Shown one piece after another: positions 1 to 64,000 of a stretch of DNA of 64,000 bases. This stretch comes from a phage. The number at the start of each line of letters is the position of its first letter. Positions within the stretch are counted from its first letter, which is position 1. The notes under the pieces are model-generated. The model saw nothing but the letters and a program-made list of their open reading frames with translations, ran no database searches and was not told the origin of the DNA. Both the position numbers and the translations under genes were made by a program. The DNA lies in sequence record PZ445428.1. One strand, written 5' to 3'.

Positions 1-162
1 GTTTGTAAACTTGTATTCGGCATAATTTCGTAGACTTAAAATTCCTAGATATTCTGCCAGTTGTCTATTAGACAGTTTGCGTGGATTATCAACTATCGTT
101 GATTCATTCAAAATGAATGAGGAGCCGACCAGCAATTGGTGAGCATCAGGCTCTGCAAGCAT
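1..162 (-). CDS. hypothetical protein, partial (continues beyond window start); HTH-like segment LSNRQLAEYLGIL
   Basis: Minus-strand frame is stop-free from 258 down to 1; ATG at 162, or possible ATT start at 240 placed 9 nt after GAGGAG. Two tandem promoters lie upstream. Absent from ORF track because it is truncated. Confidence 0.4.
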   Translation of the reverse strand, partial: MLAEPDAHQLLVGSSFILNESTIVDNPRKLSNRQLAEYLGILSLRNYAEYKFTN

Positions 163-269
163 TCTATTAAATAACTTAACAATCAGGTCGGAATTTCCTC
201 TAGCTAGTAAGTATAGCTTTTCATAGTCGAAGAATTTAATTTTTGTTTTCTCCTCGAATTTATGTATAT

Positions 270-299
270 ATTATACTAGATTTCGAGAGAATTTAGCAA
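270..299 (-). promoter_or_regulatory. sigma70-type early promoter (TTGCTA-18-TATAAT)
   Basis: Reverse complement reads TTGCTAaattctctcgaaatctagTATAAT followed by ATAAATTCGAGGAG. Confidence 0.6.
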
Positions 300-370
300 G
301 TACAATTTTTATTTTTCTGCTTCGGACTTTCTTATCAATCCGAAACTTTCTCTCTCAAATTTATGTATAT

Positions 371-399
371 ATTATACAATAATTATGAACTGTTGCCAA
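371..399 (-). promoter_or_regulatory. sigma70-type promoter (TTGGCA-17-TATAAT), tandem with 270-299
   Basis: Reverse complement reads TTGGCAacagttcataattattgTATAAT; shares a 20-bp direct repeat (aatttatgtatatattatac) with the promoter at 241-260. Confidence 0.5.
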
Positions 400-1735
400 A
401 TGCAATTTTAGCTAACTGTACTGCTTTCTCCGGAGTCATAGTAATAGTTTTCCATGCATTATTGCGATACACGGCCATACGTCCGGAAGCCTGTCTTAAA
501 CCAGTGCCACCTTTCATAATTAGGTCTACTACTATCGGATCTAACTTCCCATCAACTATACGTTGTACACGACCTGCTAACTGTTCTATTAACGATTCGT
601 TATTAATGAGACTTCCCATTATTAAACAAGACAGCTCGTTAAGAGAAATACCTTCGGAGAAGATACTTTGTGCAGCAGCAAGACAACATGGACCACCTTC
701 TGCTACTTCCTTCTGGATTCGCAGACGATCATCGAGTGGAGTTGCACCAATAATCTCGTAGGTTGTAACACCTCGCTGAGACAGTGCTTCTAGTATCGTT
801 TGTATTAGTTCTGTCCTGTCACTCACAAACAGAACCTTATGTCCCATGTTCACATACAGATGCGCCAGATTAATAATAGTCTGACGATATTCAGGGTTAG
901 AATACACATCATTAGCACGTAAAGCCCACGGAACGTTCTGGTTTCCAGACAATTCAACCGGTACGGAGTACCTGTGGATTGTAGGAGCGACAGTATTATT
1001 AACCGGAGGGCTAAAGATCTTATATCCAAAGAAATCTTTGAACATAACCTGCAAACCATCCTTACGTTTTAACGTACCGGATAGCCCAATCTTGTAGCGG
1101 GCACAGGAAATTTCCAAGAAATTAGTAAATGTAGTTGCAACACAATGGTGAACTTCATCCACAATAACTGTTCCAAACACTTTGGACAGCTGATTAGCGT
1201 GTTTATTTACTGTTTGTATATTACTAACCACAATAGGTGGGTCAATATTATACTTTCCTGAACCAATAACTCCAGGTTCAAACCCAAACCATTTACGAAC
1301 TTCGGCCATCCACATTTCACGGATGGAAGTATTCGTACAGATTACCAGAGTTTTCTGTCCAAACTTATACGCAAGTGCTAATGCTAGGATAGTTTTACCA
1401 AATCCTGGCTTACCATTGATAATGCAGGTATCATCACACTCTTCATAAATAGGTAACTGATCTTCTTCACGCAGTTTAAAAGATGGTTCTGGAATATAAA
1501 CCGGAGCCAATGTGCGTTTATCAACCAGTTCGTACTTCACTCCCTTAGCATCTAGTAAATCCAGACGTGTAATGGGAATCCACTTAATCTCTTTAGCAAC
1601 AACACCGCTATTCTTATACATAATAGGGTATTTACTTGTCATTGTCTCGACATGGTAAGTGGTTTGCTTACTACAATAATCCCAAAGTTCATCATCGGGC
1701 TTGAAATAGGCTTTATTAGATATAACAACCTTCAT
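383..1735 (-). CDS. SF2 DNA helicase (T5 D10-like)
   Basis: Walker A GKPGFGKT and DEVH box VIVDEVHH in a 450-aa ORF adjacent to the DNA polymerase. Confidence 0.8.
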   Translation of the reverse strand: MKVVISNKAYFKPDDELWDYCSKQTTYHVETMTSKYPIMYKNSGVVAKEIKWIPITRLDLLDAKGVKYELVDKRTLAPVYIPEPSFKLREEDQLPIYEECDDTCIINGKPGFGKTILALALAYKFGQKTLVICTNTSIREMWMAEVRKWFGFEPGVIGSGKYNIDPPIVVSNIQTVNKHANQLSKVFGTVIVDEVHHCVATTFTNFLEISCARYKIGLSGTLKRKDGLQVMFKDFFGYKIFSPPVNNTVAPTIHRYSVPVELSGNQNVPWALRANDVYSNPEYRQTIINLAHLYVNMGHKVLFVSDRTELIQTILEALSQRGVTTYEIIGATPLDDRLRIQKEVAEGGPCCLAAAQSIFSEGISLNELSCLIMGSLINNESLIEQLAGRVQRIVDGKLDPIVVDLIMKGGTGLRQASGRMAVYRNNAWKTITMTPEKAVQLAKIAFGNSS

Positions 1736-2229
1736 AATTTTATTCTAAGTCTAGGAATTTCAGGCTCCTCTTGATGGACTTGATAAATAACAGGGCTATT
1801 ATTTACCAGAATATAGCTTATATAAGCTGGTACACTAGAAAGCACGAATGGATACGGAACCTTCGCTACGTAACATTGATACTTTCCATTATAAATTCTT
1901 GCAGAATGCAGAACTTTCGCAGTCACAACATCATAGAACGTAGTTTTCTTCCAGTTAATAAGATTTCCATCAGAATCTATAAACTGGGTACGTTTCGATC
2001 CCACTAACTGGGACAGCATTGATATTCTACCACGAATAGGATAGAGTTTGTAAGGTAATTCCTTTCGTTCCTCGTATAGAACAAGCCTACGTTGAGAAAA
2101 TGTGCCAGGCAACTTCCTGTTATCCAGCACATATTTGTTATATCTTGTAGTTATTACGGAATAATCACCTTCTTGCTCAATTCTTTCAAAAGCCCGCAGT
2201 GCGTATACGGGCAGTTTGAAATTAAGCAC
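1732..2229 (-). CDS. hypothetical protein
   Basis: 165-aa ORF between polymerase and helicase; stop/start overlaps with both neighbours. Confidence 0.55.
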   Translation of the reverse strand: MLNFKLPVYALRAFERIEQEGDYSVITTRYNKYVLDNRKLPGTFSQRRLVLYEERKELPYKLYPIRGRISMLSQLVGSKRTQFIDSDGNLINWKKTTFYDVVTAKVLHSARIYNGKYQCYVAKVPYPFVLSSVPAYISYILVNNSPVIYQVHQEEPEIPRLRIKL

Positions 2230-4789
2230 CGAGAATCCTTTTCACGTTATCCAGATCTTTACATACAGCGATAAACTTATCATCCTTGTACTTGCTGTGG
2301 TCTGGATGCTCTTTATCCATAGCTGCTAACTTCTTGTATTCGAAGTCTGCGTCTAATAATACACCCTTAACATAACGAGTATATTCATCATCATCGATAC
2401 ACGCAATAGACGGGTGCTGTTTCTTCATCTTACCGCAGGAGTAGTCACGAGAACCCCCAGCTTCGGAGTCAGAATCAATACCGATTGGGCAATCAGGAAT
2501 ACTGATACCACGGTCTTTCTGAATGTTACGAATCAGAATCTGGTTATACTGCTCAATCAGATCTTCACGTACAATGGCAACCACGGAGTCGTGAACCAAC
2601 ATGACGATCTTCATCTCCTTTCCTAGACCCAGGGACAGGATTTCTTCATCAGCATCAATAGCACCTAATAGGAGACTGTCAGAAGATGCAGACTGAATGA
2701 TTGCGTTAAATCCAGAACGGATTTCTTCACCCTGAACACCACGATCTTCGGAGTGGATGTTGTGAAGACGACGTTTACGACCAAAGTGACTATAGATGAA
2801 TCCAAAGTTCTTGATCTGATCGTGGCACTTATCAATCCAACGCTTAAGCTGAGGGAACTGACCGAAGTAAGTTTCGATGTAATCTTTCGCATCTGCAACA
2901 GTACATTCAGTGAACGGTTCACCAGTTTTAGCTGCTTGCTCAAGCAATGCTTCGTTAACAGAATGAGCTACCTTAGCTGGGCCAGAACCATACAGAATAC
3001 CGAAGGTAATTGCCTTAGCTGCCTGACGCAGGGCTGGGAACAGTTTCTTAACATCACGTGGTTCACAGGATAACTTAAATACCATGTGGGCGATGTTAGA
3101 GTGGAAGTCAGGATACTTATCCGGCTCATTTTTCATGTTGATGAATACTTGTTGCATGTTTCTGTCACCAGACAGTACAGCAGCATAGTAAACTTCAGCA
3201 GTTGTTAAGTCCCATGCGATTACACGATATCCAGGTGGTGCAACTACACAACCCTTGATAATAGATTCATCACGAGGTAACTGTTGCAAGTTCAGTTTAC
3301 CAGAAGAACTCAGACGACCAGAAGTAGTCATGTGTTCGTGGAAACCTGTACGGATGCAACCATCGGCATCGATACTCAGAAGAATCTTCTCAACATAAGT
3401 AGAGATCAGCTTAGTCAGCTTACGAATCTCTAGCAGAGTCTTAGCAATCGGATGTTGAGTTGCTAATTCATTCAGAGCTTCTGCGTTCGTAGAATCTGCA
3501 CCAGTATCCGTCAACTTACCAGTTGGAGCCAAACCAACATAATCGAACAGAAGAACACGGAGCTGCTTAACAGAGTTCGGGTTAAACGCTTCATTCTGAT
3601 CCTGTTCTAGTTGCTTAACTTCTGGATAAGTATACAGATGCTCACGAGCCTTATTCAGACGATGAGTCAATTGATACTGAGCTTCTTTCAGACGATCTAC
3701 GGAAATAGGTACACCACGATCTTCAACACGTTGCAGGAATACACAACCGGGCATCAGAACTTCGTAATACAGATCACGCAGTTTCTCGTTCTTCTCAATC
3801 TTCGGTAAGAAGAAATTGTGCAGACGCAGAGTCGCATCGGTATCCTTCGCAGCATATGGCCACATAATATCAAATGGAATCAGATCATAGCTGAAATCCT
3901 CTTTCTTGATCTTATGCGCTTTGCAATAATCGTCCTTGAACTTATCGAGTTCAAAGTCGTAGTCACCCATGTCAGTATACTTCATAGCCAAAGATTTCAG
4001 GCCGTGAGTACCACGACGTTCATCGAGAACATAGTGCTGTAACATGGTATCATGAAGTCTACGCTCTTTACTTGCTTTCTCGAAGGAAAGTCCTAGATGG
4101 TAGGAGTAAAAGTGCATATCGAACTTCAAGTTATGGAAAACAATGTCATGCTTCTCACTGTCCAGGATCTTCTGGAGATAATGGACTGTCACTTCCGTAA
4201 GCACATCGGCATCAATATAAACACCCTGATACTCTTGGTGAGAAATGGAAACACCAAGCAGATAACCATCACGGCAATACAGAGCCGAGGTTTCGGAGTC
4301 AAATGCGATCGGGCCGATAACCATGGTATACACCATCTTGATGTATTCTTCGGCTTCATCAGGATCTGTAATCGGGCGATAATCACCAGCTTTAGCAATT
4401 TTCTCCCGACCATTAATAATGTCATGAATGCTTTCAACAGTTGCTTCAAAGACTGGTTTCATTTCAGGTTTAAAGTGTAACTGGGCTGGACTAATACTTG
4501 CAATCCAGTTCGCATAGCCATTATGCTCTACACGTTTACCGGTATAATCACCAATACCTTTCTTGCCTGCAAAATACAGGAAAGGTTCAGCACCAACTAG
4601 TACAACAAAATCGTAATCATTCGGATCGAATGGATTCTCTGGAGTTCCAATGGTAATATGCTTTTTCAGCAAACGCCCAGATAACTTCTCGTTACACATA
4701 TGGAATACATCAACTTCCTCACCGTAAAGCTGGAAGTGTTTATCATAACGAGTATTATTTAGAGCTTTATCAACTACTGCAATTTTCAA
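2222..4789 (-). CDS. DNA polymerase, family A, with 3'-5' exonuclease domain
   Basis: 855 aa; exo motif FDSETSALY; Pol I-like motif B RQAAKAITFGILYGSG; motif C LVHDS. Confidence 0.95.
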   Translation of the reverse strand: MKIAVVDKALNNTRYDKHFQLYGEEVDVFHMCNEKLSGRLLKKHITIGTPENPFDPNDYDFVVLVGAEPFLYFAGKKGIGDYTGKRVEHNGYANWIASISPAQLHFKPEMKPVFEATVESIHDIINGREKIAKAGDYRPITDPDEAEEYIKMVYTMVIGPIAFDSETSALYCRDGYLLGVSISHQEYQGVYIDADVLTEVTVHYLQKILDSEKHDIVFHNLKFDMHFYSYHLGLSFEKASKERRLHDTMLQHYVLDERRGTHGLKSLAMKYTDMGDYDFELDKFKDDYCKAHKIKKEDFSYDLIPFDIMWPYAAKDTDATLRLHNFFLPKIEKNEKLRDLYYEVLMPGCVFLQRVEDRGVPISVDRLKEAQYQLTHRLNKAREHLYTYPEVKQLEQDQNEAFNPNSVKQLRVLLFDYVGLAPTGKLTDTGADSTNAEALNELATQHPIAKTLLEIRKLTKLISTYVEKILLSIDADGCIRTGFHEHMTTSGRLSSSGKLNLQQLPRDESIIKGCVVAPPGYRVIAWDLTTAEVYYAAVLSGDRNMQQVFINMKNEPDKYPDFHSNIAHMVFKLSCEPRDVKKLFPALRQAAKAITFGILYGSGPAKVAHSVNEALLEQAAKTGEPFTECTVADAKDYIETYFGQFPQLKRWIDKCHDQIKNFGFIYSHFGRKRRLHNIHSEDRGVQGEEIRSGFNAIIQSASSDSLLLGAIDADEEILSLGLGKEMKIVMLVHDSVVAIVREDLIEQYNQILIRNIQKDRGISIPDCPIGIDSDSEAGGSRDYSCGKMKKQHPSIACIDDDEYTRYVKGVLLDADFEYKKLAAMDKEHPDHSKYKDDKFIAVCKDLDNVKRILGA

Positions 4790-4851
4790 ATTTAGTCTCC
4801 TTTTGGTAAGTAAGTATAACTTCAGTGTTTCTTCTCTAACTTACCAATATA

Positions 4852-5742
4852 TTATACCAAATCTTTAAGCGATTCAGCAACTAAAATTTCAATACGTTGT
4901 GCTAACGTATCGATCTCTTCTTTATTAAGATCACCTGGGTCTTTTCCTTCAGGAAGAAGGAAGTTACCAACTACAGGTGTTAAACGTGTTTTTGTACGGA
5001 TTAATTTAGCCAATGCTTGGGCAGCTTTATTACCCGAAGCATCGTTATCTAGTAAGATAACTACTACTCTAACTCCAGCAATAATATATGGGCTGAACTT
5101 ATCTGCAATGTTATCAGAAGTAAACTGATGTGTACCAAAGCAACAAGAGGCATAGTTTATCCCATTATCTTCTAGGTTCAACATATCAAAGATGCCTTCA
5201 ACTAGAACGAGAACTGGAGTATTATATCGTACAGGAAAAATCGGGGGTGAAACTTGTTTAGGTTTTACTAAGTATTTAGGAGGGGCAGAACTGTTTATAG
5301 AACGACCCAGGAATAGGATATTACGTCCAACAGCATCTGTTATTGGGAACACGATTCTGCCTTCCCAGTCTGCTTGATGTTGGAAAGCAAAATATTTCTT
5401 CAAGGTCTTAGAACTGATACCTCGGAAATCACCTTCGAAAAGGTAAGCAGATTCAGGAATTGCAAGATTCGTAGATCCATTCCTGATCTCTGAAATCTTT
5501 TTACGTACTTGTGACAATCTTGGTGACTGTCTGTACTGAGTCTCATTAAAATAATGGTAAATGCTCGGTATACCTTTACCGAAGCCGCAACTCAAGCAAT
5601 GCATAACTCCTGATTCAGGATCAATACGTAAACTTGGGTGCTTATCATCATGATCTGGGTTGAGACAACAGATGAGGATGTCCCCACCTGTGTCTTTGTA
5701 TTCAATGCCTTTCAGATCAAGTAGTTCTGTTATCCTACTCAT
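4852..5742 (-). CDS. DNA primase (DnaG-like, zinc finger plus TOPRIM)
   Basis: Zinc-binding CLNPDHDDKHPS...HCLSCGFG; TOPRIM motifs VLVEGIFDMLN and ILLDNDASG. Confidence 0.85.
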   Translation of the reverse strand: MSRITELLDLKGIEYKDTGGDILICCLNPDHDDKHPSLRIDPESGVMHCLSCGFGKGIPSIYHYFNETQYRQSPRLSQVRKKISEIRNGSTNLAIPESAYLFEGDFRGISSKTLKKYFAFQHQADWEGRIVFPITDAVGRNILFLGRSINSSAPPKYLVKPKQVSPPIFPVRYNTPVLVLVEGIFDMLNLEDNGINYASCCFGTHQFTSDNIADKFSPYIIAGVRVVVILLDNDASGNKAAQALAKLIRTKTRLTPVVGNFLLPEGKDPGDLNKEEIDTLAQRIEILVAESLKDLV

Positions 5743-7211
5743 ATATCTTTGGCCTCTTCACCTGAGGAATTTTCTGGTTTTTCTTTCTTAGCACGTTTAG
5801 GTTGGGCTGGTTTATCCTTCTCGATCGGAATAACAAATTCAGCTTCCATTTGAGTGATATCTTCCATTGCCAAGTTAGTAGTGTTATCCATTCGTAGAGT
5901 TTCCCAGTTCATCTTAGGCATAAACTTCACACTATCAGAGGAACGAGTCTTAACGAAGTCAAACATAATAGCACCCTGACCATTATCAGCTTTAGCAGCA
6001 TTAAGGTTGGCAGCCATGTCTGCGGAATCAAGGATACCTTTAGACATACGAGTTCTACCGTCTTGATCAATCTGGTAAGGAGCTACACCAGCAACATTAT
6101 GTTTCTGGCATATAGATTTGAAAGATGAACTTACAACCATCTGCTCTTTCCAGTCATACATGTCAATGGTTTTGGAATCTGGAAGTCTAGTCTGGTTAAT
6201 GTAGTCCAGTAGAGCTACAGTAACTTTATCACCATACTTAGCAACTAGTTTGTTTAGTTCTACGTCTACTGTAGTAATGGAGAGTTCGGGATCATACACA
6301 ACGATCATTGGAGTATGTAACTCATGACTTTCTAACAGCTTACTTTCCATATCATAGAAGTCGCTCATTCTAGCCATTGTGTACTGCTTAACGAAGTTAT
6401 CGAAAAGTTCTTCACCACCATTAAACATTCTAGCCCTAGTTCTTGCTAATCTCAAAAGAGGAGCGCCATCAAGGGTGTTGTTACGCATTGCCAGTGCAGA
6501 TACACCAGCTAACATTGCTAAATTACGCCTAAACACTTCGTGCTCTTTCATCTCAATTGAGAAATATGGAGCAATGTCTCCATTCAAATATTGCTGAACC
6601 TGTATGTTTGAACAGATAATGGATTTACCAGTACCACGCCAACCACCAAGCAGTAACGTTTCTGTACGAGCTAAACCAATTTGCGCGTCGAACTCATTAC
6701 AAATACCAAGAGCAATCATGTTAAGTTTGGTATCTTCTTCTCTCTGGAAAATACGCATTGTGTCTGCGTTGAATACCTTTCCAGTATTCGTTACTTTCTC
6801 TTCTAATTTTAAGTGAAGGGAGGCAACCCTGTTGAGAATTTCTCCCTGATCCAGCATTGTTAAATCTTGAAGCACGTCTGTTTCTAGAAGTTTCAGGAAT
6901 AGATCCTGTGTATATTCAGCTTCTAGGACTTCAAGTGCCTGTTCCATGCTCACTTCTGGAATTTGAGTGTTAGCTAAGACGACTAGAGCTTGAGAAAGGC
7001 GGGCGTTCCTGTTGGCCTCAAGCATAAGTGCGTCAATGGACGGCATTGCGTTATATTTTTTATAATAATTCTGGACGGCTTGGTAAATTGAGGAGAAAGC
7101 GTCATTAAAATGATCTTTATGCAGTTTTGAGAATGTTTCCAATGCTATTTGTTTCTGTTCAGAAGCCAGAAGCATCTTCAACACTACAGCTTGCACGTTA
7201 AACAAGGTCAT
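5739..7211 (-). CDS. DnaB-like replicative helicase (RecA-fold ATPase)
   Basis: P-loop GGWRGTGKS; track start 7262 lies inside a terminator hairpin, so the start is moved to the Met at 7211 (AGGAG just upstream). Confidence 0.65.
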   Translation of the reverse strand: MTLFNVQAVVLKMLLASEQKQIALETFSKLHKDHFNDAFSSIYQAVQNYYKKYNAMPSIDALMLEANRNARLSQALVVLANTQIPEVSMEQALEVLEAEYTQDLFLKLLETDVLQDLTMLDQGEILNRVASLHLKLEEKVTNTGKVFNADTMRIFQREEDTKLNMIALGICNEFDAQIGLARTETLLLGGWRGTGKSIICSNIQVQQYLNGDIAPYFSIEMKEHEVFRRNLAMLAGVSALAMRNNTLDGAPLLRLARTRARMFNGGEELFDNFVKQYTMARMSDFYDMESKLLESHELHTPMIVVYDPELSITTVDVELNKLVAKYGDKVTVALLDYINQTRLPDSKTIDMYDWKEQMVVSSSFKSICQKHNVAGVAPYQIDQDGRTRMSKGILDSADMAANLNAAKADNGQGAIMFDFVKTRSSDSVKFMPKMNWETLRMDNTTNLAMEDITQMEAEFVIPIEKDKPAQPKRAKKEKPENSSGEEAKDI

Positions 7212-7244
7212 TCTCCTTTGCACGCTTTCGTGCCTTCTAAATGC

Positions 7245-7277
7245 AAAAAGGGGAAGGAGCATAGCCCCCTCCCCTTA
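7245..7277 (-). terminator. intrinsic terminator downstream of 7294-8061 gene
   Basis: Minus-strand RNA forms GGGGA...TCCCC stem followed by TTTTT. Confidence 0.5.
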
Positions 7278-7293
7278 GGTTTAATTTACCAGA

Positions 7294-8061
7294 TTATTCA
7301 GCAGCCGCAGCTTTTGCATCCAGTTTAGCACGCTTAGCAGCACCATCATAGTCCTTAGCAACCAGACCACGACGAGACAGCATAGATTTAACACCGCGCT
7401 CAGACTTACCAGTTTTCTCAGCGATATCAGCAACAGTCATGTTAGCCAGATCCAGACCTTCTAACAGATCTTCGCGAGTTTTAGCGCTTGAAGTTTCCTG
7501 TACCGGCATTGCAGCGATACGACCTTCACGAAGCAGGCTCAGAGCTTTACCACGGATCTGCTTGATATTGCGACCGAAGTGAGCAGCGATAGCTTCAATA
7601 GTTGCACCAGCAACAACCTGATTAACGAAATCAGTTTCTTCGTCAGGAGTGAAGGAACGAACGGCAGCAGCTTTTTCAGTTGGCTTAACAGCAGCAGTCA
7701 TTTCCAGACTCAGAATCTTACCCTGTACCTGCTTAGCACCGAACTGACCACCAGCTACAGCAGCAGCGATTTCAGCGTAGGTATACTGACCAGCATGAGA
7801 GTTCAGGAAATCAACCAGTTCAGCTTCCTGCTCAGGAGTCCACGGGGATTTCTGTACTTCGTTAGCTTTCTGTACTTCGAAGCCTTCTTTACGCAGCTTA
7901 GAACCAACAGAGCGGGCGGTTACGTCCTTGCCAGTTTCAGCAGCCAGTTCTACAGCGATAGCAGCAACTTGTTCTTGAGAGATTACAGCTACACCCAGAG
8001 CAACGGCTTTAGCTTTCAGAGACTCGGTTACACCTTCTACGTTCCAGTTCAGTTTAGACAT
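7294..8061 (-). CDS. DNA-binding protein with four tandem HTH-like repeats
   Basis: 255 aa, Ala-rich; four repeats of the form acidic-x-[TI]xxEIAxxxGxxxxxV[RK]xKxxSLxRxG. Confidence 0.6.
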   Translation of the reverse strand: MSKLNWNVEGVTESLKAKAVALGVAVISQEQVAAIAVELAAETGKDVTARSVGSKLRKEGFEVQKANEVQKSPWTPEQEAELVDFLNSHAGQYTYAEIAAAVAGGQFGAKQVQGKILSLEMTAAVKPTEKAAAVRSFTPDEETDFVNQVVAGATIEAIAAHFGRNIKQIRGKALSLLREGRIAAMPVQETSSAKTREDLLEGLDLANMTVADIAEKTGKSERGVKSMLSRRGLVAKDYDGAAKRAKLDAKAAAAE

Positions 8062-8063
8062 TA

Positions 8064-8837
8064 TTATTTTTTCTCCAATAGTTCTTTAATCGACAGGATT
8101 TCTATCCCATTCGTTTCGGCTTTCTTATAAGATGAGGAAGAACGCTTTGATTCATCCTCACAGATGAGGTAGTTTACGTCTTTGGTAACGGACTTCTTAA
8201 CCGTATATCCTAGACTTTCTAAGTAGTTTGTTGCATCCGTTCTATTTGCAAAATCTTGCAAAGAACCGGTAATACATACCACGATTCCGTTCGGTTGAGC
8301 AACTAAATCATCGATAAAGATGATATCAGCTTTTGTGCCCCGAATACCAGAACTAAATTTCCATGGTAGTTCGATAACATCCTTGCCTTGTGGGGAATTT
8401 AGCCAGGCTTTATAATTTTCTCCAGCTTTGCCGTCAGCCTTAACATCATTAAAACTAATGCAACCCTGGGATAGCTTTTTAGCAGCAACCTCTCCAATCA
8501 GAGGGATTCCTAAAGAACCGAGAACTGAACCAAAGTCAATGTCTCCGCGAACCTTAGTATTTAACTCGCTAATTAACTTAGCGGCAACCTTACTTCCCAC
8601 AGCTCCGACCAAATCTTCTTCGGTCAGGTAAAACAGTTCTGAGATCTTAGTCAGTTCCAGCTTTTCAATTGTTTTCGGGCCAAAGCCCTTTAACTTCATC
8701 TTTGTGCAGAAGTTCTCAATTAACTTACTTGACTGAGCTGGACAGTTGGACTTATTCCGACAGAATAATTGTCCGTTGACAAGATCTAGCTTAGAACCAC
8801 AAGAGGGACATTGTGTTGGAATTTCGATTTTCATCAA
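8064..8837 (-). CDS. ligB: NAD-dependent DNA ligase, C-terminal subunit (Zn finger, HhH, BRCT)
   Basis: CPSCGSKLDLVNGQLFCRNKSNCPAQ zinc finger followed by HhH-like and BRCT-like segments; located downstream of the adenylation subunit. Confidence 0.75.
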   Translation of the reverse strand: MMKIEIPTQCPSCGSKLDLVNGQLFCRNKSNCPAQSSKLIENFCTKMKLKGFGPKTIEKLELTKISELFYLTEEDLVGAVGSKVAAKLISELNTKVRGDIDFGSVLGSLGIPLIGEVAAKKLSQGCISFNDVKADGKAGENYKAWLNSPQGKDVIELPWKFSSGIRGTKADIIFIDDLVAQPNGIVVCITGSLQDFANRTDATNYLESLGYTVKKSVTKDVNYLICEDESKRSSSSYKKAETNGIEILSIKELLEKK

Positions 8838-8864
8838 ATTTCTTCCTTATCAATTTATATAACT

Positions 8865-8893
8865 ATTATAGCAAGTATTTAAGCATTTAGCAA
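8865..8893 (-). promoter_or_regulatory. sigma70 promoter between the two ligase genes
   Basis: Reverse complement reads TTGCTAaatgcttaaatacttgcTATAAT then ATAAATTGATAAGGAAG. Confidence 0.6.
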
Positions 8894-9040
8894 CTACAAT
8901 TTTAACTAACTTTGCTTACCCTCGCCATAACTTTCTATCCCTCAACTGAATGATAATAGTATATACCTAAGCGGCGAAAATGTCAATAACCACTTTATAA
9001 TTCCGACATGGGAAACGGGTAGCAAAGGGTTATGAATTAC

Positions 9041-10054
9041 TTAATCTACTCGCTCTACAATACATGGGATTACACCACCAGCACGAATCACTCGAATCTG
9101 GCAACCGATCTCTAAATCGAGAGCGTTAATGTAATCAACGTTATTGAGAGTTGCTTTAATAATCTTGGCATCGTCAATAATTACCGGTTCGAAATATCCA
9201 ACAGGAGTTACTTTACCAGAAGCCCCTACCTGCCACTCAACTTTGAGAAGAGTTGTAATTTCGCCTTCTTCATCTTGTTTAATTGCATAAGCACCACGAG
9301 GATGTTTATTTGTCCAACCTTCACGGAAGAATTTGTTGTTGTCATTAATACGAACAACTTTACCATCCATTGGATACCAGTTGAAGTAGTTTTTAATATT
9401 CAGTACAGTGATGAAATCTTCGTTAGCTAACCAAGACATATCATCTAAGTAAGAGCCTGTAATACCTACAGAATCTTCGGAACACTGAATACCATAAGCT
9501 ACAAAGATCAATCCACCTTCCGCAATACGTTCGATGAAGTCATCTTCTTCTTTTAAGTTAATAGCACCAGAAGCGTAGTTACGTTTGTTTTCTACTTCTT
9601 TAGTGATAAGAACTTCACCAGTGATTTGAGTTGGTACTTTCTGAGAAATCTTTTTCGGAATGTTCAGCAATCTAACGTTGCTTGTGACATCATTTCCTAG
9701 AATACCATTACCACGAGTTAACGCTTGAACAAACGTTCCGTCGATATACAACAGAGAAATTGCGCAACCGTCTAGCTTATCAGTTTCTACATCATCAAGA
9801 GTAGTGAATGGAGCTTTATCACCCCGATCGAAGTAAACTTTCTGCAAAGAATACATACGATACAGATGTGGGATATCACCTTTCGGACCGATGGCATCTT
9901 CCGCTGTTGGGAAACGTTTAAGCAGACGATCATACTCAGCATCAGAGATAATACTATAACCCTGATAATACGCTTCTTGACAACGTTGGATAAACTCTTT
10001 TACATTATTCATCGTCGGCGATTTCCATCTTGAGTTCTTTATTATACTGCGCAA
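9041..10054 (-). CDS. ligA: NAD-dependent DNA ligase, N-terminal adenylation/OB subunit
   Basis: KxDG adenylation motif in VETDKLDGCAISLLY; 337 aa. Confidence 0.8.
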   Translation of the reverse strand: MRSIIKNSRWKSPTMNNVKEFIQRCQEAYYQGYSIISDAEYDRLLKRFPTAEDAIGPKGDIPHLYRMYSLQKVYFDRGDKAPFTTLDDVETDKLDGCAISLLYIDGTFVQALTRGNGILGNDVTSNVRLLNIPKKISQKVPTQITGEVLITKEVENKRNYASGAINLKEEDDFIERIAEGGLIFVAYGIQCSEDSVGITGSYLDDMSWLANEDFITVLNIKNYFNWYPMDGKVVRINDNNKFFREGWTNKHPRGAYAIKQDEEGEITTLLKVEWQVGASGKVTPVGYFEPVIIDDAKIIKATLNNVDYINALDLEIGCQIRVIRAGGVIPCIVERVD

Positions 10055-10205
10055 CCATACCAGCTAAATCAGCAGATTCTTTCAGAAACGCATCTCTGTA
10101 CGCTTTTTGATTTACTGTGCCGATACTATCTTGATATTTAATGCGAGCCATTGAAAGCAAATTAAGTTTTGCTTGAATTTTGGGAAGTGTTACTGTCATT
10201 GCCAT
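10005..10205 (-). CDS. hypothetical small protein
   Basis: Start moved to ATG at 10205, 6 nt after GAGAGGA of the promoter module; overlaps the ligA start. Confidence 0.4.
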   Translation of the reverse strand: MAMTVTLPKIQAKLNLLSMARIKYQDSIGTVNQKAYRDAFLKESADLAGMVAQYNKELKMEIADDE

Positions 10206-10234
10206 AATTGATCCTCTCATCAATTTATATAAAT

Positions 10235-10263
10235 ATTATATATTAAAATTGAGCTGAAAGCAA
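10235..10263 (-). promoter_or_regulatory. sigma70 early promoter
   Basis: Reverse complement reads TTGCTTtcagctcaattttaataTATAAT then ATAAATTGATGAGAGGA. Confidence 0.6.
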
Positions 10264-10290
10264 GTACATTTATAAAGAAAAAGCCAAGAA

Positions 10291-10599
10291 CTATTCAGTC
10301 TTGGCTTTGAGTTCCTCAGCTCTTTTCTGAACTTCGGCAAGAACCTCAGATTCACTAAGGATTTGCGTAAAAGCATAGAATAGCTGTGAAGTAGTTTCTA
10401 GAGTGTACGGAAAAGAGAAGCCGGATTTCGTTGGAAACCATTCTCCAGTAATATCCTGGAGCCAATATCTAATTCCCATGTATAGATTCCCACGAAATTC
10501 AGATACTGTCAATCTTACTTGTTCACCTTCCTTTTCCCATAGAAGGATTGACTGATCATCAATGTGTCCTTCATAGTTTTGGTTTACCTGATCGCTCAT
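10291..10599 (-). CDS. hypothetical protein
   Basis: 102-aa ORF. Confidence 0.5.
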   Translation of the reverse strand: MSDQVNQNYEGHIDDQSILLWEKEGEQVRLTVSEFRGNLYMGIRYWLQDITGEWFPTKSGFSFPYTLETTSQLFYAFTQILSESEVLAEVQKRAEELKAKTE

Positions 10600-10649
10600 T
10601 TACGTTTCTCAAATAGACAAAAAGCCCCATATAGGGGCTAATTGCTTTC

Positions 10650-10946
10650 TTATCGGCCTACTGGAGAAGCACGATCTAACTCTGACTGAAGGCTCGTAAT
10701 GCGACGAACTTTCGCAACAGGAATGAAACGGAAGCTATCGTTAGTACGGGAGAAAACGAGGATCTCGTCGTCTTTATCCTTACGAATACGTTCACGTTTA
10801 ATGCGCTCTGCTAGGTATTTATCCTGAGCAGGATCAAACTCCATCGTACCCTGAAGATACGTGGTTCCTTTCTGACGCAGTTTCTCATAATGGAGATAAA
10901 ACTCACCAAATTTGTTGCATTGTGCAATGATTTCAGCTTTATTCAT
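10650..10946 (-). CDS. hypothetical protein
   Basis: 98-aa ORF. Confidence 0.5.
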   Translation of the reverse strand: MNKAEIIAQCNKFGEFYLHYEKLRQKGTTYLQGTMEFDPAQDKYLAERIKRERIRKDKDDEILVFSRTNDSFRFIPVAKVRRITSLQSELDRASPVGR

Positions 10947-10983
10947 AACTGTATTTCCTTGTGTGGTGGATTTATCTTGAGAA

Positions 10984-11394
10984 TTATTTAGTGATAGCTC
11001 GGACAGCTTCTGCCAGATGAGCAGCTGCTTTACCAGTCAGCTTGTCGATAATCGCTGAATCCAGGAAGTCTGGAGCCAGACCTGCATCAGAGAATGCAGA
11101 CAGAAGATCGGCATGAGCCTGAGCTTTAGAAGTACGAGAACCGCCAGAAGCTTTTTCTCCAGTAGATGCAGTTGATTTGGAAGCAGAGCCAGCAGCTTTC
11201 TTGATATACAGACCCGCTTTAGTCAACTTCATACGGAAGCCGTTCGGAGTTACACCGTTTTCCTGAGCGATTTCGCTAACAATTTCCATGCTAACGCCCG
11301 GACGCTCATCTTCTGGGAATTGCTCCATACGAGCAACGTAATCGGAAGACATTTTTTCGAACAGTTCATCAGTCCACTGAGTTGGAGTAGTCAT
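10984..11394 (-). CDS. hypothetical protein
   Basis: 136-aa ORF downstream of the promoter at 11453-11481. Confidence 0.5.
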   Translation of the reverse strand: MTTPTQWTDELFEKMSSDYVARMEQFPEDERPGVSMEIVSEIAQENGVTPNGFRMKLTKAGLYIKKAAGSASKSTASTGEKASGGSRTSKAQAHADLLSAFSDAGLAPDFLDSAIIDKLTGKAAAHLAEAVRAITK

Positions 11395-11452
11395 ATTTTT
11401 GAATTTCCTTAATTAAGAATTAAACAGAATAGTTCTTTCAAACTATGAGAAT

Positions 11453-11481
11453 ATTATATCAAGAATTACAGGATTAAGCAA
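11453..11481 (-). promoter_or_regulatory. sigma70 early promoter
   Basis: Reverse complement reads TTGCTTaatcctgtaattcttgaTATAAT. Confidence 0.55.
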
Positions 11482-11731
11482 CTGAAATTTTTCAGTAACT
11501 GCTACACATCAAGCTCAACGATCTCCCAATCATCGGCCAGTGCTTCTTCTAGGGTCAGCTCACACACTTCGTCACTAGGCATTAGTGACGTATCGGAGGG
11601 CATCCACACGTACTGGCGTACGGTGTTGCTATCTACGAAGAATTTCAGGATTACTGTGTAATCCTTGTTGTTTTCCCAACTAGTCCGCTGGAGATATTTT
11701 TACGTCTCTAGCTTTTAACAGATCAGTTAAT

Positions 11732-12436
11732 TTACTCGCTGCGTCTTCCTTTTTCTTTATCAAGTTTCAGGGCAGCCTTAACAGCTTCATTAACTAACGT
11801 GATTACTTCTTCACGAGTATATTTGAAACCTAAAGCCTTAACATCGACTCCCAGCTCTTGCAGATGTTTTACAGAAGCTAATTCGTAGTTCATATAATGA
11901 ACGTTCTGTTGTTTACCCTCGCTTAACAACCAAACACGATAAGCTCCTACCGGATTAGTCAATGCTTTCTTAACTTCACCGATACACTGATAGCCAGGAA
12001 CCCAAACAAGCTCACCAACTTCAAATTCTTCTGCCATTGCATCATCTGGAACCAGCGGTGGATTCAACGGATCAACGATATCATTGATACGAAGCAGAGC
12101 ACCATAACGTTCAAGGACAGATTTAACCATAGCTACAGAACGATAGTTACGATCGGCAATTTCTTCGAAAGAATCACCAGATAAATACTGTTCAATTACG
12201 TTTGCGAGCTCAACACCTTGAATTAGTGTGCCACGCTTCTTTTTCTTCATTTCCGCGACTTGAACTTGGCGATCCTGCCATTCTTCAATCATTCGTTCCA
12301 TCGTCGGGTTAGAAGAAACTCCCAGCATTTCACAAGCAGCTTTCTTCGTTCCACCGTTCTCTAGATGTTCAATAACCTTCTTGAATACATCATCGGAGAT
12401 TTCGTGGATTTGCTTTTTTCTACGAGAACCAGCCAT
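11732..12436 (-). CDS. hypothetical protein transcribed from N25-like promoter
   Basis: 234 aa beginning MAGSRRKKQ; start context matches the first gene downstream of T5 promoter N25. Confidence 0.6.
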   Translation of the reverse strand: MAGSRRKKQIHEISDDVFKKVIEHLENGGTKKAACEMLGVSSNPTMERMIEEWQDRQVQVAEMKKKKRGTLIQGVELANVIEQYLSGDSFEEIADRNYRSVAMVKSVLERYGALLRINDIVDPLNPPLVPDDAMAEEFEVGELVWVPGYQCIGEVKKALTNPVGAYRVWLLSEGKQQNVHYMNYELASVKHLQELGVDVKALGFKYTREEVITLVNEAVKAALKLDKEKGRRSE

Positions 12437-12467
12437 TTAAATACTCCTCTCTCAAATTTATGAATCT

Positions 12468-12496
12468 ATTATACAGAAAATTTTTGCAAGATGCAA
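12468..12496 (-). promoter_or_regulatory. T5 N25-like strong early promoter
   Basis: Reverse complement reads TTGCATcttgcaaaaattttctgTATAATAGATTCATAAATTTGAGAGAGAGGAG, nearly identical to the classical T5 PN25 sequence. Confidence 0.7.
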
Positions 12497-12504
12497 ATAA
12501 ATTT

Positions 12505-12738
12505 TTACGATTCCTTGAGCAAAGAAGCCAGCTCAGCATAAACTTTATCTAACTCAAATCCAACGCGAAGGGACACACGAGTCTTCCGTTGTTTCAGAAG
12601 CCATATAGATACGTTAGGGATACCAGCGAGACGAGGTGGTACAACCCTACATAACTTTTCCGCAGTGTCATATCCGGAACGTTTACTCTCTTTTACGGGG
12701 AACTTCCTTGTTTCCCATTTTTTATTCTTCGCTGTCAT
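12505..12738 (-). CDS. hypothetical basic protein
   Basis: Start moved to internal Met with GGGAG 6 nt upstream; the track start would overlap the upstream gene by 68 nt. Confidence 0.45.
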   Translation of the reverse strand: MTAKNKKWETRKFPVKESKRSGYDTAEKLCRVVPPRLAGIPNVSIWLLKQRKTRVSLRVGFELDKVYAELASLLKES

Positions 12739-15577
12739 TTCTAGCTCCCAGTTCTGCCAAAGCCTCTTCATGCATCTGACGTTCTTCATCAGTCATGAAC
12801 TTAACTGGAATCGGCATACACTCGATCTTACAGTAAGTTCTGTACCAGTCCACAATCTTTTCTGTATCCAAATCCTTTCCGATACCCATCATTCCCAAGT
12901 ACATACGAGCATACTTTGGGTTTGCACTCTGACCTGTTTTAAGGAAGAAATCTTTCTTCTTACCTTTCAGAGCTTCGATAAATGGTTTGATTGTGACATT
13001 TGAACACTTCTTAATATCTTCCCAGAACATCTCGTGCATCTTATGGAAGAATGCAGCCCGATCGTTTGGTTTATCCTTGATATACTGTTCAACATGTTCA
13101 ACTGTTACATCTTTAATAGAATCAAGATGATAGTAACGAACTAGCAGAAGTTTTGCTTCATAAGCATCAGCATGACGTGGTGCACAATAATCAGGAGTTG
13201 AGTGCAGGATAGCTTTAATTCGCTCTTCTGTGTACTCTTTGTTTGCACCTTCGATAGTCCCCCAGCTTTCACTGAAGATATCAATAGTCGCACCCTGATC
13301 AAGCAGATAATAGCGTAGAGTACTAGTATAATTCCTAGACTCCAGCTCACGACGACGTGCATAAAGTTGCTGTGCTAACTCAATCCAACCTTCGTCAATA
13401 TTATACTGCTCGGAACCCGCAGAAAATCCACTTGTAGACTTATCAATAAAGTAATAGATATTCTGAGCACCACGGTCGCGCCTGATTGCTTGAAAACGCA
13501 TGTTTGGCGCTTGGTTACTGGTTCGAGTAATAACGAATACGTTATCGAAATAGTTAAAGTCAACCCCACTCGTTACAGAGGGACTACATAATAAACAATC
13601 AATCTGCTGATCAATTAGCTCATTAGTTGTGTAATCCAGAATACGACGAATATCCACATCTGATGTGGAATTTGAGTGAATTTCTTTAACTAACGCACCA
13701 GTATTACGACGTAACGCCATACCTTTTTCGTTCAGTTCATCCGGACCACAGTCAGATACTAGGATAGATTTCTCACCCATCTCTAGAGATGTTTGTAAGG
13801 CAACCCAAATGCTGGATTCATCAGGGAACTCATAAGCATGAGCTTTTGCCAGCATTTTACGGTGATGATTATAGAACGCTACCGGTTTATCAAAGTCGAT
13901 CAGAGAGCCATAGGCTTCAATCGTTTCAGCACTAATATCACCATCAGACAGAATAACTGTTTTAGCTGTCATGAGAATATCACGAAGAACCTGAATACAT
14001 TCACGACGGTTCTTAACAACTGGAGCAAACAACAGGTCATTCATTACCGCGTCACATTCATCGATAAAGATTGTATCAATCTGACCAACAAAACTCTTGA
14101 ATTTATGGATTGAGTGAATCGTAGTTGACATACGATCAATCGCACCACGCTTGAAGTTCAGCATATCTACAGACTTATCATACTGACCAGCACTAAATTT
14201 CTTTGCGTTTGAAGATACCAGAGCACGAGTGTTTGTTACCGCGATGAAATTCCCAGGAAGAACGCCAGCATCCAGCCACTTCGTTACCGCCGTAGTTTTA
14301 CCTGTACCAAGACTTGCCTTAACAAATGTTAGGTGATCTTTTGGAGGTACAATGTTAATCTTCAGATATGGGACTTCCGCTGGAGAATCCGTATTTAACT
14401 GTTTTAGAGGAACACCTTTCAAGTTTTGTGGAATATCTCTACGACTATTGTTAACAAACGCTTTTAACGCCTGTTTACGACCGTTATTGAAGTAATCCTG
14501 AATATTACGACTATTATCTTTAGTTGCAATGTATTCAGACAAGGCAGGTTTAATCTCACGTTCTAACCACGCAAAATCAACACCATCCTCTAACGCTCGG
14601 TGATATAGTTTTGGAATAATACGCAGGTACACTCCATCCTCAGCTTCTTCTAATTCGCTGATGGTTTCCTCTACTTTTTCAGAAGCAGCCTTCTTACCTT
14701 TGATTTGATCGAGTAAAGAGTAGAACTCTTCTTTGAACTCACCCCTAGTTGTTTCATAGTCAACTAGGTTGTTTGGCAGATTTACTTTCGAACCCTTAAC
14801 ATACACAAGGCGTGGCTTATTCTCCGCTTTAAACGGATCAACTATACCATCGCTAAATAAAGGGTCGGCAAAATAGTGAAGCTGTACAGAAGAATAATAA
14901 GCTAAGTCAGCAATATCAAAACCATACTTTTGCTTACTACTATCGTTGATAGACGTAAATAAGAACTTTAACTGTCCCTGCGTCACCTTAACATTAGATT
15001 CCAGCATTAAGTGCATTCGGATACCTGATTTTAATCCAGCCGAAGACGATGCATGAGCAATAAACCCTGCATCAAGAGGAAACATATCCTCACTAATACT
15101 ATGTAACATCTTAATGATATGACGTGCCATGCCAACAAGATTAAACTTGTCGTAACCACCAGTATCCTGAATACCATCCACGTCCATTGCAATAATGTGA
15201 CTAGGATTAGAAACGTTAAAGTTTCCACGAGTACGACGGACATTATCCTTTGGAGCCAAACATTTACCACGAATAGCCACAATATGAGGATCTTGGGTTA
15301 GCCTACGCATAATAGGCAGCATTTCAGCAAGGCTTTGCGGGTCAAGCTCTTCAAGTACATCAAATTTGAAGGGCATGGAAGCTGGTTTACCTTCCGGATG
15401 CTCTTTCGAGAATCGCTTAGCAAAGGTGTAATCTTCCACTTTAATTTCTTTCCAGATGCCTGTTGCTTTATCTCTGGAAAATCCTGCATGACCTTGTAGG
15501 ATTGAGAACACAACAATACTCCTATGCTGGTTATTCGAATACTTTTCTTTAGGACTATTCAAAAAAGAATAGAACAA
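12722..15577 (-). CDS. large P-loop NTPase, helicase or replication-initiator-like
   Basis: 951 aa; Walker A LGTGKTTAV and Walker B FIDECDAV in the central region; N-terminal MDVDG segment may be primase-like. Confidence 0.65.
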   Translation of the reverse strand: MFYSFLNSPKEKYSNNQHRSIVVFSILQGHAGFSRDKATGIWKEIKVEDYTFAKRFSKEHPEGKPASMPFKFDVLEELDPQSLAEMLPIMRRLTQDPHIVAIRGKCLAPKDNVRRTRGNFNVSNPSHIIAMDVDGIQDTGGYDKFNLVGMARHIIKMLHSISEDMFPLDAGFIAHASSSAGLKSGIRMHLMLESNVKVTQGQLKFLFTSINDSSKQKYGFDIADLAYYSSVQLHYFADPLFSDGIVDPFKAENKPRLVYVKGSKVNLPNNLVDYETTRGEFKEEFYSLLDQIKGKKAASEKVEETISELEEAEDGVYLRIIPKLYHRALEDGVDFAWLEREIKPALSEYIATKDNSRNIQDYFNNGRKQALKAFVNNSRRDIPQNLKGVPLKQLNTDSPAEVPYLKINIVPPKDHLTFVKASLGTGKTTAVTKWLDAGVLPGNFIAVTNTRALVSSNAKKFSAGQYDKSVDMLNFKRGAIDRMSTTIHSIHKFKSFVGQIDTIFIDECDAVMNDLLFAPVVKNRRECIQVLRDILMTAKTVILSDGDISAETIEAYGSLIDFDKPVAFYNHHRKMLAKAHAYEFPDESSIWVALQTSLEMGEKSILVSDCGPDELNEKGMALRRNTGALVKEIHSNSTSDVDIRRILDYTTNELIDQQIDCLLCSPSVTSGVDFNYFDNVFVITRTSNQAPNMRFQAIRRDRGAQNIYYFIDKSTSGFSAGSEQYNIDEGWIELAQQLYARRRELESRNYTSTLRYYLLDQGATIDIFSESWGTIEGANKEYTEERIKAILHSTPDYCAPRHADAYEAKLLLVRYYHLDSIKDVTVEHVEQYIKDKPNDRAAFFHKMHEMFWEDIKKCSNVTIKPFIEALKGKKKDFFLKTGQSANPKYARMYLGMMGIGKDLDTEKIVDWYRTYCKIECMPIPVKFMTDEERQMHEEALAELGARNDSEE

Positions 15578-16010
15578 CTATTACTAACGTCAACACAAAT
15601 ATTAATCATCATCAAGCAGTATGGATAAGTTACCATACCTCAGTGCTGTGCTCTCTATACTCATATCCAGAATAGAAATTAGGTCTATCGGCCGCTAAGC
15701 CATTTCTATTTGTCCTCACTATCCTATTGGTAGGTGACTACTGGACGTGTTACCATTCGCAGCTCTTTTCGTTCGCACCCCCATAAAAGCCTCTCCCTAT
15801 CTAACGAAGCTAATATGCACGGTTTGGATTTACCTTTCCGAATTCAGGGTACACAGATCACTTAATTGACAACCAACTAATATCGTATAAACATTAGTAA
15901 TAGTTAAAACAACCTTTAATGGGGCAGCCGAACTGTTCCGTATTGCGGATTGTAAACAAGAAAAATTAGTAAAATCAATTTTTACTAATGTCTCTCAATT
16001 CAATATAAAT

Positions 16011-16040
16011 ATTATATCAACTTTTGGAGCATCCTGCAAG
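16011..16040 (-). promoter_or_regulatory. sigma70 promoter facing the ORF-free region 15578-16010
   Basis: Reverse complement reads TTGCAGgatgctccaaaagttgaTATAAT. Confidence 0.5.
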
Positions 16041-16130
16041 TAAAATTTTCCCGACGGTGCTATCAGTGGCCTTGAGTACGGAGAAAACCGAGCCAAAGTG
16101 ACTCGGTAATCAGGATTGTGCTAAGGAAAA

Positions 16131-16538
16131 TCAATCATCATTTAGACCTGGAACATAGATTCCAATACGGTTTAATTGATGTTTGGCTTCTTCGAGAATA
16201 TCTGGAGTGTACTCCCAAATATCATCTTCCACAAATAACAAATAAGGGGACTCACCTGTTTCGGGGTCACGTGTAATGGCGTAACCGCGTGGGTGGAACA
16301 GGGAGAAGTTTAGGGCAACAATAAGACCCATACGAGATAGCTCATTCCAGTGCATCTCAAAATCTACAGGAACATCATTTTGATCTCTACTGGTAACAAA
16401 GATTCCTAGACAAGGATCTGTCGGGTCAGTAAAGGGGAAAGTTACACTAACCTTTTCAACCCCCAACCAACGTGCAAGGAGCCCTTCAGCCCGCTCCACT
16501 AAACTAGGATCAATAAGACGCCAAGATACTTGTTCCAT
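16131..16538 (-). CDS. hypothetical protein, paralog of 16549-16977
   Basis: C-terminal half aligns with the neighbour: WNELSRMGLIVALNFSLF against WKELDYMGLVFALNYKLF, both ending IPGL/VPGL. Confidence 0.6.
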   Translation of the reverse strand: MEQVSWRLIDPSLVERAEGLLARWLGVEKVSVTFPFTDPTDPCLGIFVTSRDQNDVPVDFEMHWNELSRMGLIVALNFSLFHPRGYAITRDPETGESPYLLFVEDDIWEYTPDILEEAKHQLNRIGIYVPGLNDD

Positions 16539-16548
16539 TCTGCCTCCT

Positions 16549-16977
16549 TTAAGCAGTTAAACCAGGGATCTGATAGCCGAAATGACGCAGCTTCTGGATA
16601 CCCTCATTTATTTCTTCGGGCGAATAATGCCAGCCCTCACGTTCATTTACCTGGAAAGCCGGAGCCTCCCCATTACGATAGTTTACTATCAAACGATGTT
16701 TAATAGGCATGAACAGTTTGTAGTTCAATGCAAAAACCAATCCCATGTAGTCCAGTTCTTTCCAGTCTACAATCTCTTCTACCCCATCTTCCAACATTAC
16801 ACTGATACCAATGCAGCTAGCTTCATCAGAGTCTGAAGTAAACGCGAAAGCAATCTCATTATTCTCACACCAAATCTTGAGAGTATTAATGGCTTCCTCA
16901 AACAGATTATCCGGCAGAGAACGCCAGAAGTTGATAAGAAGTGGATTGATATTGGTTTCAAATAGGTTATTAAACAT
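16549..16977 (-). CDS. hypothetical protein, paralog of 16131-16538
   Basis: Tandem duplicate, 142 aa. Confidence 0.6.
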   Translation of the reverse strand: MFNNLFETNINPLLINFWRSLPDNLFEEAINTLKIWCENNEIAFAFTSDSDEASCIGISVMLEDGVEEIVDWKELDYMGLVFALNYKLFMPIKHRLIVNYRNGEAPAFQVNEREGWHYSPEEINEGIQKLRHFGYQIPGLTA

Positions 16978-16979
16978 AG

Positions 16980-17519
16980 CTATACCTTTAAGTTTTGAAG
17001 GGCTTTACACATTGCAAGATCAGGACTAAACTCCAGCATATAGCTGATAGCATTCAGATCCTGCATATTTATTCCAGTTCTACCATTGACAATAACTGTT
17101 GGATACTGGTACATCATAGCTCCAGCATCATCTAGGACACACCAGTGCTTGAGTTTGTACTTTTCCACAAACCGAAGAACAGAATTGCCTCTAGATAATC
17201 CACCACCAGTAAAATCAGTAGTACCAAGAAAACGATCAACCAGACCTAACGCGGTCATGATCTCAACATTCTCCACCTCGTTACGTACTGTAAACCATGA
17301 TGAAACCCCAACAATCATTATACCGGATGGTTTTAAGAAGTTCTGGAAAGCCTGTAGTAAAGGTTTGAAAACCCAGTCTCCACCAAAGAAGATCTTCTCT
17401 TCATCTGGAGCATGGTGGTGAGAGATGCTCGAATTGAGCACCCCATCAATATCCAGAAAAATAATTGGAGTATTACTTAGATCCACCGGATTTGTCCCAT
17501 TGCAGAGTTTTAGCTTCAT
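16980..17519 (-). CDS. HAD-superfamily phosphatase-like protein
   Basis: HAD motif I FLDIDGVL; motif II VGVSSW; later VLDDAG. Confidence 0.6.
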   Translation of the reverse strand: MKLKLCNGTNPVDLSNTPIIFLDIDGVLNSSISHHHAPDEEKIFFGGDWVFKPLLQAFQNFLKPSGIMIVGVSSWFTVRNEVENVEIMTALGLVDRFLGTTDFTGGGLSRGNSVLRFVEKYKLKHWCVLDDAGAMMYQYPTVIVNGRTGINMQDLNAISYMLEFSPDLAMCKALQNLKV

Positions 17520-17658
17520 CGGAGAAAGGAATATGGTAGTCTACCTTACCCTTACCAAACATAGCCGCCAAAAATACAGTATAGATAGTAATCATACCAA
17601 TCAGGTTTACAGTCCACACCAATACTTTCCAGATACCCTTAAAAATCTTCTTCACCAT
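17473..17658 (-). CDS. hypothetical small membrane protein
   Basis: 61 aa with one hydrophobic helix; overlaps the HAD gene start. Confidence 0.35.
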   Translation of the reverse strand: MVKKIFKGIWKVLVWTVNLIGMITIYTVFLAAMFGKGKVDYHIPFSDEAKTLQWDKSGGSK

Positions 17659-17821
17659 ATTCTTCCTCCTTAATCAGGAATTCTTTCCATTCTGCTGTAT
17701 CCTCATAGATAACGCAGAAATCATCACTCTTGCACGAGAAATCATCAGTAGCATATTCAAAACGGTAGCACCAACTACCATCTGGCCATACTAAAAGATC
17801 ACACATGCTTTTGCGGTGCAT
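17639..17821 (-). CDS. hypothetical small acidic protein
   Basis: 60-aa ORF overlapping neighbours by about 20 nt. Confidence 0.35.
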   Translation of the reverse strand: MHRKSMCDLLVWPDGSWCYRFEYATDDFSCKSDDFCVIYEDTAEWKEFLIKEEEYGEEDF

Positions 17822-18575
17822 AAATAGTTCCTTCCATAAAAGCCCCTACTTGGCCAATAAAGTGTTTGTTACCAAAAACTTCGGCAGCCCCAGCACGCCA
17901 TACAGTAACACCACGTTTCTCATACAAGGACTGTTCTAAGTAGTTGATAGTTGGGTTAACAACCATCATCTTAGTACCCCGTGCCACCGCAGGAAATAGT
18001 TCCCAGTTGAAGTTGATAACTTGGTTACTGCACCCAACCACGATAACCATATCATTAGCCGTAAGACTATCGAAAGTAGCGTTCATCAAAGCGTATTCAG
18101 GGGCTACTTCACCGAAGAATACAACGTTAGGCTTAGCCCAATAAAACTCATCAGGATCTATGGCAGTATAACCCACATCTAGGATATACTCTTTTCGATC
18201 TGGCAATTCCTTAATACGAACTTCTGGTAAATAACCATGAACGTGTAGAACTTCACTTTTTGGCACACCAGCCCTTTCCAGTAGATCATCCACGTTAGTA
18301 GTGATGTTCAGTACAGTCTCTGGATATCGTTGGAACCACTCCCCAATGCGGAGATGCGCAATGTTAGGTTCAACAGTCTGCAATTCCTGACGACGCTTGT
18401 TGTAGAACTCGTGGGTTTTCCAGTAGAACTGTCCACGGAAAGCATGAATATCACATACTTCTTCCAGATCGTATTCATCCCACATTGCCTTGCCACTAGC
18501 AGTATCTGTACGGAATGCACGGATACCACTATCAACACTTAAACCTGCACCACTAACAATAATTAGTCTACGCAT
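17799..18575 (-). CDS. SIR2-family (sirtuin-like) NAD-dependent protein
   Basis: N-terminal IVSGAGLSVDSGIRAFR matches the sirtuin GAGxSxxxGIPxFR NAD-binding motif. Confidence 0.65.
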   Translation of the reverse strand: MRRLIIVSGAGLSVDSGIRAFRTDTASGKAMWDEYDLEEVCDIHAFRGQFYWKTHEFYNKRRQELQTVEPNIAHLRIGEWFQRYPETVLNITTNVDDLLERAGVPKSEVLHVHGYLPEVRIKELPDRKEYILDVGYTAIDPDEFYWAKPNVVFFGEVAPEYALMNATFDSLTANDMVIVVGCSNQVINFNWELFPAVARGTKMMVVNPTINYLEQSLYEKRGVTVWRAGAAEVFGNKHFIGQVGAFMEGTIYAPQKHV

Positions 18576-18813
18576 TTTTCACCTGCTCTCGGAAATTTTG
18601 ACCAATACTATCTAATAGCTCAGCTAATTCTTTATTACCTTTTTCTACTAAGGTATTAGCAATAACTTCCAGCATAGTAGCACAAGATTCAACACCATCT
18701 TTGTAACCAGTTTCCCAGTGTTTCATTAAAACACCCTGAAACTCTTCATTGAGCTTGTTTAGGTCAATGAGGCTAACATTTTCACTTGGTAGCTTCTGAC
18801 TCGAGAATGCCAT
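18568..18813 (-). CDS. hypothetical protein
   Basis: Start moved to ATG at 18813, 9 nt after GGAGG; the upstream part of the track ORF looks non-coding. Confidence 0.45.
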   Translation of the reverse strand: MAFSSQKLPSENVSLIDLNKLNEEFQGVLMKHWETGYKDGVESCATMLEVIANTLVEKGNKELAELLDSIGQNFREQVKNA

Positions 18814-18985
18814 ACAGTTTGTCCTCCAGTTCCATAATACGATTTTCATAGGAAGCACGCAGCTTCTCGATGGATAAAGCACGAACCGTAACCTCATCTG
18901 AGTTAATCGCCAGTTGAGCGAGGTCTTCCGTTTCCATGCGGCCATTGTAAATTAAGCGATATTTAAGATGTTTTACGTTTTTCAT
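18782..18985 (-). CDS. hypothetical protein
   Basis: 67-aa ORF. Confidence 0.45.
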   Translation of the reverse strand: MKNVKHLKYRLIYNGRMETEDLAQLAINSDEVTVRALSIEKLRASYENRIMELEDKLYGILESEATK

Positions 18986-18994
18986 TCTTCTTCC

Positions 18995-19276
18995 TTAGTT
19001 CTGTACTGTAAATGCGTTTTTATCGGCATGAGCATTATAAGGATCATTCATGCGATAGATTTTCACAGCTTTAGTAGACCCTTTTGATTCTTCATAATCA
19101 ATCCAGAGCCACTTGTCTTTGCCTACATAATGTACCCGAAATTTCTTAACTTTCTTATCGTTCCACGTTGCTACAACTCTACGATAATCAAAGCCACCTA
19201 ACCAATCAAGAGCCTTACGTTCTTCACTAGGCTCTCCCAAATGTGAAACGTCCACTTTAGGAAGCAATTCGCTCAT
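18995..19276 (-). CDS. hypothetical protein
   Basis: 93 aa, downstream of the N25-like promoter at 19295-19323. Confidence 0.55.
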   Translation of the reverse strand: MSELLPKVDVSHLGEPSEERKALDWLGGFDYRRVVATWNDKKVKKFRVHYVGKDKWLWIDYEESKGSTKAVKIYRMNDPYNAHADKNAFTVQN

Positions 19277-19294
19277 AGCTTTCTCCTCTCAAAT

Positions 19295-19323
19295 TTATAA
19301 ATCTATTATACACAAATTTTTAG
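19295..19323 (-). promoter_or_regulatory. N25-like early promoter
   Basis: Reverse complement reads TTGCTTTCAGctaaaaatttgtgTATAATAGATTTATAAATTTGAGAGGAG. Confidence 0.65.
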
Positions 19324-19357
19324 CTGAAAGCAAATAAAATAAAAGCCAGGTCGACTA
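19322..19357 (-). terminator. intrinsic terminator after nrdD
   Basis: Minus-strand RNA forms AGCCAGGT...ACCTGGCT hairpin followed by TTTTATTTT. Confidence 0.6.
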
Positions 19358-19375
19358 GCAACCTGGCTGATTCAC

Positions 19376-21250
19376 TTATTTAGCGCGAACGTCTCTATGT
19401 TTCACTCGACCCATAACCTCATGTTGTTTACCAGGGTTAAAAGGACGTGCTCCTGGGTTCCCAAGATAACCACAAACTCGACGAGTTACCTCTAAAGTTT
19501 CAGGATCATGGTTTCCACAGATAGGACATTTGAATCCATCCTCAGAAGCGATAGTCTCACCCAAGAATCCACACTCACCACAGGAATCTACGGGGGTATT
19601 AATACCGAAGTAATGAACCTTACTTGCAGCATAATTAATAACCCATTCCAATGCATCAGGGAATTTCTTCATATCAGGTAATTCCACATAGGAAATGCAC
19701 CCACCAGAAGCAATTGGGGTAAAGTTAGACTCATAATCAAACTTCACGTTTGGAGCAACCTTACGTTCCACATCAAGGTGATGTGAGTTAGTATAGTATC
19801 CTTTACCAAGAATATCTTCATGCTCTGGGAAATATTCACGGTCTAGACGACAGAAGCGATCACATAGGGATTCAGAAGGCGTTGCATACAAACTGTACCC
19901 TAACTGAGTTTCTTCCTTCTTCTGATCTGCACGATCACGCATATATTGTAAAACACGCTGTACAAACTTAATGCAGGTGTCAGACATTGTATCTACATCC
20001 TTACCAAACATAAACTGTAACATTTCATGGCAGCCAATGTACCCTAGTGATACAGAAGCACGCTTGTAGAAATGATCAAACACATATTCATCGGGCCCCA
20101 GACGTAATCCAAAGGCTCCTGACATATAGAGGATGGGCGCAGCTTTAGCTTGAATGTATTTTAAGCGATCAACCCTCCACTCCAATGCTTTAAGTGCAGT
20201 ATCAACACGCAGCTCAAGCAGATCGAAAAACAGATCAATATCTCCATCGGCTTCGATAGCGATTCGAGGAAGGTTTACAGAAACGACACCTAAGTTATTA
20301 CGACCTGATGTTTCTCCATCTTCCGCAGCAGCTAAGAATGAGCGGCAGCCCATAGAAACTTTGTAGTCTCCAGTAACTTCAACTACCTTATCATAGCTGA
20401 TATAGTCAGGATACATACGTTCGGCAGTACACTTCATAGCTAACTTCTTGATATCGTAGTTTACATCACCAGGTTTCATATTAACGCCATCACGAAGTAC
20501 AAATACCAGTTTAGGGAAGATTGCAGTACGTTTATTGATACCCAGACCATCCATACGTACTTCTAGGATTGCTTTCTGTACAAGACGAGCTTCCCAAGAA
20601 GTTCCTAAACCAAAGCCAAAGGTGATAAAAGGACTCTGACCATTAGAGTTGAACATCGTATTGATCTCATACTCTAGACCCTGACAGGCGTCGTAAACTT
20701 CTTTCTCAGTCATTTCCGTAGCCATTACAGATGCTTTGGCTTCGTCCTTAGTCCAACGCTTAGCGAACGCATGGTTCTTATCATAAGATTTACGAACGTA
20801 AGGGGCTAATACTTCATCAAGACGGTCAACAGAAGTACCGCCATATTGATGGGAGCTAACCTGAGTAATAATCTGAGCTGTAATAGCAGCCGCAGTAGTG
20901 ATAGAATTTGGCGTACTGATTTCAGCATTACCAACCTTCATACCATTCTTCAACATATCTTCCAAAGCAACGAGGCAACAGTTAGTCATACCTAAAGCTG
21001 CATAGTCAGCATCGTGGAAGTGAATATCACCAATCATATGAGCATTTCGAATCTGAATCGGCATTTCTTCTAGAATCAGATACTTACTCAACTCACCTGC
21101 TAGCATATCCCTTTGAGTAGGGAAGCGTTCTGAAGGTTTATTGGCGTTATTAAACAGCAGCTCTTCATCTGCTGAACCTTCGATAATTTCCTTGCAGTTT
21201 GTAATTAAAGACTGCATTCTTTTAATCTTCATCTGATCATTGTGATTCAT
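19376..21250 (-). CDS. nrdD: anaerobic ribonucleoside-triphosphate reductase (class III)
   Basis: 624 aa; C-terminal Cys cluster and glycyl-radical motif RVCGYLG. Confidence 0.9.
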   Translation of the reverse strand: MNHNDQMKIKRMQSLITNCKEIIEGSADEELLFNNANKPSERFPTQRDMLAGELSKYLILEEMPIQIRNAHMIGDIHFHDADYAALGMTNCCLVALEDMLKNGMKVGNAEISTPNSITTAAAITAQIITQVSSHQYGGTSVDRLDEVLAPYVRKSYDKNHAFAKRWTKDEAKASVMATEMTEKEVYDACQGLEYEINTMFNSNGQSPFITFGFGLGTSWEARLVQKAILEVRMDGLGINKRTAIFPKLVFVLRDGVNMKPGDVNYDIKKLAMKCTAERMYPDYISYDKVVEVTGDYKVSMGCRSFLAAAEDGETSGRNNLGVVSVNLPRIAIEADGDIDLFFDLLELRVDTALKALEWRVDRLKYIQAKAAPILYMSGAFGLRLGPDEYVFDHFYKRASVSLGYIGCHEMLQFMFGKDVDTMSDTCIKFVQRVLQYMRDRADQKKEETQLGYSLYATPSESLCDRFCRLDREYFPEHEDILGKGYYTNSHHLDVERKVAPNVKFDYESNFTPIASGGCISYVELPDMKKFPDALEWVINYAASKVHYFGINTPVDSCGECGFLGETIASEDGFKCPICGNHDPETLEVTRRVCGYLGNPGARPFNPGKQHEVMGRVKHRDVRAK

Positions 21251-21279
21251 TATATTCTCCTTCTCTAACTAAGACTACT

Positions 21280-21308
21280 ATTATAGCTCATTTGAAGGCG
21301 TATGTCAA
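21280..21308 (-). promoter_or_regulatory. consensus sigma70 promoter for nrdD
   Basis: Reverse complement reads TTGACAtacgccttcaaatgagcTATAAT. Confidence 0.6.
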
Positions 21309-21366
21309 TATAAATTTTCTAAAGAGCTAAGTAACTTGATCTGGCTCAATTTTTGGAAAATTGTTG

Positions 21367-21396
21367 TTGACACCTTACCCTATTTTATACTATAAT
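21367..21396 (+). promoter_or_regulatory. consensus sigma70 promoter, divergent from the nrdD promoter
   Basis: TTGACAccttaccctattttatacTATAAT. Confidence 0.55.
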
Positions 21397-21508
21397 CCCG
21401 CGCCCATGTACGCGATATAAAATGATTATCTAGTATCATACATCTCCCTCTATAAGCAAGCAAATTTTTTATTTAACTGCAATGTCATAGGCTTATTTAA
21501 AATTGTAG

Positions 21509-21537
21509 TTGCTTTTTACTGTAGATATTGGTATAAT
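21509..21537 (+). promoter_or_regulatory. sigma70 promoter for phoH
   Basis: TTGCTTtttactgtagatattggTATAAT. Confidence 0.55.
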
Positions 21538-21610
21538 ATATTTGTAAGTTGATAAACAAGATCTTTTTGTTGATCCTCTGTTAGCGAAGTACACTATAGG
21601 AGTGTTATTT

Positions 21611-22360
21611 ATGGGAAAACTGCGTCAGAAAAGAGAAACCCGTAACGGGTCAAGAAAGCGTAACAGCAACTACGAAGATAACATTATTCAGGGAAACTTC
21701 TCTGATTTTGCTATTCCCGTTGCTAAGTCCCTAGAAGGTAAAAACAAAGAGCAAAAATCATATATCAATATGATCAAGAACAACACCATTACCGTTGGTA
21801 TTGGTGAACCAGGTACGGGTAAGACTTTTATCCCTTCCGTTCTTGCTGCTCAGGAACTTACTAATCCTCGCTCTAATATTGAGCAAGTGATTTTAGTGCG
21901 TCCTAACGAACCTCTAGGCAAATCTCTTGGGATGCTACCGGGTGACCTGGCTGAGAAGCTAGAACCTTGGCTGGAACCGATTGCAGATGGCATGAAATGG
22001 GCTATAGGTGATCAGGCATATAAAGGGTATGTAGAACGTCAGAAAGTTAAATTCCTGGCTATCGAGCATGCTCGTGGACGAACTTTCAACAACTCCTATG
22101 TGATTGTCGATGAAGCTCAGAATATCTCAGTCGAAGCAATGATCTGTCTCCTAACTCGTGTAGGACAAGATTGTCGCTTAGTCATTTGCGGAGATATCGC
22201 TCAGAAAGACATTAAGGGTGACTCAGGCTTAGCACTTCTAATGGAAGTGTATAAGAGGTATGATTACTCTCCATTCTCAATGATTGAACTTATTGAGAAC
22301 GTACGTTCCCGAGAATCTAAAGCATTCTATGACATCTTTAAAGAGATGGGGCTGGTGTAA
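21611..22360 (+). CDS. phoH: PhoH-like ATPase
   Basis: Walker A GIGEPGTGKTF and Walker B VIVDEAQN; start moved to ATG after TAGGAG. Confidence 0.85.
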   Translation: MGKLRQKRETRNGSRKRNSNYEDNIIQGNFSDFAIPVAKSLEGKNKEQKSYINMIKNNTITVGIGEPGTGKTFIPSVLAAQELTNPRSNIEQVILVRPNEPLGKSLGMLPGDLAEKLEPWLEPIADGMKWAIGDQAYKGYVERQKVKFLAIEHARGRTFNNSYVIVDEAQNISVEAMICLLTRVGQDCRLVICGDIAQKDIKGDSGLALLMEVYKRYDYSPFSMIELIENVRSRESKAFYDIFKEMGLV

Positions 22361-22361
22361 T

Positions 22362-22604
22362 ATGGGAAATGTCGTACATCTACATCGCAAAACTAAAATT
22401 CACCGCACTTCGCTGAGTGCTGCAAACATGATTACCCGTAAAGAGGGTGAAGAAAGTCCTAAGACTTCTCTAGCATGGAAAATTGTAGCCTCTAATCCAA
22501 ATCGACCGTTCAACTATAATGAATTGAATACTTCCGTAGATATTTTAATGGCTAAGGAAATACGAGAGAAATTAAGAGATATGGCCGATAAAATTAAACG
22601 GTAA
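22362..22604 (+). CDS. hypothetical protein
   Basis: 80 aa; ATG directly after phoH stop. Confidence 0.45.
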   Translation: MGNVVHLHRKTKIHRTSLSAANMITRKEGEESPKTSLAWKIVASNPNRPFNYNELNTSVDILMAKEIREKLRDMADKIKR

Positions 22605-22609
22605 GACAG

Positions 22610-22645
22610 ATGAGCCTGGGTATGAAAATATCCGGGCTCTTTTTA
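22610..22645 (+). terminator. intrinsic terminator
   Basis: GAGCCTGG...CCGGGCTC hairpin followed by TTTTTA. Confidence 0.5.
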
Positions 22646-22660
22646 TCTGTAAAATTGTAC

Positions 22661-22689
22661 TTGCATAATGACTCAAAACAAAGTAGAAT
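22661..22689 (+). promoter_or_regulatory. sigma70 promoter for nrdA
   Basis: TTGCATaatgactcaaaacaaagTAGAAT. Confidence 0.45.
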
Positions 22690-22727
22690 ATTTCCTAAAT
22701 CCTGAGAACTACAAAAAGGAAACTGCA

Positions 22728-25061
22728 ATGGACTTTCGAATCACAAAAGTAATTAAACGCGACGGTACGATCCAGGACTTTGCTCCTGAAAAACTCAACG
22801 ACTGGGCTGCGTGGGCATGTAAGAATGCTAACGTTAGCTGGTCTGCCGTAGTTATGGCTGCACTGAAAAATCTACCTAAAGGGGTTGTAGATTCCGATAC
22901 ACTTCAAGATGTATTAATCAAAGCAGCAGAAGGTTTGATCAAAGATAACCCTGCGTATGATGAAGTAGCGAAGGAATTACGTCTTGCACAGATGCGTAAA
23001 CGCCTGTATGATTCCTATGAACCACCTTCTTTACGTTTCTTCCATGACCACATGGTTAAAGTTGGGGCTTGGGAAGATATGAGTGCATGGATTTCCGATG
23101 AACAGTTTGACGCTTTGAATGGTGTTATTGATCATGAACGTGATCGTCTCTTCACTAGCGGTGGTCTGAAACAGTTCTTCGATAAGTATTCCCGTCGTAA
23201 TATCGCAACTGGCGAAATTTACGAAACCCCGCAATTTGCCTACATGGGTATGGCAATGGCGATGTTATCTCAACCTAACTGGACAATTCTGGATGCAATC
23301 GACCTCTACAATGCAATGTCGCTCCATAAAATCAACGTTCCTACTCCGCCACTGGTTGGTCTGCGCTCTAGTGACCGTGGATTTGCTAGTTGCTGCCTCG
23401 TGGATTCCACGGACACGCTGGATTCAATCGACACAGCCGAGCACATCGTTTTCAAAATGGTCGCAGCCAGAGCGGGAATCGGGTATCATCTTGAAAGCCG
23501 ATCAATTGCTGATCCGGTGCGAAATGGGGCGTTCCCGCATTCCGGAAAACTGCCATATTATAGACACATCGACCGTTCAGTAAAAGCGAACACTCAGCAA
23601 ACCCGTGGTGGTTCTGCTACTGTATCTTATCCGTACTTCGATCCTGAAATCATTCAGTTGATGCAGGTTAAACAGCAACGTGCTACAGACGAGAACAAAA
23701 TCGATAAGATGGACTACTCTCTGAGCTTTAACAACCTTCTATTGAAACGTTATCTGAAAAACGAAGATATTACGCTCATGTCTTACTTCTATGCACCAGA
23801 AGTCCACGAAGCGTTTTATGGGGAAGATGAGGCTAAGTTTGAAGAAATCTATGTGGCAGCGGAGAAACGTGTGGCATCTCTTACAAAGATCGACCACGAA
23901 GGAAAAACAATTCCAGCAGCTCCTAAAATCCCTGCAAAAGAAATCCTAGATACTTGGTTACGTATCCGTATGGAAACAGGTCGTATGTACGCTCATCACA
24001 TTGGGGAATCTAACCGTCATGGTAACTTCCTTGACCCGATTCGTATGACCAACCTTTGTGTAGAGATTACCCAGCCAACTCGTCCATTCCAGCACATTAC
24101 GGAACTGTACAAAACTCCAGATCAACTGGATGATATGCGTCCAGAAGATATTGGTGAAGTATCTCTGTGTAACCTGGGTGGTGTTGTTCTAGGCCGTATG
24201 AGTTCTCTGGCAGAATGGGAGAAAACTTGCTACATCCTTCTGAAATTCGTTGATACTATCATTGAAATTCAGGACTATCCGTTCCCAACTATGGAATACA
24301 CGGCTAAGAAGCGTCGTAACGTAGGTATTGGTCTGATGAATGCAGCAGGTGCAATGGCAGCAGAAGGTCTGGCTTACGAAGGTGAAGAAGCTCGTAACTG
24401 GATTCACCGTGAAGCTGAGAAGCTCTCTTACTTCCTGCATAAAGCCTCTGTACGTCTGGCAAAAGAACAAGGTGCATGTGATTGGTTTAACCGTACCAAA
24501 CCTTCTCAAGGAACTCTGGTAATCGACACCTATAAGAAAACTGTTGATGAACTGGTATCCGTAGGTCTAGAAATGGATTGGGAATCTCTGCGTGCAGATA
24601 TCCTGAAATACGGTATGCGTAACTCTGTTCTGACAGCTCAGATGCCTGGTGAAAGTTCTTCTGTACTGTTAGGTGTTACCAACTCAATTGAGCCACCTCG
24701 TAAGATTGTATCTATCAAGGGTAGTGCAGTGAACAAAGTAATTGCAATTGCTCCAGGTGCAACTGATTGGGATACTCTCATGAGCTATAAACTAGCCTAT
24801 GATGTAGATCGCATTGAGTGGATCAAGTGGGTAGCAACTATGCAGAAATTCTTCAGCCAGTCTATTAGTACGAACATGTACTATGACTACACCAAGTTTG
24901 AGAATGAAATCATTCCTGGCCCAGTAGTAGTTCGTGATTTCATGACTGCTGTTAAGTACGGATGGAAGACTTGGTACTACGCTAACTTCAACACTGAAAA
25001 CGGTGGTGGAGCAGGTGAAGAAGCCGCAGCTGGTTGTGCATCAGGTGGTTGCCAACTTTAA
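22728..25061 (+). CDS. nrdA: ribonucleoside-diphosphate reductase alpha subunit (class Ia)
   Basis: ATP-cone start MDFRITKVIKRDG; active-site TNLCVEI; C-terminal CASGGCQL. Confidence 0.9.
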   Translation: MDFRITKVIKRDGTIQDFAPEKLNDWAAWACKNANVSWSAVVMAALKNLPKGVVDSDTLQDVLIKAAEGLIKDNPAYDEVAKELRLAQMRKRLYDSYEPPSLRFFHDHMVKVGAWEDMSAWISDEQFDALNGVIDHERDRLFTSGGLKQFFDKYSRRNIATGEIYETPQFAYMGMAMAMLSQPNWTILDAIDLYNAMSLHKINVPTPPLVGLRSSDRGFASCCLVDSTDTLDSIDTAEHIVFKMVAARAGIGYHLESRSIADPVRNGAFPHSGKLPYYRHIDRSVKANTQQTRGGSATVSYPYFDPEIIQLMQVKQQRATDENKIDKMDYSLSFNNLLLKRYLKNEDITLMSYFYAPEVHEAFYGEDEAKFEEIYVAAEKRVASLTKIDHEGKTIPAAPKIPAKEILDTWLRIRMETGRMYAHHIGESNRHGNFLDPIRMTNLCVEITQPTRPFQHITELYKTPDQLDDMRPEDIGEVSLCNLGGVVLGRMSSLAEWEKTCYILLKFVDTIIEIQDYPFPTMEYTAKKRRNVGIGLMNAAGAMAAEGLAYEGEEARNWIHREAEKLSYFLHKASVRLAKEQGACDWFNRTKPSQGTLVIDTYKKTVDELVSVGLEMDWESLRADILKYGMRNSVLTAQMPGESSSVLLGVTNSIEPPRKIVSIKGSAVNKVIAIAPGATDWDTLMSYKLAYDVDRIEWIKWVATMQKFFSQSISTNMYYDYTKFENEIIPGPVVVRDFMTAVKYGWKTWYYANFNTENGGGAGEEAAAGCASGGCQL

Positions 25062-25069
25062 TAAAACTA

Positions 25070-25096
25070 AGGAGATCTTCGGGTCTCCTTTTTCTT
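25070..25096 (+). terminator. intrinsic terminator with UUCG tetraloop
   Basis: AGGAGATC-ttcg-GGTCTCCT followed by TTTTCTTT. Confidence 0.65.
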
Positions 25097-25107
25097 TGAA
25101 ATTTTAC

Positions 25108-25136
25108 TTGCTAATCGCGACCTGATTTGCTATAAT
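25108..25136 (+). promoter_or_regulatory. sigma70 promoter for the HNH endonuclease gene
   Basis: TTGCTAatcgcgacctgatttgcTATAAT. Confidence 0.6.
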
Positions 25137-25160
25137 ATCTCTATATTAAGGAGATATACT

Positions 25161-25679
25161 GTGAAACCTCAATTAACAAAAGAATTTCTAGAGAAATACC
25201 TAGAACTCAGAGAAGATACACTCTATTGGAAGCCAAGAGAAACTAACAAGGGTGGATTTAACACTAGATTTGCTGGAAAACCTGTAGGAGCCGTCAATGG
25301 AAATGGCTACCTATGCTTCCGACTTAATGTGGAAGGTTATAGATGGGAGTTAAGAAATCATGTAGTAATCTTCTGTCTCTATTATGGATATTACCCTACT
25401 AAGACAGTAGATCATAAAGATACAAATAAACTTAATAACCACCCTTTAAGTCTAAGGGAATCAACCGATGCTGGTAACGCCCAAAATAGAGGAGCTGGTA
25501 AAAACAATACTCATGGGCATAAAAACCTAGAGCCTCTTAGTTCAGGAAACTGGAGGGTTAGGATAACACACAACGGTACTGTTTATAGATCTTCCGCAAT
25601 GCCTTTAGAAAAAGCTCTAGAACATAGAGATATTAAACTTAAAGAATTTCATGGTGAATACGCTAATAATGGAGAATAA
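25161..25679 (+). CDS. HNH homing endonuclease, free-standing between nrdA and nrdB
   Basis: GTG start after AAGGAGA; NUMOD-like YWKPRE...GYLCFRL and HNH region TVDHKDTNKLNNHPLSLRE. Confidence 0.7.
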   Translation: MKPQLTKEFLEKYLELREDTLYWKPRETNKGGFNTRFAGKPVGAVNGNGYLCFRLNVEGYRWELRNHVVIFCLYYGYYPTKTVDHKDTNKLNNHPLSLRESTDAGNAQNRGAGKNNTHGHKNLEPLSSGNWRVRITHNGTVYRSSAMPLEKALEHRDIKLKEFHGEYANNGE

Positions 25680-25682
25680 TTA

Positions 25683-26828
25683 ATGACAACCTTACTAAAT
25701 CTGAACTGGAATCCTGATTCTGAAGAGCTATTTCTGGGTGATGCTTTGGGAGTAGCAGACTATGTTCGTGTTGCTCATCCAGAGCTAGAACGACTTGCAC
25801 TATTGCAGAGGAGCCAGTTTTGGACTGAAACAGAAATCAGTCTAGAAAGTGACAAAAAGCAATGGCCTAATCTCCCAAGAGAAATACAAGAAATCACTCT
25901 GCTGAATTTAGCTTGGCAGGTTCAAACAGATTCATTTATTAGTAGAGCACCAGAAGCCGCAGTACTTCCTTTGGTTAGTCGCCCTGAGTTAGAGGGAATG
26001 CTAAAGCAGTGGAGCTACTTCGAAGATCTGCACAGCCGTGCTTATAGCAACATTATCCGTAACGTTCTGACTGATCCAGCAGAATTTATCGATTCTGTTA
26101 CAAAAAACCAAGAAGCATTCGCACGTATCGCTGATTCCGTAGAACTGTTCGATGAACTGTATCAATTAGGTCAGTATTTCATCGCAGTACGTGACCATCG
26201 TGGTGACAATACTTATCCAGAAACCGAGTTTCCTGAAGTTAAACGTGAAACTCAGGCTAAACTGTTAGATGCCTATTTTGCAATCTATGGTCTGGAAGCA
26301 ATGCAGTTCTACGCATCTTTTGCTTGTACCTTTGCTCTAGCAGAAAACGATATTCTGCAAGGTATTGCTAAGAACCTGCAATTGATTGCTAAAGATGAAG
26401 CTCTGCATACTCAAATGTCCAAAGCAGTTATCCAGATCATGTTCCAGCAGTTCGACCAAGATCTGATTGATGAAGCTCTGGCTAAAGCACCAGCGCAGCT
26501 TTTGAAAACTCTGCAAACTGAAATCAACTGGGGCCACTTTATCTTTAAAGGCCGTAGTCTGATTGGTCTGAACGCAGAACTTCTGGAAGAATACCTTTAC
26601 TTTGTAGGACGTAACGCATTTATGCATATTGGCGTAGAATGGCCGAGCAATCTGCCAGTAATTACTAAGAACCCAATTCCGTGGATCATGAACTGGCTGG
26701 ATACTACCTCTTTACAACCTGCTCCACAGGAAATCCAGATTGGTGCAGCTTATCGTGTAGGTCAGGTAACTGAGACTTCAACTGATACCTTGAAAGACCT
26801 GGGTAATGAATTTGAGGGCATGTTCTAA
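25683..26828 (+). CDS. nrdB: ribonucleoside-diphosphate reductase beta subunit
   Basis: 381 aa; di-iron ligand motif KDEALHT. Confidence 0.9.
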   Translation: MTTLLNLNWNPDSEELFLGDALGVADYVRVAHPELERLALLQRSQFWTETEISLESDKKQWPNLPREIQEITLLNLAWQVQTDSFISRAPEAAVLPLVSRPELEGMLKQWSYFEDLHSRAYSNIIRNVLTDPAEFIDSVTKNQEAFARIADSVELFDELYQLGQYFIAVRDHRGDNTYPETEFPEVKRETQAKLLDAYFAIYGLEAMQFYASFACTFALAENDILQGIAKNLQLIAKDEALHTQMSKAVIQIMFQQFDQDLIDEALAKAPAQLLKTLQTEINWGHFIFKGRSLIGLNAELLEEYLYFVGRNAFMHIGVEWPSNLPVITKNPIPWIMNWLDTTSLQPAPQEIQIGAAYRVGQVTETSTDTLKDLGNEFEGMF

Positions 26829-27364
26829 TGATAGCAGCAATCTATGCAACTGGGCCGAAAGGGGAGTTCGGCCTCAATGGTAGACTCCCTTGGGGTTCCT
26901 TCAAAGAGGAACTAGATATATTTTATGCCACACTAGATTCTCTAGCACCTGATAACATCATCATTGGTGCAGGTACGTGGTTGGGCTTTCCTGAAACGCT
27001 TCAAAAGCGGATTTTAGGGGATTCTGATCTGTTTATTTATGCCAATGCCCACAAGCCTTTACCAGAAACTATTGGGTGCCCTACTCGAATTACTAGCATT
27101 GGGTATACTTTGCCTGAATTCTTTAAGGAAGAAGTAACAGTAGTATTGGGCGGAGCAGCTTTGCTCCTAGAGATGTATGCTAAAAATCACTTAGACATGG
27201 CATATGTTTCGACAATCGCATCAGCAACACCATTATCAGCTGATGTACACTTGCATCCACATATTACTATGACTAACTCGATGGCAACCAGAATGGAGTA
27301 TGCATCAGGGGAGAATGCGGATAAAACCCTTTCCTTCCTACAGGAGCTGGTAACGTTTAAATGA
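26828..27364 (+). CDS. folA: dihydrofolate reductase
   Basis: N-terminus [22 protein letters not shown] and VVLGGAALL resemble FolA; ATGA overlap with nrdB. Confidence 0.65.
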
Positions 27365-28215
27365 AACAATATATTGAAACAGGAAAACGTATTCTCGAAG
27401 AAGGTCAGTGGGTAACTAATCCTAGAACAGGTGTACGTTGCCTCACTATTATTGATGCAGATTTCACTTTTAATGTGGGGGCTAATGAATTTCCTCTTAT
27501 TACTACTCGTAAGGCATTTGCAAAACAAGCAATAATGGAAATGATTGGCTATCTACGTGGTTATGACTCCGCAGCACAATTCCGCGATATCGGGGTTAAT
27601 ACGTGGAACGCTAATGCAAATGAAAACCTTGCATGGTTGGATAATCCATATCGTAAAGGCGAGGATGATATGGGACGGGTCTATGGTGTTCAAGGACGTC
27701 ATTGGACAAACTCTGATGGTCTTATGTTTGACCAATTATCCAAGATCTATCGTAACCTGAAAAGAGGGATTGATGATCGTGGGGAAATTCTAACTTTCTG
27801 GAATCCGGGGGAGTTCTCAAAGGGCTGCTTGCGTCCTTGTATGCACACCCATCAGTTCTCTATTCTAGGTGATACCTTATATCTGAATTCATTTCAGAGG
27901 TCTAATGACTTCCTGCTAGGCCAGGTATTTAACATGGTTCAATGCTACGCTTTGCTTGCAATCATGGCTCAAATCACTGGATATAAACCTGGGATCGCTC
28001 GCCAAAAGATCGTGAATCTTCACATCTATGAGAATCAGTATGAAGTTCTAATGGAACACAAACAGTTTGATCGTGAACCTTTTGAGCCGCCTCATCTGAT
28101 TATTAATCCAGATATTCGAACTTTGGATGATGTATTAACTTGGGTAAGTAAGGATGATTTTACTGTTCGTGGCTATGAACATCATCCTGCTATTGCATAT
28201 CCATTTACGGTGTAA
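27361..28215 (+). CDS. thyA: thymidylate synthase
   Basis: [15 protein letters not shown] start, PLITTRK, and active-site Cys in [10 protein letters not shown] resemble ThyA. Confidence 0.85.
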
Positions 28216-28218
28216 CAT

Positions 28219-28572
28219 ATGTTAATTATACTATTATTTGTAATATTCTTTCTAAAACATTTTATGGCCGATTATCCTCTCCAAACACCATATATGCTAA
28301 GAAAGACTCATAAAATAGGGTGGAAACTTCCATTATTAACCCATTCTCTAGTACATGCTGTATTAACATTTGCAATTCTAATTCTATTCACATCACTAGG
28401 GATGGCTATAGCTTTAGCTATTATGGAATTAATTTTACACTTTATTATAGATTATTGGAAAGCACAACGCTGTAAGTACGCTATAAGCGATGCTAAGTTT
28501 TGGATAGCTTTAGGATTTGATCAGTTACTGCACTATCTGACATACGCCTTAATAATCTTGATTATAATCTAA
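28219..28572 (+). CDS. hypothetical integral membrane protein
   Basis: 117 aa, strongly hydrophobic. Confidence 0.5.
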   Translation: MLIILLFVIFFLKHFMADYPLQTPYMLRKTHKIGWKLPLLTHSLVHAVLTFAILILFTSLGMAIALAIMELILHFIIDYWKAQRCKYAISDAKFWIALGFDQLLHYLTYALIILIII

Positions 28573-28577
28573 CTCAA

Positions 28578-28601
28578 ATAGCCCTTCGGGGCTATTATAT
28601 T
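28578..28601 (+). terminator. intrinsic terminator with UUCG tetraloop
   Basis: ATAGCCC-ttcg-GGGCTAT followed by a T-rich run. Confidence 0.55.
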
Positions 28602-28611
28602 TAAATTTCAT

Positions 28612-28640
28612 TTGCTTACTGAGTGAAATTCAAATATAAT
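28612..28640 (+). promoter_or_regulatory. sigma70 early promoter
   Basis: TTGCTTactgagtgaaattcaaaTATAAT. Confidence 0.6.
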
Positions 28641-28664
28641 ATATTTTATAAATTGGAGACACCT

Positions 28665-28919
28665 ATGGGACTCTTTAAAAAGAAAGTTTATTTAACACAA
28701 AGTCAAGAACGCAGGTTCTTAACTCTGTCTCAGTATTATCACTTACCTTTCGATCATTTCGTAGAACGGGCGATAGAACAATTCCTAGAAAAGGAACTAA
28801 GGGCAATAAGACCCGAACCGCCAAGAGTACCCAATGATGCACAGAGAGGCCACCCACGTATTCCTCCTATGCCGCCAATTCCTCAGGCGACTAGGGTCAT
28901 TGTAGAGGGCGAAAAATAA
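28665..28919 (+). CDS. hypothetical protein
   Basis: Start moved to ATG after GGAGAC; the track start lies inside the promoter. Confidence 0.45.
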   Translation: MGLFKKKVYLTQSQERRFLTLSQYYHLPFDHFVERAIEQFLEKELRAIRPEPPRVPNDAQRGHPRIPPMPPIPQATRVIVEGEK

Positions 28920-29188
28920 TGTCTATTCTTTTATCTGCTTTAGAAGCAAAACAAAATACTATTGCTGTTATTAAACAGGAAGTAATTGACCTAGAATCAC
29001 TTATTGCCGTAGAGATTGATAAAGCAATCAAAGAAAAAGAATTTAACTGCCATATTCAGGGATTAACTGAATATTCAGAAAACGCCAGAAACAGCGTTAT
29101 GCAACGACTTACTAAACTAGGCTATATCGTAGAGGCTAAGTATGAGCAGCGTGAAGGTTTTTGGCTTGAAATTGACTGGAGCAAATAA
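28919..29188 (+). CDS. hypothetical protein
   Basis: 89-aa ORF with ATG overlapping the upstream stop. Confidence 0.5.
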   Translation: MSILLSALEAKQNTIAVIKQEVIDLESLIAVEIDKAIKEKEFNCHIQGLTEYSENARNSVMQRLTKLGYIVEAKYEQREGFWLEIDWSK

Positions 29189-29664
29189 TGTCGGTTTTCC
29201 ACATATATACAGATGGTGCATGTAAAGGTAATCCTGGGTTAGGCGCTTGGGGTTTTGTAGTATATGATCCTACTGATGAACGTTTAGGTTCTAAATCCGG
29301 TTTTAATCCAAAAACCACAAATAATGAGATGGAACTCACAGCTATTGTTGAAGTTCTACGTTGGGCTACTAAAAATGATAAGCGCCCAGCTATGATCTAC
29401 ACTGACTCTACATACTGTAAAAATGGCATGGAAAGCTGGGTTTTCTCCTGGCAGAAAAAAGGCTGGAAGAAAGCCGATGGAGAAGCCCCTCTTAACCTAG
29501 AGTTGTGGAAAGAAGCATTCTCATTACTACAAAAATACATAAACTTCCACGACACCACACCGACCTTCGTTAAAGTCAAGGGGCACTCAGGTGGTCCTAG
29601 AAATGACGAAGTAGACGCTCTATGTAATACAGTTATAACAGAGCAAGAGTTAGCTGAGATGTAA
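29188..29664 (+). CDS. rnhA: ribonuclease H
   Basis: FTDGACKGNPGLGAWG, TTNNEMEL, YTDSTY, KGHSG and DEVDALC align with E. coli RNase HI. Confidence 0.85.
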   Translation: MSVFHIYTDGACKGNPGLGAWGFVVYDPTDERLGSKSGFNPKTTNNEMELTAIVEVLRWATKNDKRPAMIYTDSTYCKNGMESWVFSWQKKGWKKADGEAPLNLELWKEAFSLLQKYINFHDTTPTFVKVKGHSGGPRNDEVDALCNTVITEQELAEM

Positions 29665-29684
29665 TAAATAAATTAAAAATTCAG

Positions 29685-29713
29685 TTGCTTAAAGCCCTCG
29701 ATTTTAGTATAAT
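29685..29713 (+). promoter_or_regulatory. sigma70 early promoter
   Basis: TTGCTTaaagccctcgattttagTATAAT; spacer GCCCTC is complementary to the downstream GAGGAGGGC. Confidence 0.6.
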
Positions 29714-29740
29714 ATTCATATTGAAAGTGAGGAGGGCTTT

Positions 29741-30019
29741 ATGCGAATTTATAACTCAAATTCATTAGGTTTCAAACCATTGAGAAAACGTGCACAATCT
29801 CCGCGTCAGATCAGAAAGGCTAATATCGGAGAACCAGAAACGCGTCTTCCGCCACCTCCTGAACAACGTTTAGTTTATCTAGACGAGGAATTGGCAGAAC
29901 GTGAACGTAAAGCTCAAGAAGAAATTGAGCGTAAGAAGATGTGTACTGCTCCGGCATATAATAAAGGTGCATATCAATACGTTTCTGATGAAGAACAAGC
30001 TAAGATGGTCGGCAGATAA
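29741..30019 (+). CDS. hypothetical protein
   Basis: 92-aa ORF. Confidence 0.5.
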   Translation: MRIYNSNSLGFKPLRKRAQSPRQIRKANIGEPETRLPPPPEQRLVYLDEELAERERKAQEEIERKKMCTAPAYNKGAYQYVSDEEQAKMVGR

Positions 30020-30035
30020 TTTTTAAAAAATTCAT

Positions 30036-30064
30036 TTGCTAAACGCTTCAAAATCTCGTATAAT
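30036..30064 (+). promoter_or_regulatory. sigma70 early promoter
   Basis: TTGCTAaacgcttcaaaatctcgTATAAT. Confidence 0.6.
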
Positions 30065-30102
30065 ATACTTCATAAATTGATCAACAAAAAGGAAAATAAA
30101 TA

Positions 30103-30618
30103 ATGGCTAAGCAGAAAAACGCAAAAACTCAGGCAGCTCCAGCAGTTAAGACTTTCCCGCAGACCGAAGCTAATCGTAAGGCTCGTCTGGAACGTCATCT
30201 GCGTAAGCATCCTGAAGATGTTCAGGCTGCACAAGCTCTGGGTCGTCCGGCTCCTGTTCGTCAGAAACCGAAGGCTAAAAACTCAACCCGAGCTGTAGCT
30301 AAACAGGTTGTGTTCATCAAAGGTGAAGGCCACAAGTCTGTACCTGTAACCCTGGGCTTCAACGGTGGAGCTGAAATGTTCTCCCGTAAGGACATGTCCC
30401 CGAAAGAGTACGAAAAAGCAGTTAATCAGAAACGTAAGCCAATGGCCGACGTATTCCGTGAAACTCGCGGCCAGTTCGGCTCTGTTAAACCGAATATCTT
30501 CGGTGTAGAGTATAGCCGTGACAACGTTCGCGCTCTGTGCTACGGCATTGGCATCAAGTTCACTGGTGCTTCTGATCGTAAATCCGCTAAACCGGCTCGT
30601 AAGCGTAAAGCGAAGTAA
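30103..30618 (+). CDS. hypothetical highly basic protein
   Basis: 171 aa, Lys/Arg-rich, possibly nucleic-acid binding. Confidence 0.55.
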   Translation: MAKQKNAKTQAAPAVKTFPQTEANRKARLERHLRKHPEDVQAAQALGRPAPVRQKPKAKNSTRAVAKQVVFIKGEGHKSVPVTLGFNGGAEMFSRKDMSPKEYEKAVNQKRKPMADVFRETRGQFGSVKPNIFGVEYSRDNVRALCYGIGIKFTGASDRKSAKPARKRKAK

Positions 30619-30676
30619 TGATTGATGGGGCGAAAGCCCCATATACTAACTCTCTTTCTAACTAAGGATATTTTTT

Positions 30677-30892
30677 ATGTTCTCTAAGAAACCACGTTCC
30701 GTTACTGAAATCGTTGCTTCCTTTACCACAATTACTGACGAACTTCAAGCTCGTATTGATGCTGATCAGAAAACCGCTGCTGAAATTCAGAAACAGCAGG
30801 AAGAACTTGCTCTGAAATTGGCTGAAACCAATAAGAGCGAAAAATCTGCTCAAACTATTAAGGAAAACATCCTTAAACTGCTGGGTAAGTAA
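30677..30892 (+). CDS. hypothetical protein
   Basis: 71-aa ORF, helical. Confidence 0.45.
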   Translation: MFSKKPRSVTEIVASFTTITDELQARIDADQKTAAEIQKQQEELALKLAETNKSEKSAQTIKENILKLLGK

Positions 30893-30893
30893 T

Positions 30894-31154
30894 ATGAGAC
30901 ATAATAACTCACGTATTATGTCTGGTATGCTTCAACGACTATTTAACGATGGAGCGGTGAGGGCTTATCGGACAGACATTACCAATATTTGGAAACTAGA
31001 GTTTAGGTTATCAGATGATTCCGAAGCCATAAACAACCGTACCTTTACTTGGTATGAATTTGAAGATGAAGTTCAGCAGTTTAGCGAGGGTTACTTTGTA
31101 ACACCTGGAGAAGCTCAGGCTGCCCTAGAGCACTACTGTAGGACTTATCTCTGA
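30894..31154 (+). CDS. hypothetical protein
   Basis: 86-aa ORF. Confidence 0.45.
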   Translation: MRHNNSRIMSGMLQRLFNDGAVRAYRTDITNIWKLEFRLSDDSEAINNRTFTWYEFEDEVQQFSEGYFVTPGEAQAALEHYCRTYL

Positions 31155-31193
31155 TATACTAGGGGGCGAAAGCCCCTCTCATTTGGAGAAACT

Positions 31194-31409
31194 ATGCGTA
31201 ACTTCGTTGCAAAGAATGATTTTAACCGTGCTAGCACTCATAAGTCTGCTAGAGATTATACTCGTCTTTCTAAACATGAGCTTCTAGAAGAAATCATGGA
31301 AGAAAACTGGGATGTTAATGAAAATGGAACAGACCTGTTTGAAGAAGAAGAAATTCCCTTGAAAGACCCCAAGCAGTGGGAGTCTAACAAAGAGACCACT
31401 CTTTGTTAG
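31194..31409 (+). CDS. hypothetical acidic protein
   Basis: 71-aa ORF. Confidence 0.45.
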   Translation: MRNFVAKNDFNRASTHKSARDYTRLSKHELLEEIMEENWDVNENGTDLFEEEEIPLKDPKQWESNKETTLC

Positions 31410-31433
31410 TTTTCTACACAATAAGGATAAGTT

Positions 31434-32135
31434 ATGAAAGTAAAACCATTTGGTATGCTGGACATTGAATCCCTAGGGACTCCAGATAACTGTGGAACAA
31501 CCCATATCGCAATGCCGTCTTTCGCTTTCGTAGCCATGCACGGAATTGATACAGACCCTGACCTGATCTTCGTAACCCTAGACGTTCAAGATCAACTTAA
31601 TGCAGGTGCTAAAGTTACTGCATCTACATTTGCTTTCTGGATGGATCAGGCTAAAAATAGCCCATCTGCCCTCCACATTATGGAAGCTTTACAAAGCAAA
31701 GGTGCAAAACTCATTGCATTCCGTGATGGTAAACACCAGTGCACTAATGAACTAGGTTCAAACTATGGAGCTTACCTCATGGCTAAGAACATGATGGAAA
31801 TCTTCCTAGACGAAAATGCACTGTACTACGGCAATGGCCCAGAATTTGATATGACTATCTACTCTGCTAATACGTTCCATGCTGGAACTAATGAAGCAGT
31901 CGTTCCATGGAAATTCTGGAATCTGGGTAACGTTCGTTCTTTCCGTAATCTGTGGATGCAAGCAGGTTATAATTACAAAGAACTGGAAGCCGAAGGTGCT
32001 AGCTGGGCTAAGGCTAAAATGGAGAAGATGGACACCATTCGTTATGGAATCTATCCAGTTAAGCATGATCCAGCATTCGATGCATTAGTTGAAAGTTACT
32101 GCGTTGCGCGCATGATCGAAAAAATCAAAATTTGA
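31434..32135 (+). CDS. putative DEDDh-type 3'-5' exonuclease
   Basis: N-terminal MLDIESLG (DxE) and C-terminal YPVKHDPAFDALVESY (H-x4-D). Confidence 0.5.
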   Translation: MKVKPFGMLDIESLGTPDNCGTTHIAMPSFAFVAMHGIDTDPDLIFVTLDVQDQLNAGAKVTASTFAFWMDQAKNSPSALHIMEALQSKGAKLIAFRDGKHQCTNELGSNYGAYLMAKNMMEIFLDENALYYGNGPEFDMTIYSANTFHAGTNEAVVPWKFWNLGNVRSFRNLWMQAGYNYKELEAEGASWAKAKMEKMDTIRYGIYPVKHDPAFDALVESYCVARMIEKIKI

Positions 32136-32136
32136 T

Positions 32137-32165
32137 TTGCTTTCAGCTCCAAAATTCTGTATAAT
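32137..32165 (+). promoter_or_regulatory. N25-like early promoter
   Basis: TTGCTTTCAGctccaaaattctgTATAAT then ATTCATAAATTTGAGA. Confidence 0.65.
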
Positions 32166-32205
32166 ATATTCATAAATTTGAGAAAACAAACAAAAGGAAA
32201 ACACA

Positions 32206-32388
32206 ATGCCAGTATCTAAAAACACTCGTAAAAATGGTAAGAAAGCTACTCGTAACCTGGGCCTGCGTCGTATGGCTGAACGTCAGTCCGGCATCCAGAA
32301 AATCTTTAACGTGCTGAATCGCGCTAATCCAAACATTGATAACAGTTCTGATACTGTTCTGCGCACTCTGCTGGCAATCGGTCTGTAA
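32206..32388 (+). CDS. hypothetical small basic protein
   Basis: 60-aa ORF downstream of promoter and SD. Confidence 0.4.
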   Translation: MPVSKNTRKNGKKATRNLGLRRMAERQSGIQKIFNVLNRANPNIDNSSDTVLRTLLAIGL

Positions 32389-32441
32389 TAGACCGCTTTT
32401 AAAACAAATTCAAATCTCAAACTTCATATAAGGAAGAAATA

Positions 32442-33080
32442 ATGACTACTCGTATGTCTAAAACTCGTGCTCTGGCAACCATCAAGTCTCTGGAAGCTAA
32501 AATCCGTAAAGCCACTGAACAACAGCTTCTGGTTGCAGTTGGTGAAGGTAAAGACCACAACCAAGTTGTTGTTGGTGCTGCAATCGAAGTAGATGCTCTG
32601 TCTACTCGTATTGCGAATGACTTCCAGTCTCTGCTGGATATGATGTCTCAGCGCGATCGCATCAAAGCTGCCCTGATTCAGAGCAACGCAGAAACGATTG
32701 TTGAAATCGGTTCTCGCAAAATGACCGTAGCGGAAGCTATCGAAGCCAAGCGTTCTATGGAACTCAAGGCACAGCTGTTGGCTAACATGCGTAAGCAGTT
32801 CCATGCTGCAACTGTTAAGTTCAACACTCAGAAAGCTCAATTTGATGCTAAGTACGAACGTCTTCAGGATAATATGTCCACCCGTGACAAGAAGACTTCC
32901 GAAGATGAAATCAAAATGCAGATCAACCTGCTGGAACTGAAGCACACTCCGTTCCTGATCGATCCTCTGGGTCTGGAAGCGTTGATCAAGCAGCATGACG
33001 AAGACTATCAGGACTTTGCAACTAACGTTGACTTTGTTCTGTCTGAGTCCAACGCCTCTACTTTCATCGAAGTAGAGTAA
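32442..33080 (+). CDS. hypothetical protein
   Basis: 212 aa; the opposite-strand ORF 32424-32996 is judged a shadow. Confidence 0.55.
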   Translation: MTTRMSKTRALATIKSLEAKIRKATEQQLLVAVGEGKDHNQVVVGAAIEVDALSTRIANDFQSLLDMMSQRDRIKAALIQSNAETIVEIGSRKMTVAEAIEAKRSMELKAQLLANMRKQFHAATVKFNTQKAQFDAKYERLQDNMSTRDKKTSEDEIKMQINLLELKHTPFLIDPLGLEALIKQHDEDYQDFATNVDFVLSESNASTFIEVE

Positions 33081-33463
33081 TGAATTAAAAGTCTAGCAAA
33101 TCGGTAGACGAAAGCCCAAGCATCTTACCTCGCAGCAGCGGTTGAAATACGAGGTTAAATAAGACCGCTGACCATACTATAAAGTATAATCTATTGGAGA
33201 TTATGTTTATTACATCAGACTCTTAATCTGACACGTAAAAACAAAGGTCGTTGGTAGTACCAACACAACTTCAAAGATCAACGCTCAAGTATGAAAGCTG
33301 AAAAGTTAAAAGCACTCAAACTTCTAACCTTCTAAAGCTAAAAGATGCAAAGTATTCGTTGATGATTCAAACCCTAGGTCAAAGGTACATGGCTCATAAG
33401 ATATGGCCTGTGGCGCCTCTAGGCTGTTTATCGGTTTGCTAGTCTCTCAATCTAAAAATGTAT

Positions 33464-33492
33464 TTGCGAAAACACTTTCACTTCTGTATAAT
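33464..33492 (+). promoter_or_regulatory. sigma70 early promoter
   Basis: TTGCGAaaacactttcacttctgTATAAT. Confidence 0.55.
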
Positions 33493-33522
33493 ATATTTTT
33501 AAATTGATGAGACGAGGCTATT

Positions 33523-33840
33523 ATGACTTTCCATATTCTGATTGATGATGTTCGTAACTTAAATGGAATGGATATTATCATTCGAACCCCCGAAGCCGCT
33601 GTTGAGTTTCTGAATACAACCGATACCACTGGTCATTTCGTTTATATGGACAACGATCTGGCTGTAGATGGTATGGAAGGTTATCAAATTCTTCGTTTAC
33701 TCTTAGAATTTGGCCAGAGACCCAAGAAAGTGGTACTAGTAACCTCTAACCCGGTAGCTAAAGAGACCATGCGTAATGATCTCCTAGACGAAGGGTATCA
33801 AGAAAGCCCTAATCGTATTGAGTACGATTGGCCGGAGTAA
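33523..33840 (+). CDS. hypothetical protein with receiver-domain-like acidic pocket
   Basis: ILIDDVR...VYMDNDL...VVLVTSNP arrangement is CheY-like; 105 aa. Confidence 0.45.
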   Translation: MTFHILIDDVRNLNGMDIIIRTPEAAVEFLNTTDTTGHFVYMDNDLAVDGMEGYQILRLLLEFGQRPKKVVLVTSNPVAKETMRNDLLDEGYQESPNRIEYDWPE

Positions 33841-33847
33841 ACAAAAG

Positions 33848-34297
33848 ATGAAGGCAGCACTGCTACTAACTGCTGCCCTAGCCTTTAGCTTTAATAGTCA
33901 TGCCACACATGATGCAAAAGAAATAGAATGTATTGCTAAAAACATCTATTTTGAGAGCCGAGGTGAGGGCACGAAGGGAATGCTCGCAGTTGCACAGGTT
34001 ACTAAAAACCGTGTTAACTCTGGTAAGTTCCCTGATACTTACTGTAAAGTAGTATATCAGTCTAACCAGTTTTCTTGGGTATCCAAGAACCCAAAAGTTG
34101 ATAAAACCGATGAGGCTTGGCAAGTTGCTAAGAATTTAGCTAGAGTGATATACTACGTTGATTTACCACAAGATCCAACACATGGAGCGTTATACTTCCA
34201 TAGTGGTAAAGACAAACCTTATTGGACTAAAGTATTTAAGAAAACAACTAAGATCAAAGGACACACGTTCTATAAACCTGTCTCCCAAGAAACTTAA
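33848..34297 (+). CDS. secreted cell-wall hydrolase (SleB/Hydrolase_2-like)
   Basis: Signal peptide MKAALLLTAALAFSFNSHA; NIYFESRGEGTKGMLAVAQVTKNR motif. Confidence 0.6.
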   Translation: MKAALLLTAALAFSFNSHATHDAKEIECIAKNIYFESRGEGTKGMLAVAQVTKNRVNSGKFPDTYCKVVYQSNQFSWVSKNPKVDKTDEAWQVAKNLARVIYYVDLPQDPTHGALYFHSGKDKPYWTKVFKKTTKIKGHTFYKPVSQET

Positions 34298-34305
34298 AAA
34301 TTCGG

Positions 34306-34334
34306 TTGCTTAATGCTTTAAAAACCTGTATAAT
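34306..34334 (+). promoter_or_regulatory. sigma70 early promoter
   Basis: TTGCTTaatgctttaaaaacctgTATAAT. Confidence 0.6.
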
Positions 34335-34365
34335 ACTTTCATAAATTAATGAGAGGAAGCGAAAC

Positions 34366-34536
34366 ATGAAATCAGTTGTAATTATTGGTGTTAATACTCG
34401 TGGTATTCGTACTACTAAAACTGTTAAAACTGCTAAGATTTCTGATGTTACATCAAACCCTAGCAAGTTTGATTTCGCTAAAGTCTCGGCAGTTATGACT
34501 GAAAAATCTTTTAATCAAACACTGGAAGCAAAATAA
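34366..34536 (+). CDS. hypothetical small protein (56 aa, not in ORF track)
   Basis: ATG after GAGAGGAAG; reads MKSVVIIGVNTRGIRTTK...; stop overlaps next ATG. Confidence 0.4.
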   Translation: MKSVVIIGVNTRGIRTTKTVKTAKISDVTSNPSKFDFAKVSAVMTEKSFNQTLEAK

Positions 34537-34979
34537 TGGAAGAGAATATCCTAGACGTTCTGCGTAGAGCTTTACAAGCATCTAAAGTAAATGGTTCTGA
34601 TAAAGAAGTAGTGAAGAGCTACCAGACTATAATTGGCGATCTTCAGCGGGTAGATAAAGACTTTATCACTTCTGAACAATTTGTAAATTATCTGAAAGCT
34701 CAGTTAAAGAGCATTGAAGCAACTAAAGCAAAACTGCAGGGTGCTGATCTGCAAAACTATAGTCTGCAATCTGCTCAGTATGAATATGTACTTAACAGTT
34801 ATTTAGAGAAGTATCTGCCTCCGCAGATGTCCTCTACTGAAATACGCAATTACTTTGCAGAATTAGTTAAACTGAATCCAGGTATTACCAAAGGTACCCT
34901 GATGAAAGCGATTAAGGAAGAATTTTCTGGTCGTTATGATGGTAAACTTGCAGCTCAAGTTGCTGGCGAATTTAATTAA
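34536..34979 (+). CDS. GatB/YqeY-domain protein
   Basis: C-terminal YLEKYLPPQMSSTEIRNYFAELV...GTLMKAIKEEFSGRYDGKLAAQVAGE resembles the YqeY family. Confidence 0.55.
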   Translation: MEENILDVLRRALQASKVNGSDKEVVKSYQTIIGDLQRVDKDFITSEQFVNYLKAQLKSIEATKAKLQGADLQNYSLQSAQYEYVLNSYLEKYLPPQMSSTEIRNYFAELVKLNPGITKGTLMKAIKEEFSGRYDGKLAAQVAGEFN

Positions 34980-34987
34980 AAATTGAT

Positions 34988-35016
34988 TTGCTAAATGCTT
35001 CAAAAGTTGATATAAT
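34988..35016 (+). promoter_or_regulatory. sigma70 early promoter driving the ORF-free structured region
   Basis: TTGCTAaatgcttcaaaagttgaTATAAT. Confidence 0.6.
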
Positions 35017-35021
35017 AGTTA

Positions 35022-36144
35022 CATAAATTAGAGAGAACAGCGAGCCGATTACGCTGAGTGCAGAATCCCAACCGGAGCGCATTGAATAGAGTCGGTGAGT
35101 TGTACTAGGATTCCTGATTAGAGAGGTTCCAGGCACCGCAGGGTTTACTCTGTACCGCTTCCAGCTATCGATATCAGGAATGAATAGTGCGCAAAACTCG
35201 GGAGCTGTCCCGAAACCTCGTAAACTCTTCTCTCTAATTTAATTAAACGATGGATCTCAGCACGAGCCAGTCACAGTGTGAAACATGGTGCGTGACCCAG
35301 GGGTAGAAGACTAGGAGTTGGCTTGAGAAACCCATGTAACTCCTAACGCTGACCCGTCTAGGTTGCAAATCGAGACATGTGTATATCACAATGAGGTAAG
35401 TGACCATCAAATAGTGGGTAGCGTAATTTTTAGGTGAATGATGGAGGTCTAACGACTGAGGGCATCATCTCGGGATTACCAGCCACGAAATAGTGGGGTG
35501 TCGAACTGACTTATGTAATAACACTGCCGTCCTAGTATAAACGGTAATATCAAGCCGTAACTGGTGGAAGATGTAGGTTCGAATCCTACGGTCGGTAAGA
35601 ATTAGATAACTCGGGCTTATACCGGATAAGCATTCGCTGCGGAAGTACATACTATGACGGTTCAGGAGGTACGCCGCCTGATCAGTATGAGGTTAGAATC
35701 GAAACCGCTAAACCACGAGGAAACCTGACGGCCTCAGCCAAACTCGGAAACTCAGGATCGCTGCTTAGTGCGTGCCCTGTTTTAACCTAGAGACTAAGCA
35801 CTCCAGCTTCGCATCGAAAATCGGAGGTGCGATTCTACTAGACCGCGTAACTATGAGAGGGGGAAATGCTCACATGAAACATGTGACTAATGGTGCACAA
35901 TAGAACAGGTAAACGCGATAAGTCCTGTTGAGTAGCAGCAGAAGGCTGGGAGTCATGACCTGAGCCTAACCGAGTTCTCCACATAGGGAGGACATAACCA
36001 CGAAGTCACCTTGACTTAAACTGGAAGATATTGTCTGACGGCAGGGCTGAAGAGCTTAATCTGAGGGGGCTGACCCTACCTACCGCCGGGTATCTTTAAG
36101 AGCTTTTGAGAGAGTTCTTAAAAATACCTAACAAAATCTATTTT
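35022..36144 (+). ncRNA. candidate structured stable RNA(s) or tRNA-like elements, about 1.1 kb ORF-free
   Basis: No ORF on either strand apart from one spurious minus ORF; higher GC; many hairpins (TAGGAGTT...AACTCCTA; AGAGAGAA...TTCTCTCT about 200 nt apart); T-arm-like GTAGGTTCGAATCCTAC at 35573-35589. Confidence 0.4.
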
Positions 36145-36219
36145 CGGGGTGTAGTCTAAGGGATAGGCAGGAGTCTTCTAAATTCCTTTATGCAGGTTCG
36201 AATCCTGTCACCTCGGCCA
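36145..36219 (+). tRNA. tRNA-Arg (anticodon TCT)
   Basis: Hand-folded cloverleaf: acceptor CGGGGTG/CACCTCG, anticodon loop CTTCTAA, T-arm GCAGG-TTCGAAT-CCTGT, encoded CCA. Confidence 0.8.
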
Positions 36220-36245
36220 ATTTTATTAACTAGTAGGAAAATAAA

Positions 36246-36446
36246 ATGAAAACACGATATATAGTAAAAGCAGTAGGTGAACATTCTCAAGTAAATACCA
36301 CTGATGTTACAGCACTAGCGTTTGAAGTAGTCTCCGGTATAGTTATATTTCATAATGGAGATATTAAAGCACCTGAATTTGCTGTGGATTCTGGCCTGTT
36401 TATTTCTGCCACTAAAGTAACTGTAGTATCTAACTCTTCTAAATAA
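36246..36446 (+). CDS. hypothetical protein
   Basis: 66-aa ORF. Confidence 0.4.
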   Translation: MKTRYIVKAVGEHSQVNTTDVTALAFEVVSGIVIFHNGDIKAPEFAVDSGLFISATKVTVVSNSSK

Positions 36447-36457
36447 TAAGGAAATAT

Positions 36458-37402
36458 ATGTTTACTAAAAACACTAAAGAACTAACTTCTGAACAAAAAG
36501 TAATTCGTACTATTAAACGTTGGGGTGTTGGTGCTGTAGTTGGTCTTGGTGCTCTTATTCTGGCTCTCAATTCCTATACAGTTGTTCAGGACGGTACTGT
36601 AAAGACTCAGACATTCTTGGGTAAAGTTAACCCGAACCCTGTACTGCCAGGGTTTCACATTGTCAACCCATTCGCTTCTTTTGATACTTTTAGTACGAAA
36701 GATATTTCCATGAAACTGGATAAGCTTCAGGTTCCTAGCCAGGATAAGTTTAAGTCCACTGTTGATATTACTGTTATGTTGCAGTTCGATGGTGCTAAAG
36801 CTCCGATGAACCGTGTTAACGCAGGTACTCAGGATCAGGCGCTGAACAAGTATGTTGAAGAGAAGATGCTGTCTACTATCCGTGAATTTGGTAAGTCTGT
36901 ACCGAAAGCACAGGATCTGTTCGACGCTAAGATTCAGGCACAGCTGCAAACTGCAATTCAGCAGGAAGTTGAAGAATATGCTCGTCCTTATGGTTACACC
37001 GTGAAGCAAGTATTCCTTCAGGATATTACACTTCCGCCAGTAATCATGGAACAGGTTCAGAACACAAAAGTTCGTGAAGAACAAGTTAACGCCGCTAAAG
37101 CTGAACTAGCTCGTGTTGAACAAGAAGCACAGCAGAAAGTTAAGCAAGCTGAAGCAGATCGTTCTGCTCGTGAAAACATGGCAGTAGCTAACGAACGTGA
37201 CGCAGATGCTAAACTGTACGCAGCTAAGAAAGAAGCTGAAGCTAACGCCGCACTGCAACGTACCATTACCCCTGAAATGATTCGTTGGAAACAGCTGGAA
37301 GTTGAAATGCTTCGTGCTGAGAAATATCAGGGTGGTGTACCGCAGACTGTAGTTGGTACTGGTTATGATGGCCAGATGATCATGGATATGCGTAACAAGT
37401 AA
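36458..37402 (+). CDS. SPFH/band-7 (stomatin/prohibitin-like) membrane protein
   Basis: N-terminal TM segment, SPFH-like core, long C-terminal coiled coil (EQEAQQKVKQAEADR). Confidence 0.6.
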   Translation: MFTKNTKELTSEQKVIRTIKRWGVGAVVGLGALILALNSYTVVQDGTVKTQTFLGKVNPNPVLPGFHIVNPFASFDTFSTKDISMKLDKLQVPSQDKFKSTVDITVMLQFDGAKAPMNRVNAGTQDQALNKYVEEKMLSTIREFGKSVPKAQDLFDAKIQAQLQTAIQQEVEEYARPYGYTVKQVFLQDITLPPVIMEQVQNTKVREEQVNAAKAELARVEQEAQQKVKQAEADRSARENMAVANERDADAKLYAAKKEAEANAALQRTITPEMIRWKQLEVEMLRAEKYQGGVPQTVVGTGYDGQMIMDMRNK

Positions 37403-37427
37403 TAGACATACGTAACATCTGAAGTAA

Positions 37428-37460
37428 GCCCGCGTTTCCTCCGAGAGCGCGGGCTTTTCT
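37428..37460 (+). terminator. intrinsic terminator after the SPFH gene
   Basis: GCCCGCG...CGCGGGC hairpin followed by TTTTCT. Confidence 0.65.
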
Positions 37461-37474
37461 GTATTTAAGGCAAA

Positions 37475-37510
37475 AGAAAAGCCCCTTACCTTTCGGCAGG
37501 GGCTTTGTTT
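37475..37510. terminator. bidirectional terminator at convergent junction
   Basis: GCCCCT...AGGGGC hairpin flanked by T-runs on both strands. Confidence 0.55.
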
Positions 37511-37720
37511 TTGGTTTAGAACCATACTCTCTTGTTACAGCAACCACCCATACGGGAGACCAATCTTGACTGAAAATCTACTCTAGGGGGCAGGATAAGA
37601 GTAGGCTTAAAGGCAAACGGATTGAACACCGGTATTTGCGTAAACATTGCTGGAGAGCAACAACGTGCTACAGGCATTGGGCAGCATGATGTAGGCTTTC
37701 TACAACACATTTAAACCTCC

Positions 37721-38149
37721 TTAGGAGTTATTCCCATTGTTTTGAGCTTTTGCAATCTGACTCTGGCAGTAGCTGTTAAACTTCCCCATGTAAGAGACAA
37801 GAAGCTTTCCATCCTCTGTTTTAGCGAATTCTTCGAAAAGGGACAATACGGCCTGTCCCTCAGCAGAAACTTGCTGTTGTTGAGGTTGTTGAACCTGCTG
37901 CTGTTGAGGCATTTGCATCTGCTGCTGAGGCTGCATTTGTTGAGGCATTTGCGGCTGCCCGCTCATTTGCTGCATCATCTGCATAGGGTTTACACTTCCA
38001 GGATTCTGCTGGAATTGCTGTTGCATATTCTGAGCTTCTGCCAAACGCTGTTGCAACTGCTGTAGGTAAGGGTTATCCAGACCCGGAACGGGCTGCTGGG
38101 AGCCCATTGGTTGATTAAATCCGTTGTTTACAAAACCATATTTACTCAT
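37721..38149 (-). CDS. Gln/Pro/Met-rich low-complexity protein
   Basis: 142 aa with a long QQMQPQQQMQMPQQQQVQQPQQQQ tract; on the opposite strand to all surrounding genes. Confidence 0.55.
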   Translation of the reverse strand: MSKYGFVNNGFNQPMGSQQPVPGLDNPYLQQLQQRLAEAQNMQQQFQQNPGSVNPMQMMQQMSGQPQMPQQMQPQQQMQMPQQQQVQQPQQQQVSAEGQAVLSLFEEFAKTEDGKLLVSYMGKFNSYCQSQIAKAQNNGNNS

Positions 38150-38170
38150 AATGGGCTCCTCCCCTTAATA

Positions 38171-39166
38171 TTAAGCTGGCAGCTTAGCTTGTAGGCCAGC
38201 CAGCGTCTGAGTGATAGCACCTAGGCTAACAGCGATCTGGTTGATTACCTGACCGTTTGCACCACTACCCTGAGCGATTGCTTCGCGTAGACGACATTCG
38301 TTCAGTTCGTCCTGGATACGCGCAGTAGTTACACCAGCGATCGCAGACTGAAGTTCACAGCAGCACTCAGCAATCTGACGTTCCAGAGAGTTCTGGTTAG
38401 CACACATCTGAGCCTGAACAGCGGCGAACTGGTTGTTTGTCTGGATAGACTGAGCAAAAGAGATCTGTGCAGCATCAAACTTGTCCTGTGCACGAGCGAT
38501 CTGGTTAGCAGCGAAAGCTTGATCCATCTGACGAGAAAGATCGAACTGACCCTGAATAACGTTACGAGTTTCCTGACAGATCTGGTTGGACAGGTTAGCA
38601 CCAGTACCATACACAGTAGTCAGAATCTGTTGAGTGCTAGAAGCTTGAGCAGCACCTACACCATTAACAGCGTTTAGAACAGCACCAGTACCTTGATTTG
38701 CTTCAGTACGAGTAGTGTTGATTGCAGCTAGAATACTTGCAGTATCCTGGTTGGAAAGGATAGCGTCCACAGCAGTTCCCTCAGTGGCAACACCAGCACC
38801 ACGACCTAAACCACCGAAACCACCGAATCCGCCTGTTAATAGAGCACCAATCAGGATAGCTCCGAATAGACCCATACCTTCACCACCGAAAGCACCCTGT
38901 GCAGCAGCTGGGTAACCACCCATCAGACCTGGGAAGCCGCTAGTGAATACGTTTACTGGTTCTTGCATTTTATGTTTCCTATGTTTATGACAGCCCTCAT
39001 GGTCGTCATCTTCTTCATCGTCATCATCGTGATCACGATGTTTCTTTTCGTAGGCTTTGACCTTCTCCCACTTATGTTTGTCTGATTCCTCATGACGTCT
39101 CAGTTCTGCTGCGACTTCACTTACGGTCTCAGGTTTCTTAGTTACTTCATCTGTCATTTTTGACAC
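38171..39166 (-). CDS. hypothetical protein: His/Asp-rich N-terminus, glycine-zipper hydrophobic segment, Ala/Gln-rich C-terminus
   Basis: 331 aa; HRDHDDDDEEDDDHEGCHKHRKHK, then GLFGAILIGALLTGGFGGFGGLG, then a Q/A-rich helical region with CCC cluster. Confidence 0.55.
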   Translation of the reverse strand: MSKMTDEVTKKPETVSEVAAELRRHEESDKHKWEKVKAYEKKHRDHDDDDEEDDDHEGCHKHRKHKMQEPVNVFTSGFPGLMGGYPAAAQGAFGGEGMGLFGAILIGALLTGGFGGFGGLGRGAGVATEGTAVDAILSNQDTASILAAINTTRTEANQGTGAVLNAVNGVGAAQASSTQQILTTVYGTGANLSNQICQETRNVIQGQFDLSRQMDQAFAANQIARAQDKFDAAQISFAQSIQTNNQFAAVQAQMCANQNSLERQIAECCCELQSAIAGVTTARIQDELNECRLREAIAQGSGANGQVINQIAVSLGAITQTLAGLQAKLPA

Positions 39167-39218
39167 CTCCTAGTATATAGAAAATGTGTGTCTCTTTGAT
39201 CACTCATCCATAACATAT

Positions 39219-39248
39219 ACTTTACACTACCCCAGCGAAAATGTCAAG
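39219..39248 (-). promoter_or_regulatory. atypical promoter for the minus-strand island (TTGACA-18-TAAAGT)
   Basis: Reverse complement reads TTGACAttttcgctggggtagtgTAAAGT; lacks the conserved early-promoter downstream box. Confidence 0.35.
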
Positions 39249-39364
39249 GGGTCTTTAAAAATTGCCCCCGGATTTTTATTGGGGTAATAATTTTGGGGTC
39301 TGCCCACTCACCTGCTACCCTTAAGTGCCCTACTATTTTCCTACAAAAAGTTTAAAAATTCGAT

Positions 39365-39392
39365 TGCTTGAACGCTAAATTCTCTGTATAAT
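39365..39392 (+). promoter_or_regulatory. sigma70 early promoter
   Basis: TTGCTTgaacgctaaattctctgTATAAT. Confidence 0.6.
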
Positions 39393-39423
39393 ATATTTAT
39401 AAATTAATGAGAAGGAAGTAAAT

Positions 39424-39888
39424 ATGAACAAGTTCAAAGGCATTCGAGTTATTCCTTGTCTTATTCCTAAAACCTTCAAAAGATTCGCTGAATGGCGTGG
39501 TGATGAAGAAGAACTTAGTCATTGCTTCCATAAATATAAAGAAATAGAGTGTGAACCACGTTTCAATCGTCCAGGTCTTTACATGGATCGTATTAACAAA
39601 GAAGCATGGTACGAACTAGAAATGCTTGATGGTACTATTCGAGCTTTCAGCACAGAATATGAGCATCAAGAATGGGTCTGGAAGTATAAGTACTCTCACG
39701 GTGATCGTATTCTGAACAAAGGCGAATATGAAGAAATGCGCCGTATGTTCCAACTATATAACGTGCCTCTAGAGCAGCAGCCAGATGTATACAGAGCTAG
39801 CCGTGAATACTGGCATGATAAAGCAATAGGACGAGATATGGAGTTGTGTTTACTTCGTTCTTCTAAACGAAAAGCTGAGAAGGAATAA
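39424..39888 (+). CDS. hypothetical protein
   Basis: 154-aa ORF. Confidence 0.5.
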   Translation: MNKFKGIRVIPCLIPKTFKRFAEWRGDEEELSHCFHKYKEIECEPRFNRPGLYMDRINKEAWYELEMLDGTIRAFSTEYEHQEWVWKYKYSHGDRILNKGEYEEMRRMFQLYNVPLEQQPDVYRASREYWHDKAIGRDMELCLLRSSKRKAEKE

Positions 39889-39893
39889 AAATA

Positions 39894-40184
39894 ATGAAAC
39901 ACTACGCAGAACGTGAAATTGATGAATTAGACTTTGCTGGCGGGTTTTATTCCACCCATGTTAGTGCTATGACCGCAGAAGGACTTAATTCTAAGTCGGC
40001 TATTGCGGCAGAATTAGCATTTCGTGATTTTACTATTGCTGAAATGCAAGAGCATATTATGCGACTAGAGAATCAGGTGGATGAACTCCTGAAGCACAAT
40101 GAGGAACTAGGTGAAGATCTCCATGAACTCACAGAAGAACGTGATACTCTTTACATGAAGTTAGCCGGTCATGAATCTTTTTAA
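39894..40184 (+). CDS. hypothetical protein
   Basis: 96-aa ORF. Confidence 0.5.
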   Translation: MKHYAEREIDELDFAGGFYSTHVSAMTAEGLNSKSAIAAELAFRDFTIAEMQEHIMRLENQVDELLKHNEELGEDLHELTEERDTLYMKLAGHESF

Positions 40185-40190
40185 ATTTAT

Positions 40191-40219
40191 TTGCTAAATA
40201 ACTTGAATTTCTATATAAT
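40191..40219 (+). promoter_or_regulatory. sigma70 early promoter
   Basis: TTGCTAaataacttgaatttctaTATAAT then ATAAATTTGAGAGAGGAAG. Confidence 0.6.
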
Positions 40220-40249
40220 ATACTTATAAATTTGAGAGAGGAAGCAAAT

Positions 40250-41314
40250 ATGATTAAGACTGGTCTAGTAATTGGTAAATTCGCACCATTAACTCGTGGT
40301 CATATCAACCTTATTAATACTGCGGCGACAATGTGTGAGCGCGTTATCGTTGTAGTTAGCCACGACAATCGTTGGCTGGATAAGCAAAACTCTAGGGATC
40401 AAGAAGTCCTACAGTTGAAGAATCGTTTACGATGGCTTGAGCAGACTTATGCAGATATTGAGCATGTGGAAATCCACGATCTTATCGAAGATGATATTCC
40501 TGAGTACCCTAATGGATGGGAAGCATATACCAAGATACTCCAGGAGTGTTATGGTATGTATCCTGAAATCACTATCTTTTCTAGTGAAATTGGGTATGAT
40601 GCGGAGTACAAAAAGTATCTGCCAAACTTCGGCCATTATATTGTAGACTCGGAACGCACTCGTGTACCAATCTCTGCTACTATGATTCGTGAGAATCTGA
40701 TGAAGTATTGGGAGTTCCTGCCTAGCATAGTTCGTAAAGACTATGTTCGCAAGGTAGTTGTTATCGGTACTGAAAGCTCTGGCAAGACAACTTTAACAAA
40801 GTATCTTGCGAAGTTATATAATACTTCATGGGTTGAAGAGTATGGTCGTACATACTGTGAAGTTGACTTAGTAGGCAACGAAAGCCTACTGACTAGCGAC
40901 GACTACACGAAGATTGCATTTAGGCACAAAGAGCTAGAGTTTGAAGCAGAATGTACTGCAAATAAGATCATGTTTGTGGATACCAATGCTTTCATTACTG
41001 AGTTCTACCATAGACTCTACGAACATCGTAAGAATCCTGTGGTTACGGCTATTGCGAAAGAAGAACATTACGATTTAGTTATTGTTCTAGCACCTACTGT
41101 GAAGTGGGTAGATGATGGTTTACGTATTAACTCAGATCGTTCTATTACTTCAGAACTATTCGAGCAGATGAAGGAGGAGTTCCCTAACCAATTCCCAGAG
41201 GGACGCACTGTTTATATCGACTCACCGGACTACAAAGTTCGTATGGACGAAGCTGTAAATGCTGTAGACTGGTTAATTCATTATGTTGACGCGGGAGCTA
41301 TCCAATATGACTAA
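40250..41314 (+). CDS. nadR: bifunctional NMN adenylyltransferase / ribosylnicotinamide kinase (NadR-like, no HTH)
   Basis: GKFAPLTRGHINLI, NRLRWL, YPNGWEAY, ISATMIRENLMKYWEFLP and kinase P-loop VVVIGTESSGKTTL align along E. coli NadR. Confidence 0.85.
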   Translation: MIKTGLVIGKFAPLTRGHINLINTAATMCERVIVVVSHDNRWLDKQNSRDQEVLQLKNRLRWLEQTYADIEHVEIHDLIEDDIPEYPNGWEAYTKILQECYGMYPEITIFSSEIGYDAEYKKYLPNFGHYIVDSERTRVPISATMIRENLMKYWEFLPSIVRKDYVRKVVVIGTESSGKTTLTKYLAKLYNTSWVEEYGRTYCEVDLVGNESLLTSDDYTKIAFRHKELEFEAECTANKIMFVDTNAFITEFYHRLYEHRKNPVVTAIAKEEHYDLVIVLAPTVKWVDDGLRINSDRSITSELFEQMKEEFPNQFPEGRTVYIDSPDYKVRMDEAVNAVDWLIHYVDAGAIQYD

Positions 41315-41984
41315 TTATCTTGTAAATGACTTTAAAAACTGGAAACCTCTGGAATATCTGTGGCTGTTCATTGCAGTGGCCTTCATTAGTTTGGCTAACT
41401 ATAATGGTACAGCACTAGATTGGGCAACAGCAATCACCAACGTTGTTTGTGTTATTCTGGTTGCAAAGGGGCGTGTTTCTAACTATGTCTGGGGTTTGGT
41501 AGGTGTTCTGACCTACGGAATTACAGCTCTAAATGCTGATCTTTATGGTAACGCAGCGCTAAACCTGTTGTACTACGTCCCTATGCAGTTCTACGGAATG
41601 TACTTGTGGCATAAAAATAAGCCAAGTAATCTGCCGGATGTTCCAACTAAAGTTCTGACAAAAGCTCAAGCTTTGCTGACTCTAGGGATTTTAGCAGTAG
41701 CAACATTAGGTTATGGTAGTTTCCTTGCTACTACGGCTGATCCATTCCCAATGTTAGACGCATTTACCGCGGTTGGCAGTGTGATTGCTATGTGGCTTAT
41801 GGTTAAGCAGTATGCTGAACAGTGGCTGATCTGGATTGCCATTAACTTTGGTACTGTGTACATCTGGCTTGTAACTGCCCAATCTACGGGTGCATCTTAC
41901 GCAATCCTGGCAATGTGGCTGGTATTCTTAGGTAACTCTATTATGGGAGCCTATAAAGGCTACTTTGTAAGAGTTAACAAGTAA
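41307..41984 (+). CDS. pnuC: nicotinamide riboside transporter PnuC
   Basis: Multi-TM protein; DAFTAVGSVIAMWLMVKQYAEQWLIWIAINFGTVYIWL matches the PnuC conserved core. Confidence 0.8.
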   Translation: MTNYLVNDFKNWKPLEYLWLFIAVAFISLANYNGTALDWATAITNVVCVILVAKGRVSNYVWGLVGVLTYGITALNADLYGNAALNLLYYVPMQFYGMYLWHKNKPSNLPDVPTKVLTKAQALLTLGILAVATLGYGSFLATTADPFPMLDAFTAVGSVIAMWLMVKQYAEQWLIWIAINFGTVYIWLVTAQSTGASYAILAMWLVFLGNSIMGAYKGYFVRVNK

Positions 41985-41993
41985 TTGAATTTA

Positions 41994-42014
41994 TAGCCCT
42001 CTACCTGAGGGCTA
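41994..42014 (+). terminator. hairpin after pnuC
   Basis: AGCCCTC-tacct-GAGGGCT with a weak T-run. Confidence 0.4.
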
Positions 42015-42033
42015 TTATACAGAAAATTTCACT

Positions 42034-42061
42034 TGCTAATTGCCGAAATTTTCTGTATAAT
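42034..42061 (+). promoter_or_regulatory. sigma70 promoter driving tRNAs
   Basis: TTGCTAattgccgaaattttctgTATAAT; tRNA-Ser starts about 15 nt downstream. Confidence 0.6.
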
Positions 42062-42075
42062 ATATTCATAAATTC

Positions 42076-42169
42076 GGAAGATTAACCCTAAAGGTAAGGG
42101 AGTTGTTTGCTAAACAACCAGTAGCTGTGGAGACACGGTGTATCAGTTCGAGTCTGGTATCTTCCTCCA
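42076..42169 (+). tRNA. tRNA-Ser (GCT)
   Basis: Acceptor GGAAGAT/ATCTTCC, anticodon loop TTGCTAA, long variable arm, T-arm ATCAG-TTCGAGT-CTGGT, CCA. Confidence 0.8.
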
Positions 42170-42176
42170 AATTCAT

Positions 42177-42254
42177 GGTTCCTTAGCTCAATCAGGTTAG
42201 AGCATTCCCCTCATAAGGGACAGGTTCTCGGATCATACCCGAGAGGAGCCACCA
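42177..42254 (+). tRNA. tRNA with CAT anticodon (Met or Ile2)
   Basis: Acceptor GGTTCCT/AGGAGCC, D-arm GCTC...GAGC, loop CTCATAA, atypical T-loop ATCATAC, CCA. Confidence 0.65.
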
Positions 42255-42271
42255 ATTAACTAGGAGACTTT

Positions 42272-42460
42272 ATGTCTAAATTCCAAGAACTAATGAGAGA
42301 GTTGGGTGAGCATCGCTGCAAGGATTGTTATGGGTCTGGAGAGCAAAACGATGCAGAGCCTGGAGATACTCGATTCAATAAGTGGACTTGTCCTACCTGC
42401 GAAGGTACAGGTATCAACCCTCTTTACACTATTTCTATCTACGTGGGAATTGCTAAATAA
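42272..42460 (+). CDS. zinc-ribbon small protein
   Basis: CKDCYGSG...CPTCEGTG; 62 aa. Confidence 0.45.
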   Translation: MSKFQELMRELGEHRCKDCYGSGEQNDAEPGDTRFNKWTCPTCEGTGINPLYTISIYVGIAK

Positions 42461-42798
42461 TGGATATTTTTACTACTCCAGCAGTCAACCTTTTAGGTGT
42501 AGGTCTGTTCCAAGCTACCATCTATCGTACTGATGATTCTACTGATGTGGTAATGTTCATCGTACCTGAATTCTTCCTAGAAAAGTTCTTTGAAGAGTTT
42601 GAGCAGTTCCGTGAAGAACATAATGCTCACTCCGATATGGAAGATCTAGCAGCTATGTTCCCTGCAGTTTACGGCTATATCTTTGAAAGTAATGGTCTGG
42701 ATCTTAATAAATCTGAGCTGGTCGAACTTAATTGGGGAATTAGTTTTGAAGTTGGCTCTCCATTCCCCCGATACTTCCAGGGTTTAGAGATCCGCTAA
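42460..42798 (+). CDS. hypothetical protein
   Basis: 112-aa ORF. Confidence 0.5.
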   Translation: MDIFTTPAVNLLGVGLFQATIYRTDDSTDVVMFIVPEFFLEKFFEEFEQFREEHNAHSDMEDLAAMFPAVYGYIFESNGLDLNKSELVELNWGISFEVGSPFPRYFQGLEIR

Positions 42799-42806
42799 GA
42801 TTACAT

Positions 42807-42883
42807 GGGGGTGTAATCGAATTGGCATAGGTACTGGACTTAAAATTCAGGTTTTGTGGGTTCGAATCCCACCACCCCTACCA
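42807..42883 (+). tRNA. tRNA with TAA anticodon (Leu by anticodon, short variable arm)
   Basis: Acceptor GGGGGTG/CACCCCT, loop CTTAAAA, T-arm GTGGG-TTCGAAT-CCCAC, CCA. Confidence 0.6.
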
Positions 42884-42900
42884 AATAAAAGGAAACTGAT

Positions 42901-43068
42901 ATGTATCAGAGACCGTCACCACCAGCTCGAAGATCAAGAGAAACTCTTTTGATGGAGTTGGCGAAAAACTTCAAGGCTAAACTTGAAGACGATAATTTTA
43001 CTACAGATGAAGATATTGACTTCATTTGCAAACTATTAAAAATGAAATTGGAGAAAAAACATGGCTAA
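42901..43068 (+). CDS. hypothetical small protein (55 aa, not in ORF track)
   Basis: ATG after AAAGGAAA; MYQRPSPPARRSRETLL... Confidence 0.35.
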   Translation: MYQRPSPPARRSRETLLMELAKNFKAKLEDDNFTTDEDIDFICKLLKMKLEKKHG

Positions 43069-43267
43069 TCCAGAAGTAGTTACACAGCGTTTGCTGATTA
43101 AAGGTGTAGTAGCTGAAGCAGGTCTTACCGAAGCTGTTGCAGATTTTCAGGCACAGTTCACAGCTATTCTCACCCAAGCTAAAGAAACTGGTGCGGAGGA
43201 GTATGCTGCTGCAACTCTAGCGCTCACGTTAGCTGGACTTGATCTGGCAGAAGAAGCCGGAGTTTAA
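43061..43267 (+). CDS. hypothetical protein
   Basis: 68-aa ORF. Confidence 0.4.
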   Translation: MANPEVVTQRLLIKGVVAEAGLTEAVADFQAQFTAILTQAKETGAEEYAAATLALTLAGLDLAEEAGV

Positions 43268-43297
43268 CTCCTCCAAGCAGAAATTTTAAAAATGTAC

Positions 43298-43327
43298 TTG
43301 CTTTTTACTTAAGATTTCTGCTATAAT
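43298..43327 (+). promoter_or_regulatory. sigma70 early promoter
   Basis: TTGCTT-18 nt-TATAAT. Confidence 0.55.
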
Positions 43328-43356
43328 AGTTATATAAATTGATGAGAGGAATCAGA

Positions 43357-43632
43357 ATGTCAAAACGTGTTACAGCAACTGGTATTGAAAGCTCAGTATG
43401 TAAATCCTGGGGTGGTTGGGAAGGTGAGATTGAATGGCTTTATTTCTACAATGTAGAACTTCTGCCTGAAATTAAAGCCCACTGTATCGAAGCTGGTATG
43501 TCTCCTGATGCTAAAGCAGATATCGAAATTACTATGACTAAACTAGAAGGTCGTGTAATTACTGTTAGTGATGAAGGTGAAGAGGTCTTCGAACTTCCAT
43601 TCACCTTGAAAGTCACTCCTTCGTTTGATTAA
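43357..43632 (+). CDS. hypothetical protein
   Basis: Start moved to ATG after GAGAGGAATCAGA. Confidence 0.5.
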   Translation: MSKRVTATGIESSVCKSWGGWEGEIEWLYFYNVELLPEIKAHCIEAGMSPDAKADIEITMTKLEGRVITVSDEGEEVFELPFTLKVTPSFD

Positions 43633-43640
43633 CTGATACA

Positions 43641-43679
43641 GCACTGAGCAAGTTCTTTAAAATTTGACTTGCTCAGTGC
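43641..43679 (+). terminator. 12-bp perfect inverted repeat overlapping the next promoter -35
   Basis: GCACTGAGCAAG...CTTGCTCAGTGC; the 3' arm contains the TTGCTC -35 element. Confidence 0.45.
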
Positions 43680-43698
43680 CTTAAAACTTGATATAATA
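43669..43698 (+). promoter_or_regulatory. sigma70 promoter driving a small RNA and tRNAs
   Basis: TTGCTCagtgccttaaaacttgaTATAAT. Confidence 0.55.
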
Positions 43699-43721
43699 GT
43701 TATCTAATTTGGAAAACATAT

Positions 43722-43820
43722 CTGAATGAGAAGTAACTAAGCGAGTTGCTTTGAGGGGTAAGGTCAGGATAGCCTGAAATATTCCACCTTGAGTTTAACC
43801 GACTTACTTTTCATTCAAAT
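43722..43820 (+). ncRNA. candidate about 100-nt structured RNA upstream of tRNA-Tyr
   Basis: Terminal stem GAATGAGAAGTAA...TTACTTTTCATTC enclosing about 75 nt; no ORF. Confidence 0.3.
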
Positions 43821-43902
43821 ATGTTGGATTAGTATCGTAGAGGTAGCGAAGCAGACTGTAAATCTGCCGACTCGGAAGGGTCTCGGGTGGTTCGACTCCA
43901 TC
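43812..43902 (+). tRNA. tRNA-Tyr (GTA)
   Basis: Acceptor GTTGGAT/ATCCAAC, anticodon arm GCAGA-CTGTAAA-TCTGC, long variable arm, CCA. Confidence 0.75.
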
Positions 43903-43921
43903 ATCCAACACCAAATTTAAT

Positions 43922-43996
43922 GCACCTATCGTCTATCGGTTAGGACATCAGGTTTTCAACCTGAGAAGCTCGGTTCGATTCCGTGTGGGTGTACCA
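43922..43996 (+). tRNA. tRNA-Glu (TTC)
   Basis: Acceptor GCACCTA/TGGGTGT, anticodon arm TCAGG-TTTTCAA-CCTGA, CCA. Confidence 0.7.
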
Positions 43997-44003
43997 AATT
44001 AAT

Positions 44004-44080
44004 GTTCTGCTAGACAAACAGGTAAAGTCCCTACCCTTTCAAGGTAGGGTTTGCGGGTTCGATCCCCGCACAGAACGCCA
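44004..44080 (+). tRNA. tRNA with TTC anticodon (second Glu-type)
   Basis: Anticodon arm CTACC-CTTTCAA-GGTAG, T-arm GCGGG-TTCGATC-CCCGC, CCA. Confidence 0.6.
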
Positions 44081-44088
44081 TATTCTGC

Positions 44089-44165
44089 ATTCCTAGAGTG
44101 TTACTGGACAGCATGTCGGTCTCCAAAACCGTACGGTCTAGGTTCGAGTCCTAGTAGGTTTGCCA
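44089..44165 (+). tRNA. tRNA-Trp (CCA), acceptor stem with U-U mismatches
   Basis: Anticodon loop CTCCAAA, T-arm CTAGG-TTCGAGT-CCTAG, CCA. Confidence 0.55.
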
Positions 44166-44171
44166 ATATTT

Positions 44172-44246
44172 GCACCTTTAGCTGAGATGGATTAGCGCTT
44201 GCCTGAAGAGCTTGAGAGGTTGGATCGTTACCAACGGGGTGCACCA
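44172..44246 (+). tRNA. tRNA-Phe (GAA)
   Basis: Acceptor GCACCTT/GGGGTGC, D-arm GCTG...TAGC, loop CTGAAGA, CCA. Confidence 0.6.
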
Positions 44247-44263
44247 ATTTGAAGGAGATGCTG

Positions 44264-44536
44264 ATGCATCCTGAAAACTTCTTTATATACTGTACTAGTC
44301 CTTTGCTTAAACGCCGGATTAATAAAGTATATCACTACAGAGCTAGTCAACAGCCTTATATTTATGATTCTAGTGGAGATCACATTCCACTTGAGCAACT
44401 AGGGACTGATTATATGGTTTTGAAGCACTTTAATGAGGCAAAGATCTCAAGCGTTCATAACCGACAAAACTCTAAAACGTGGTGGTATAAGAAGCGTAAG
44501 AAAGGCATCAAATTTCTGAAAAATGTAGTTGCTTAA
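44264..44536 (+). CDS. hypothetical protein
   Basis: Start moved to ATG 6 nt after AAGGAG; the track start is TTG. Confidence 0.45.
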   Translation: MHPENFFIYCTSPLLKRRINKVYHYRASQQPYIYDSSGDHIPLEQLGTDYMVLKHFNEAKISSVHNRQNSKTWWYKKRKKGIKFLKNVVA

Positions 44537-44585
44537 ATCCTTAAAGTTCTGTATAATTATTACATAAATTGAACTGGAGAACTAG

Positions 44586-44774
44586 ATGAAAGCACCTAAA
44601 CCGAAATTAGTTAAGTTCGACTGCTGTGACACTGAAATCTTATTTACTAAGTTTGGTGAATTTAAGATGTGTGAATGTGGAACATGTGGTTACGATCATG
44701 GTGATGGATATTATTGCAGAACCCTCGGGCCTTCTGAACTAATCCACTTCTCATGGCCGGAAAGTAAAGAATAA
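44586..44774 (+). CDS. Cys-rich small protein
   Basis: FDCCDTE...CECGTCGYDHGDGYYC; 62 aa. Confidence 0.45.
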   Translation: MKAPKPKLVKFDCCDTEILFTKFGEFKMCECGTCGYDHGDGYYCRTLGPSELIHFSWPESKE

Positions 44775-44776
44775 TA

Positions 44777-44852
44777 CGACCGTTGGCTGAATGGCTTAGG
44801 CGGGGGCCTGCAAAACCTCCTTATGTGAGTTCGAATCTCATGCGGTCGTCCA
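44777..44852 (+). tRNA. tRNA-Cys (GCA)
   Basis: Acceptor CGACCGT/GCGGTCG, loop CTGCAAA, T-arm GTGAG-TTCGAAT-CTCAT, CCA. Confidence 0.65.
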
Positions 44853-44859
44853 AATTTAT

Positions 44860-44942
44860 GGGTCGTTAGCCAAGCGGTTTGGCGGTGGACTGTTAATCCA
44901 TGTCGAAAGACAACGTAGGTTCGAATCCTGCACGGCCCGCCA
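44860..44942 (+). tRNA. tRNA with GTT anticodon (Asn) and extended variable arm
   Basis: Anticodon arm GTGGA-CTGTTAA-TCCAT, extra arm GTCGAAAGAC, T-arm GTAGG-TTCGAAT-CCTGC, CCA. Confidence 0.6.
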
Positions 44943-44970
44943 TTTTTCACTAAAAACTGAGGAAATAGAT

Positions 44971-45156
44971 ATGACAACTCATGCAATTGCTCGACTAGAA
45001 GCTGATCGCGATAGTATTAAGAACAATATTAAAGTTCGTGATCAAATCATTAAGGTTTTAAAGGCAGAACTGCTTGAAGAACTTCAACATCAAGTAGATC
45101 GTCGTGAGTCTTTAAAAGAAGTCGAGGAAGCTCTGTCTAAACTCAAAGCTGAATAA
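44971..45156 (+). CDS. hypothetical coiled-coil protein
   Basis: 61-aa ORF. Confidence 0.4.
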   Translation: MTTHAIARLEADRDSIKNNIKVRDQIIKVLKAELLEELQHQVDRRESLKEVEEALSKLKAE

Positions 45157-45165
45157 ACAAATTAT

Positions 45166-45242
45166 GCGATCGGGGCTGGCTTGGTAATGGTACTCCCCTG
45201 TCACGGGAGAGAATGTGGGTTCGAATCCCATCGGTCGCGCCA
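45166..45242 (+). tRNA. tRNA-Asp (GTC)
   Basis: Acceptor GCGATCG/CGGTCGC, anticodon arm CTCCC-CTGTCAC-GGGAG, CCA. Confidence 0.8.
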
Positions 45243-45248
45243 AATTAT

Positions 45249-45324
45249 ACATCCATAGCTCAATGGTTAGAGCTACCGCCTCTTAAGCGGAGGGTTCTAG
45301 GTTCAAGTCCTAGTGGGTGTACCA
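45249..45324 (+). tRNA. tRNA-Lys (CTT)
   Basis: Acceptor ACATCCA/TGGGTGT, D-arm GCTC...GAGC, loop CTCTTAA, T-arm CTAGG-TTCAAGT-CCTAG, CCA. Confidence 0.65.
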
Positions 45325-45329
45325 AATAC

Positions 45330-45668
45330 TGGGGTCTTAGCTAATCGGTTAAGCGTCATGGATAGCGGTGAATTCCGGCCTATGAAGGGAGTAACACGTA
45401 GTCTCCCAGACTCCACCAAATTTCAGTGCAGAACACGGAGCTAGCAATTCGGAAGTGCTGACGCGCGATAAGCTGCCTATGTACTTGCAAAGCGGACGTG
45501 TCCTAGACTCGGACTCTTGCACTGAAACCAATTAAACATTCTAGCGTGGTGGAGAGGGGACACCAGCTTGCCGAGGGTAGAAGCTCGTTCGATTCGAGTG
45601 AAAGAATGGTTCTCGTAAATCCGCACAAGTGATAGTAGGTTCAAGTCCTGCCTAGATTGACTTATTAT
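45330..45668 (+). ncRNA. cluster of tRNA-like / structured RNA elements, non-canonical
   Basis: Acceptor-like stems with encoded CCA (GGGGTCT...AGACTCCACCA; TTCAGTG...CACTGAAACCA) and T-arm-like motifs, but no canonical cloverleaf by hand folding. Confidence 0.35.
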
Positions 45669-45742
45669 GCGTCCATAGTTAAAAGGTATAATTTCTGGTT
45701 GCCAACCAGATGTTGAGAGTTCGATTCTCTCTGGCCGCACCA
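45669..45742 (+). tRNA. tRNA-Gly (GCC)
   Basis: Anticodon arm TCTGG-TTGCCAA-CCAGA, T-arm GAGAG-TTCGATT-CTCTC, CCA. Confidence 0.75.
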
Positions 45743-46050
45743 AATTTAGGTTTATGCTTCCTAGAGAACGTACTCCTAAATAAACAAGGCGATGAGTTTC
45801 CGGCCGGTTCTAGTCGCTGAAAATCCTCCCGACCAGGTAGGTGTAGGTAAACGAAAGTTTACTTATTAAGTAAGTCCGACACATCGGCGGGTGTGTTCTA
45901 GTATTTAAAGAAGGTCTCGCAAACTTTCTCGCTAGCATGAGTTCATAGCTCGGTGACTTACCTAATAAGTAAATTTATTAAAAATGTAATTGCTATTTAG
46001 CTTAATTCTCTGTATAATATATTTTATAAAGTGATGAGAAGGAAAGCAAA

Positions 46051-46209
46051 GTGAAATTAAAAATTGCAGATGTACTTATGTGTACTTGGGTAATTCCAAT
46101 CATAATTGTTGGTTTTAACGCAGATATACTTTCCACAGCGTGGAAGATTGTAGGGCTAAGTACAGGGTTCACAATGCTAGGGTTAAGCATGTTGTGGACG
46201 AAAAACTAA
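46051..46209 (+). CDS. hypothetical small hydrophobic peptide (GTG start)
   Basis: 52 codons after promoter and GAGAAGGAAAG; not in ORF track. Confidence 0.3.
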   Translation: MKLKIADVLMCTWVIPIIIVGFNADILSTAWKIVGLSTGFTMLGLSMLWTKN

Positions 46210-46213
46210 TATT

Positions 46214-46290
46214 CTCCGATTAGCTCAATTGGCTAGAGTACACCGTTTGGGGTGGTGGGGTTGAAGGTTCGAGTCCTTCATTGGAGACCA
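46214..46290 (+). tRNA. tRNA-Pro (TGG)
   Basis: Acceptor CTCCGAT/ATTGGAG, anticodon arm CACCG-TTTGGGG-TGGTG, T-arm GAAGG-TTCGAGT-CCTTC, CCA. Confidence 0.8.
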
Positions 46291-46305
46291 AATAAGAGGT
46301 TAATA

Positions 46306-46458
46306 ATGCGTCATTTAAATAGGCAAAAAACAAAAGCACCTAAAAGGTTTAAGACTTGGTGCGGTTGTGATAGAGAACTCGTTTCTCTAGGAGAGAAATG
46401 TTCTGTTTGTGGTGTACGCTTTGTTAAGTTCAAACAAAGATTTAAATTTGCGAGTTAG
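46306..46458 (+). CDS. zinc-ribbon small protein
   Basis: 50 aa, CGCDRE...CSVCG; its 3' end overlaps the 5' end of the next tRNA. Confidence 0.35.
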   Translation: MRHLNRQKTKAPKRFKTWCGCDRELVSLGEKCSVCGVRFVKFKQRFKFAS

Positions 46459-46526
46459 ATCTCTGGTAGAGATCACTAGTCTCATAAGCTAGTAAGAGGT
46501 CGGTTCGATTCCGACACTCGCATCCA
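46449..46526 (+). tRNA. tRNA with CAT anticodon (Met or Ile2)
   Basis: Acceptor TGCGAGT/ACTCGCA, D-arm GATC...GATC, anticodon arm CTAGT-CTCATAA-GCTAG, CCA. Confidence 0.75.
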
Positions 46527-46537
46527 AAAAGTATTAA

Positions 46538-46615
46538 GGGTTGCTAGCTCAACTGGTTTAGAGCACTGGTCTTTTAAACCATAGGTTACAGGTTCGAGTC
46601 CTGTGCAACCCACCA
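46538..46615 (+). tRNA. tRNA-Lys (TTT)
   Basis: Acceptor GGGTTGC/GCAACCC, loop CTTTTAA, T-arm ACAGG-TTCGAGT-CCTGT, CCA. Confidence 0.75.
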
Positions 46616-46619
46616 AATT

Positions 46620-46693
46620 GCTCGGTTAGTTTAATGGGAGAACCCCGTCTTTACACGGCGGTTGCGATAGTTCGATTCTATCACCGAGTACCA
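46620..46693 (+). tRNA. tRNA-Val (TAC)
   Basis: Anticodon arm CCGTC-TTTACAC-GGCGG, T-arm GATAG-TTCGATT-CTATC, CCA. Confidence 0.7.
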
Positions 46694-46717
46694 CTTAACT
46701 AAAATAAGGAATTGCAA

Positions 46718-47077
46718 ATGCAATTATCATCTAAAGTTCAAGGTTTCTTCACACATGCAACAGCAGAATTTGCTATTAGCAAGGGTTGGGACTTTGAGCA
46801 AGAACTTTCTGAGTTCTATAAAGATATAGATATGAATACACCATACATGGCCTTAGCTTCTGGACAAGAGTTCTCAGAAGGTGATCTTTTCAAGGCAAGT
46901 CAAGGCGAGGTAACGCCTGGTTTTGCCGCTTTTTGGAGTGGCTTCACAATTAAAGAAGAAGCTCCAGATGATGATGTATTTATGCAAAGCATGCACTCTG
47001 GGAGTTCTGATATGTTATTCGTTAAAGATGTACGACATATCCAAGAAGTGGTAAAAACGTATTTGCAAAATGCTTAA
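46718..47077 (+). CDS. hypothetical protein
   Basis: Start moved to ATG 7 nt after TAAGGA. Confidence 0.5.
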   Translation: MQLSSKVQGFFTHATAEFAISKGWDFEQELSEFYKDIDMNTPYMALASGQEFSEGDLFKASQGEVTPGFAAFWSGFTIKEEAPDDDVFMQSMHSGSSDMLFVKDVRHIQEVVKTYLQNA

Positions 47078-47331
47078 TTTCTTGTTATAATATTTATATA
47101 AATTGATGGGGAGAAATCCTCATCAAAGTTCACTAAGGTATTAGCTCGACCTAGGACTGGCTGCCACCAAGCACGATCCCTACGACTCGGGAGAAGTTCT
47201 AGATTAGTCCACTAGATTCAGCGGCAACTGAATAGTGTATCGGGTTTGTGAAGAGCGGGTATCCAAGCCTGGCTAATGGCACTGGGTATTACGCACACCG
47301 AGCTAATAGCCTTAGTAAACTTGAAGAATTT

Positions 47332-47406
47332 GGGCGAATAGTGTCAGCGGGAGCACACCAGACTTGCAATCTGGTAGGGAGGGTTCGAGTCCCTCTTTGT
47401 CCACCA
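47332..47406 (+). tRNA. tRNA-Ala (TGC)
   Basis: Acceptor GGGCGAA/TTTGTCC, anticodon arm CCAGA-CTTGCAA-TCTGG, T-arm GAGGG-TTCGAGT-CCCTC, CCA. Confidence 0.75.
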
Positions 47407-47412
47407 AATTTT

Positions 47413-47488
47413 GGGGTCATAGGTTATTTGGTTAAACTTACTGCCTTGCAAGCAGTAGAACTCAGTTCAATTCTGAGTGACTCCACCA
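47413..47488 (+). tRNA. tRNA with TGC anticodon (second Ala-type)
   Basis: Acceptor GGGGTCA/TGACTCC, anticodon arm ACTGC-CTTGCAA-GCAGT, T-arm CTCAG-TTCAATT-CTGAG, CCA. Confidence 0.6.
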
Positions 47489-47507
47489 AACAAATTAAGG
47501 AAATAAT

Positions 47508-47726
47508 ATGGTATTCTTAGCAGCCTCTGTAGTTCTTGCATCTTTAGCGTTAGCTATCTATTTTAGAACTGCTAAAGATTTATCTAAAGAAAAGAAAACT
47601 TTCTTTACTGATTACTCTTGGGGTGCTCCATACGCTATCAATTCTATCAGTCTAGAAGCTATGTTGATAATGGTATTCAGTGGTATAGGTTCTATCGTTG
47701 CTGGATTACTTTTTATTTCTAACTAA
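47508..47726 (+). CDS. hypothetical small membrane protein
   Basis: 72 aa, two hydrophobic segments; AAGGAAA upstream. Confidence 0.45.
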   Translation: MVFLAASVVLASLALAIYFRTAKDLSKEKKTFFTDYSWGAPYAINSISLEAMLIMVFSGIGSIVAGLLFISN

Positions 47727-47733
47727 ACAAAAT

Positions 47734-47814
47734 GGGGATGTGGCGAAATTGGCAGACGCGCTAGATTTAGGTTCTAGTCTTCGGGTGTGGGTTCGAGTCC
47801 CTCCATCCCTACCA
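47734..47814 (+). tRNA. tRNA-Leu (TAG)
   Basis: Acceptor GGGGATG/CATCCCT, anticodon arm CTAGA-TTTAGGT-TCTAG, extended variable arm, CCA. Confidence 0.7.
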
Positions 47815-47834
47815 TTTTAAAATAGGATTAATTA

Positions 47835-47999
47835 ATGTTAAAGATGCCAGTAAAACATATTTGGTTAGCTAGAAATAGGGCTACTAATGAATTTGTCTTT
47901 ATTGATACAGGAATGACATATGATCAACGAATATATGATCTTCTGTATTCCGTGTCTGCTGAAGAAGTACACAAATTAATTCTAAAAGATGCAACATAA
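47835..47999 (+). CDS. hypothetical small protein (54 aa, not in ORF track)
   Basis: ATG after TAGGA; the minus-strand track ORFs here overlap tRNAs and are rejected. Confidence 0.3.
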   Translation: MLKMPVKHIWLARNRATNEFVFIDTGMTYDQRIYDLLYSVSAEEVHKLILKDAT

Positions 48000-48001
48000 T
48001 T

Positions 48002-48094
48002 GGAAGAGCAAATCGACTTGGTGACGAAAACCGCTTGGAAAGTGGCTGACTTGTGAAAGCAGGCTTGAGAGTTCGAATCTCTCTTCTTCCGCCA
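48002..48094 (+). tRNA. class II tRNA, probably Ser (GGA)
   Basis: Acceptor GGAAGAG/TTCTTCC, candidate loop TTGGAAA, long variable arm, T-arm GAGAG-TTCGAAT-CTCTC, CCA; anticodon arm is imperfect. Confidence 0.5.
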
Positions 48095-48101
48095 AACAAT
48101 T

Positions 48102-48191
48102 GGAAGTACGGGCGTAGTGGTATGCAACTAGTCTTGAAAACTAGCCCGCTGTAGCGATATGGTGATGGTTCGACTCCATGTGCTTCCGCCA
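48102..48191 (+). tRNA. tRNA-Ser (TGA)
   Basis: Acceptor GGAAGTA/TGCTTCC, anticodon arm CTAGT-CTTGAAA-ACTAG, long variable arm, CCA. Confidence 0.7.
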
Positions 48192-48196
48192 AATCT

Positions 48197-48327
48197 TGGA
48201 ATATGCCGGAATTGGTAGACGGGACTGCCGAATAGGTTTACTAGGAACATCCACTCCTAGAAATATACCTTAAAAGCGGTTGAGTTAAATGGTCTAACTC
48301 GTGAAGGTTCAAGTCCTTCTATTCCTT
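48197..48327 (+). ncRNA. tRNA-like element, about 131 nt, non-canonical
   Basis: Perfect T-arm GAAGG-TTCAAGT-CCTTC and acceptor-like TGGAATA/TATTCCT, but no CCA and no canonical anticodon arm. Confidence 0.35.
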
Positions 48328-48434
48328 GATACATCAATGGCTCAAAGAGTAACGGTGCACCTTTCTAGAGAATTTCCTGGGCGAGAATCCAGGTGTAATC
48401 AACTAGTCGTTAGTGTGATGAGTTTCGGAGAGCC

Positions 48435-48581
48435 GCCACAATTGAAGATCATTGTCTGTTTGAGTCTACCATTTAGGGTCGTTACTTGTAGCGCCTATCT
48501 GCTAGGTCTAATCACTAGGTAAAGGCATGCAAGCTTCTAGTGTAGAGAGTTCGCTACTCCTCGATGGTTTTCAATTGTGGC
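48435..48581 (+). ncRNA. candidate structured RNA closed by a 12-bp long-range stem
   Basis: GCCACAATTGAA (48435-48446) pairs perfectly with TTCAATTGTGGC (48570-48581); the 3' arm overlaps the tRNA-His 5' end. Confidence 0.3.
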
Positions 48582-48653
48582 TATATCATAATTGGTTAAT
48601 GATCCTGATTGTGAATCAGGCCTATGTGGATTCGAGTTCCACTAGCCACCCCA
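48577..48653 (+). tRNA. tRNA-His (GTG)
   Basis: Acceptor GTGGCTA/TAGCCAC, D-arm TCAT...ATGA, anticodon arm CCTGA-TTGTGAA-TCAGG, CCA. Confidence 0.8.
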
Positions 48654-48659
48654 AATATT

Positions 48660-48734
48660 GCGTCCTTATTTCAACGGAAAGAATGTAAAGCTACGAACTT
48701 TACGATCGGGGTTCGATTCCCTGAGGATGCACCA
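48660..48734 (+). tRNA. tRNA-Arg (ACG)
   Basis: Acceptor GCGTCCT/AGGATGC, anticodon arm TAAAG-CTACGAA-CTTTA, T-arm CGGGG-TTCGATT-CCCTG, CCA. Confidence 0.8.
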
Positions 48735-48758
48735 ATTAACTTAAACAGGAAAATAATA

Positions 48759-48959
48759 ATGGCTGATTTCTGTAAAGAATGCTCTATCGATATGTGGGGC
48801 AAAGATACACAAGATCTTTCTGGTCTTATCACTGAAGCTGAAGTTAAAGAAGGCTATGGTGCTGTAGTAATCTGCGAAGGTTGTGGTATTATCCGTGTTG
48901 ATCATGAAGGCAAACGCCTTGAAGAACCTGAGCCAATCGCAACGGTTCCTGTAGAGTAA
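48759..48959 (+). CDS. zinc-ribbon small protein
   Basis: MADFCKECSID...CEGCG; start moved to ATG after AGGAAA. Confidence 0.45.
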   Translation: MADFCKECSIDMWGKDTQDLSGLITEAEVKEGYGAVVICEGCGIIRVDHEGKRLEEPEPIATVPVE

Positions 48960-48967
48960 CAAATTAT

Positions 48968-49043
48968 TGGGATGTAGATCAATTGGCAGATCGTCGGCCT
49001 CTGACTCCGAAGGTTCCTGGTTCGATCCCAGGCATCCCAGCCA
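48968..49043 (+). tRNA. tRNA-Gln (CTG)
   Basis: Acceptor TGGGATG/CATCCCA, D-arm GATC...GATC, loop CTCTGAC, T-arm CCTGG-TTCGATC-CCAGG, CCA. Confidence 0.7.
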
Positions 49044-49050
49044 AACAATT

Positions 49051-49125
49051 GGAGAATAGTGTAGTGGTTCGCACAACGGCCTTTGACTCCGTTAGTGGTA
49101 GGTTCAATTCCTCCTTCTCCTGCCA
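49051..49125 (+). tRNA. tRNA-Gln (TTG)
   Basis: Acceptor GGAGAAT/TTCTCCT, loop CTTTGAC, T-loop TTCAATT, CCA. Confidence 0.65.
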
Positions 49126-49131
49126 ATTTAT

Positions 49132-49206
49132 GCGTGATTAGTTCAGTGGCTAGAATAACTGGCTTCCAACCAGTAGACACGAGTTCGACTCTCGTATCCC
49201 GCACCA
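49132..49206 (+). tRNA. tRNA-Gly (TCC)
   Basis: Anticodon arm ACTGG-CTTCCAA-CCAGT, T-arm ACGAG-TTCGACT-CTCGT, CCA. Confidence 0.75.
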
Positions 49207-49220
49207 AATAAGGAAACGTT

Positions 49221-49442
49221 ATGCACGTTTTTGAGTTTCGTAATAAAAGCCCCAATAGACGCGTTTTGATTATTGGTGAAACATATCGAGCTTACGAGCA
49301 AGAAGATGGTTCAGTTTTACTAAACGATGAAAAGCAAGGTTATAGCTTTCATCCAGAAGAAACGTATGAAGAGTTTCGTACTAAGTTTCTTTTACCAGAC
49401 TGGCTAGCAGTAGCCGAGCAACGAGAATCCGAAGATGGCTGA
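49221..49442 (+). CDS. hypothetical protein
   Basis: 73-aa ORF after AAGGAAA. Confidence 0.45.
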   Translation: MHVFEFRNKSPNRRVLIIGETYRAYEQEDGSVLLNDEKQGYSFHPEETYEEFRTKFLLPDWLAVAEQRESEDG

Positions 49443-49599
49443 TAACCTGAAACTAAAGGTTGACAAACAGAAGAAACGTGTAGAGATTGAGCTTGGTGAC
49501 GAACGCCTAGCACTATCCTTCGAGTTTCTTCAGCAGTTGGCGATGACAGTAATGTCTGATAAGTCTCCTGTATTTGAAAAAGAAATCCCGTTGAAATGA
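49435..49599 (+). CDS. hypothetical small protein (54 aa, not in ORF track)
   Basis: ATG overlapping the upstream stop; MADNLKLKVDKQKK... Confidence 0.35.
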   Translation: MADNLKLKVDKQKKRVEIELGDERLALSFEFLQQLAMTVMSDKSPVFEKEIPLK

Positions 49600-49609
49600 C
49601 GGGTTTATT

Positions 49610-49684
49610 GCTCCTAAAGCATTGCTGGCGATGCAGTTGCCTTGTAAGCATCTGAACCGGGTTCGATTCCTGGTGGGAGCACCA
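49610..49684 (+). tRNA. tRNA-Thr (TGT)
   Basis: Acceptor GCTCCTA/TGGGAGC, D-arm GCAT...ATGC, loop CTTGTAA, T-arm CCGGG-TTCGATT-CCTGG, CCA. Confidence 0.75.
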
Positions 49685-49758
49685 AATTTAAAAATTCATT
49701 TGCCTTCTCTCTTATTTCTTGTTATAATATTTATATAAATTAATGAGAGGGAAACCAA

Positions 49759-50052
49759 ATGAAACGTTATCTTTCTGTCGTGTTCCAAACTGGTGGTCAG
49801 CGTTATACCTACGAATTTCCAGAGTCTTGGAAAATCAAAGAAGGTGATCAGGTTGTTGTACTGACACCGCGTGAAGGCTTCAAAGTGGTTACGGTTAAAC
49901 AAGTATTTCCTAAAGATCACGAACCATCTAAATCTATTAATTATAAGATGATTCATGGTCTGGTACGAAAAGTACCACGGACGGAAGTTGAAGTAGATAA
50001 AGATGGTGAAGCTAAATACCAGTATACTTCTTACCTAGACGAGATGCGATAA
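49759..50052 (+). CDS. hypothetical protein
   Basis: 97-aa ORF after promoter and GAGAGGGAAACC. Confidence 0.5.
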   Translation: MKRYLSVVFQTGGQRYTYEFPESWKIKEGDQVVVLTPREGFKVVTVKQVFPKDHEPSKSINYKMIHGLVRKVPRTEVEVDKDGEAKYQYTSYLDEMR

Positions 50053-50276
50053 TGAGAATTACCTTTACTGAGAAGATAATATGTAATGGGATTATGATCA
50101 TTACAGCGTGGGAAGGTAAACAATGGTGCAGTATAACGGGTCTTAAAGCAGAAGATCAAACACCAGAAAACATTCTCAAAATAAAACAAAACATGGCAAA
50201 ACATGCTAAACGTCCTGGTGCTCCTAGGAATGGCATACGTTTTGCAGCAAAATGCTCCGATAGTTCAAACGGTTAG
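50052..50276 (+). CDS. hypothetical protein; 3' end overlaps tRNA-Ile
   Basis: 74-aa ORF; last 7 codons overlap the tRNA 5' half. Confidence 0.4.
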   Translation: MRITFTEKIICNGIMIITAWEGKQWCSITGLKAEDQTPENILKIKQNMAKHAKRPGAPRNGIRFAAKCSDSSNG

Positions 50277-50329
50277 AACAGGCGACCGATAATCGTCAAA
50301 TCTTGGTTCGATCCCAAGTTGGAGTACCA
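50254..50329 (+). tRNA. tRNA-Ile (GAT)
   Basis: Acceptor GCTCCGA/TTGGAGT, D-arm GTTC...GAAC, anticodon arm GGCGA-CCGATAA-TCGTC, T-arm CTTGG-TTCGATC-CCAAG, CCA. Confidence 0.75.
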
Positions 50330-50373
50330 AAACAACGGAGAGTCACTACCGTAAGTGTGAAGTTGAAAAATAT

Positions 50374-50449
50374 AGTTAGTTGGCAGATCGGTTATGCACC
50401 TCCTTCATACGGAGCGATCAGAGTGGTTCGATTCCACTACTAACTACCA
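50374..50449 (+). tRNA. tRNA with CAT anticodon (third CAT tRNA)
   Basis: Acceptor AGTTAGT/ACTAACT, loop TTCATAC, T-arm AGTGG-TTCGATT-CCACT, CCA. Confidence 0.7.
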
Positions 50450-50818
50450 AACAGAAGATCAGGCCATAGTGCCAGATCCTGCTGAGAAGAGAGTCCACAT
50501 TCTATAAATGGACGGGCGTGACAGCAGGAAGTAGACTGCAACTCGATGCTATCTAAGAGTATAAATGTAGAAGCTAAGACTTTAGATAGTCATTGTCTTA
50601 GCGTGAGTAATCACGTAGTTGCAACAGACCAGGAAGATCGCAACGTTAAAATCAAAGCTCCTGTGCTTTTCTTCTTAATCGAGACCATCAATCTCACCGG
50701 AATGCTAGCACCCCAACAGTAGCTAGTGATTAAGAGAAAAGCAAACCTGCCTTCCAGTTTTTATCTTGCTTCTGGGTTATCAAAAAGCTGAGCCAATTTC
50801 TAACATCAGGGAGATCTA

Positions 50819-51187
50819 ATGAAAGCATATCAAAGTCTTAAATCCGGCGTAATTAACCTTGTTCATGACAATCAGATCATTCAGCTATACTCTAAAGACG
50901 GCGAACTTAAACAGAAAGTTCTAGTTGAAGATCTAGAAGGTATCACACCTCACTTTGATCCTGAAGCCTTCCGCATCGTGGATGTTAAAGTAGTTCCTCA
51001 AGTCGAGGGTGGTCAACACCTAAATGTCAACGTATTAAGTCGTGATCAGCTTTTGGATGCTCAGAAACATCCTGAAAAATATCCTCAGTTGACCATTCGT
51101 GTCTCTGGTTATGCTGTTCGATTTAATGCACTGACGCGTGAACAACAGAACGACGTTATTAGTCGTACATTTACTCAGGCGATCTAA
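50819..51187 (+). CDS. grcA: autonomous glycyl-radical cofactor (GrcA/YfiD-like)
   Basis: [12 protein letters not shown]...[37 protein letters not shown] is near-identical in pattern to E. coli GrcA, including the RVSGY glycyl-radical motif. Confidence 0.8.
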
Positions 51188-51268
51188 TGGGGTTTGGATA
51201 CGATTTCTCCCAGCTACGCAAGGTAGTCGAGCAAACTCCATTTATCTCCGAAGTTTTAGGAGAACTTA

Positions 51269-51568
51269 GTGGACAGAGCATTAAGACGTCACCACCGTCA
51301 ACGTGTCAAGAACAATCGCAAGAAGTATTGGACAGTCTTCCCTCATGAAGAAAGTCCTAAACGGTTAGGTATTATTACTACCACTCCTTGTATTTGCTCT
51401 TGCTGGATGTGTGGCAACCCACGCAAATACTATAAAAATAGTAAAGCAGCAATGAAAATCTCGGAGATTAAAAAGATGGATTCAGGATATAATGAAATCA
51501 CGTTTACAGGTGGTATCTCTGATGAGTTCGATGGTTTTGTATCACAAGACGTTATCGAAATTATCTAA
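51269..51568 (+). CDS. minimal radical-SAM activase, NrdG-like
   Basis: GTG start; FPHEESPKRLGIITTTPCICSCWMCGNP carries a CxxxCxxC cluster and aligns with the NrdG N-terminus; TFTGGISDEF resembles the SGGDP region. Confidence 0.5.
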   Translation: MDRALRRHHRQRVKNNRKKYWTVFPHEESPKRLGIITTTPCICSCWMCGNPRKYYKNSKAAMKISEIKKMDSGYNEITFTGGISDEFDGFVSQDVIEII

Positions 51569-51634
51569 TTAAATAACAAACCCCGGCTATTGAATAAGTA
51601 GTTGGGGTTTTCTTATATACACAGGATTTTCAAA

Positions 51635-51820
51635 ATGAAAATTTTTAAAGTGAACTACCGTGGACTATGGTTAGGTGGTACAGCTATTGTTGTTGCGGAA
51701 ACTGCGGAAAAAGCAATCGAACTGGCTAGAAACCATAGATCTTCTATAGAGTTTGAAGGTGTGACAGTAGAAGAACTCCCTAGCAGTGGGGTAGTATACA
51801 ACGATAACGGGAATTACTGA
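51635..51820 (+). CDS. hypothetical protein
   Basis: 61 aa from an internal Met. Confidence 0.4.
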   Translation: MKIFKVNYRGLWLGGTAIVVAETAEKAIELARNHRSSIEFEGVTVEELPSSGVVYNDNGNY

Positions 51821-51877
51821 TGTTATATTTTAAAGTTCGACCACATTAAGTTAATTCACAGACTTAATGGAGAAAAT

Positions 51878-52273
51878 ATGAGCCGTACTTATCGCAAACA
51901 ATCTGGAAATCATTACTGGCGTGACAAACATCGTTGCACTTATAACTTCCACAGCACTAATGTGCGTATTCCCTATGTTTACACAGATCGTGAAGGTAAA
52001 CAGTGGAAATACTACAAAGTTCGCTCTAATGAAGCATGGGCTATGTCTTGGGATGAAGTTGATGCAGAAATTCAGGAAGGCATCCTGAATAACGAAAAGA
52101 AAGATGGTCACTGGTGGGATTCTATCAACCAGAGTGTTAAATGGCACTCTAACAAAATGGTTCGACAGGGAAATCGCCGTGAGTTACATCGTGTAATGAA
52201 AGATCCAGAAAATTACGACTACAATCGAGATCACGACCTTCGTAAGAAAGGCATCTGGTGGATCTACGACTAA
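51878..52273 (+). CDS. hypothetical protein
   Basis: 131-aa ORF, Trp/His-rich. Confidence 0.5.
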   Translation: MSRTYRKQSGNHYWRDKHRCTYNFHSTNVRIPYVYTDREGKQWKYYKVRSNEAWAMSWDEVDAEIQEGILNNEKKDGHWWDSINQSVKWHSNKMVRQGNRRELHRVMKDPENYDYNRDHDLRKKGIWWIYD

Positions 52274-52349
52274 TTTCGTAAATAATTCATTTGCTAAAAC
52301 CCTCTCCTTTTGATATAATATTTATATAAATTGATGAGAGGGCTTTGAA

Positions 52350-52622
52350 ATGAAAGAAGCAGAAATTAATGAAATGGCTAGGGTTTTCGTAGTTTCCTAT
52401 ATGCAAGGTAGCTGCAATAGTCTTTTCGATTCAGCAGTAGTATTTCAGGAAGAATTAGCTGAGAAAGGTATACATATGGAAGATACTGAAATTGAGGATC
52501 TTCTGATGGAAGCTGCAAGTAGTGCAGAAGTATTCTTGTGTGATAATTGTGGTTGGTGGTGTCCTGAGCATGACCGTTCTGAAGAAGGCTCTTACTGTTC
52601 TGACTGTGAGGGAGAAGAATAA
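52350..52622 (+). CDS. acidic protein with C-terminal zinc ribbon
   Basis: CDNCGWWCPEH...CSDCEG; 90 aa. Confidence 0.5.
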   Translation: MKEAEINEMARVFVVSYMQGSCNSLFDSAVVFQEELAEKGIHMEDTEIEDLLMEAASSAEVFLCDNCGWWCPEHDRSEEGSYCSDCEGEE

Positions 52623-52918
52623 TGAATAAGTTTACTATTGCACTGATGATTTCCGCAGTTAGTTTCAGTTCTCTGGCATCCACCAAAGTTTCTATGAAAA
52701 ATGGTAATGTTAAAGTTCAGCAGAACGGCATTACCACTGAGTATGGTAAAGTCAGATTAGTAAAGGAGCGTAATGGTAATATAGAAATTATGACCAATAA
52801 AAACTTCTCTACTCCAGCTATTACCATTCAGCGTAACGGTAATATTACTACCCAACGTTCCAACAATTCTGACTCGTTTACTTGTCGTTATGATTGTGGT
52901 GTGGAAGTAGAAGAATGA
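52622..52918 (+). CDS. secreted small protein
   Basis: Signal peptide MNKFTIALMISAVSFSSLA; NGN repeats. Confidence 0.5.
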   Translation: MNKFTIALMISAVSFSSLASTKVSMKNGNVKVQQNGITTEYGKVRLVKERNGNIEIMTNKNFSTPAITIQRNGNITTQRSNNSDSFTCRYDCGVEVEE

Positions 52919-53442
52919 TTACTCAAGAAAGGTTAAAAGAACTGCTAGAGTATAATCCTGAGACAGGACAATTTACTAATAAAATCCTAAGAGGTAGACT
53001 AAAGGTAGGTGCATTTGCAGGCACGTTAAGGTCTGATGGGTATATCCAAATAAGGCTTGATAAAAAAGCATATTATGCACAACAACTAGCTTTCCTATAT
53101 ATGACAGGTATACTTCCAGAGGAAGTTGATCACATTAATAGGATTAGGTCGGATAACAGATGGGTTAATCTTAGAGAATCTAACAGACAAGAAAATAGTA
53201 GAAATCGTAAATCCACTAGTAACTCTGGATACTTAGGTGTGTCTTGGAATACAAAGGCACAGAAATGGCAAGTAATGGTGCGAAATTCCACGGGAAATAA
53301 TATATTTGGTGGTTATTTTAACTATGAAGATTTAGATTATGCCGTTGCTAAAGCTAATGGATTACGACTAGAATTGCATGGAACTCTAGCAGTTATCGAA
53401 GAGTTTAGCGGTTTTCCACAAGAAAGAGAGAGAAGAACGTGA
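52915..53442 (+). CDS. HNH homing endonuclease with AP2-like DNA-binding domain
   Basis: EVDHINRIRSDNRWVNLRESNRQEN (HNH) and YLGVSWNTKAQKWQVMV (AP2-like); start moved to ATG overlapping the upstream stop. Confidence 0.7.
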   Translation: MITQERLKELLEYNPETGQFTNKILRGRLKVGAFAGTLRSDGYIQIRLDKKAYYAQQLAFLYMTGILPEEVDHINRIRSDNRWVNLRESNRQENSRNRKSTSNSGYLGVSWNTKAQKWQVMVRNSTGNNIFGGYFNYEDLDYAVAKANGLRLELHGTLAVIEEFSGFPQERERRT

Positions 53443-53732
53443 AAGAAATAAACTTAAACAGTTACGCGAGGATTCTAGCGACGGAACCAGTTCTGGAGTT
53501 CCTTCGTAAAGAACATACTGAATTCTGGCAAGAGTACAGCTTTGAGCATGGTTCAGAAGCAGCCGCAGCCTTTGCTAGAAAAAGAATTGACGAGTATGTT
53601 GACCCAGTAATTACTGATGGATTTATCAAGATGCCCCTTTGGGATCTGATGCAAAAATTCGGTGACACAATGGTAATGGGACGAGTTCCTTACTTCACTG
53701 AAATCTACTTTGACGAAAAGGATATTAAATGA
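53439..53732 (+). CDS. hypothetical protein
   Basis: 97-aa ORF. Confidence 0.5.
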   Translation: MKEINLNSYARILATEPVLEFLRKEHTEFWQEYSFEHGSEAAAAFARKRIDEYVDPVITDGFIKMPLWDLMQKFGDTMVMGRVPYFTEIYFDEKDIK

Positions 53733-54013
53733 TTGTTTCTCCGTTTGCTCTTTGGTTTATTATTGGTGCAGTCGTTGCGATTTACAGCTGTGTTGACGAT
53801 GTGTTCTTCTCGAAAAACAAGGCTGTATTGTTAGAGCATATGCGGCGAACTTCCTCAGATATCTTAACCTTCTTTGGTGAGGAAAAGGCATACAAGATCG
53901 CTCTAGCAATATTTATTATATTTGACACATTATTCGGGCCGGTAGCTCTCTACGGATTCTATCGTAAAACCCGCAAGATGAAACAACTCAAAGCTGAATA
54001 CTTTGGGAAGTAA
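53729..54013 (+). CDS. hypothetical membrane protein
   Basis: 94 aa, two hydrophobic helices. Confidence 0.5.
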   Translation: MIVSPFALWFIIGAVVAIYSCVDDVFFSKNKAVLLEHMRRTSSDILTFFGEEKAYKIALAIFIIFDTLFGPVALYGFYRKTRKMKQLKAEYFGK

Positions 54014-54130
54014 AGAACTCGCGTAGGACCGAGTTAGTGTCACCTACTAACGTTACGGAGGGGAGTCGTGCCCCCGACAGGCAAAAGTGGTGAGTTGGTC
54101 GCTGACCTCAATTTTAACTTAGGAGCTAAC

Positions 54131-54475
54131 ATGACTTTTCTTTTAATTATTCTTGTTGCATGGCTGTTGATCGGAGCTGGTTATGCAATTGCACTTACTC
54201 GTCATCTTGATGAATACTCCGCTGAGTGGTTTGTAAAGTATCTACGACTAGACGATAAAGCTGAATCTTTTTCTAGTGAAGATGAACGAAAAGCTGTTAT
54301 GGAAATGACCCCGAAGCAATGTTTACGTTACATGCGTGTTGTTGGCTTCTTTGGTCTATTATTCCTTGGGCCGATTGGTACTACAATCGCCCCGTACAAA
54401 GAAACAGTTGCCGACATCAAACTATGGAGAACTGCTGGATCGCTACGTCGTGCTAGAGAATTGAGTACCAAATAA
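54131..54475 (+). CDS. hypothetical membrane protein
   Basis: Start moved to ATG after TTAGGAGCTAAC; N-terminal TM helix. Confidence 0.45.
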   Translation: MTFLLIILVAWLLIGAGYAIALTRHLDEYSAEWFVKYLRLDDKAESFSSEDERKAVMEMTPKQCLRYMRVVGFFGLLFLGPIGTTIAPYKETVADIKLWRTAGSLRRARELSTK

Positions 54476-54509
54476 GATTGATCTCAAATCAACTTACTAG
54501 CAAAACAAT

Positions 54510-54545
54510 AATGACAAAGCCCAGCCTGCACTTTTGCGACTGGGC
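54510..54545 (+). terminator. intrinsic terminator
   Basis: GCCCAG...CTGGGC hairpin followed by TATTTTT. Confidence 0.45.
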
Positions 54546-54627
54546 TATTTTTGTAATAAAATTTCAGTTGCGTAGATGCCCAAAGTCTTGTATAATATGT
54601 TTATAGATTGAGGCAAAAGGATAATTT

Positions 54628-55326
54628 ATGAGAATCATTTCAAAGTTTAATGATGTTTATGATTTACAGAACAGTTTATTTGACCCCGACCGTGTTTGGG
54701 AACGTAAATCAGACGAGATTCTGGTAAAAGTAACTGAAGATGTAGAAAAGAACATCGTTCATGATCGCCAAGTATTTCAAGAAGGCTCTATGTCCTTCCG
54801 CGGTGACTTCGAGTATCATGTAAATCCACTATTCGTTGCAGGTGAAGTGTACTGGTTACATGGGTTATACTGCTGGCATCCAAAATTCAGCTTCAAAACG
54901 TTTAATCTCGATGCAGTGTTCGACAAAATGGAAGAAATGGGATTACACGCTCGCTCTTACTTACTAGACAAAAGTCGTGGTGATGTTCGAGAATCCATGC
55001 GAGATATGCTGATTGAGGCAAAACCAAAAGCAGAACGTATCTTATCTGAGCTGAGAGTACCGATTGCGTATGTGAAGGGTATTAAGAAGAACGACAACGA
55101 TGATATTCGTAACTTCGTTATTCAGACCAACATTCGTTTCCATCAGTCAGGTATTCCGTGGCAGGAAATTGAAAGTAACTTATATCGTTTACACCAAGTT
55201 CTCGAACAGTATATCTTCGGAGTGCTAGGAACTGGTGAGCCTGATATGATCACCGTATCAGATAAAGACAGGTTAGCAGCTCATGGTTTCGATACAAAAA
55301 CTTCTTTCAGGAATATGGCAAGGTAA
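54628..55326 (+). CDS. hypothetical protein
   Basis: 232-aa ORF after promoter TTGCGT-17-TATAAT. Confidence 0.55.
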   Translation: MRIISKFNDVYDLQNSLFDPDRVWERKSDEILVKVTEDVEKNIVHDRQVFQEGSMSFRGDFEYHVNPLFVAGEVYWLHGLYCWHPKFSFKTFNLDAVFDKMEEMGLHARSYLLDKSRGDVRESMRDMLIEAKPKAERILSELRVPIAYVKGIKKNDNDDIRNFVIQTNIRFHQSGIPWQEIESNLYRLHQVLEQYIFGVLGTGEPDMITVSDKDRLAAHGFDTKTSFRNMAR

Positions 55327-55732
55327 GTGGTATATTCTGGGAGCTGGACTAGCGATAGGCATCGGATTTGGTGCTTATCATCTAGTAAATAAGGTAGAGA
55401 CTTTAGCAGGAGATCTAGCGGTAGCTACTAAAAAGATCTCAACTCTAGAAACTTCCTTAAACAAGGTGAAAGCAGAGAGTGAACAGCGTGAAACACGCAT
55501 GAATCAATACTTCACTTTCCACAACATTTCACAACAAGATCTTGATAAAAAGATCGCCCAGCTTGATAAAGCTCTTAGTCGTCAAGACATTATAGCTGCA
55601 AAGCCTGGACTGGTAACATTAATAGCTAAAAAGCAGAGTAAAGAGTTCGAGGAAAGATTAGCATGTTTAACTGGAAACTTGGAATACTGCTCGCAGCCGC
55701 AATCACCGTCACAGGCTGCGCAGAAACGGTAG
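55283..55732 (+). CDS. candidate i-spanin-like protein (N-terminal TM plus coiled coil)
   Basis: TM segment WYILGAGLAIGIGFGAYHLV followed by heptad-rich region; 3' end overlapped out-of-frame by the lipoprotein gene. Confidence 0.4.
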   Translation: MVSIQKLLSGIWQGKWYILGAGLAIGIGFGAYHLVNKVETLAGDLAVATKKISTLETSLNKVKAESEQRETRMNQYFTFHNISQQDLDKKIAQLDKALSRQDIIAAKPGLVTLIAKKQSKEFEERLACLTGNLEYCSQPQSPSQAAQKR

Positions 55733-56016
55733 TACCAGAGCCGTCACATGAGTTAAAGCAAGCCCATGTGGATTGGCCTAAAGGACTTCAGCCTTGTAGC
55801 TTTGATTTCAAATTCGAAAAGAAACTAGCTACAAATGGTGAAGATGGCGTAGTAGTTGTTGTACCGTATAAAGATTGGAATATGTTAGCGAAATGTCGTG
55901 AGGCAGAATTTTCGTATATTTCAAGACTGACTAGTATGGTTTGCTTCTACCGCCAAGATTTACAAGAACAACGTTGCTTAGTTTACTATCCACCCATTAC
56001 AAATAGGAAAGATTAA
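55663..56016 (+). CDS. lipoprotein, candidate o-spanin-like
   Basis: Signal peptide with lipobox LAAAITVTGC; five further Cys; overlaps the upstream gene by about 70 nt in another frame. Confidence 0.4.
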   Translation: MFNWKLGILLAAAITVTGCAETVVPEPSHELKQAHVDWPKGLQPCSFDFKFEKKLATNGEDGVVVVVPYKDWNMLAKCREAEFSYISRLTSMVCFYRQDLQEQRCLVYYPPITNRKD

Positions 56017-56762
56017 TGTCAGTATTAGTCGGTTTACATGGTGAGGCTGGTGCGGGGAAAGATACCGTAGCAAAATTGATGTTAGAATGGTGCAATGATA
56101 CGTTCCCAACGTATTTAGCCCGCCAATACAGTTTTGCTAAACCCGTTTACGAACTTGCATCCGTAATCCTCGGGGTAACTCCAGAGTTTCTGGGAGAGCG
56201 CAGGGGAAAAGAGGTTAGTCAATGGTTTAATGTGACTCAATCTCAATTGGAGCGAGCTAGGGATGTGTGGTTTAAATACGGAATCGACAAATATGAAGAC
56301 TTCTCGTACGTTTGGCCGATTTTTGAAGGAAAATACCTTGATCCTCAGCAGCTTATCAGTCAGGAGGAAGCACTATATAGTGTATTTATCTCCCCAAGAA
56401 AGATGCTACAGCTTGTAGGTACTGAGTTAGGAAGGCAGCTGGTGCATGAACGCATTTGGCTCATAATTCTGGAGCAATCCATCGCTAAAGACGACCCAGA
56501 CGTCGCCGTAGTAACAGATGTGAGATTCCCTAATGAAGGAGAGTTGATCAGAGAAACAAATCGTCTAGATATGGATTCTCTGTTAGTAAATGTCGTACCC
56601 GCGGAACGTGAATATACTATAAAGACAAACCATCCGTCAGAAAATGGTATTCCCGTTAAATACATTACTCACGAATTTGTTAATACATTCGAGGGTATGC
56701 ACAACCTTAAACTAGAAGTAAATAACTTCTGTGACTTAGAGCTAGAACCACTAGTTGGATAA
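56016..56762 (+). CDS. deoxynucleoside monophosphate kinase
   Basis: P-loop GLHGEAGAGKDT of the T4 gp1 type. Confidence 0.6.
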   Translation: MSVLVGLHGEAGAGKDTVAKLMLEWCNDTFPTYLARQYSFAKPVYELASVILGVTPEFLGERRGKEVSQWFNVTQSQLERARDVWFKYGIDKYEDFSYVWPIFEGKYLDPQQLISQEEALYSVFISPRKMLQLVGTELGRQLVHERIWLIILEQSIAKDDPDVAVVTDVRFPNEGELIRETNRLDMDSLLVNVVPAEREYTIKTNHPSENGIPVKYITHEFVNTFEGMHNLKLEVNNFCDLELEPLVG

Positions 56763-56775
56763 TTAAAGGATCACT

Positions 56776-57375
56776 ATGACTAATAAGAAAGAAGAGAAGA
56801 CTAACCTGTTTCACACTGTTCGCCAATCTAACGAATATACCTTTTTCTTTGACGAAGAATTAGGTTCACCAGATGAGTATCGTGATCTTTCAATGATACT
56901 GATGCAGGCTGGTGAAGAAGATGAAATTAATCTGATGATTAATGGGCCTGGTGGTTATGTTGATACTGCTGCACAGCTATCTAACCTGATTGCCAACTGT
57001 CGTGGAACGGTTATTGGACACCTGCTCGGTCCTAGTGCCTCTGCTTACTGCACAATCTTCCTGTCTTGCCACGGTTGGGTTGTACATCCACATGCTACGC
57101 TTATGGGACATACGTTCTCTGGCGGATTCTGTGAGAAAGGTCAAGAAATCAAGAAAGCCTATGAATCTTACAACCAGTTCGTAGAAGATATGATGCTCGA
57201 TGTTTACTTCCCGTTCTTCTCCATCGATGAAATCGAGGATATGGTAAAAGAGAATAAAAATATCTATCTCGACAGCAAAGAAATCAATAAGCGTATTGAA
57301 GTATTGGCGAACTATCGCAAAGAGCAGTACAGTAAAGCTCAATGCCCTCATCCAGAAGAACATGGAGAAGTGTAA
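56776..57375 (+). CDS. ClpP/S14-family peptidase-like protein
   Basis: INGPGGYVDTAAQLSNLI, GPSASAYCTIFL and MGHTFSGGF align with ClpP catalytic-core segments. Confidence 0.6.
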   Translation: MTNKKEEKTNLFHTVRQSNEYTFFFDEELGSPDEYRDLSMILMQAGEEDEINLMINGPGGYVDTAAQLSNLIANCRGTVIGHLLGPSASAYCTIFLSCHGWVVHPHATLMGHTFSGGFCEKGQEIKKAYESYNQFVEDMMLDVYFPFFSIDEIEDMVKENKNIYLDSKEINKRIEVLANYRKEQYSKAQCPHPEEHGEV

Positions 57376-57385
57376 GTAATTTTAA

Positions 57386-57416
57386 GCCAGAGTTTAACGA
57401 CTCTGGCTTTTCTTTT
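57386..57416 (+). terminator. intrinsic terminator
   Basis: GCCAGAG...CTCTGGC hairpin followed by TTTTCTTTT. Confidence 0.7.
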
Positions 57417-57531
57417 GCCTAAAATTCTTCTTGACAACGATAAAAAATTGTGCTCCAGAAGTGAACTTTAAAAACACGTTGTAATTTTCCTCTAGACTTA
57501 GTATAATGGTAATGGTTAGAGGAGGTTACAA

Positions 57532-58188
57532 GTGGAAAAGTTTCTACAACTATTAACGGTACTGCTCCAAGAAGCGAAAGATCCAGCTTCGCTTCTAAAA
57601 CGTCTGCTAACTATCTTAGTTGCTGTCATTATTTTCTTATTTGTTAGTAATACTAGCGAGGTGATGTCATTTTTAAAGACTTTCTCCACGTCTGCGGTTT
57701 TACAGGATGTTCAAACCCAAAGGATCGATAACTTTCCTAATATAGCTCGAGAAAAGAGTATGGTGCTTTTCTCGCAAACGGGTGCGGATGCTGTTTTTGT
57801 AGTCAAGTATAAACCCGATGCTATTAATGATTATTCCAACATTATCGCATGGGAGAGCAATGCGCAATTAGATAGGGCTGACTTGGCCGATAAAGCAGTA
57901 AATAAGACGTCTGAAATGTATAGACGTCACCTGGAAGGCTTTAACTACGCTTCGGACTTAACTGTAAAGATTAATAAATATATGGGGGCAAATATCCCTA
58001 CGTTTAAGAACGTTACATTTAATTATATTTACACGTGTCCGTATTTCAACCTGAATAATATCTACGCTGGATATGTAGGTATTGCATGGAAGGATAAACC
58101 CGTAGATACAGCTGACTCGGAACAATTTAACGAGTACTTAACAAAGCTTTGCTCACCGCAGCAAAGATCATTAGGTAGATCTATATGA
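57532..58188 (+). CDS. holin-like membrane protein
   Basis: GTG start; N-terminal TM LLTILVAVIIFLFV; immediately upstream of and overlapping the endolysin gene. Confidence 0.5.
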   Translation: MEKFLQLLTVLLQEAKDPASLLKRLLTILVAVIIFLFVSNTSEVMSFLKTFSTSAVLQDVQTQRIDNFPNIAREKSMVLFSQTGADAVFVVKYKPDAINDYSNIIAWESNAQLDRADLADKAVNKTSEMYRRHLEGFNYASDLTVKINKYMGANIPTFKNVTFNYIYTCPYFNLNNIYAGYVGIAWKDKPVDTADSEQFNEYLTKLCSPQQRSLGRSI

Positions 58189-58598
58189 GTTTTAAATTTG
58201 GTAAAAATAGCGAAAAACAACTTGCTACTGTAAAACCCGAGCTACAAAAGGTAGCTCGGAGAGCATTAGAACTGTCTCCTTACGATTTTACTATCGTTCA
58301 AGGGATTCGTACTGTTGCTCAAAGTGCCCAAAACATTGCTAATGGCACATCATTCCTCAAAGATCCTAGTAAGAGTAAACACGTTACTGGAGATGCAATC
58401 GATTTTGCACCATATATTAATGGTAAGATTGATTGGAACGATCTTGAGGCATTTTGGGCTGTTAAGAAGGCTTTCGAACAAGCTGGAAAAGAATTGGGCG
58501 TGAAACTTCGTTTCGGGGCTGACTGGAATGCATCTAACGATTATCGTGATGAAATTCAACGTGGTACCTACGACGGTGGTCATGTAGAATTGGTTTAA
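58185..58598 (+). CDS. endolysin, M15-family L-alanyl-D-glutamate peptidase
   Basis: 137 aa; zinc-ligand motifs SKHVTGDAIDF and DGGHVEL; matches the size and family of the T5 endolysin. Confidence 0.8.
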   Translation: MSFKFGKNSEKQLATVKPELQKVARRALELSPYDFTIVQGIRTVAQSAQNIANGTSFLKDPSKSKHVTGDAIDFAPYINGKIDWNDLEAFWAVKKAFEQAGKELGVKLRFGADWNASNDYRDEIQRGTYDGGHVELV

Positions 58599-58610
58599 AT
58601 AGTAAGGTAA

Positions 58611-58631
58611 GGCGGGGTTCTCCCGCCTTTT
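58611..58631 (+). terminator. intrinsic terminator after endolysin
   Basis: GGCGGG-gttct-CCCGCC followed by TTTT. Confidence 0.65.
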
Positions 58632-58673
58632 AAAGCAAAGGGGGCTTTAATAACTTAATGATAGGAGAAAGCC

Positions 58674-59090
58674 ATGTTTGCAGAACTATTCACAATGACG
58701 CTATTAGGTATCTGGAAAATAAGTCTGATAGTGTTCGTCTTAATGATAATTTTAACTATAGTCGCACTAGTCACCCAAAATGACCTACTAAAAAGAGTCA
58801 TCCAAGGGCTAGAGTATATAATTATGGGCACATTCGGTGTTTGCAAATGTAAATGCCAGAGGAATACGAAATATTGTTGGTTATGGATGGAATTAGAAAG
58901 CTGTCTATCTGTCGCCTTGGCTGTCTCATTCGGTATGATTCTTATGGCCCTTACTCTAGCACTGATACCATTAATGCTGGCTGGGGGAGTCACGGCTTAT
59001 TTCACTCTTTTCTCCCCTATACTTATGTATTCAATCTACCCAATCACTATGTTCTTAGTGAGGAAGAGATTCCCGCATATTGCACATTAA
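58674..59090 (+). CDS. hypothetical multi-pass membrane protein
   Basis: 138 aa, three or four TM segments; AGGAGAAAGCC upstream. Confidence 0.5.
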   Translation: MFAELFTMTLLGIWKISLIVFVLMIILTIVALVTQNDLLKRVIQGLEYIIMGTFGVCKCKCQRNTKYCWLWMELESCLSVALAVSFGMILMALTLALIPLMLAGGVTAYFTLFSPILMYSIYPITMFLVRKRFPHIAH

Positions 59091-59163
59091 GATAAAAAAG
59101 TAATTGACTTCCTGCTTAAATTTTTATATAATATATGTATAAATTGAATCAGAGGAGTTCACT

Positions 59164-59574
59164 ATGTCAGATCGTTTCTATACTCAGATGGCCAACCATT
59201 ACAATATGGCTCCGTATGAATTGAACATCGCATTACGTGACCTCGATTCACCAGAGCGTCAGAAACTTGAGAAAAAGGCGGGAATTCGTATGTCTAGCAA
59301 GGGCAAAAAACTTACTCGTATTGACTTAAATACTATGCTAATGGAAGAGCTTGGCAGAAACATTGAAGGTCAAAAACTGCCTCTCAATGTGTTAGAATTG
59401 ATGCTGGATAAAGTCAAGAAGAAAACTTATAAGAAAGTAGAAGTACCAGAAGGCAGGCTAAAAGCCCCTTATCAGGCTGCTGTATCCGAGTGCTTGGGAG
59501 CTACTTTAGATATGAGCACTGCGACTGTTAAAGTAATGAAGGCATTTTTGGAGGCCATTAATAAACATGAGTAA
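59164..59574 (+). CDS. hypothetical protein
   Basis: 136-aa ORF after promoter TTGACT...TATAAT. Confidence 0.5.
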   Translation: MSDRFYTQMANHYNMAPYELNIALRDLDSPERQKLEKKAGIRMSSKGKKLTRIDLNTMLMEELGRNIEGQKLPLNVLELMLDKVKKKTYKKVEVPEGRLKAPYQAAVSECLGATLDMSTATVKVMKAFLEAINKHE

Positions 59575-59857
59575 ATTAGTATATCTGTTAAAGGGATCTA
59601 CCTGCAATCCGTGCAAACTTTTCGAGCCTGTGTTCGATAAAGTAGTGGATGAATACAGTTTGGAAGTCCATAAGGAAACTGATAATACTGAGCTAATGCA
59701 GAAGTTTGGTGTACGCCAAGTTCCTGTTGTGGTTCTAGCAGATCGTCTCCCGAACGGTCGTATTGAGGCTAATCATATTATGGTTGGTCGTCAGCTTCGT
59801 AAAGAAACTATGCACGAGGCTATCAAAACATTCCTGGAAGATAATCCAGAAGATTAA
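59567..59857 (+). CDS. thioredoxin/glutaredoxin-like protein
   Basis: CNPC dithiol motif near N-terminus and later VPVVVL element; 96 aa. Confidence 0.5.
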   Translation: MSKLVYLLKGSTCNPCKLFEPVFDKVVDEYSLEVHKETDNTELMQKFGVRQVPVVVLADRLPNGRIEANHIMVGRQLRKETMHEAIKTFLEDNPED

Positions 59858-59864
59858 TAATTCA

Positions 59865-59896
59865 ACCCAGATCTTAGCTGATCTGGGTTTTTTATT
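59865..59896 (+). terminator. intrinsic terminator
   Basis: ACCCAGATC...GATCTGGGT hairpin followed by TTTTTTATT. Confidence 0.75.
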
Positions 59897-59961
59897 AGTT
59901 GCTAAACGCTAAAATTTTTGATATAATATACATATAAATTGATGAGAGGAGTATCAAATAA

Positions 59962-60342
59962 ATGAATTACGCTTACTTAATAATCCATAATAACGTAGTT
60001 TGTGGTACTCGCGCTGTCGAAATGGGTATCACAGAAGAAAAGTATAACTCTTTGTCTGAATCGGAGCAAGAATACTATGTCGAACAAGCTGCTTGGGAAT
60101 ATGCTGAAGCTTATCCCGAAGAACGTGAAGGCCGCGTTACTATTGTTGTGTCTTTGGGCTTGGTTGGCTGTGATACCGAAGTTGATACAGATTTAGAAAC
60201 GCTTGAAGAATGGGAAGAGCTAGATATTGGCGAACAAAACGCTATTATCAAAACATCTTTCTGGGAAGCAGTAGACTGCCATGTAGTCTTTGAGCCTAAC
60301 GATAACGAAGCTGAAAAGCACACTAATTGGATGACTCGATAA
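59962..60342 (+). CDS. hypothetical acidic protein
   Basis: 126-aa ORF after promoter TTGCTA-17-TATAAT. Confidence 0.5.
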   Translation: MNYAYLIIHNNVVCGTRAVEMGITEEKYNSLSESEQEYYVEQAAWEYAEAYPEEREGRVTIVVSLGLVGCDTEVDTDLETLEEWEELDIGEQNAIIKTSFWEAVDCHVVFEPNDNEAEKHTNWMTR

Positions 60343-61205
60343 TGAAAAAAGAATTTAATGTACATGAAACGCTGGTAGTTCCTGATACCGCTAACCTGTT
60401 CTTCGTAGGTGATATTCATGGTTGCCATGATATGCTGGAAGATGCACTCAAACTAGCAGGATACAAGGATCGTCGTGACTATGTTGTTTGCGTTGGTGAT
60501 CTAATCGACCGTGGTAAGCAGAATTTACAGGTTCTAGCGAAGTTCCTTTACAACCCACGTTTCCGCAGCGTTCGTGGCAATCATGATCAGTTTATGATTG
60601 GTGGCGACTATGCCAACTGGATGTACAACGGTGGTAGTTGGGCAATGAATGATATGGATACTGATACCATTAAGGGTATTGCAGCAGATATGGCTGAAAA
60701 ACTTCCAGTATTCATGACTATTCTGCATCGTGGCAAGAAGTATGGCGTAGTTCATGGTGGTGTCCCATTCCAATATAAGGATAATGGGAATGATGTACAT
60801 AAACCTAACTGGGATACTATCATTCAGACTATCGAAGCCAGCAAACTCGATAAGAATGATCATCCAGCATATTACATCGAGCCTTATCTGTGGGATCGTG
60901 ATGTAATTCAGGAAATTGGGTTCAATCTGGCACGTCAAGGTGCTACAGATGAGTATTTCCAGCGGTACGCTAGCTTTAAGGCAGAATTAGTAATGGAAGT
61001 ACCTCCGGTGGATGGTGTGGATTTCGTATTCCATGGTCATACTGGTGTTCCATATCCAATTCTGTACCAGAACCGTGTTTACCTCGATACTGGCGGTGTT
61101 TTCAACGGCAAGTTGACGGTTGCGCAAGTTAGTGATGATGCTAACAAAATTATAACGTTTACCACAGATCGTGATGATAGCTGTGGTGTGCAGAGGGTTC
61201 TCTAA
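60342..61205 (+). CDS. Ser/Thr protein phosphatase (calcineurin-like)
   Basis: GDIHGCHD, GDLIDRG and GNHD motifs. Confidence 0.75.
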   Translation: MKKEFNVHETLVVPDTANLFFVGDIHGCHDMLEDALKLAGYKDRRDYVVCVGDLIDRGKQNLQVLAKFLYNPRFRSVRGNHDQFMIGGDYANWMYNGGSWAMNDMDTDTIKGIAADMAEKLPVFMTILHRGKKYGVVHGGVPFQYKDNGNDVHKPNWDTIIQTIEASKLDKNDHPAYYIEPYLWDRDVIQEIGFNLARQGATDEYFQRYASFKAELVMEVPPVDGVDFVFHGHTGVPYPILYQNRVYLDTGGVFNGKLTVAQVSDDANKIITFTTDRDDSCGVQRVL

Positions 61206-61579
61206 TGGAACGCGAAGAACGTTACATAGTTATAAAGCTAGCCGATATTGAGAAAGCCCTAGAATTAGGGCATATCAATCAAAGCAACATTACTACGCTA
61301 GAGCATATCGTTACTAAGATATGGTATAGTCGTAATCAGCGTGGTAAAGAGGATCTCAAAACTGTCGTGGTAGAACAAGATTGGCCTGAATATGAAAAAG
61401 TTTGGGAAATGCTTGAAGAACGGGATGAAAAAGAAGACTATGCCAACTCTGAGTATAATAGTGGGTGGGATAATGCATTAATGCATATAGGTAGTGGCGA
61501 GAAACCTTACCTAATAAGAGGTATTAGCCCTTACGCTACAGGTTGGAATACTTATATGAAATCCTTGAGGAATGAATAA
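61205..61579 (+). CDS. hypothetical protein
   Basis: 124-aa ORF. Confidence 0.5.
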   Translation: MEREERYIVIKLADIEKALELGHINQSNITTLEHIVTKIWYSRNQRGKEDLKTVVVEQDWPEYEKVWEMLEERDEKEDYANSEYNSGWDNALMHIGSGEKPYLIRGISPYATGWNTYMKSLRNE

Positions 61580-62202
61580 TGAAAGTTAAATTCTGGTCGG
61601 ATTTGCACTTAGACCACCCAGGGACATTACGTTTCCGTCCATGGTTTAAGAACATGAAAGAGCACGATGAATATATTCTGGATACCCTATCCAAGCACAT
61701 CGGCAAGCGTACTAAGCTCGTCCTGCTAGGAGACATTGCAGTAGGTCGTGAAGGTCTGGCAAAATTAAAATCGGTTATCTACAACGTGCCGAACCAACTT
61801 ATCCTGGGCAACCATGATGCTGAACGTCAGGGTCTGCGTATTAAAGATCTTGTAGACGTTTACGATGATATTCAGGCTCTAGGTAAGCAGACTGGTGGTG
61901 GCAAGAAGTTCTGGCTGTCACACTGCCCATTGCACGAAGCTGAACTTCGGGGTAAGGTAAACATCCACGGACACGTTCACACCAATTCTGTACGTGACCA
62001 ACGTTATATCAACGTTTCATTTGAAATGAGCAAGACACCGATTACTCTAGAAGATATCGTGTCTGGTAAGTATCAGACGTGGAACAAGATTGTTGACCCA
62101 ATTACTGGTGTTGTATCTGAAATTAGCCAAGATATGGTTGATATCCTTAGTAAGGGGTTTACTTTCGCTGATGGACACCCTGTGAGGACTAACAATGTTT
62201 GA
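61579..62202 (+). CDS. calcineurin-like metallophosphoesterase
   Basis: DLHLDH, LGDIAVG, GNHD and GHVH motifs. Confidence 0.65.
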   Translation: MKVKFWSDLHLDHPGTLRFRPWFKNMKEHDEYILDTLSKHIGKRTKLVLLGDIAVGREGLAKLKSVIYNVPNQLILGNHDAERQGLRIKDLVDVYDDIQALGKQTGGGKKFWLSHCPLHEAELRGKVNIHGHVHTNSVRDQRYINVSFEMSKTPITLEDIVSGKYQTWNKIVDPITGVVSEISQDMVDILSKGFTFADGHPVRTNNV

Positions 62203-62296
62203 TTTTGATGGAATGGCTCGTGAAATATTTATTGCGATAGCAATAGTAGTTCTTATTTCTTTCTTCACTGGCCTAGGAATAGGCCTTTTATTTTAA
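62195..62296 (+). CDS. hypothetical 33-aa hydrophobic peptide
   Basis: MFDFDGMAREIFIAIAIVVLISFFTGLGIGLLF; below the ORF-track size cut-off. Confidence 0.25.
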   Translation: MFDFDGMAREIFIAIAIVVLISFFTGLGIGLLF

Positions 62297-62363
62297 AACT
62301 TCAGTTGCTAAAATGCTTTAATTTCTGTATAATTACTTTATAAATTGATGAGAAGGAATCAAA

Positions 62364-62795
62364 ATGCAAAAGGTTGATAAAGCACTCTTAATCGCAGCAG
62401 CAGATAAGTTTGAACAAGTTAAAGCTACTTTTAGAGCAGTCTTCCAGACCTATGTTCAAGACAAATCAAACCCTATTTCTGAACGTTTGATGATGTGGGA
62501 ATGTTTTGCTTGTAATGCTCTGCTAATTTCCGATTATAAGGGAGAAGTATCTGAGGAGTTACACGAGATCTTTATTAATGAAGATACTCCACGCTATCAG
62601 TTAGTGAACTTCCAAGATCTGGCTGAGCAAGTTATTCCTGATGATCTTTGGGACAAGTATTACGGTGATCCTGAAGAAGATGGTATGGAACCTGAGAAGT
62701 GCATCGAACTGATCTGTAAAGATCATCCGCATATTGCGGAAAAGTTTGAAGCGGTATTTGCTTCTGAGTTCTCCGGTTTTGTGAATGACTGGTAA
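62364..62795 (+). CDS. hypothetical protein
   Basis: 143-aa ORF after promoter TTGCTA...TATAAT. Confidence 0.5.
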   Translation: MQKVDKALLIAAADKFEQVKATFRAVFQTYVQDKSNPISERLMMWECFACNALLISDYKGEVSEELHEIFINEDTPRYQLVNFQDLAEQVIPDDLWDKYYGDPEEDGMEPEKCIELICKDHPHIAEKFEAVFASEFSGFVNDW

Positions 62796-62873
62796 TTAAT
62801 TTAAAAATTCACTTGCTTGATGCTTCAAAATGCTGTATAATAGCTTCATAAATTAATGAGAGAGGATTCAAAC

Positions 62874-63125
62874 ATGGAAAACATGACTAAAAACGAAATG
62901 GCAAACGTATTGGCTATCCTGCTGGATATGCAGGGTCTGGAAGGTCAGCTGATGAAGATGTCCATTCCGGCAATGAAGAAGATGTATGATTCTCTGAACA
63001 AGAACGCTATGGCATTCAACCTCGCTAAACAAGAAGCACGTTTTGCGAAAGAGCATCAGGCAACTGCCGAACGTCGTGCAGCTTCCTTTGAGCGTGAAGT
63101 TAAACAACTGAAAGGTAAGAAATAA
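62874..63125 (+). CDS. hypothetical protein
   Basis: Start moved to ATG after GAGAGGATTCAAAC. Confidence 0.45.
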   Translation: MENMTKNEMANVLAILLDMQGLEGQLMKMSIPAMKKMYDSLNKNAMAFNLAKQEARFAKEHQATAERRAASFEREVKQLKGKK

Positions 63126-63523
63126 TGACTAATGGAAAATTCTTACTTGTACTAGGGCTGAATGCTCTAGTTTCTATAGCTATCACACTCGGTGTTACTG
63201 ATTTTATGCTCAACCAACATGAGAAGAAGGAAGCACTTGAGCAAGTATATATTAGCCCTGAAATTAAAGCACAGGCAGAACGTAATAAAATGCTCGCAGA
63301 AGCAAACCTTGTGCTTAATCAAGCAGAGTTTGATAAAGCTCTCTCGATATATTCAGGTGCTAAAATAAAAGATGCGCATGTGCTAAAGGATTTAGAAGAA
63401 ATAAAGCATCAAATTGAAGAGGCCAAAAGATTTTGTAAATCAATTGACCAATCTTTAGAAAAAATCACGTTCTATAGAACTATAAGCCCATATATTGAGT
63501 GTGGTCATGGAGTAGTTAAATGA
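63125..63523 (+). CDS. hypothetical membrane-anchored protein
   Basis: 132 aa, N-terminal hydrophobic segment. Confidence 0.5.
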   Translation: MTNGKFLLVLGLNALVSIAITLGVTDFMLNQHEKKEALEQVYISPEIKAQAERNKMLAEANLVLNQAEFDKALSIYSGAKIKDAHVLKDLEEIKHQIEEAKRFCKSIDQSLEKITFYRTISPYIECGHGVVK

Positions 63524-63801
63524 TAACAGAAATTCTAATTGGATTGCTAGTAATTACAACGATAGCAGCAATCGGTGGTATAATTGGCATCATTAATGCC
63601 AGTAAAAATATGGAAGCTATGAAGCTTACTAATGAAGGGTTACACAAACGTCTGGTCGAACAAGAAGAAGCTATTGAAATGGCTCAGCGAAGATCAGATA
63701 TTCTTAAAGATAAACTAACAACTGTCGAGTCTCTGGCCGGAAACGTTAAACTGCCTGTTAAAATATTACGTGCACAGATTATTACGGAGATTAAGAAATG
63801 A
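63520..63801 (+). CDS. hypothetical membrane-anchored protein
   Basis: 93 aa, N-terminal TM helix. Confidence 0.5.
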   Translation: MITEILIGLLVITTIAAIGGIIGIINASKNMEAMKLTNEGLHKRLVEQEEAIEMAQRRSDILKDKLTTVESLAGNVKLPVKILRAQIITEIKK

Positions 63802-64000
63802 TTATGTTCCTCCTAGCGATGTATCTTGTTGTTATTGCGGTTCTGGTTCAAAAGTACCACACCTGGACTATTAAGAACGTTGCAAAAGTAGCACTGTTTA
63901 TTATTCCAGTTCCGGTTCTTATCGTTGCCTTAGTTCTCACGATGATTGCGGGTAAGATCACCAAGACTAACGTTAAACGTATTATCGACGAAATACAGCA
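63798..64000 (+). CDS. hypothetical membrane protein, partial (runs off window end)
   Basis: ATG overlapping upstream stop; MIMFLLAMYLVVIAVLV... Confidence 0.4.
   Translation, partial: MIMFLLAMYLVVIAVLVQKYHTWTIKNVAKVALFIIPVPVLIVALVLTMIAGKITKTNVKRIIDEIQ

What the first reader, a model, noticed from the sequence alone, without database searches (positions are those of the whole stretch)
48197..48327. 131-nt tRNA-like element with perfect T-arm but no anticodon arm
A perfect T-arm (GAAGG-TTCAAGT-CCTTC) and acceptor-like pairing (TGGAATA/TATTCCT) flank about 60 extra nucleotides, with no encoded CCA and no canonical anticodon stem-loop. It could be an intron-containing or degenerate tRNA, or a tRNA-like regulatory RNA.
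Basis: seen in the sequence. Interest (0 to 1): 0.5.

Follow-up and report, generated by a model that had tools for sequence, protein, structure and literature searches.

The report
Phage T5 "RNA1" tRNA-shaped RNA
This is the unannotated copy, in T5-like phage TrudiGerster, of phage T5's long-catalogued "RNA1": a leucine-tRNA-shaped RNA whose anticodon loop is replaced by a conserved extra hairpin, so it almost certainly cannot decode, and its job is still unknown.

Summary
Window 48197-48327 has a tRNA acceptor stem (6 Watson-Crick pairs plus U1·U72), a Leu-type D-arm, a long variable arm, a perfect T-arm and no encoded CCA.

The window is Escherichia phage TrudiGerster. The element is 95.8% identical to "rna1 / RNA1, tRNA-like stable RNA with unknown functions" in the curated T5 record, and BF23 carries the same annotation, so the object is already catalogued. 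About 495 T5-like phage records carry it; no bacterial genome does.

Thirty distinct homologs show it is neither a spliceable tRNA nor a pseudogene:
- No excision rule gives a conserved anticodon (TAA in 9/30; "AAA" in 20/30).
- The insert folds into two covarying helices, P2 and P3.
- These are capped by a nearly invariant loop, GA-ACAUCCAC-UC.
- 28 of the 29 tRNAs that ARAGORN calls in the window encode CCA; this element reads U73-GAU.

Best reading: a non-decoding, tRNA-Leu-derived stable RNA. It is co-transcribed with the early tRNA cluster, and the tRNA body acts as a processing and stability scaffold that displays the conserved hairpin. The partner and function are unknown, and the T5 homolog is dispensable in the laboratory.

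The parts
48195..48338 (+). Full RNA1 ortholog, with extent taken from the T5 rna1 annotation (144 nt)
   Evidence: 95.8% identity over all 144 nt of T5 AY543070 rna1; annotation seen
48197..48203 (+). Acceptor stem, 5' strand (UGGAAUA); U1 faces U72
   Evidence: 5 of 7 pairs change on both sides across homologs
48206..48222 (+). D-arm (CCG / GAAUUGGUAGA / CGG), Leu-type, with G18G19
   Evidence: nearly invariant; closest to the phage's own tRNA-Leu(UAG) D-arm
48224..48228 (+). P1 = anticodon stem, 5' strand (ACUGC)
   Evidence: 99.3% paired; 3 of 5 pairs change on both sides; also found by RNAalifold
48234..48237 (+). P2, 5' strand (AGGU)
   Evidence: AGGU/ACCU becomes CGAG/CUCG in Pectobacterium phage DU_PP_V
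48241..48246 (+). P3, 5' strand (CUAGGA)
   Evidence: 4 of 6 pairs change on both sides
48247..48254 (+). Apical 8-nt loop ACAUCCAC; nearly invariant together with the closing GA/UC
   Evidence: 29/30 in alignment A1; 39/41 distinct copies found with a pattern that leaves the arm free
48255..48260 (+). P3, 3' strand (UCCUAG)
48267..48270 (+). P2, 3' strand (ACCU)
48276..48280 (+). P1 = anticodon stem, 3' strand (GCGGU)
48282..48300 (+). Long variable arm (GAGUUA / AAUGGUC / UAACUC), class-II tRNA type; loop nearly invariant
   Evidence: 100% paired
48303..48319 (+). T-arm GAAGG / UUCAAGU / CCUUC
48320..48326 (+). Acceptor stem, 3' strand (UAUUCCU)
48327..48338 (+). Position 73 (U) and the 3' trailer (UGAUACAUCAAU); no CCA. 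Its first bases pair with the 5' leader (48195-48196 region)
   Evidence: alignment columns 3-140 and 4-139 covary
47062..47091 (+). Probable promoter of the transcription unit (homolog of T5 promoter P13b)
   Evidence: TTGCAA-17-TATAAT with extended TG; window 47069-47117, overlapping it, is 98% identical to part of annotated T5 P13b; no + strand terminator-like site between it and the element apart from the element's own T-arm
48339..48438 (+). Downstream neighbour: RNAI-like RNA with tRNA-like ends (GGCUC...GAGCC-G-CCA). Its 5' end defines the 3' end of RNA1
   Evidence: ends match T5 RNAI; interior diverged

Best explanation
The element is the TrudiGerster ortholog of phage T5/BF23 'RNA1', a non-decoding stable RNA derived from a class-II (leucine-type) tRNA. 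Shown: it keeps the acceptor stem, Leu-type D-arm, long variable arm, T-arm and 5-bp anticodon stem. The 7-nt anticodon loop is replaced by a 47-nt module that folds as internal loop, 4-bp helix P2, internal loop and 6-bp helix P3, capped by a nearly invariant 8-nt loop ACAUCCAC. It has no conserved anticodon, no CCA, a U1·U72 mismatch and a variable position 73. Inferred mechanism: it is transcribed from the early P13b-like promoter together with the neighbouring tRNAs and cut out by the host tRNA-processing machinery, with RNase P cleavage at the tRNA-like 5' end of the adjoining RNAI-like RNA making its 3' end. The L-shaped tRNA body gives correct processing and resistance to decay, as in engineered 'tRNA scaffolds' where a hairpin replaces the anticodon loop. 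The functional, specificity-bearing part is the displayed P2-P3 hairpin, whose invariant loop is read sequence-specifically by a still unknown partner, more likely a protein than an RNA. It is not charged and does not take part in decoding.
For: Identity: the window is 100% identical to Escherichia phage TrudiGerster, and 48195-48338 is 95.8% identical to T5 rna1. That feature is annotated 'tRNA-like stable RNA with unknown functions' in AY543070 and also annotated in AY692264 and BF23. Structure: on 30 distinct homologs 90.2% of cells pair against 36-50% in slid registers, 17 pairs change on both sides against 2-3, and 0/500 shuffles reach the observed values. P2+P3 alone give 93.3% against 36-53% and 6/10 pairs against 0-1. 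RNAalifold and a single-sequence MFE fold recover the same helices. Apical loop: invariant in 39/41 distinct copies retrieved with a pattern that does not constrain the arm, while the stem beneath takes at least 9 forms. Non-decoding: no conserved anticodon under any excision rule; ARAGORN calls Leu(taa) or Phe(aaa) depending on lineage; 28 of the 29 tRNAs that ARAGORN calls in the window encode CCA and both tRNA-Leu read A73-CCA, whereas this element reads U73-GAU; position 73 is U/A/C across the family. Leu origin: its D-arm is closest to the phage's tRNA-Leu(UAG). Transcription context: a P13b homolog lies upstream with no terminator between. Independence from neighbours: Sugarlandvirus keeps RNA1 without RNAI, RNAIII or tRNA-His, and T5's RNAI and RNAIII have no BLAST match in the window although RNA1 is 95.8% identical. 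Scaffold analogy: the acceptor, T and D arms with a hairpin in place of the anticodon loop are processed and stable in E. coli (PMC3753655).
Against: No expression, end-mapping or binding data exist for this phage. No partner was found for the loop. The nearly invariant D-loop, T-loop and variable-arm loop show that the tRNA body is itself under sequence constraint, which would also fit a model where the body, not the hairpin, is the active part (a decoy). The leader and trailer extend the acceptor helix (14 bp in Sugarlandvirus), which is not typical of an RNase P substrate, so the mature ends may differ from those of a tRNA. The diversity sampled amounts to about 5 lineages, so the covariation counts are partly inherited. 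T5-123, a deletion that removes the T5 homolog, is viable (PMC11464382), so any function is accessory.
Confidence: 0.55

Rival explanations
1. tRNA decoy or sponge. The active part is the class-II tRNA body, which titrates a host factor that recognises tRNA shape, for example a defence tRNase, a modification enzyme or a processing enzyme. Replacing the anticodon loop makes it uncleavable and non-decoding.
For: The D-loop, T-loop and variable-arm loop are nearly invariant. T5-family tRNAs are shown counter-measures to the tRNA-cleaving defences PARIS and retron Eco7 (PMC11464382; PMC10644984). The RNA is dispensable on a defence-poor lab host.
Against: This does not explain why an 8-nt apical loop about 15 bp from the body is invariant while its stem drifts. 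No target is known and no experiment exists. Known phage solutions are functional, cleavage-resistant tRNAs, not decoys.
Confidence: 0.2
2. Purely cis-acting processing signal ('punctuation'). The tRNA-like fold exists only to direct RNase P and 3' processing enzymes so that flanking RNAs (the upstream mRNA or tRNA-Ser, the downstream RNAI and RNAIII) are released. The excised RNA has no function of its own.
For: It sits directly between tRNA-Ser(UGA) and the RNAI-like RNA. The T5 annotation abuts RNA1 and RNAI with no gap. A precedent from general knowledge is tRNA-like handles that release neighbouring RNAs, as in the MHV68 tRNA-miRNA units.
Against: Sugarlandvirus retains RNA1 but has no RNAI, RNAIII or tRNA-His downstream. 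A processing handle needs no covarying P2-P3 arm with an invariant loop. RNAI-like has its own tRNA-like acceptor with GCCA ends and so should be an RNase P substrate by itself.
Confidence: 0.12
3. Intron-containing tRNA-Leu(UAA). The 40-nt insert is removed and the ligated product, after CCA addition, decodes UUA/UUG.
For: ARAGORN -i calls tRNA-Leu(taa) with a 40-nt intron at 48197-48327 and in BF23-type copies. The D-arm and long variable arm are Leu-like. No tRNA-Leu(UAA) is annotated in the 28-40 kb stretch of T5 that was examined.
Against: The TAA loop exists in only 9/30 homologs; the others give 'AAA' or nothing with U33. The insert is far too small for a group I or II intron, and Rfam finds no intron or ribozyme there. 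The junctions are 5x5 and 3x6 internal loops, not a bulge-helix-bulge, and Enterobacterales are not known to have a splicing endonuclease (general knowledge). The element has U1·U72, U73 instead of A73 and no CCA, whereas 28 of the 29 tRNAs ARAGORN calls in the window encode CCA. TrudiGerster already has a canonical tRNA-Leu(UAA) at 42807-42883. The curators who tested T5 tRNAs as suppressors list this RNA as tRNA-like, not as a tRNA.
Confidence: 0.04
4. Decaying pseudogene: a tRNA-Leu gene broken by an insertion and drifting neutrally.
For: It has no CCA, a 1:72 mismatch and no usable anticodon. It is dispensable in T5-123.
Against: It is present in about 495 phage records across three Demerecviridae lineages. 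Pairing is kept through compensatory changes in 17 pairs, including inside the insert. The loops are invariant. It is much better conserved than the adjacent RNAI/RNAIII interiors.
Confidence: 0.03

Closest known systems
Phage T5 / BF23 'RNA1' (gene rna1; GenBank AY543070, NC_005859, AY692264, AJ604530/NC_042564)
   Same: Ortholog: 95.8% identity over 144 nt. The position is the same, between tRNA-Ser(UGA) and the RNAI-like RNA, RNAIII-like RNA and tRNA-His, and the fold is the same.
   Different: It is not annotated in the TrudiGerster record. In TrudiGerster it follows tRNA-Ser directly, without the small ORF (T5.063) present in T5 and BF23. The GenBank notes give no structure or function; the covarying P2-P3 arm and the invariant loop are described here.
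Engineered 'tRNA scaffold' for recombinant RNA (Ponchon & Dardel; PMC3753655)
   Same: The architecture is the same: acceptor, D and T arms kept, with the anticodon stem-loop opened to carry an inserted hairpin. In E. coli this gives precise processing and protection from degradation.
   Different: That scaffold is man-made, based on class-I tRNAs (human tRNA-Lys3, E. coli tRNA-Met), with a CCA end. The element here is natural, class-II, without CCA and with a 1:72 mismatch. The comparison is an analogy of mechanism, not membership of a family.
Canonical bacterial and phage tRNA-Leu (class II)
   Same: It shares the D-loop GAAUUGGUAGA, G18G19, the T-loop UUCAAGU, a long variable arm and a 5-bp anticodon stem.
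   Different: It has a 47-nt 'loop', no conserved anticodon, U73 rather than A73, no CCA and U1·U72. It scores below the Rfam tRNA threshold.
Phage T4 stable RNAs (species 1 and 2, rnaC/rnaD) in the T4 tRNA cluster (from general knowledge, not tested here)
   Same: They are small stable RNAs co-transcribed and co-processed with phage tRNAs, and their function has been unknown for decades.
   Different: No sequence relationship was examined, and the T4 RNAs are not described as tRNAs with an expanded anticodon arm.
Bacterial/phage Y-RNA-like YrlA and tmRNA (tRNA-mimicking non-coding RNAs)
   Same: They are non-decoding RNAs that reuse a tRNA-like module (elbow, T-arm) attached to another functional module.
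   Different: The topology differs. YrlA has its termini in the Ro-binding stem and a closed acceptor-like hairpin; tmRNA lacks an anticodon arm, carries a tag ORF and ends in CCA. There is no Rfam match to either and ARAGORN makes no tmRNA call.

Membership tests
T5/BF23 RNA1 (tRNA-like stable RNA) | Sequence homology to the annotated rna1 feature | tested here: met
   95.8% identity over 144/144 nt to AY543070 rna1; 96.9% over 131 nt to BF23 rna1
T5/BF23 RNA1 (tRNA-like stable RNA) | Position in the early tRNA cluster: downstream of tRNA-Ser(UGA) and upstream of RNAI, RNAIII and tRNA-His | tested here: met
T5/BF23 RNA1 (tRNA-like stable RNA) | Accumulates as a discrete stable RNA in infected cells | not testable with these tools
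   Rests only on the wording of the T5 GenBank annotation; no data exist for TrudiGerster
Decoding tRNA (tRNA-Leu) | Cloverleaf with acceptor, D, anticodon and T stems | tested here: met
   (with U1·U72 in the acceptor)
Decoding tRNA (tRNA-Leu) | 7-nt anticodon loop with U33, a conserved anticodon and R37 | tested here: not met
   The loop is 47-48 nt, and no excision rule gives a conserved loop (TAA in 9/30, AAA in 20/30)
Decoding tRNA (tRNA-Leu) | 3' CCA (encoded in this phage's tRNAs) and discriminator A73 for Leu | tested here: not met
   U73-GAU here; 28 of the 29 tRNAs ARAGORN calls in the window encode CCA, and both tRNA-Leu read A73-CCA; position 73 is U/A/C in the family
Decoding tRNA (tRNA-Leu) | Reaches the Rfam RF00005 gathering score | tested here: not met
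   24.0 bits against a threshold of 29, covering the 3' part only; no hit at gathering threshold
Decoding tRNA (tRNA-Leu) | Aminoacylation by LeuRS | not testable with these tools
   Needs an acid-gel or periodate assay
Intron-containing tRNA (group I intron in tRNA-Leu(UAA); archaeal-type bulge-helix-bulge intron) | Group I: an intron of about 200 nt or more with a conserved catalytic core | tested here: not met
   The insert is 40 nt, and no Rfam intron or ribozyme match appears even at E<=10
Intron-containing tRNA (group I intron in tRNA-Leu(UAA); archaeal-type bulge-helix-bulge intron) | BHB: two 3-nt bulges on opposite strands separated by a 4-bp helix | tested here: not met
   P2 is 4 bp, but both junctions are two-sided internal loops (5x5/6 and 3x6)
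Intron-containing tRNA (group I intron in tRNA-Leu(UAA); archaeal-type bulge-helix-bulge intron) | Excision restores the same functional anticodon loop in all homologs | tested here: not met
tmRNA | tRNA-Ala-like acceptor/T domain with CCA plus a tag-peptide reading frame | tested here: not met
   ARAGORN, which also searches for tmRNA, reports none; no Rfam tmRNA hit
YrlA / bacterial Y RNA | Termini in a Ro(Rsr)-binding stem, a tRNA-like module with a closed acceptor-like hairpin, and a match to the Rfam model | tested here: not met
   No Rfam hit; the termini here lie in the acceptor stem

The most novel reading that the evidence does not exclude
RNA1 is a natural 'tRNA-scaffolded aptamer'. 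The phage uses a tRNA-Leu body to produce and stabilise a small hairpin whose invariant ACAUCCAC loop binds and neutralises, or redirects, a conserved host factor in Enterobacterales. One candidate is a tRNA-directed defence nuclease or an RNA-processing or translation factor. That would make it an RNA-based anti-defence or host-takeover effector hidden in the tRNA cluster. T5's RNA2 might be a second example.
Probability: 0.12. Interest if true: 0.75.

Novelty: already known. Interest (0 to 1): 0.35.

Why it matters
T5-family tRNA clusters have recently been shown to be counter-defence arsenals: tRNA-Lys against PARIS and tRNA-Tyr against retron Eco7. RNA1 sits in that cluster and is kept in roughly 495 sequenced phages infecting Escherichia, Salmonella, Klebsiella, Enterobacter and Pectobacterium. 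It has an evidently selected structure, yet it has had no known function since it was catalogued. Showing that it is a non-decoding tRNA scaffold displaying an invariant loop turns 'tRNA-like RNA, function unknown' into a concrete question that can be tested by mutation in a model phage for which deletion mutants already exist. There is also a practical point. Annotation pipelines treat it inconsistently: unannotated, 'tRNA-Phe', or 'hypothetical protein'. An Rfam-style family would fix that.

Tried and rejected
1. Default tRNA and Rfam scans find nothing at the site. Permissive Rfam gives only a sub-threshold partial tRNA hit and no intron, ribozyme, tmRNA or Y-RNA.
2. Spliceable tRNA: rejected by the excision-rule enumeration, by the lineage-dependent ARAGORN calls and by the 3'-end comparison.
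3. RNA partner for the apical loop:
   - The complement GUGGAUGU occurs 5 times in the window, once being the element itself, against 1.66 expected (3/100 shuffles).
   - The best extended match (2751-2762, 11/12) is antisense to an 855-aa ORF on the other strand.
   - The site at 50978 lies inside an ORF and is not conserved in other phages.
   - None of 52 held loci has a sense-strand complement near the element.
   - The 7-nt complement at E. coli 23S rRNA nt 24-30 is at chance level (214/500 shuffled loops).
4. Host origin: no blastn match in 5,426 E. coli genomes and no pattern match in 185,579 bacterial and archaeal genomes.
5. Extending the family beyond T5-like phages: three blastn walks from TrudiGerster, Sugarland and DU_PP_V return the same ~495 records. 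IMG/VR and metagenome scans return only ~100-120-kb T5-like contigs or fragments.
6. RNA2 as a structurally similar sister: it has an acceptor and a T-arm, but its fold is not better than shuffles (z=0.08), so no claim is made.
7. The 'terminator-like' hit at 48303-48319 is just the T-arm.
8. ORFs across the element are 26-40 aa on either strand, and the substitution pattern is that of an RNA helix, not a coding sequence.
9. Literature: no open-access paper discusses RNA1. The T5 deletion-mutant paper (PMID 29512629) is not held.
10. The G in the apical loop of T5 record AY543070 appears specific to that record. Other T5 records differ from it by about one base over 144 nt, but I did not confirm which base differs.
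Full report
WHAT IS THERE. The window is 100% identical to Escherichia phage TrudiGerster (MZ501108; Demerecviridae, Markadamsvirinae, Epseptimavirus), a T5-like phage of the BASEL collection. Window position equals record position minus 32480. The finding lies in the large early tRNA cluster, where ARAGORN makes 29 calls.

Neither default ARAGORN nor Rfam at gathering threshold reports anything at 48197-48327, and the GenBank record has no feature there. With introns allowed, ARAGORN calls exactly 48197-48327 as tRNA-Leu(taa) with a 40-nt insertion after position 32. The same option gave 0 calls in 30 shuffles of the 64-kb window, so the tRNA-likeness is not chance.

Reading the sequence gives these parts:
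- Acceptor UGGAAUA/UAUUCCU: six Watson-Crick pairs plus U1·U72.
- U8 and G9.
- D-arm CCG-GAAUUGGUAGA-CGG.
- Anticodon stem ACUGC/GCGGU, enclosing 47 nt.
- Long variable arm GAGUUA-AAUGGUC-UAACUC.
- T-arm GAAGG-UUCAAGU-CCUUC.
- Then U-GAU instead of N-CCA.

The claim of 'no anticodon arm' is not: the stem is present and only the loop is abnormal.

IT IS ALREADY CATALOGUED. A blastn search finds the element in 493 phage records at 72-100% identity. In the curated BF23 tRNA-region record the homolog is misc_RNA 'rna1: RNA1, tRNA-like RNA with unknown functions'. In the curated T5 genome AY543070 it is 'RNA1, tRNA-like stable RNA with unknown functions', at 30501-30644. AY692264 carries the same feature. 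Window 48195-48338 aligns to all 144 nt of T5 rna1 at 95.8% identity.

In T5 and BF23, RNA1 is followed without a gap by the stable RNAs I and III and then tRNA-His. T5 rna1 lies inside the deletion of the viable mutant T5-123 (Δ29191-32442) and just outside that of T5Mos (Δ30661-38625), both described in PMC11464382. The RNA is therefore dispensable on laboratory E. coli. I found no open-access paper that discusses RNA1.

COMPARATIVE STRUCTURE. I collected homologs from annotated phage records, IMG/VR and metagenomes, and aligned 30 distinct sequences (alignment A1). They span Tequintavirus, Epseptimavirus, an unclassified Enterobacter Markadamsvirinae phage, Sugarlandvirus and Pectobacterium phage DU_PP_V (Mccorquodalevirinae).

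I wrote the structure explicitly: acceptor, D stem, P1 (the anticodon stem), P2, P3, variable arm, T stem and a leader/trailer extension. Counting pairs gave the following:
- 90.2% of cells form standard pairs, against 36-50% when the 3' partners are slid by 1-3 columns.
- 17 pairs change on both sides, against 2-3 in slid registers.
- 0 of 500 shuffles reach the observed pairing or covariation.

For the two helices inside the insert alone, 93.3% of cells pair against 36-53%, and 6 of 10 pairs change on both sides against 0-1. Examples:
- P2 is AGGU/ACCU in most phages, GGG/CCC in the Stitch and Sugarland type, and CGAG/CUCG in DU_PP_V.
- P3 is CUAGGA/UCCUAG, UAGGGA/UCCCUG, GGGGA/UCCCC, GCAGA/UCUGC, CGGA/UCCG or UAGAGA/UCUCUA.
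- The anticodon stem switches A-U to G-C and G-C to U-A.

RNAalifold, run blind on A1, recovers the acceptor, P1, P2, P3, variable-arm and T helices. The single-sequence MFE fold of the window copy gives the same cloverleaf with an extended arm (z = -2.0).

In contrast to the drifting stems, the 12 nt GA-ACAUCCAC-UC at the tip are identical in 29 of 30 sequences. My first retrieval pattern contained that loop. I therefore repeated the IMG/VR scan, and ran the metagenome scan, with a pattern anchored only on the D-arm, the variable-arm loop and the T-arm. Of 41 distinct copies, 39 keep the loop exactly. The exceptions are the AY543070 T5 record (ACAUCCGC) and a record flagged UNVERIFIED that carries deletions. 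Other T5 records differ from AY543070 by about one base, although I did not confirm which base. The D-loop, the T-loop and the variable-arm loop are also nearly invariant.

WHY IT IS NOT A TRNA THAT DECODES.
1. The segment that would become the anticodon loop is not conserved: CUUAAAA, UCAUAAA, CGAAAAC or UCGACGG. I enumerated every way of joining x nt from the 5' side with 7-x nt from the 3' side. TAA with U33 and R37 appears in only 9 of 30 homologs. The alternative that works in 20 of 30 gives 'AAA' and fails in the TrudiGerster type. ARAGORN accordingly prints Leu(taa) for some phages and Phe(aaa), with shifting intron positions, for others. One GenBank record even annotates the element as tRNA-Phe.
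2. Of the 29 tRNAs that ARAGORN calls in the window, 28 encode CCA, and both tRNA-Leu genes read A73-CCA. The element reads U73-GAU, and position 73 is U, A or C across the family.
3. Position 1:72 is a U·U mismatch in Markadamsvirinae.
4. The insert (40 nt, or 47-48 nt counted between the stem strands) is far too small for a self-splicing intron, and no Rfam intron or ribozyme model matches even at E<=10. The junctions flanking the 4-bp P2 are two-sided internal loops, not a bulge-helix-bulge.
5. The phage already has a canonical tRNA-Leu(UAA) at 42807-42883.

It is not a decaying pseudogene either, given the compensatory changes, the invariant loops and its retention in about 495 records. 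The neighbouring RNAI and RNAIII interiors, by contrast, have diverged beyond BLAST recognition between T5 and TrudiGerster.

ORIGIN AND CONTEXT. The D-arm is most similar to that of the phage's own tRNA-Leu(UAG), scoring 12 against 8 or less for every other tRNA in the window. Together with the long variable arm, this supports descent from a tRNA-Leu.

The element is confined to phages. There is no blastn match in the E. coli genome collection and no pattern match in 185,579 bacterial and archaeal genomes. Three blastn walks from different members return the same ~495 records.

A sigma-70 promoter-like site lies about 1.1 kb upstream at 47062-47091 (TTGCAA, 17-nt spacer, TATAAT, with an extended TG). 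Window 47069-47117, which overlaps it, is 98% identical to part of T5's annotated promoter P13b. No + strand terminator-like site intervenes other than the element's own T-arm. RNA1 is thus most likely co-transcribed with the RNA2H-like RNA, two tRNA-Ala genes, tRNA-Leu(UAG) and two tRNA-Ser genes.

Immediately downstream, at 48339-48438, is an RNAI-like RNA whose ends (GGCUC…GAGCC-G-CCA) look like a tRNA acceptor stem with a discriminator and CCA. RNase P cleavage there would create the 3' end of RNA1 (inference). The order RNA1, RNAI-like, RNAIII-like, tRNA-His is kept in Markadamsvirinae and DU_PP_V. Sugarlandvirus has RNA1 without any of the three, so RNA1 is a unit in its own right and not only punctuation for its neighbours.

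The leader and trailer extend the acceptor helix. Alignment columns 3-140 and 4-139 covary, and the helix is a continuous 14 bp in Sugarlandvirus. The mature ends may therefore not be tRNA-like.

HOW IT PROBABLY WORKS. Shown: this is a conserved, structured, non-decoding tRNA-Leu derivative whose anticodon loop has been replaced by a covarying two-helix arm that presents an invariant 8-nt loop.

Inferred: the tRNA body supplies processing and stability. This is exactly what the engineered 'tRNA scaffold' exploits when a hairpin replaces the anticodon loop of a tRNA expressed in E. coli (PMC3753655). The displayed hairpin would then be the specificity module, recognised by an unknown partner.

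I looked for an RNA partner and found none above chance, which mildly favours a protein. The main rival is a decoy model in which the tRNA body itself titrates a tRNA-recognising factor. That model is attractive because T5-family tRNAs counter PARIS and retron Eco7. It does not explain the invariant distal loop. A purely cis-acting processing role, a spliceable tRNA and a pseudogene are progressively less likely for the reasons above.

VERDICT. It is nonetheless the already-catalogued RNA1 of T5-like phages, simply left unannotated in this genome. This analysis adds three things:
- A covariation-supported secondary structure.
- The demonstration that the apparent tRNA-Leu(UAA)-with-intron call is a lineage-specific coincidence.
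- The identification of an invariant apical loop as the likely functional site.

The function remains open and is readily testable in T5.

Noticed in passing
window 48002-48094 and 48102-48191: Two class-II tRNA-Ser genes (GGA and UGA anticodons, both ending GCCA) are missed by default ARAGORN and by the Rfam tRNA model at gathering threshold. They score only as sub-threshold tRNA-Sec (25 and 38 bits against 47). Both are annotated in the GenBank record, and the UGA one appears with ARAGORN -ps.
   Followed up: partly
window 48339-48438 and about 48443-48575: These are RNAI-like and RNAIII-like RNAs. The ends match T5's stable RNAs I and III: GGCUC…GAGCC-G-CCA for RNAI, and a long terminal helix UUGAAGAUCAUUG/CGAUGGUUUUCAA for RNAIII. 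The interiors are unrelated by BLAST and appear mosaic among phages. The record's CDS bas27_0126 (window 48337-48522, 61 aa) lies on top of both and is probably spurious.
   Followed up: partly
window 45537-45661: This is the homolog (88.8%) of T5 'RNA2', the second annotated 'tRNA-like stable RNA'. It has an 8-bp acceptor-like helix and a T-arm with a large insert between them, but its predicted fold is no better than shuffles (z=0.08). It is also unannotated in this genome.
   Followed up: partly
window 47139-47251, 45875-45926 and 44172-44243: There are partial matches to T5 stable RNAs 2H and IV. There is also an Rfam-only tRNA hit (33.4 bits, not called by ARAGORN) next to tRNA-Trp, which may correspond to T5's 'RNA3, putative tRNA-like RNA'.
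   Followed up: no
window 35525-35598: ARAGORN's 'tRNA-Ser(act)' is the only one of its 29 calls without an encoded CCA, and it has an implausible anticodon. Rfam scores it 36 bits. It lies outside the main cluster and may be another tRNA-like RNA or a pseudogene.
   Followed up: no
window 48435-48444 and 48571-48580: A 10-nt inverted repeat, GCCACAAUUG / CAAUUGUGGC, links the 3' end of the RNAI-like RNA to the 5' end of tRNA-His and brackets the RNAIII-like RNA. It is conserved in T5, SSP1, Stitch and KKP_3711, and may matter for processing.
   Followed up: no
L011 (Salmonella phage LVR16A) about 1030-1150; L007 and L037 (Sugarlandvirus) about 1028-1318: LVR16A has an extra ~120-nt segment inserted between RNA1 and the RNAI-like RNA. 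Sugarlandvirus has about 290 nt of non-coding sequence after RNA1, beginning with the hairpin GUGGGG-CUAAUCAAU-CCCCAC and ending with a terminator-like stem, and it has no RNAI, RNAIII or tRNA-His.
   Followed up: no
Public records: JLBYU43 (NC_105512), Sugarland gp157, SB10, Baret and others: The RNA1 homolog is annotated inconsistently across GenBank: as 'tRNA-Phe', as part of a 'hypothetical protein' CDS, or not at all. Only the T5 and BF23 records label it RNA1.
   Followed up: partly
window 42807-42883: The canonical tRNA-Leu(UAA) is only 77 nt including CCA. Its variable region is much shorter than usual for a bacterial class-II tRNA-Leu.
   Followed up: no

What the first reader, a model, noticed from the sequence alone, without database searches (positions are those of the whole stretch)
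48435..48653. 12-bp long-range helix whose 3' arm overlaps the tRNA-His acceptor 5' strand
GCCACAATTGAA (48435-48446) is perfectly complementary to TTCAATTGTGGC (48570-48581), closing a roughly 150-nt domain. The last 5 nt of the 3' arm are the first 5 nt of tRNA-His, so the two structures are mutually exclusive, suggesting a processing or maturation switch.
Basis: seen in the sequence. Interest (0 to 1): 0.45.

Follow-up and report, generated by a model that had tools for sequence, protein, structure and literature searches.

The report
Conserved RNA processing stem before tRNA-His
The reported 12-bp pairing is the outer part of a conserved 20-bp RNA helix in T5-like phages that brackets a small stable RNA lying between another stable RNA and tRNA-His, and it most likely serves as a double-strand-specific (RNase III-type) cutting site that separates the three RNAs.

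Summary
GCCACAATTGAA (48435-48446) pairs perfectly with TTCAATTGTGGC (48570-48581), whose last 5 nt are tRNA-His G1-C5. The pairing extends to 20 bp with three G-U pairs (48435-48454 / 48562-48581).

The window is Escherichia phage TrudiGerster, a T5-like phage. In T5 and DT57C the same locus is annotated RNA I, RNA III ('stable RNA with unknown functions'), tRNA-His. The helix joins the CCA end and trailer of the RNA I homologue to the leader and 5' end of tRNA-His. It encloses an RNA III-like element.

Across 15 distinct arm pairs from four Demerecviridae lineages:
- 97.7% of cells are paired.
- 13 of 20 pairs changed on both sides.
- G-U outnumbers A-C 27 to 2.
- The enclosed cargo ranges from a bare GCAA-capped hairpin to about 135 nt.

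The RNA III ends annotated in T5 lie inside the helix and leave a 2-nt 3' overhang, which is RNase III geometry.

Verdict: a real, conserved, RNA-level processing stem. RNase III is inferred, not shown. A regulated 'switch' is not supported. This is a new member of a known kind, of moderate interest. One twist is that T5-like tRNA-His genes all carry T, not G, at -1.

The parts
48435..48454 (+). 5' arm of the 20-bp helix (GCCACAATTGAAGATCATTG). It consists of the discriminator G and CCA of the RNA I-like gene, the 4-nt trailer CAAT, and the first 12 nt of the RNA III-like element.
   Evidence: (I6); covariation
48562..48581 (+). 3' arm of the 20-bp helix (CGATGGTTTTCAATTGTGGC). It consists of the last 14 nt of the RNA III-like element, U-1, and G1-C5 of tRNA-His.
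48339..48438 (+). RNA I-like stable RNA gene (GGCTC...GAGCC-G-CCA), the short 100-nt sequence type. It is the homologue of T5 RNA I (107 nt).
   Evidence: T5 and DT57C annotation. The alignment has 1-nt and 7-nt indels and compensatory hairpin changes. Conserved in 206 phage records.
48439..48442 (+). CAAU trailer between the RNA I-like CCA end and the predicted cut (CAAU^UG).
   Evidence: By analogy with the 4-nt gap between RNA I and RNA III in the T5 and DT57C annotations; inferred for this phage.
48443..48575 (+). RNA III-like element (133 nt), the cargo enclosed by the helix. It has a cloverleaf-like fold: a terminal stem plus three arms at 48463-48509, 48513-48542 and 48544-48561 (loop TTCGCTA). 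The ends are placed by analogy with T5 RNA III.
   Evidence: Consensus fold with 18 of 44 covarying pairs. Fold of the excised RNA gives a 12-bp stem with a 2-nt 3' overhang. No Rfam match. The interior is found in only about 15 phage records.
48576..48576 (+). T at position -1 of tRNA-His, where bacterial genes encode G-1. T5 and DT57C annotate tRNA-His as 78 nt including this U.
48577..48653 (+). tRNA-His (GTG) with encoded C73 and CCA. G1-C5 are shared with the helix.
48195..48338 (+). Context: RNA1-like element immediately upstream of the RNA I-like gene. It resembles a tRNA-Leu, with a D-arm, a roughly 50-nt insertion and a T-arm.
   Evidence: T5 misc_RNA 'RNA1'; weak Rfam tRNA hit at 48259-48327

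Best explanation
The helix is a conserved RNA-level processing stem in the polycistronic transcript of the T5-like tRNA region.

The three genes are RNA I-like, RNA III-like and tRNA-His, separated by only 4-5 nt. The sequences around both junctions pair with each other. This gives about two turns of double-stranded RNA, with the RNA III-like element sitting at its apex.

Proposed mechanism (inferred):
1. Host RNase III makes a staggered double cut inside the helix at CAAU^UG on each strand, that is 48442/48443 and 48575/48576.
2. One event therefore releases three products: RNA I with a 4-nt trailer that exonucleases trim back to CCA, the RNA III-like RNA with a 12-bp terminal stem and a 2-nt 3' overhang, and tRNA-His carrying a single 5' extra nucleotide (U-1).
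3. The remaining short outer duplex dissociates. The tRNA-His 3' strand has the same GCCAC as the 5' arm and takes over pairing with GUGGC.

What is shown: the helix, its conservation and covariation, its RNA-strand specificity, its constant length of about 20 bp despite variable cargo, and the annotated ends in T5.

What is inferred: that the nuclease is RNase III, that the T5 ends are experimental, and that they apply to this phage.
For: 1. The helix is 20 bp with 3 G-U pairs. No helix longer than 15 bp was found at 300 random positions.

2. There are 15 distinct arm pairs from Tequintavirus, Epseptimavirus, Erwinia phage KEY, Hongcheonvirus DU_PP_V and Sugarlandvirus. In these, 97.7% of cells are paired, 13 of 20 pairs changed on both sides, 0 of 500 shuffles reached the observed values, and slid controls gave 29-42% paired.

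3. DU_PP_V has CAAGTG/CACTTG where the others have the palindrome CAATTG. The repeat is therefore inverted, not direct.

4. Non-Watson-Crick cells are G-U 27 times and A-C twice, as expected for pairing in the + strand RNA and not in DNA.

5. Helix length stays at 19-21 bp while the cargo changes: about 133 nt here, 106 nt in T5, about 63 nt in STG2, and a bare hairpin of 18 bp plus one mismatch with a GCAA tetraloop in S124-type phage L020.

6. T5 (AY692264) and DT57C annotate RNA I, RNA III and tRNA-His at this locus. The RNA III ends fall at CAAU^UG on both strands of the helix, which leaves a 2-nt 3' overhang. That is the RNase III double-cleavage pattern described in PMC6212723.

7. The spacers lie entirely within the helix, leaving no single-stranded A/U-rich spacer of the kind RNase E uses (sequence; established knowledge of E. 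coli tRNA processing).

8. RNase III is already known to take part in maturation of phage T4 tRNAs (PMC4810235, citing McClain 1979).
Against: - No experimental data for this phage were available.
- I could not retrieve the original T5 RNA I / RNA III papers, so I cannot confirm that the annotated ends were mapped on RNA. The RNA III 3' end might simply have been set next to a 78-nt tRNA-His.
- The two base pairs between the predicted cuts are A-U and U-A. In vivo E. coli RNase III sites usually have at least one G-C there (PMC6212723).
- Only 5-7 bp lie outside the predicted cuts, and about 3 bp in Sugarlandvirus, which is short for an RNase III substrate.
- Arm pairs were chosen as the best helix in each locus, which inflates the paired percentage. 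It does not affect the double changes or the G-U/A-C asymmetry.
- Many of the sequences are closely related.
Confidence: 0.6

Rival explanations
1. The helix is just the long terminal ('acceptor-like') stem of a stable tRNA-like RNA (the RNA III family), needed for that RNA's stability or function. Its extension into the RNA I CCA end and the tRNA-His 5' end is incidental, and the three RNAs are separated by RNase P, RNase E and exonucleases.
For: - The enclosed element has a cloverleaf-like consensus fold with covariation, and a T-arm-like hairpin abuts the 3' arm.
- T5 RNA III accumulates as a stable RNA (annotation).
- CCA/C and GUGG are complementary partly because both are independently constrained sequences.
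Against: - The helix is kept at about 19-20 bp even where the cargo is reduced to a tetraloop hairpin (L020).
- The spacer positions outside the mature RNA III covary: CAAGTG/CACTTG, CAATTA/TAATTG, AAATTT.
- Erwinia phage KEY lacks an RNA I CCA end yet keeps the pairing to G1-G4 of tRNA-His.
- PWKp9S keeps a 5-bp extension although the following sequence is not tRNA-His.
- The annotated T5 ends lie inside the helix, not at its ends.
Confidence: 0.2
2. This is the first reader's reading: a regulated two-state switch in which the long helix and the tRNA-His acceptor stem alternate to control whether or when tRNA-His matures.
For: The two structures share 5 nt. The model prefers the long helix by about 9 kcal/mol in the uncut RNA. 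The 5' arm GCCAC is identical to the tRNA-His 3' acceptor strand, so strand exchange is possible.
Against: - No ligand-binding or sensor element and no alternative conserved pairing was found.
- The overlap with the tRNA varies: 5, 4, 3, 2 or 0 nt.
- A cut-and-release stem explains everything without a second state.
Confidence: 0.07
3. This is a DNA-level inverted repeat that marks the boundaries of an exchangeable or mobile cassette, for example a recombination or homing target. That would explain why the interior differs between near-identical phages.
For: The interior is mosaic: the same flanks carry at least six unrelated interiors. T5-type and Trudi-type cargos cross genus boundaries. The tRNA region of T5-like phages is rich in HNH endonuclease genes.
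Against: - The G-U versus A-C asymmetry (27 to 2) is strand-specific and makes sense only for RNA.
- There is no target-site duplication: DU_PP_V shows the repeats are inverted, not direct.
- Pairing continues into interior-specific sequence with compensatory changes.
- Cassette exchange by recombination in the conserved flanks can coexist with an RNA function.
Confidence: 0.05

Closest known systems
Phage T5 stable RNAs I and III (misc_RNA rnaI and rnaIII in AY692264; 'stable RNA with unknown functions' in DT57C, NC_027356)
   Same: The locus and gene order are the same: tRNA-Ser, RNA1, RNA I, RNA III, tRNA-His. The 12 outer base pairs are identical (GCCACAATTGAA / TTCAATTGTGGC). The helix is 20 bp in both, and both have a TTCGCTA hairpin next to the 3' arm.
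   Different: The interior of the TrudiGerster element (133 nt) is not detectably similar to T5 RNA III (106 nt) by blastn. Its RNA I is the 100-nt type, not the 107-nt type. In TrudiGerster the region is annotated as a protein gene (bas27_0126), not as RNA.
RNase III processing stems that bracket stable RNAs in polycistronic precursors (16S and 23S rRNA flanking stems in E. coli rrn operons; T7 early-RNA hairpins)
   Same: Distant flanking sequences pair to give about two turns of dsRNA around an RNA that is then excised. The staggered cuts leave a 2-nt 3' overhang, and exonucleases finish the ends (PMC6212723; established knowledge).
   Different: Here the flanks are themselves the ends of two other mature RNAs, a CCA end and a tRNA 5' end. 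The cargo is small and interchangeable. RNase III dependence has not been tested.
RNase III-dependent maturation in the phage T4 tRNA cluster, which also carries two stable RNAs of unknown function (species 1 and 2)
   Same: It is a phage tRNA cluster with extra stable RNAs and a role for host RNase III (PMC4810235 citing McClain 1979; my own knowledge for species 1 and 2).
   Different: There is no sequence relationship. The T4 site is not known to me to overlap a tRNA 5' strand or a CCA end.
Bacterial tRNA-His 5' maturation (encoded G-1 paired with C73 directs RNase P to cut at -1)
   Same: The tRNA-His acceptor sequence and C73 are the same as in E. coli. T5 annotators also give an extra 5' nucleotide (PMC9976931).
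   Different: Position -1 is U in every T5-like gene examined, so the G-1:C73 pair that guides RNase P cannot form. A helix reaching into the tRNA 5' strand is present instead.

Membership tests
E. coli-type RNase III substrate | About two helical turns (about 20-22 bp) of mostly uninterrupted dsRNA | tested here: met
   There are 20 contiguous pairs including 3 G-U, and 19-21 bp in 13 of 15 relatives.
E. coli-type RNase III substrate | Staggered double cleavage leaving 2-nt 3' overhangs | tested here: inconclusive
   The RNA III ends annotated in T5 and DT57C give exactly this geometry. I could not verify that those ends were mapped experimentally, and nothing is known for this phage.
E. coli-type RNase III substrate | The two base pairs between the cuts are paired and usually include a G-C (an in vivo preference, PMC6212723) | tested here: not met
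   The pairs are A-U and U-A at the predicted site. This is a preference, not a requirement.
E. coli-type RNase III substrate | Cleavage depends on rnc; no antideterminant pairs in the proximal and distal boxes | not testable with these tools
   This needs an rnc mutant or an in vitro assay. The box rules were not evaluated.
T5 RNA III family | Lies between RNA I and tRNA-His and is closed by the GAA.../...UUC stem that continues into both flanks | tested here: met
T5 RNA III family | Sequence similarity to T5 RNA III across the interior | tested here: not met
   blastn of 48330-48580 finds the interior in only about 15 records, none of them T5. Only the stem and the TTCGCTA hairpin are shared.
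tRNA | Recognised by tRNA models (cloverleaf with 7-bp acceptor, anticodon loop, T-loop consensus) | tested here: not met
   ARAGORN and Rfam (E up to 1) give no hit in 48330-48576. The fold is cloverleaf-like, but the terminal stem is 12-20 bp.
Intrinsic terminator | GC-rich hairpin followed by a U-run | tested here: not met
   No terminator-like site lies at the helix. The only hit in the region is the T-arm of the RNA1-like element. The helix is followed directly by tRNA-His.
Mobile element with terminal inverted repeats | Inverted repeats plus a target-site duplication; symmetry maintained at the DNA level | tested here: not met
   There is no direct repeat once the palindromic spacer is broken (DU_PP_V). 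G-U outnumbers A-C by 27 to 2.
Protein-coding gene (bas27_0126, 48337-48522) | Reading frame conserved among relatives | tested here: not met
   There are 1-nt and 7-nt indels in the first 100 nt, the second half is replaced by unrelated sequence in relatives, and T5 annotates the region as RNA.

The most novel reading that the evidence does not exclude
The helix is how T5-like phages, and some other large phages carrying the same tRNA-His, give their tRNA-His its extra 5' nucleotide.

- Their genes encode U, not G, at -1, so the G-1:C73 pair that makes RNase P cut one nucleotide early cannot form.
- A double-strand-specific cut placed by the helix at -2/-1 would bypass RNase P.
- The product, pU-1-tRNA-His, would carry the 5' phosphate in the position that HisRS needs.
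- The interchangeable cargo at the helix apex (the RNA III types) would be separate, fast-evolving small RNAs riding on this processing signal, perhaps decoys against tRNA-targeting defences.
Probability: 0.25. Interest if true: 0.7.

Novelty: new member of a known kind. Interest (0 to 1): 0.42.

Why it matters
- It re-annotates a 'hypothetical protein' in TrudiGerster, and in many other T5-like genomes, as two small structured RNAs.
- It gives the 40-year-old T5 'stable RNAs of unknown function' a defined precursor architecture.
- It proposes a simple, testable processing route: one RNase III event releasing three RNAs.
- If the cut really defines the tRNA-His 5' end, it would be an RNase P-independent way to make the -1 nucleotide that histidine identity depends on.
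- The constant stem with swappable cargo points to a hot spot where these phages exchange small RNAs.

Tried and rejected
- **Rfam.** A scan of 34000-52000 at E up to 1 found nothing in 48330-48576.
- **IMG/VR pattern scans.** CCTTTCTAGAGAATTT gave mostly chance hits and 7 useful loci. The tRNA-His D-arm pattern gave many unrelated hits but about 35 T5-like loci. The RNA1 D-arm pattern added no new diversity.
- **Literature.** Searches for T5 RNA I / RNA III, RNase III in T5-like phages, and T5 tRNA-His G-1 found no paper dealing with this helix. Glukhov 2018 (PMID 29512629) is not held. Two searches failed on term length.
- **Rejected readings.** Target-site duplication, terminator, promoter and coding ORF were considered and rejected.
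- **Cut-site ruler.** I looked for a fixed distance from the presumed cut to the helix ends across lineages. It is not invariant, so the cut position cannot be extrapolated to Sugarlandvirus.
- **Not used.** Protein-homology, structure-prediction and metagenome tools were not used, because the feature is not a protein.

Full report
**Identity of the window**

blastn places the region at 100% identity in Escherichia phage TrudiGerster (MZ501108; Demerecviridae, Epseptimavirus). Window coordinate equals record coordinate minus 32480. The finding lies in the large tRNA array: ARAGORN finds 29 tRNAs, all on the + strand.

**The observation**

- GCCACAATTGAA (48435-48446) and TTCAATTGTGGC (48570-48581) are exact reverse complements.
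- tRNA-His starts at 48577 by both ARAGORN and Rfam, so the last five bases of the 3' arm are G1-C5 of the acceptor stem.
- RNAfold and the repeat finder show that the pairing continues inward to 20 contiguous pairs, 48435-48454 with 48562-48581, three of them G-U.
- The 20-bp helix is beyond chance. The same search at 300 random positions never exceeded 15 bp.
- Among 31 tRNA starts, no other tRNA has a comparable helix reaching into it.

**What the helix joins**

The T5 record from the Pushchino laboratory (AY692264) annotates, between tRNA-Ser and tRNA-His, three misc_RNAs: RNA1 (144 nt), RNA I (107 nt) and RNA III (106 nt). DT57C annotates RNA I and RNA III as 'stable RNA with unknown functions'.

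The T5 sequence reads ...GAGCCGCCA-CAAT-[TGAAAATTCG...CGAGTTTTCAAT]-TGTGGCT..., with the same outer 12 bp as in the window.

By homology the window contains:
- an RNA1-like element at 48195-48338;
- an RNA I-like gene at 48339-48438 (GGCTC...GAGCC-G-CCA);
- a 4-nt trailer;
- an RNA III-like element at 48443-48575;
- U-1 at 48576;
- tRNA-His at 48577-48653.

The 5' arm is therefore G73-CCA of RNA I, the spacer, and the start of RNA III. The 3' arm is the end of RNA III, the spacer, and the start of tRNA-His.

GenBank annotates a 61-aa CDS (bas27_0126, 48337-48522) over RNA I and half of RNA III. It is very probably spurious:
- The RNA I alignment has 1-nt and 7-nt indels and compensatory hairpin changes.
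- The second half of the ORF is replaced by unrelated sequence in close relatives.

**Conservation**

blastn shows that 48330-48450 is conserved in 206 phage records, while the interior 48450-48570 is found in only about 15. The 3' arm plus tRNA-His is conserved in about 450 records.

I fetched about 45 related loci from GenBank phages and IMG/VR. In every T5-like locus a helix of 19-21 bp ends at +2 to +5 of tRNA-His. There are two partial exceptions. L018 has one U-U mismatch within 20 positions. L020 has 14 bp, a C-U mismatch, then 4 bp capped by a GCAA tetraloop.

The enclosed cargo differs completely between otherwise near-identical phages:

| Cargo type | Approximate length |
|---|---|
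| TrudiGerster type | 133 nt |
| T5 type | 106 nt |
| STG2 type | 63 nt |
| saus176N / DU_PP_V type | 116-121 nt |
| Sugarlandvirus type | 139 nt |
| L020 minimal type | bare hairpin |

**Covariation**

I built a pseudo-alignment of 15 distinct arm pairs and counted the 20 pairs of the window helix on it:
- 97.7% of cells are standard pairs.
- 13 of 20 pairs show changes on both sides, in 50 cells.
- None of 500 shuffles reaches the observed values for paired cells, double changes or covariation score.
- Structures slid by 1-3 columns give 29-42% pairing.

Informative cases:
- DU_PP_V has CAAGTG/CACTTG where others have the palindrome CAATTG. This excludes a direct repeat or target-site duplication.
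- L020 has CAATTA/TAATTG.
- L010 versus L016 differ by C:G to U:A.
- Position 4 of the inner stem is G-U, A-U, C-G, U-G or U-A in different phages.

Non-Watson-Crick cells are G-U in 27 cases and A-C in 2. This is expected only if selection acts on the + strand RNA.

Caveats: the arms were chosen as the best helix per locus, and many sequences are related. The paired percentage is therefore inflated, but the double changes and the strand asymmetry are not produced by that choice.

**The cargo**

The TrudiGerster, KEY and Sugarlandvirus cargos align. They give a consensus fold with the terminal stem plus three arms. In the window these are 48463-48509, 48513-48542 and 48544-48561, the last with a 7-nt loop TTCGCTA directly abutting the 3' arm. 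In this fold 18 of 44 pairs covary. The cargo is thus a structured, cloverleaf-like RNA, but no tRNA model recognises it.

**Mechanism**

In the T5 and DT57C annotations the RNA III ends fall inside the helix, at CAAU^UG on both strands. In the duplex this is a stagger that leaves 2-nt 3' overhangs. That is the signature of RNase III double cleavage (PMC6212723).

Other points that fit RNase III:
- The helix keeps about two turns in all lineages, even when the cargo is only a tetraloop.
- The inter-gene spacers are entirely double-stranded, leaving no single-stranded A/U-rich RNase E site.
- RNase III already has a documented role in T4 tRNA maturation (PMC4810235).

I therefore infer that a single RNase III event releases three RNAs. 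RNA I comes out with a CAAU trailer to be trimmed to CCA. The RNA III-like RNA comes out with a 12-bp stem and an AU overhang. tRNA-His comes out with one extra 5' nucleotide.

In the uncut RNA the model favours the 20-bp helix over the tRNA acceptor stem by about 9 kcal/mol, so the tRNA-His 5' strand is probably sequestered until cleavage.

Weak points:
- I could not check that the T5 ends were determined on RNA.
- The two pairs between the cuts are A-U and U-A, whereas in vivo sites usually include a G-C.
- Only 5-7 bp lie outside the cuts.
- No terminator or promoter signal coincides with the helix.

**The tRNA-His -1 position**

All T5-like tRNA-His genes examined have T, not G, at -1. Most keep C73, and Sugarlandvirus has U73. 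T5 and DT57C annotate a 78-nt tRNA-His that starts with this U.

Related tRNA-His genes in Proteus phage Stubb and in larger unrelated contigs also have T at -1 and an upstream helix:
- Stubb: 17 bp, ending at +3.
- L095: 11 bp, ending at +4.
- L045 and L117: 11 bp, ending at -4. In L045, by inspection only, GCCA/UGGC pairing follows further out.

Four phage tRNA-His genes with an encoded G-1 have only background helices. The sample is small and not phylogenetically independent.

Bacterial histidine identity depends on G-1 and its 5' phosphate, normally encoded and kept by an unusual RNase P cut (PMC9976931). A helix-directed cut at -2/-1 would be an alternative way to make the extra nucleotide. 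I rate this as possible, not established.

**Verdict**

The RNAs are already annotated in T5, and excision of a stable RNA through a flanking RNase III stem is a known kind of mechanism. New here are the demonstration of the conserved, covarying helix across Demerecviridae, its constant length with exchangeable cargo, and its link to the U-1 tRNA-His.

Noticed in passing
window 48337-48522: The GenBank CDS bas27_0126 (61 aa, hypothetical protein) overlies the RNA I-like gene and half of the RNA III-like element. The frame is not conserved: there are 1-nt and 7-nt indels, and the second half is unrelated in relatives. It is very probably a mis-annotation. The same applies to the equivalent CDS in GreteKellenberger, STWB21, DU_PP_V and others.
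   Followed up: yes
window 48195-48338: This is an unannotated RNA1-like element, the homologue of the T5 misc_RNA 'RNA1' (144 nt). It has a tRNA-Leu-like acceptor and D-arm (GCCGGAATTGGTAGACGGG), an insertion of about 50 nt, a T-arm (GAAGGTTCAAGTCCTTC) and no encoded CCA. It gives only a weak Rfam tRNA hit (24 bits at 48259-48327).
   Followed up: partly
window 48002-48094 and 48102-48191: Two tRNA-Ser genes (GGA and TGA) annotated in GenBank are missed by ARAGORN. They appear in Rfam only as sub-threshold tRNA-Sec-like hits (25 and 38 bits).
   Followed up: no
window 48576; loci L001-L163: Every T5-like tRNA-His gene has T at -1 instead of the bacterial G-1. Sugarlandvirus tRNA-His also has U73 instead of C73. 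Phage tRNA-His genes with an encoded G-1 (L051, L056, L079) lack the upstream helix.
   Followed up: partly
window 48339-48438; alignment: RNA I exists in two sequence types that share only their ends: about 100 nt with CCTTTCTAGAGAATTT, and 107 nt as in T5. The RNA I type and the RNA III cargo type assort independently among phages. For example, smaug has T5-type RNA I with STG2-type cargo, and GreteKellenberger has the short RNA I with T5-type cargo. This indicates frequent recombination at the conserved junctions.
   Followed up: partly
window 42013-42062: A perfect 18-bp hairpin with a 14-nt loop (TATTATACAGAAAATTTC / GAAATTTTCTGTATAATA) ends 13 nt upstream of tRNA-Ser(GCT) at 42076. Its 3' arm contains an extended -10-like TGTATAAT. 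It could be a promoter or operator, or another processing hairpin.
   Followed up: no
window 43723-43736 / 43804-43817: A 14-bp helix with one G-U (TGAATGAGAAGTAA / TTACTTTTCATTCA, span 95 nt) ends about 6 nt upstream of tRNA-Tyr at 43823. It is possibly another enclosed small RNA or processing stem.
   Followed up: no
window 44172-44243: Rfam reports a tRNA (33.4 bits, above the gathering score) that ARAGORN does not list.
   Followed up: no
L005 (Klebsiella phage PWKp9S) 1156-1292: An extra segment of about 137 nt sits between the RNA III-like element and tRNA-His. Its first bases (TGGTG) still pair with the RNA I end (CACCA), so the helix is preserved although the tRNA is no longer adjacent. 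Related Sugarlandvirus contigs (L010, L016) lack the segment.
   Followed up: partly
L002 (bastian) ~620-700; L005, L160, L162, L163: Some relatives carry an additional conserved element of about 120 nt (…GAAGGGTTGCTGCTCGTGCTAACCGACG…GGGGATGAGAGACCATCCC…) immediately upstream of RNA I. TrudiGerster lacks it. In some of these loci (for example PWKp9S) it takes the place of the RNA1-like element; in bastian it follows it.
   Followed up: no
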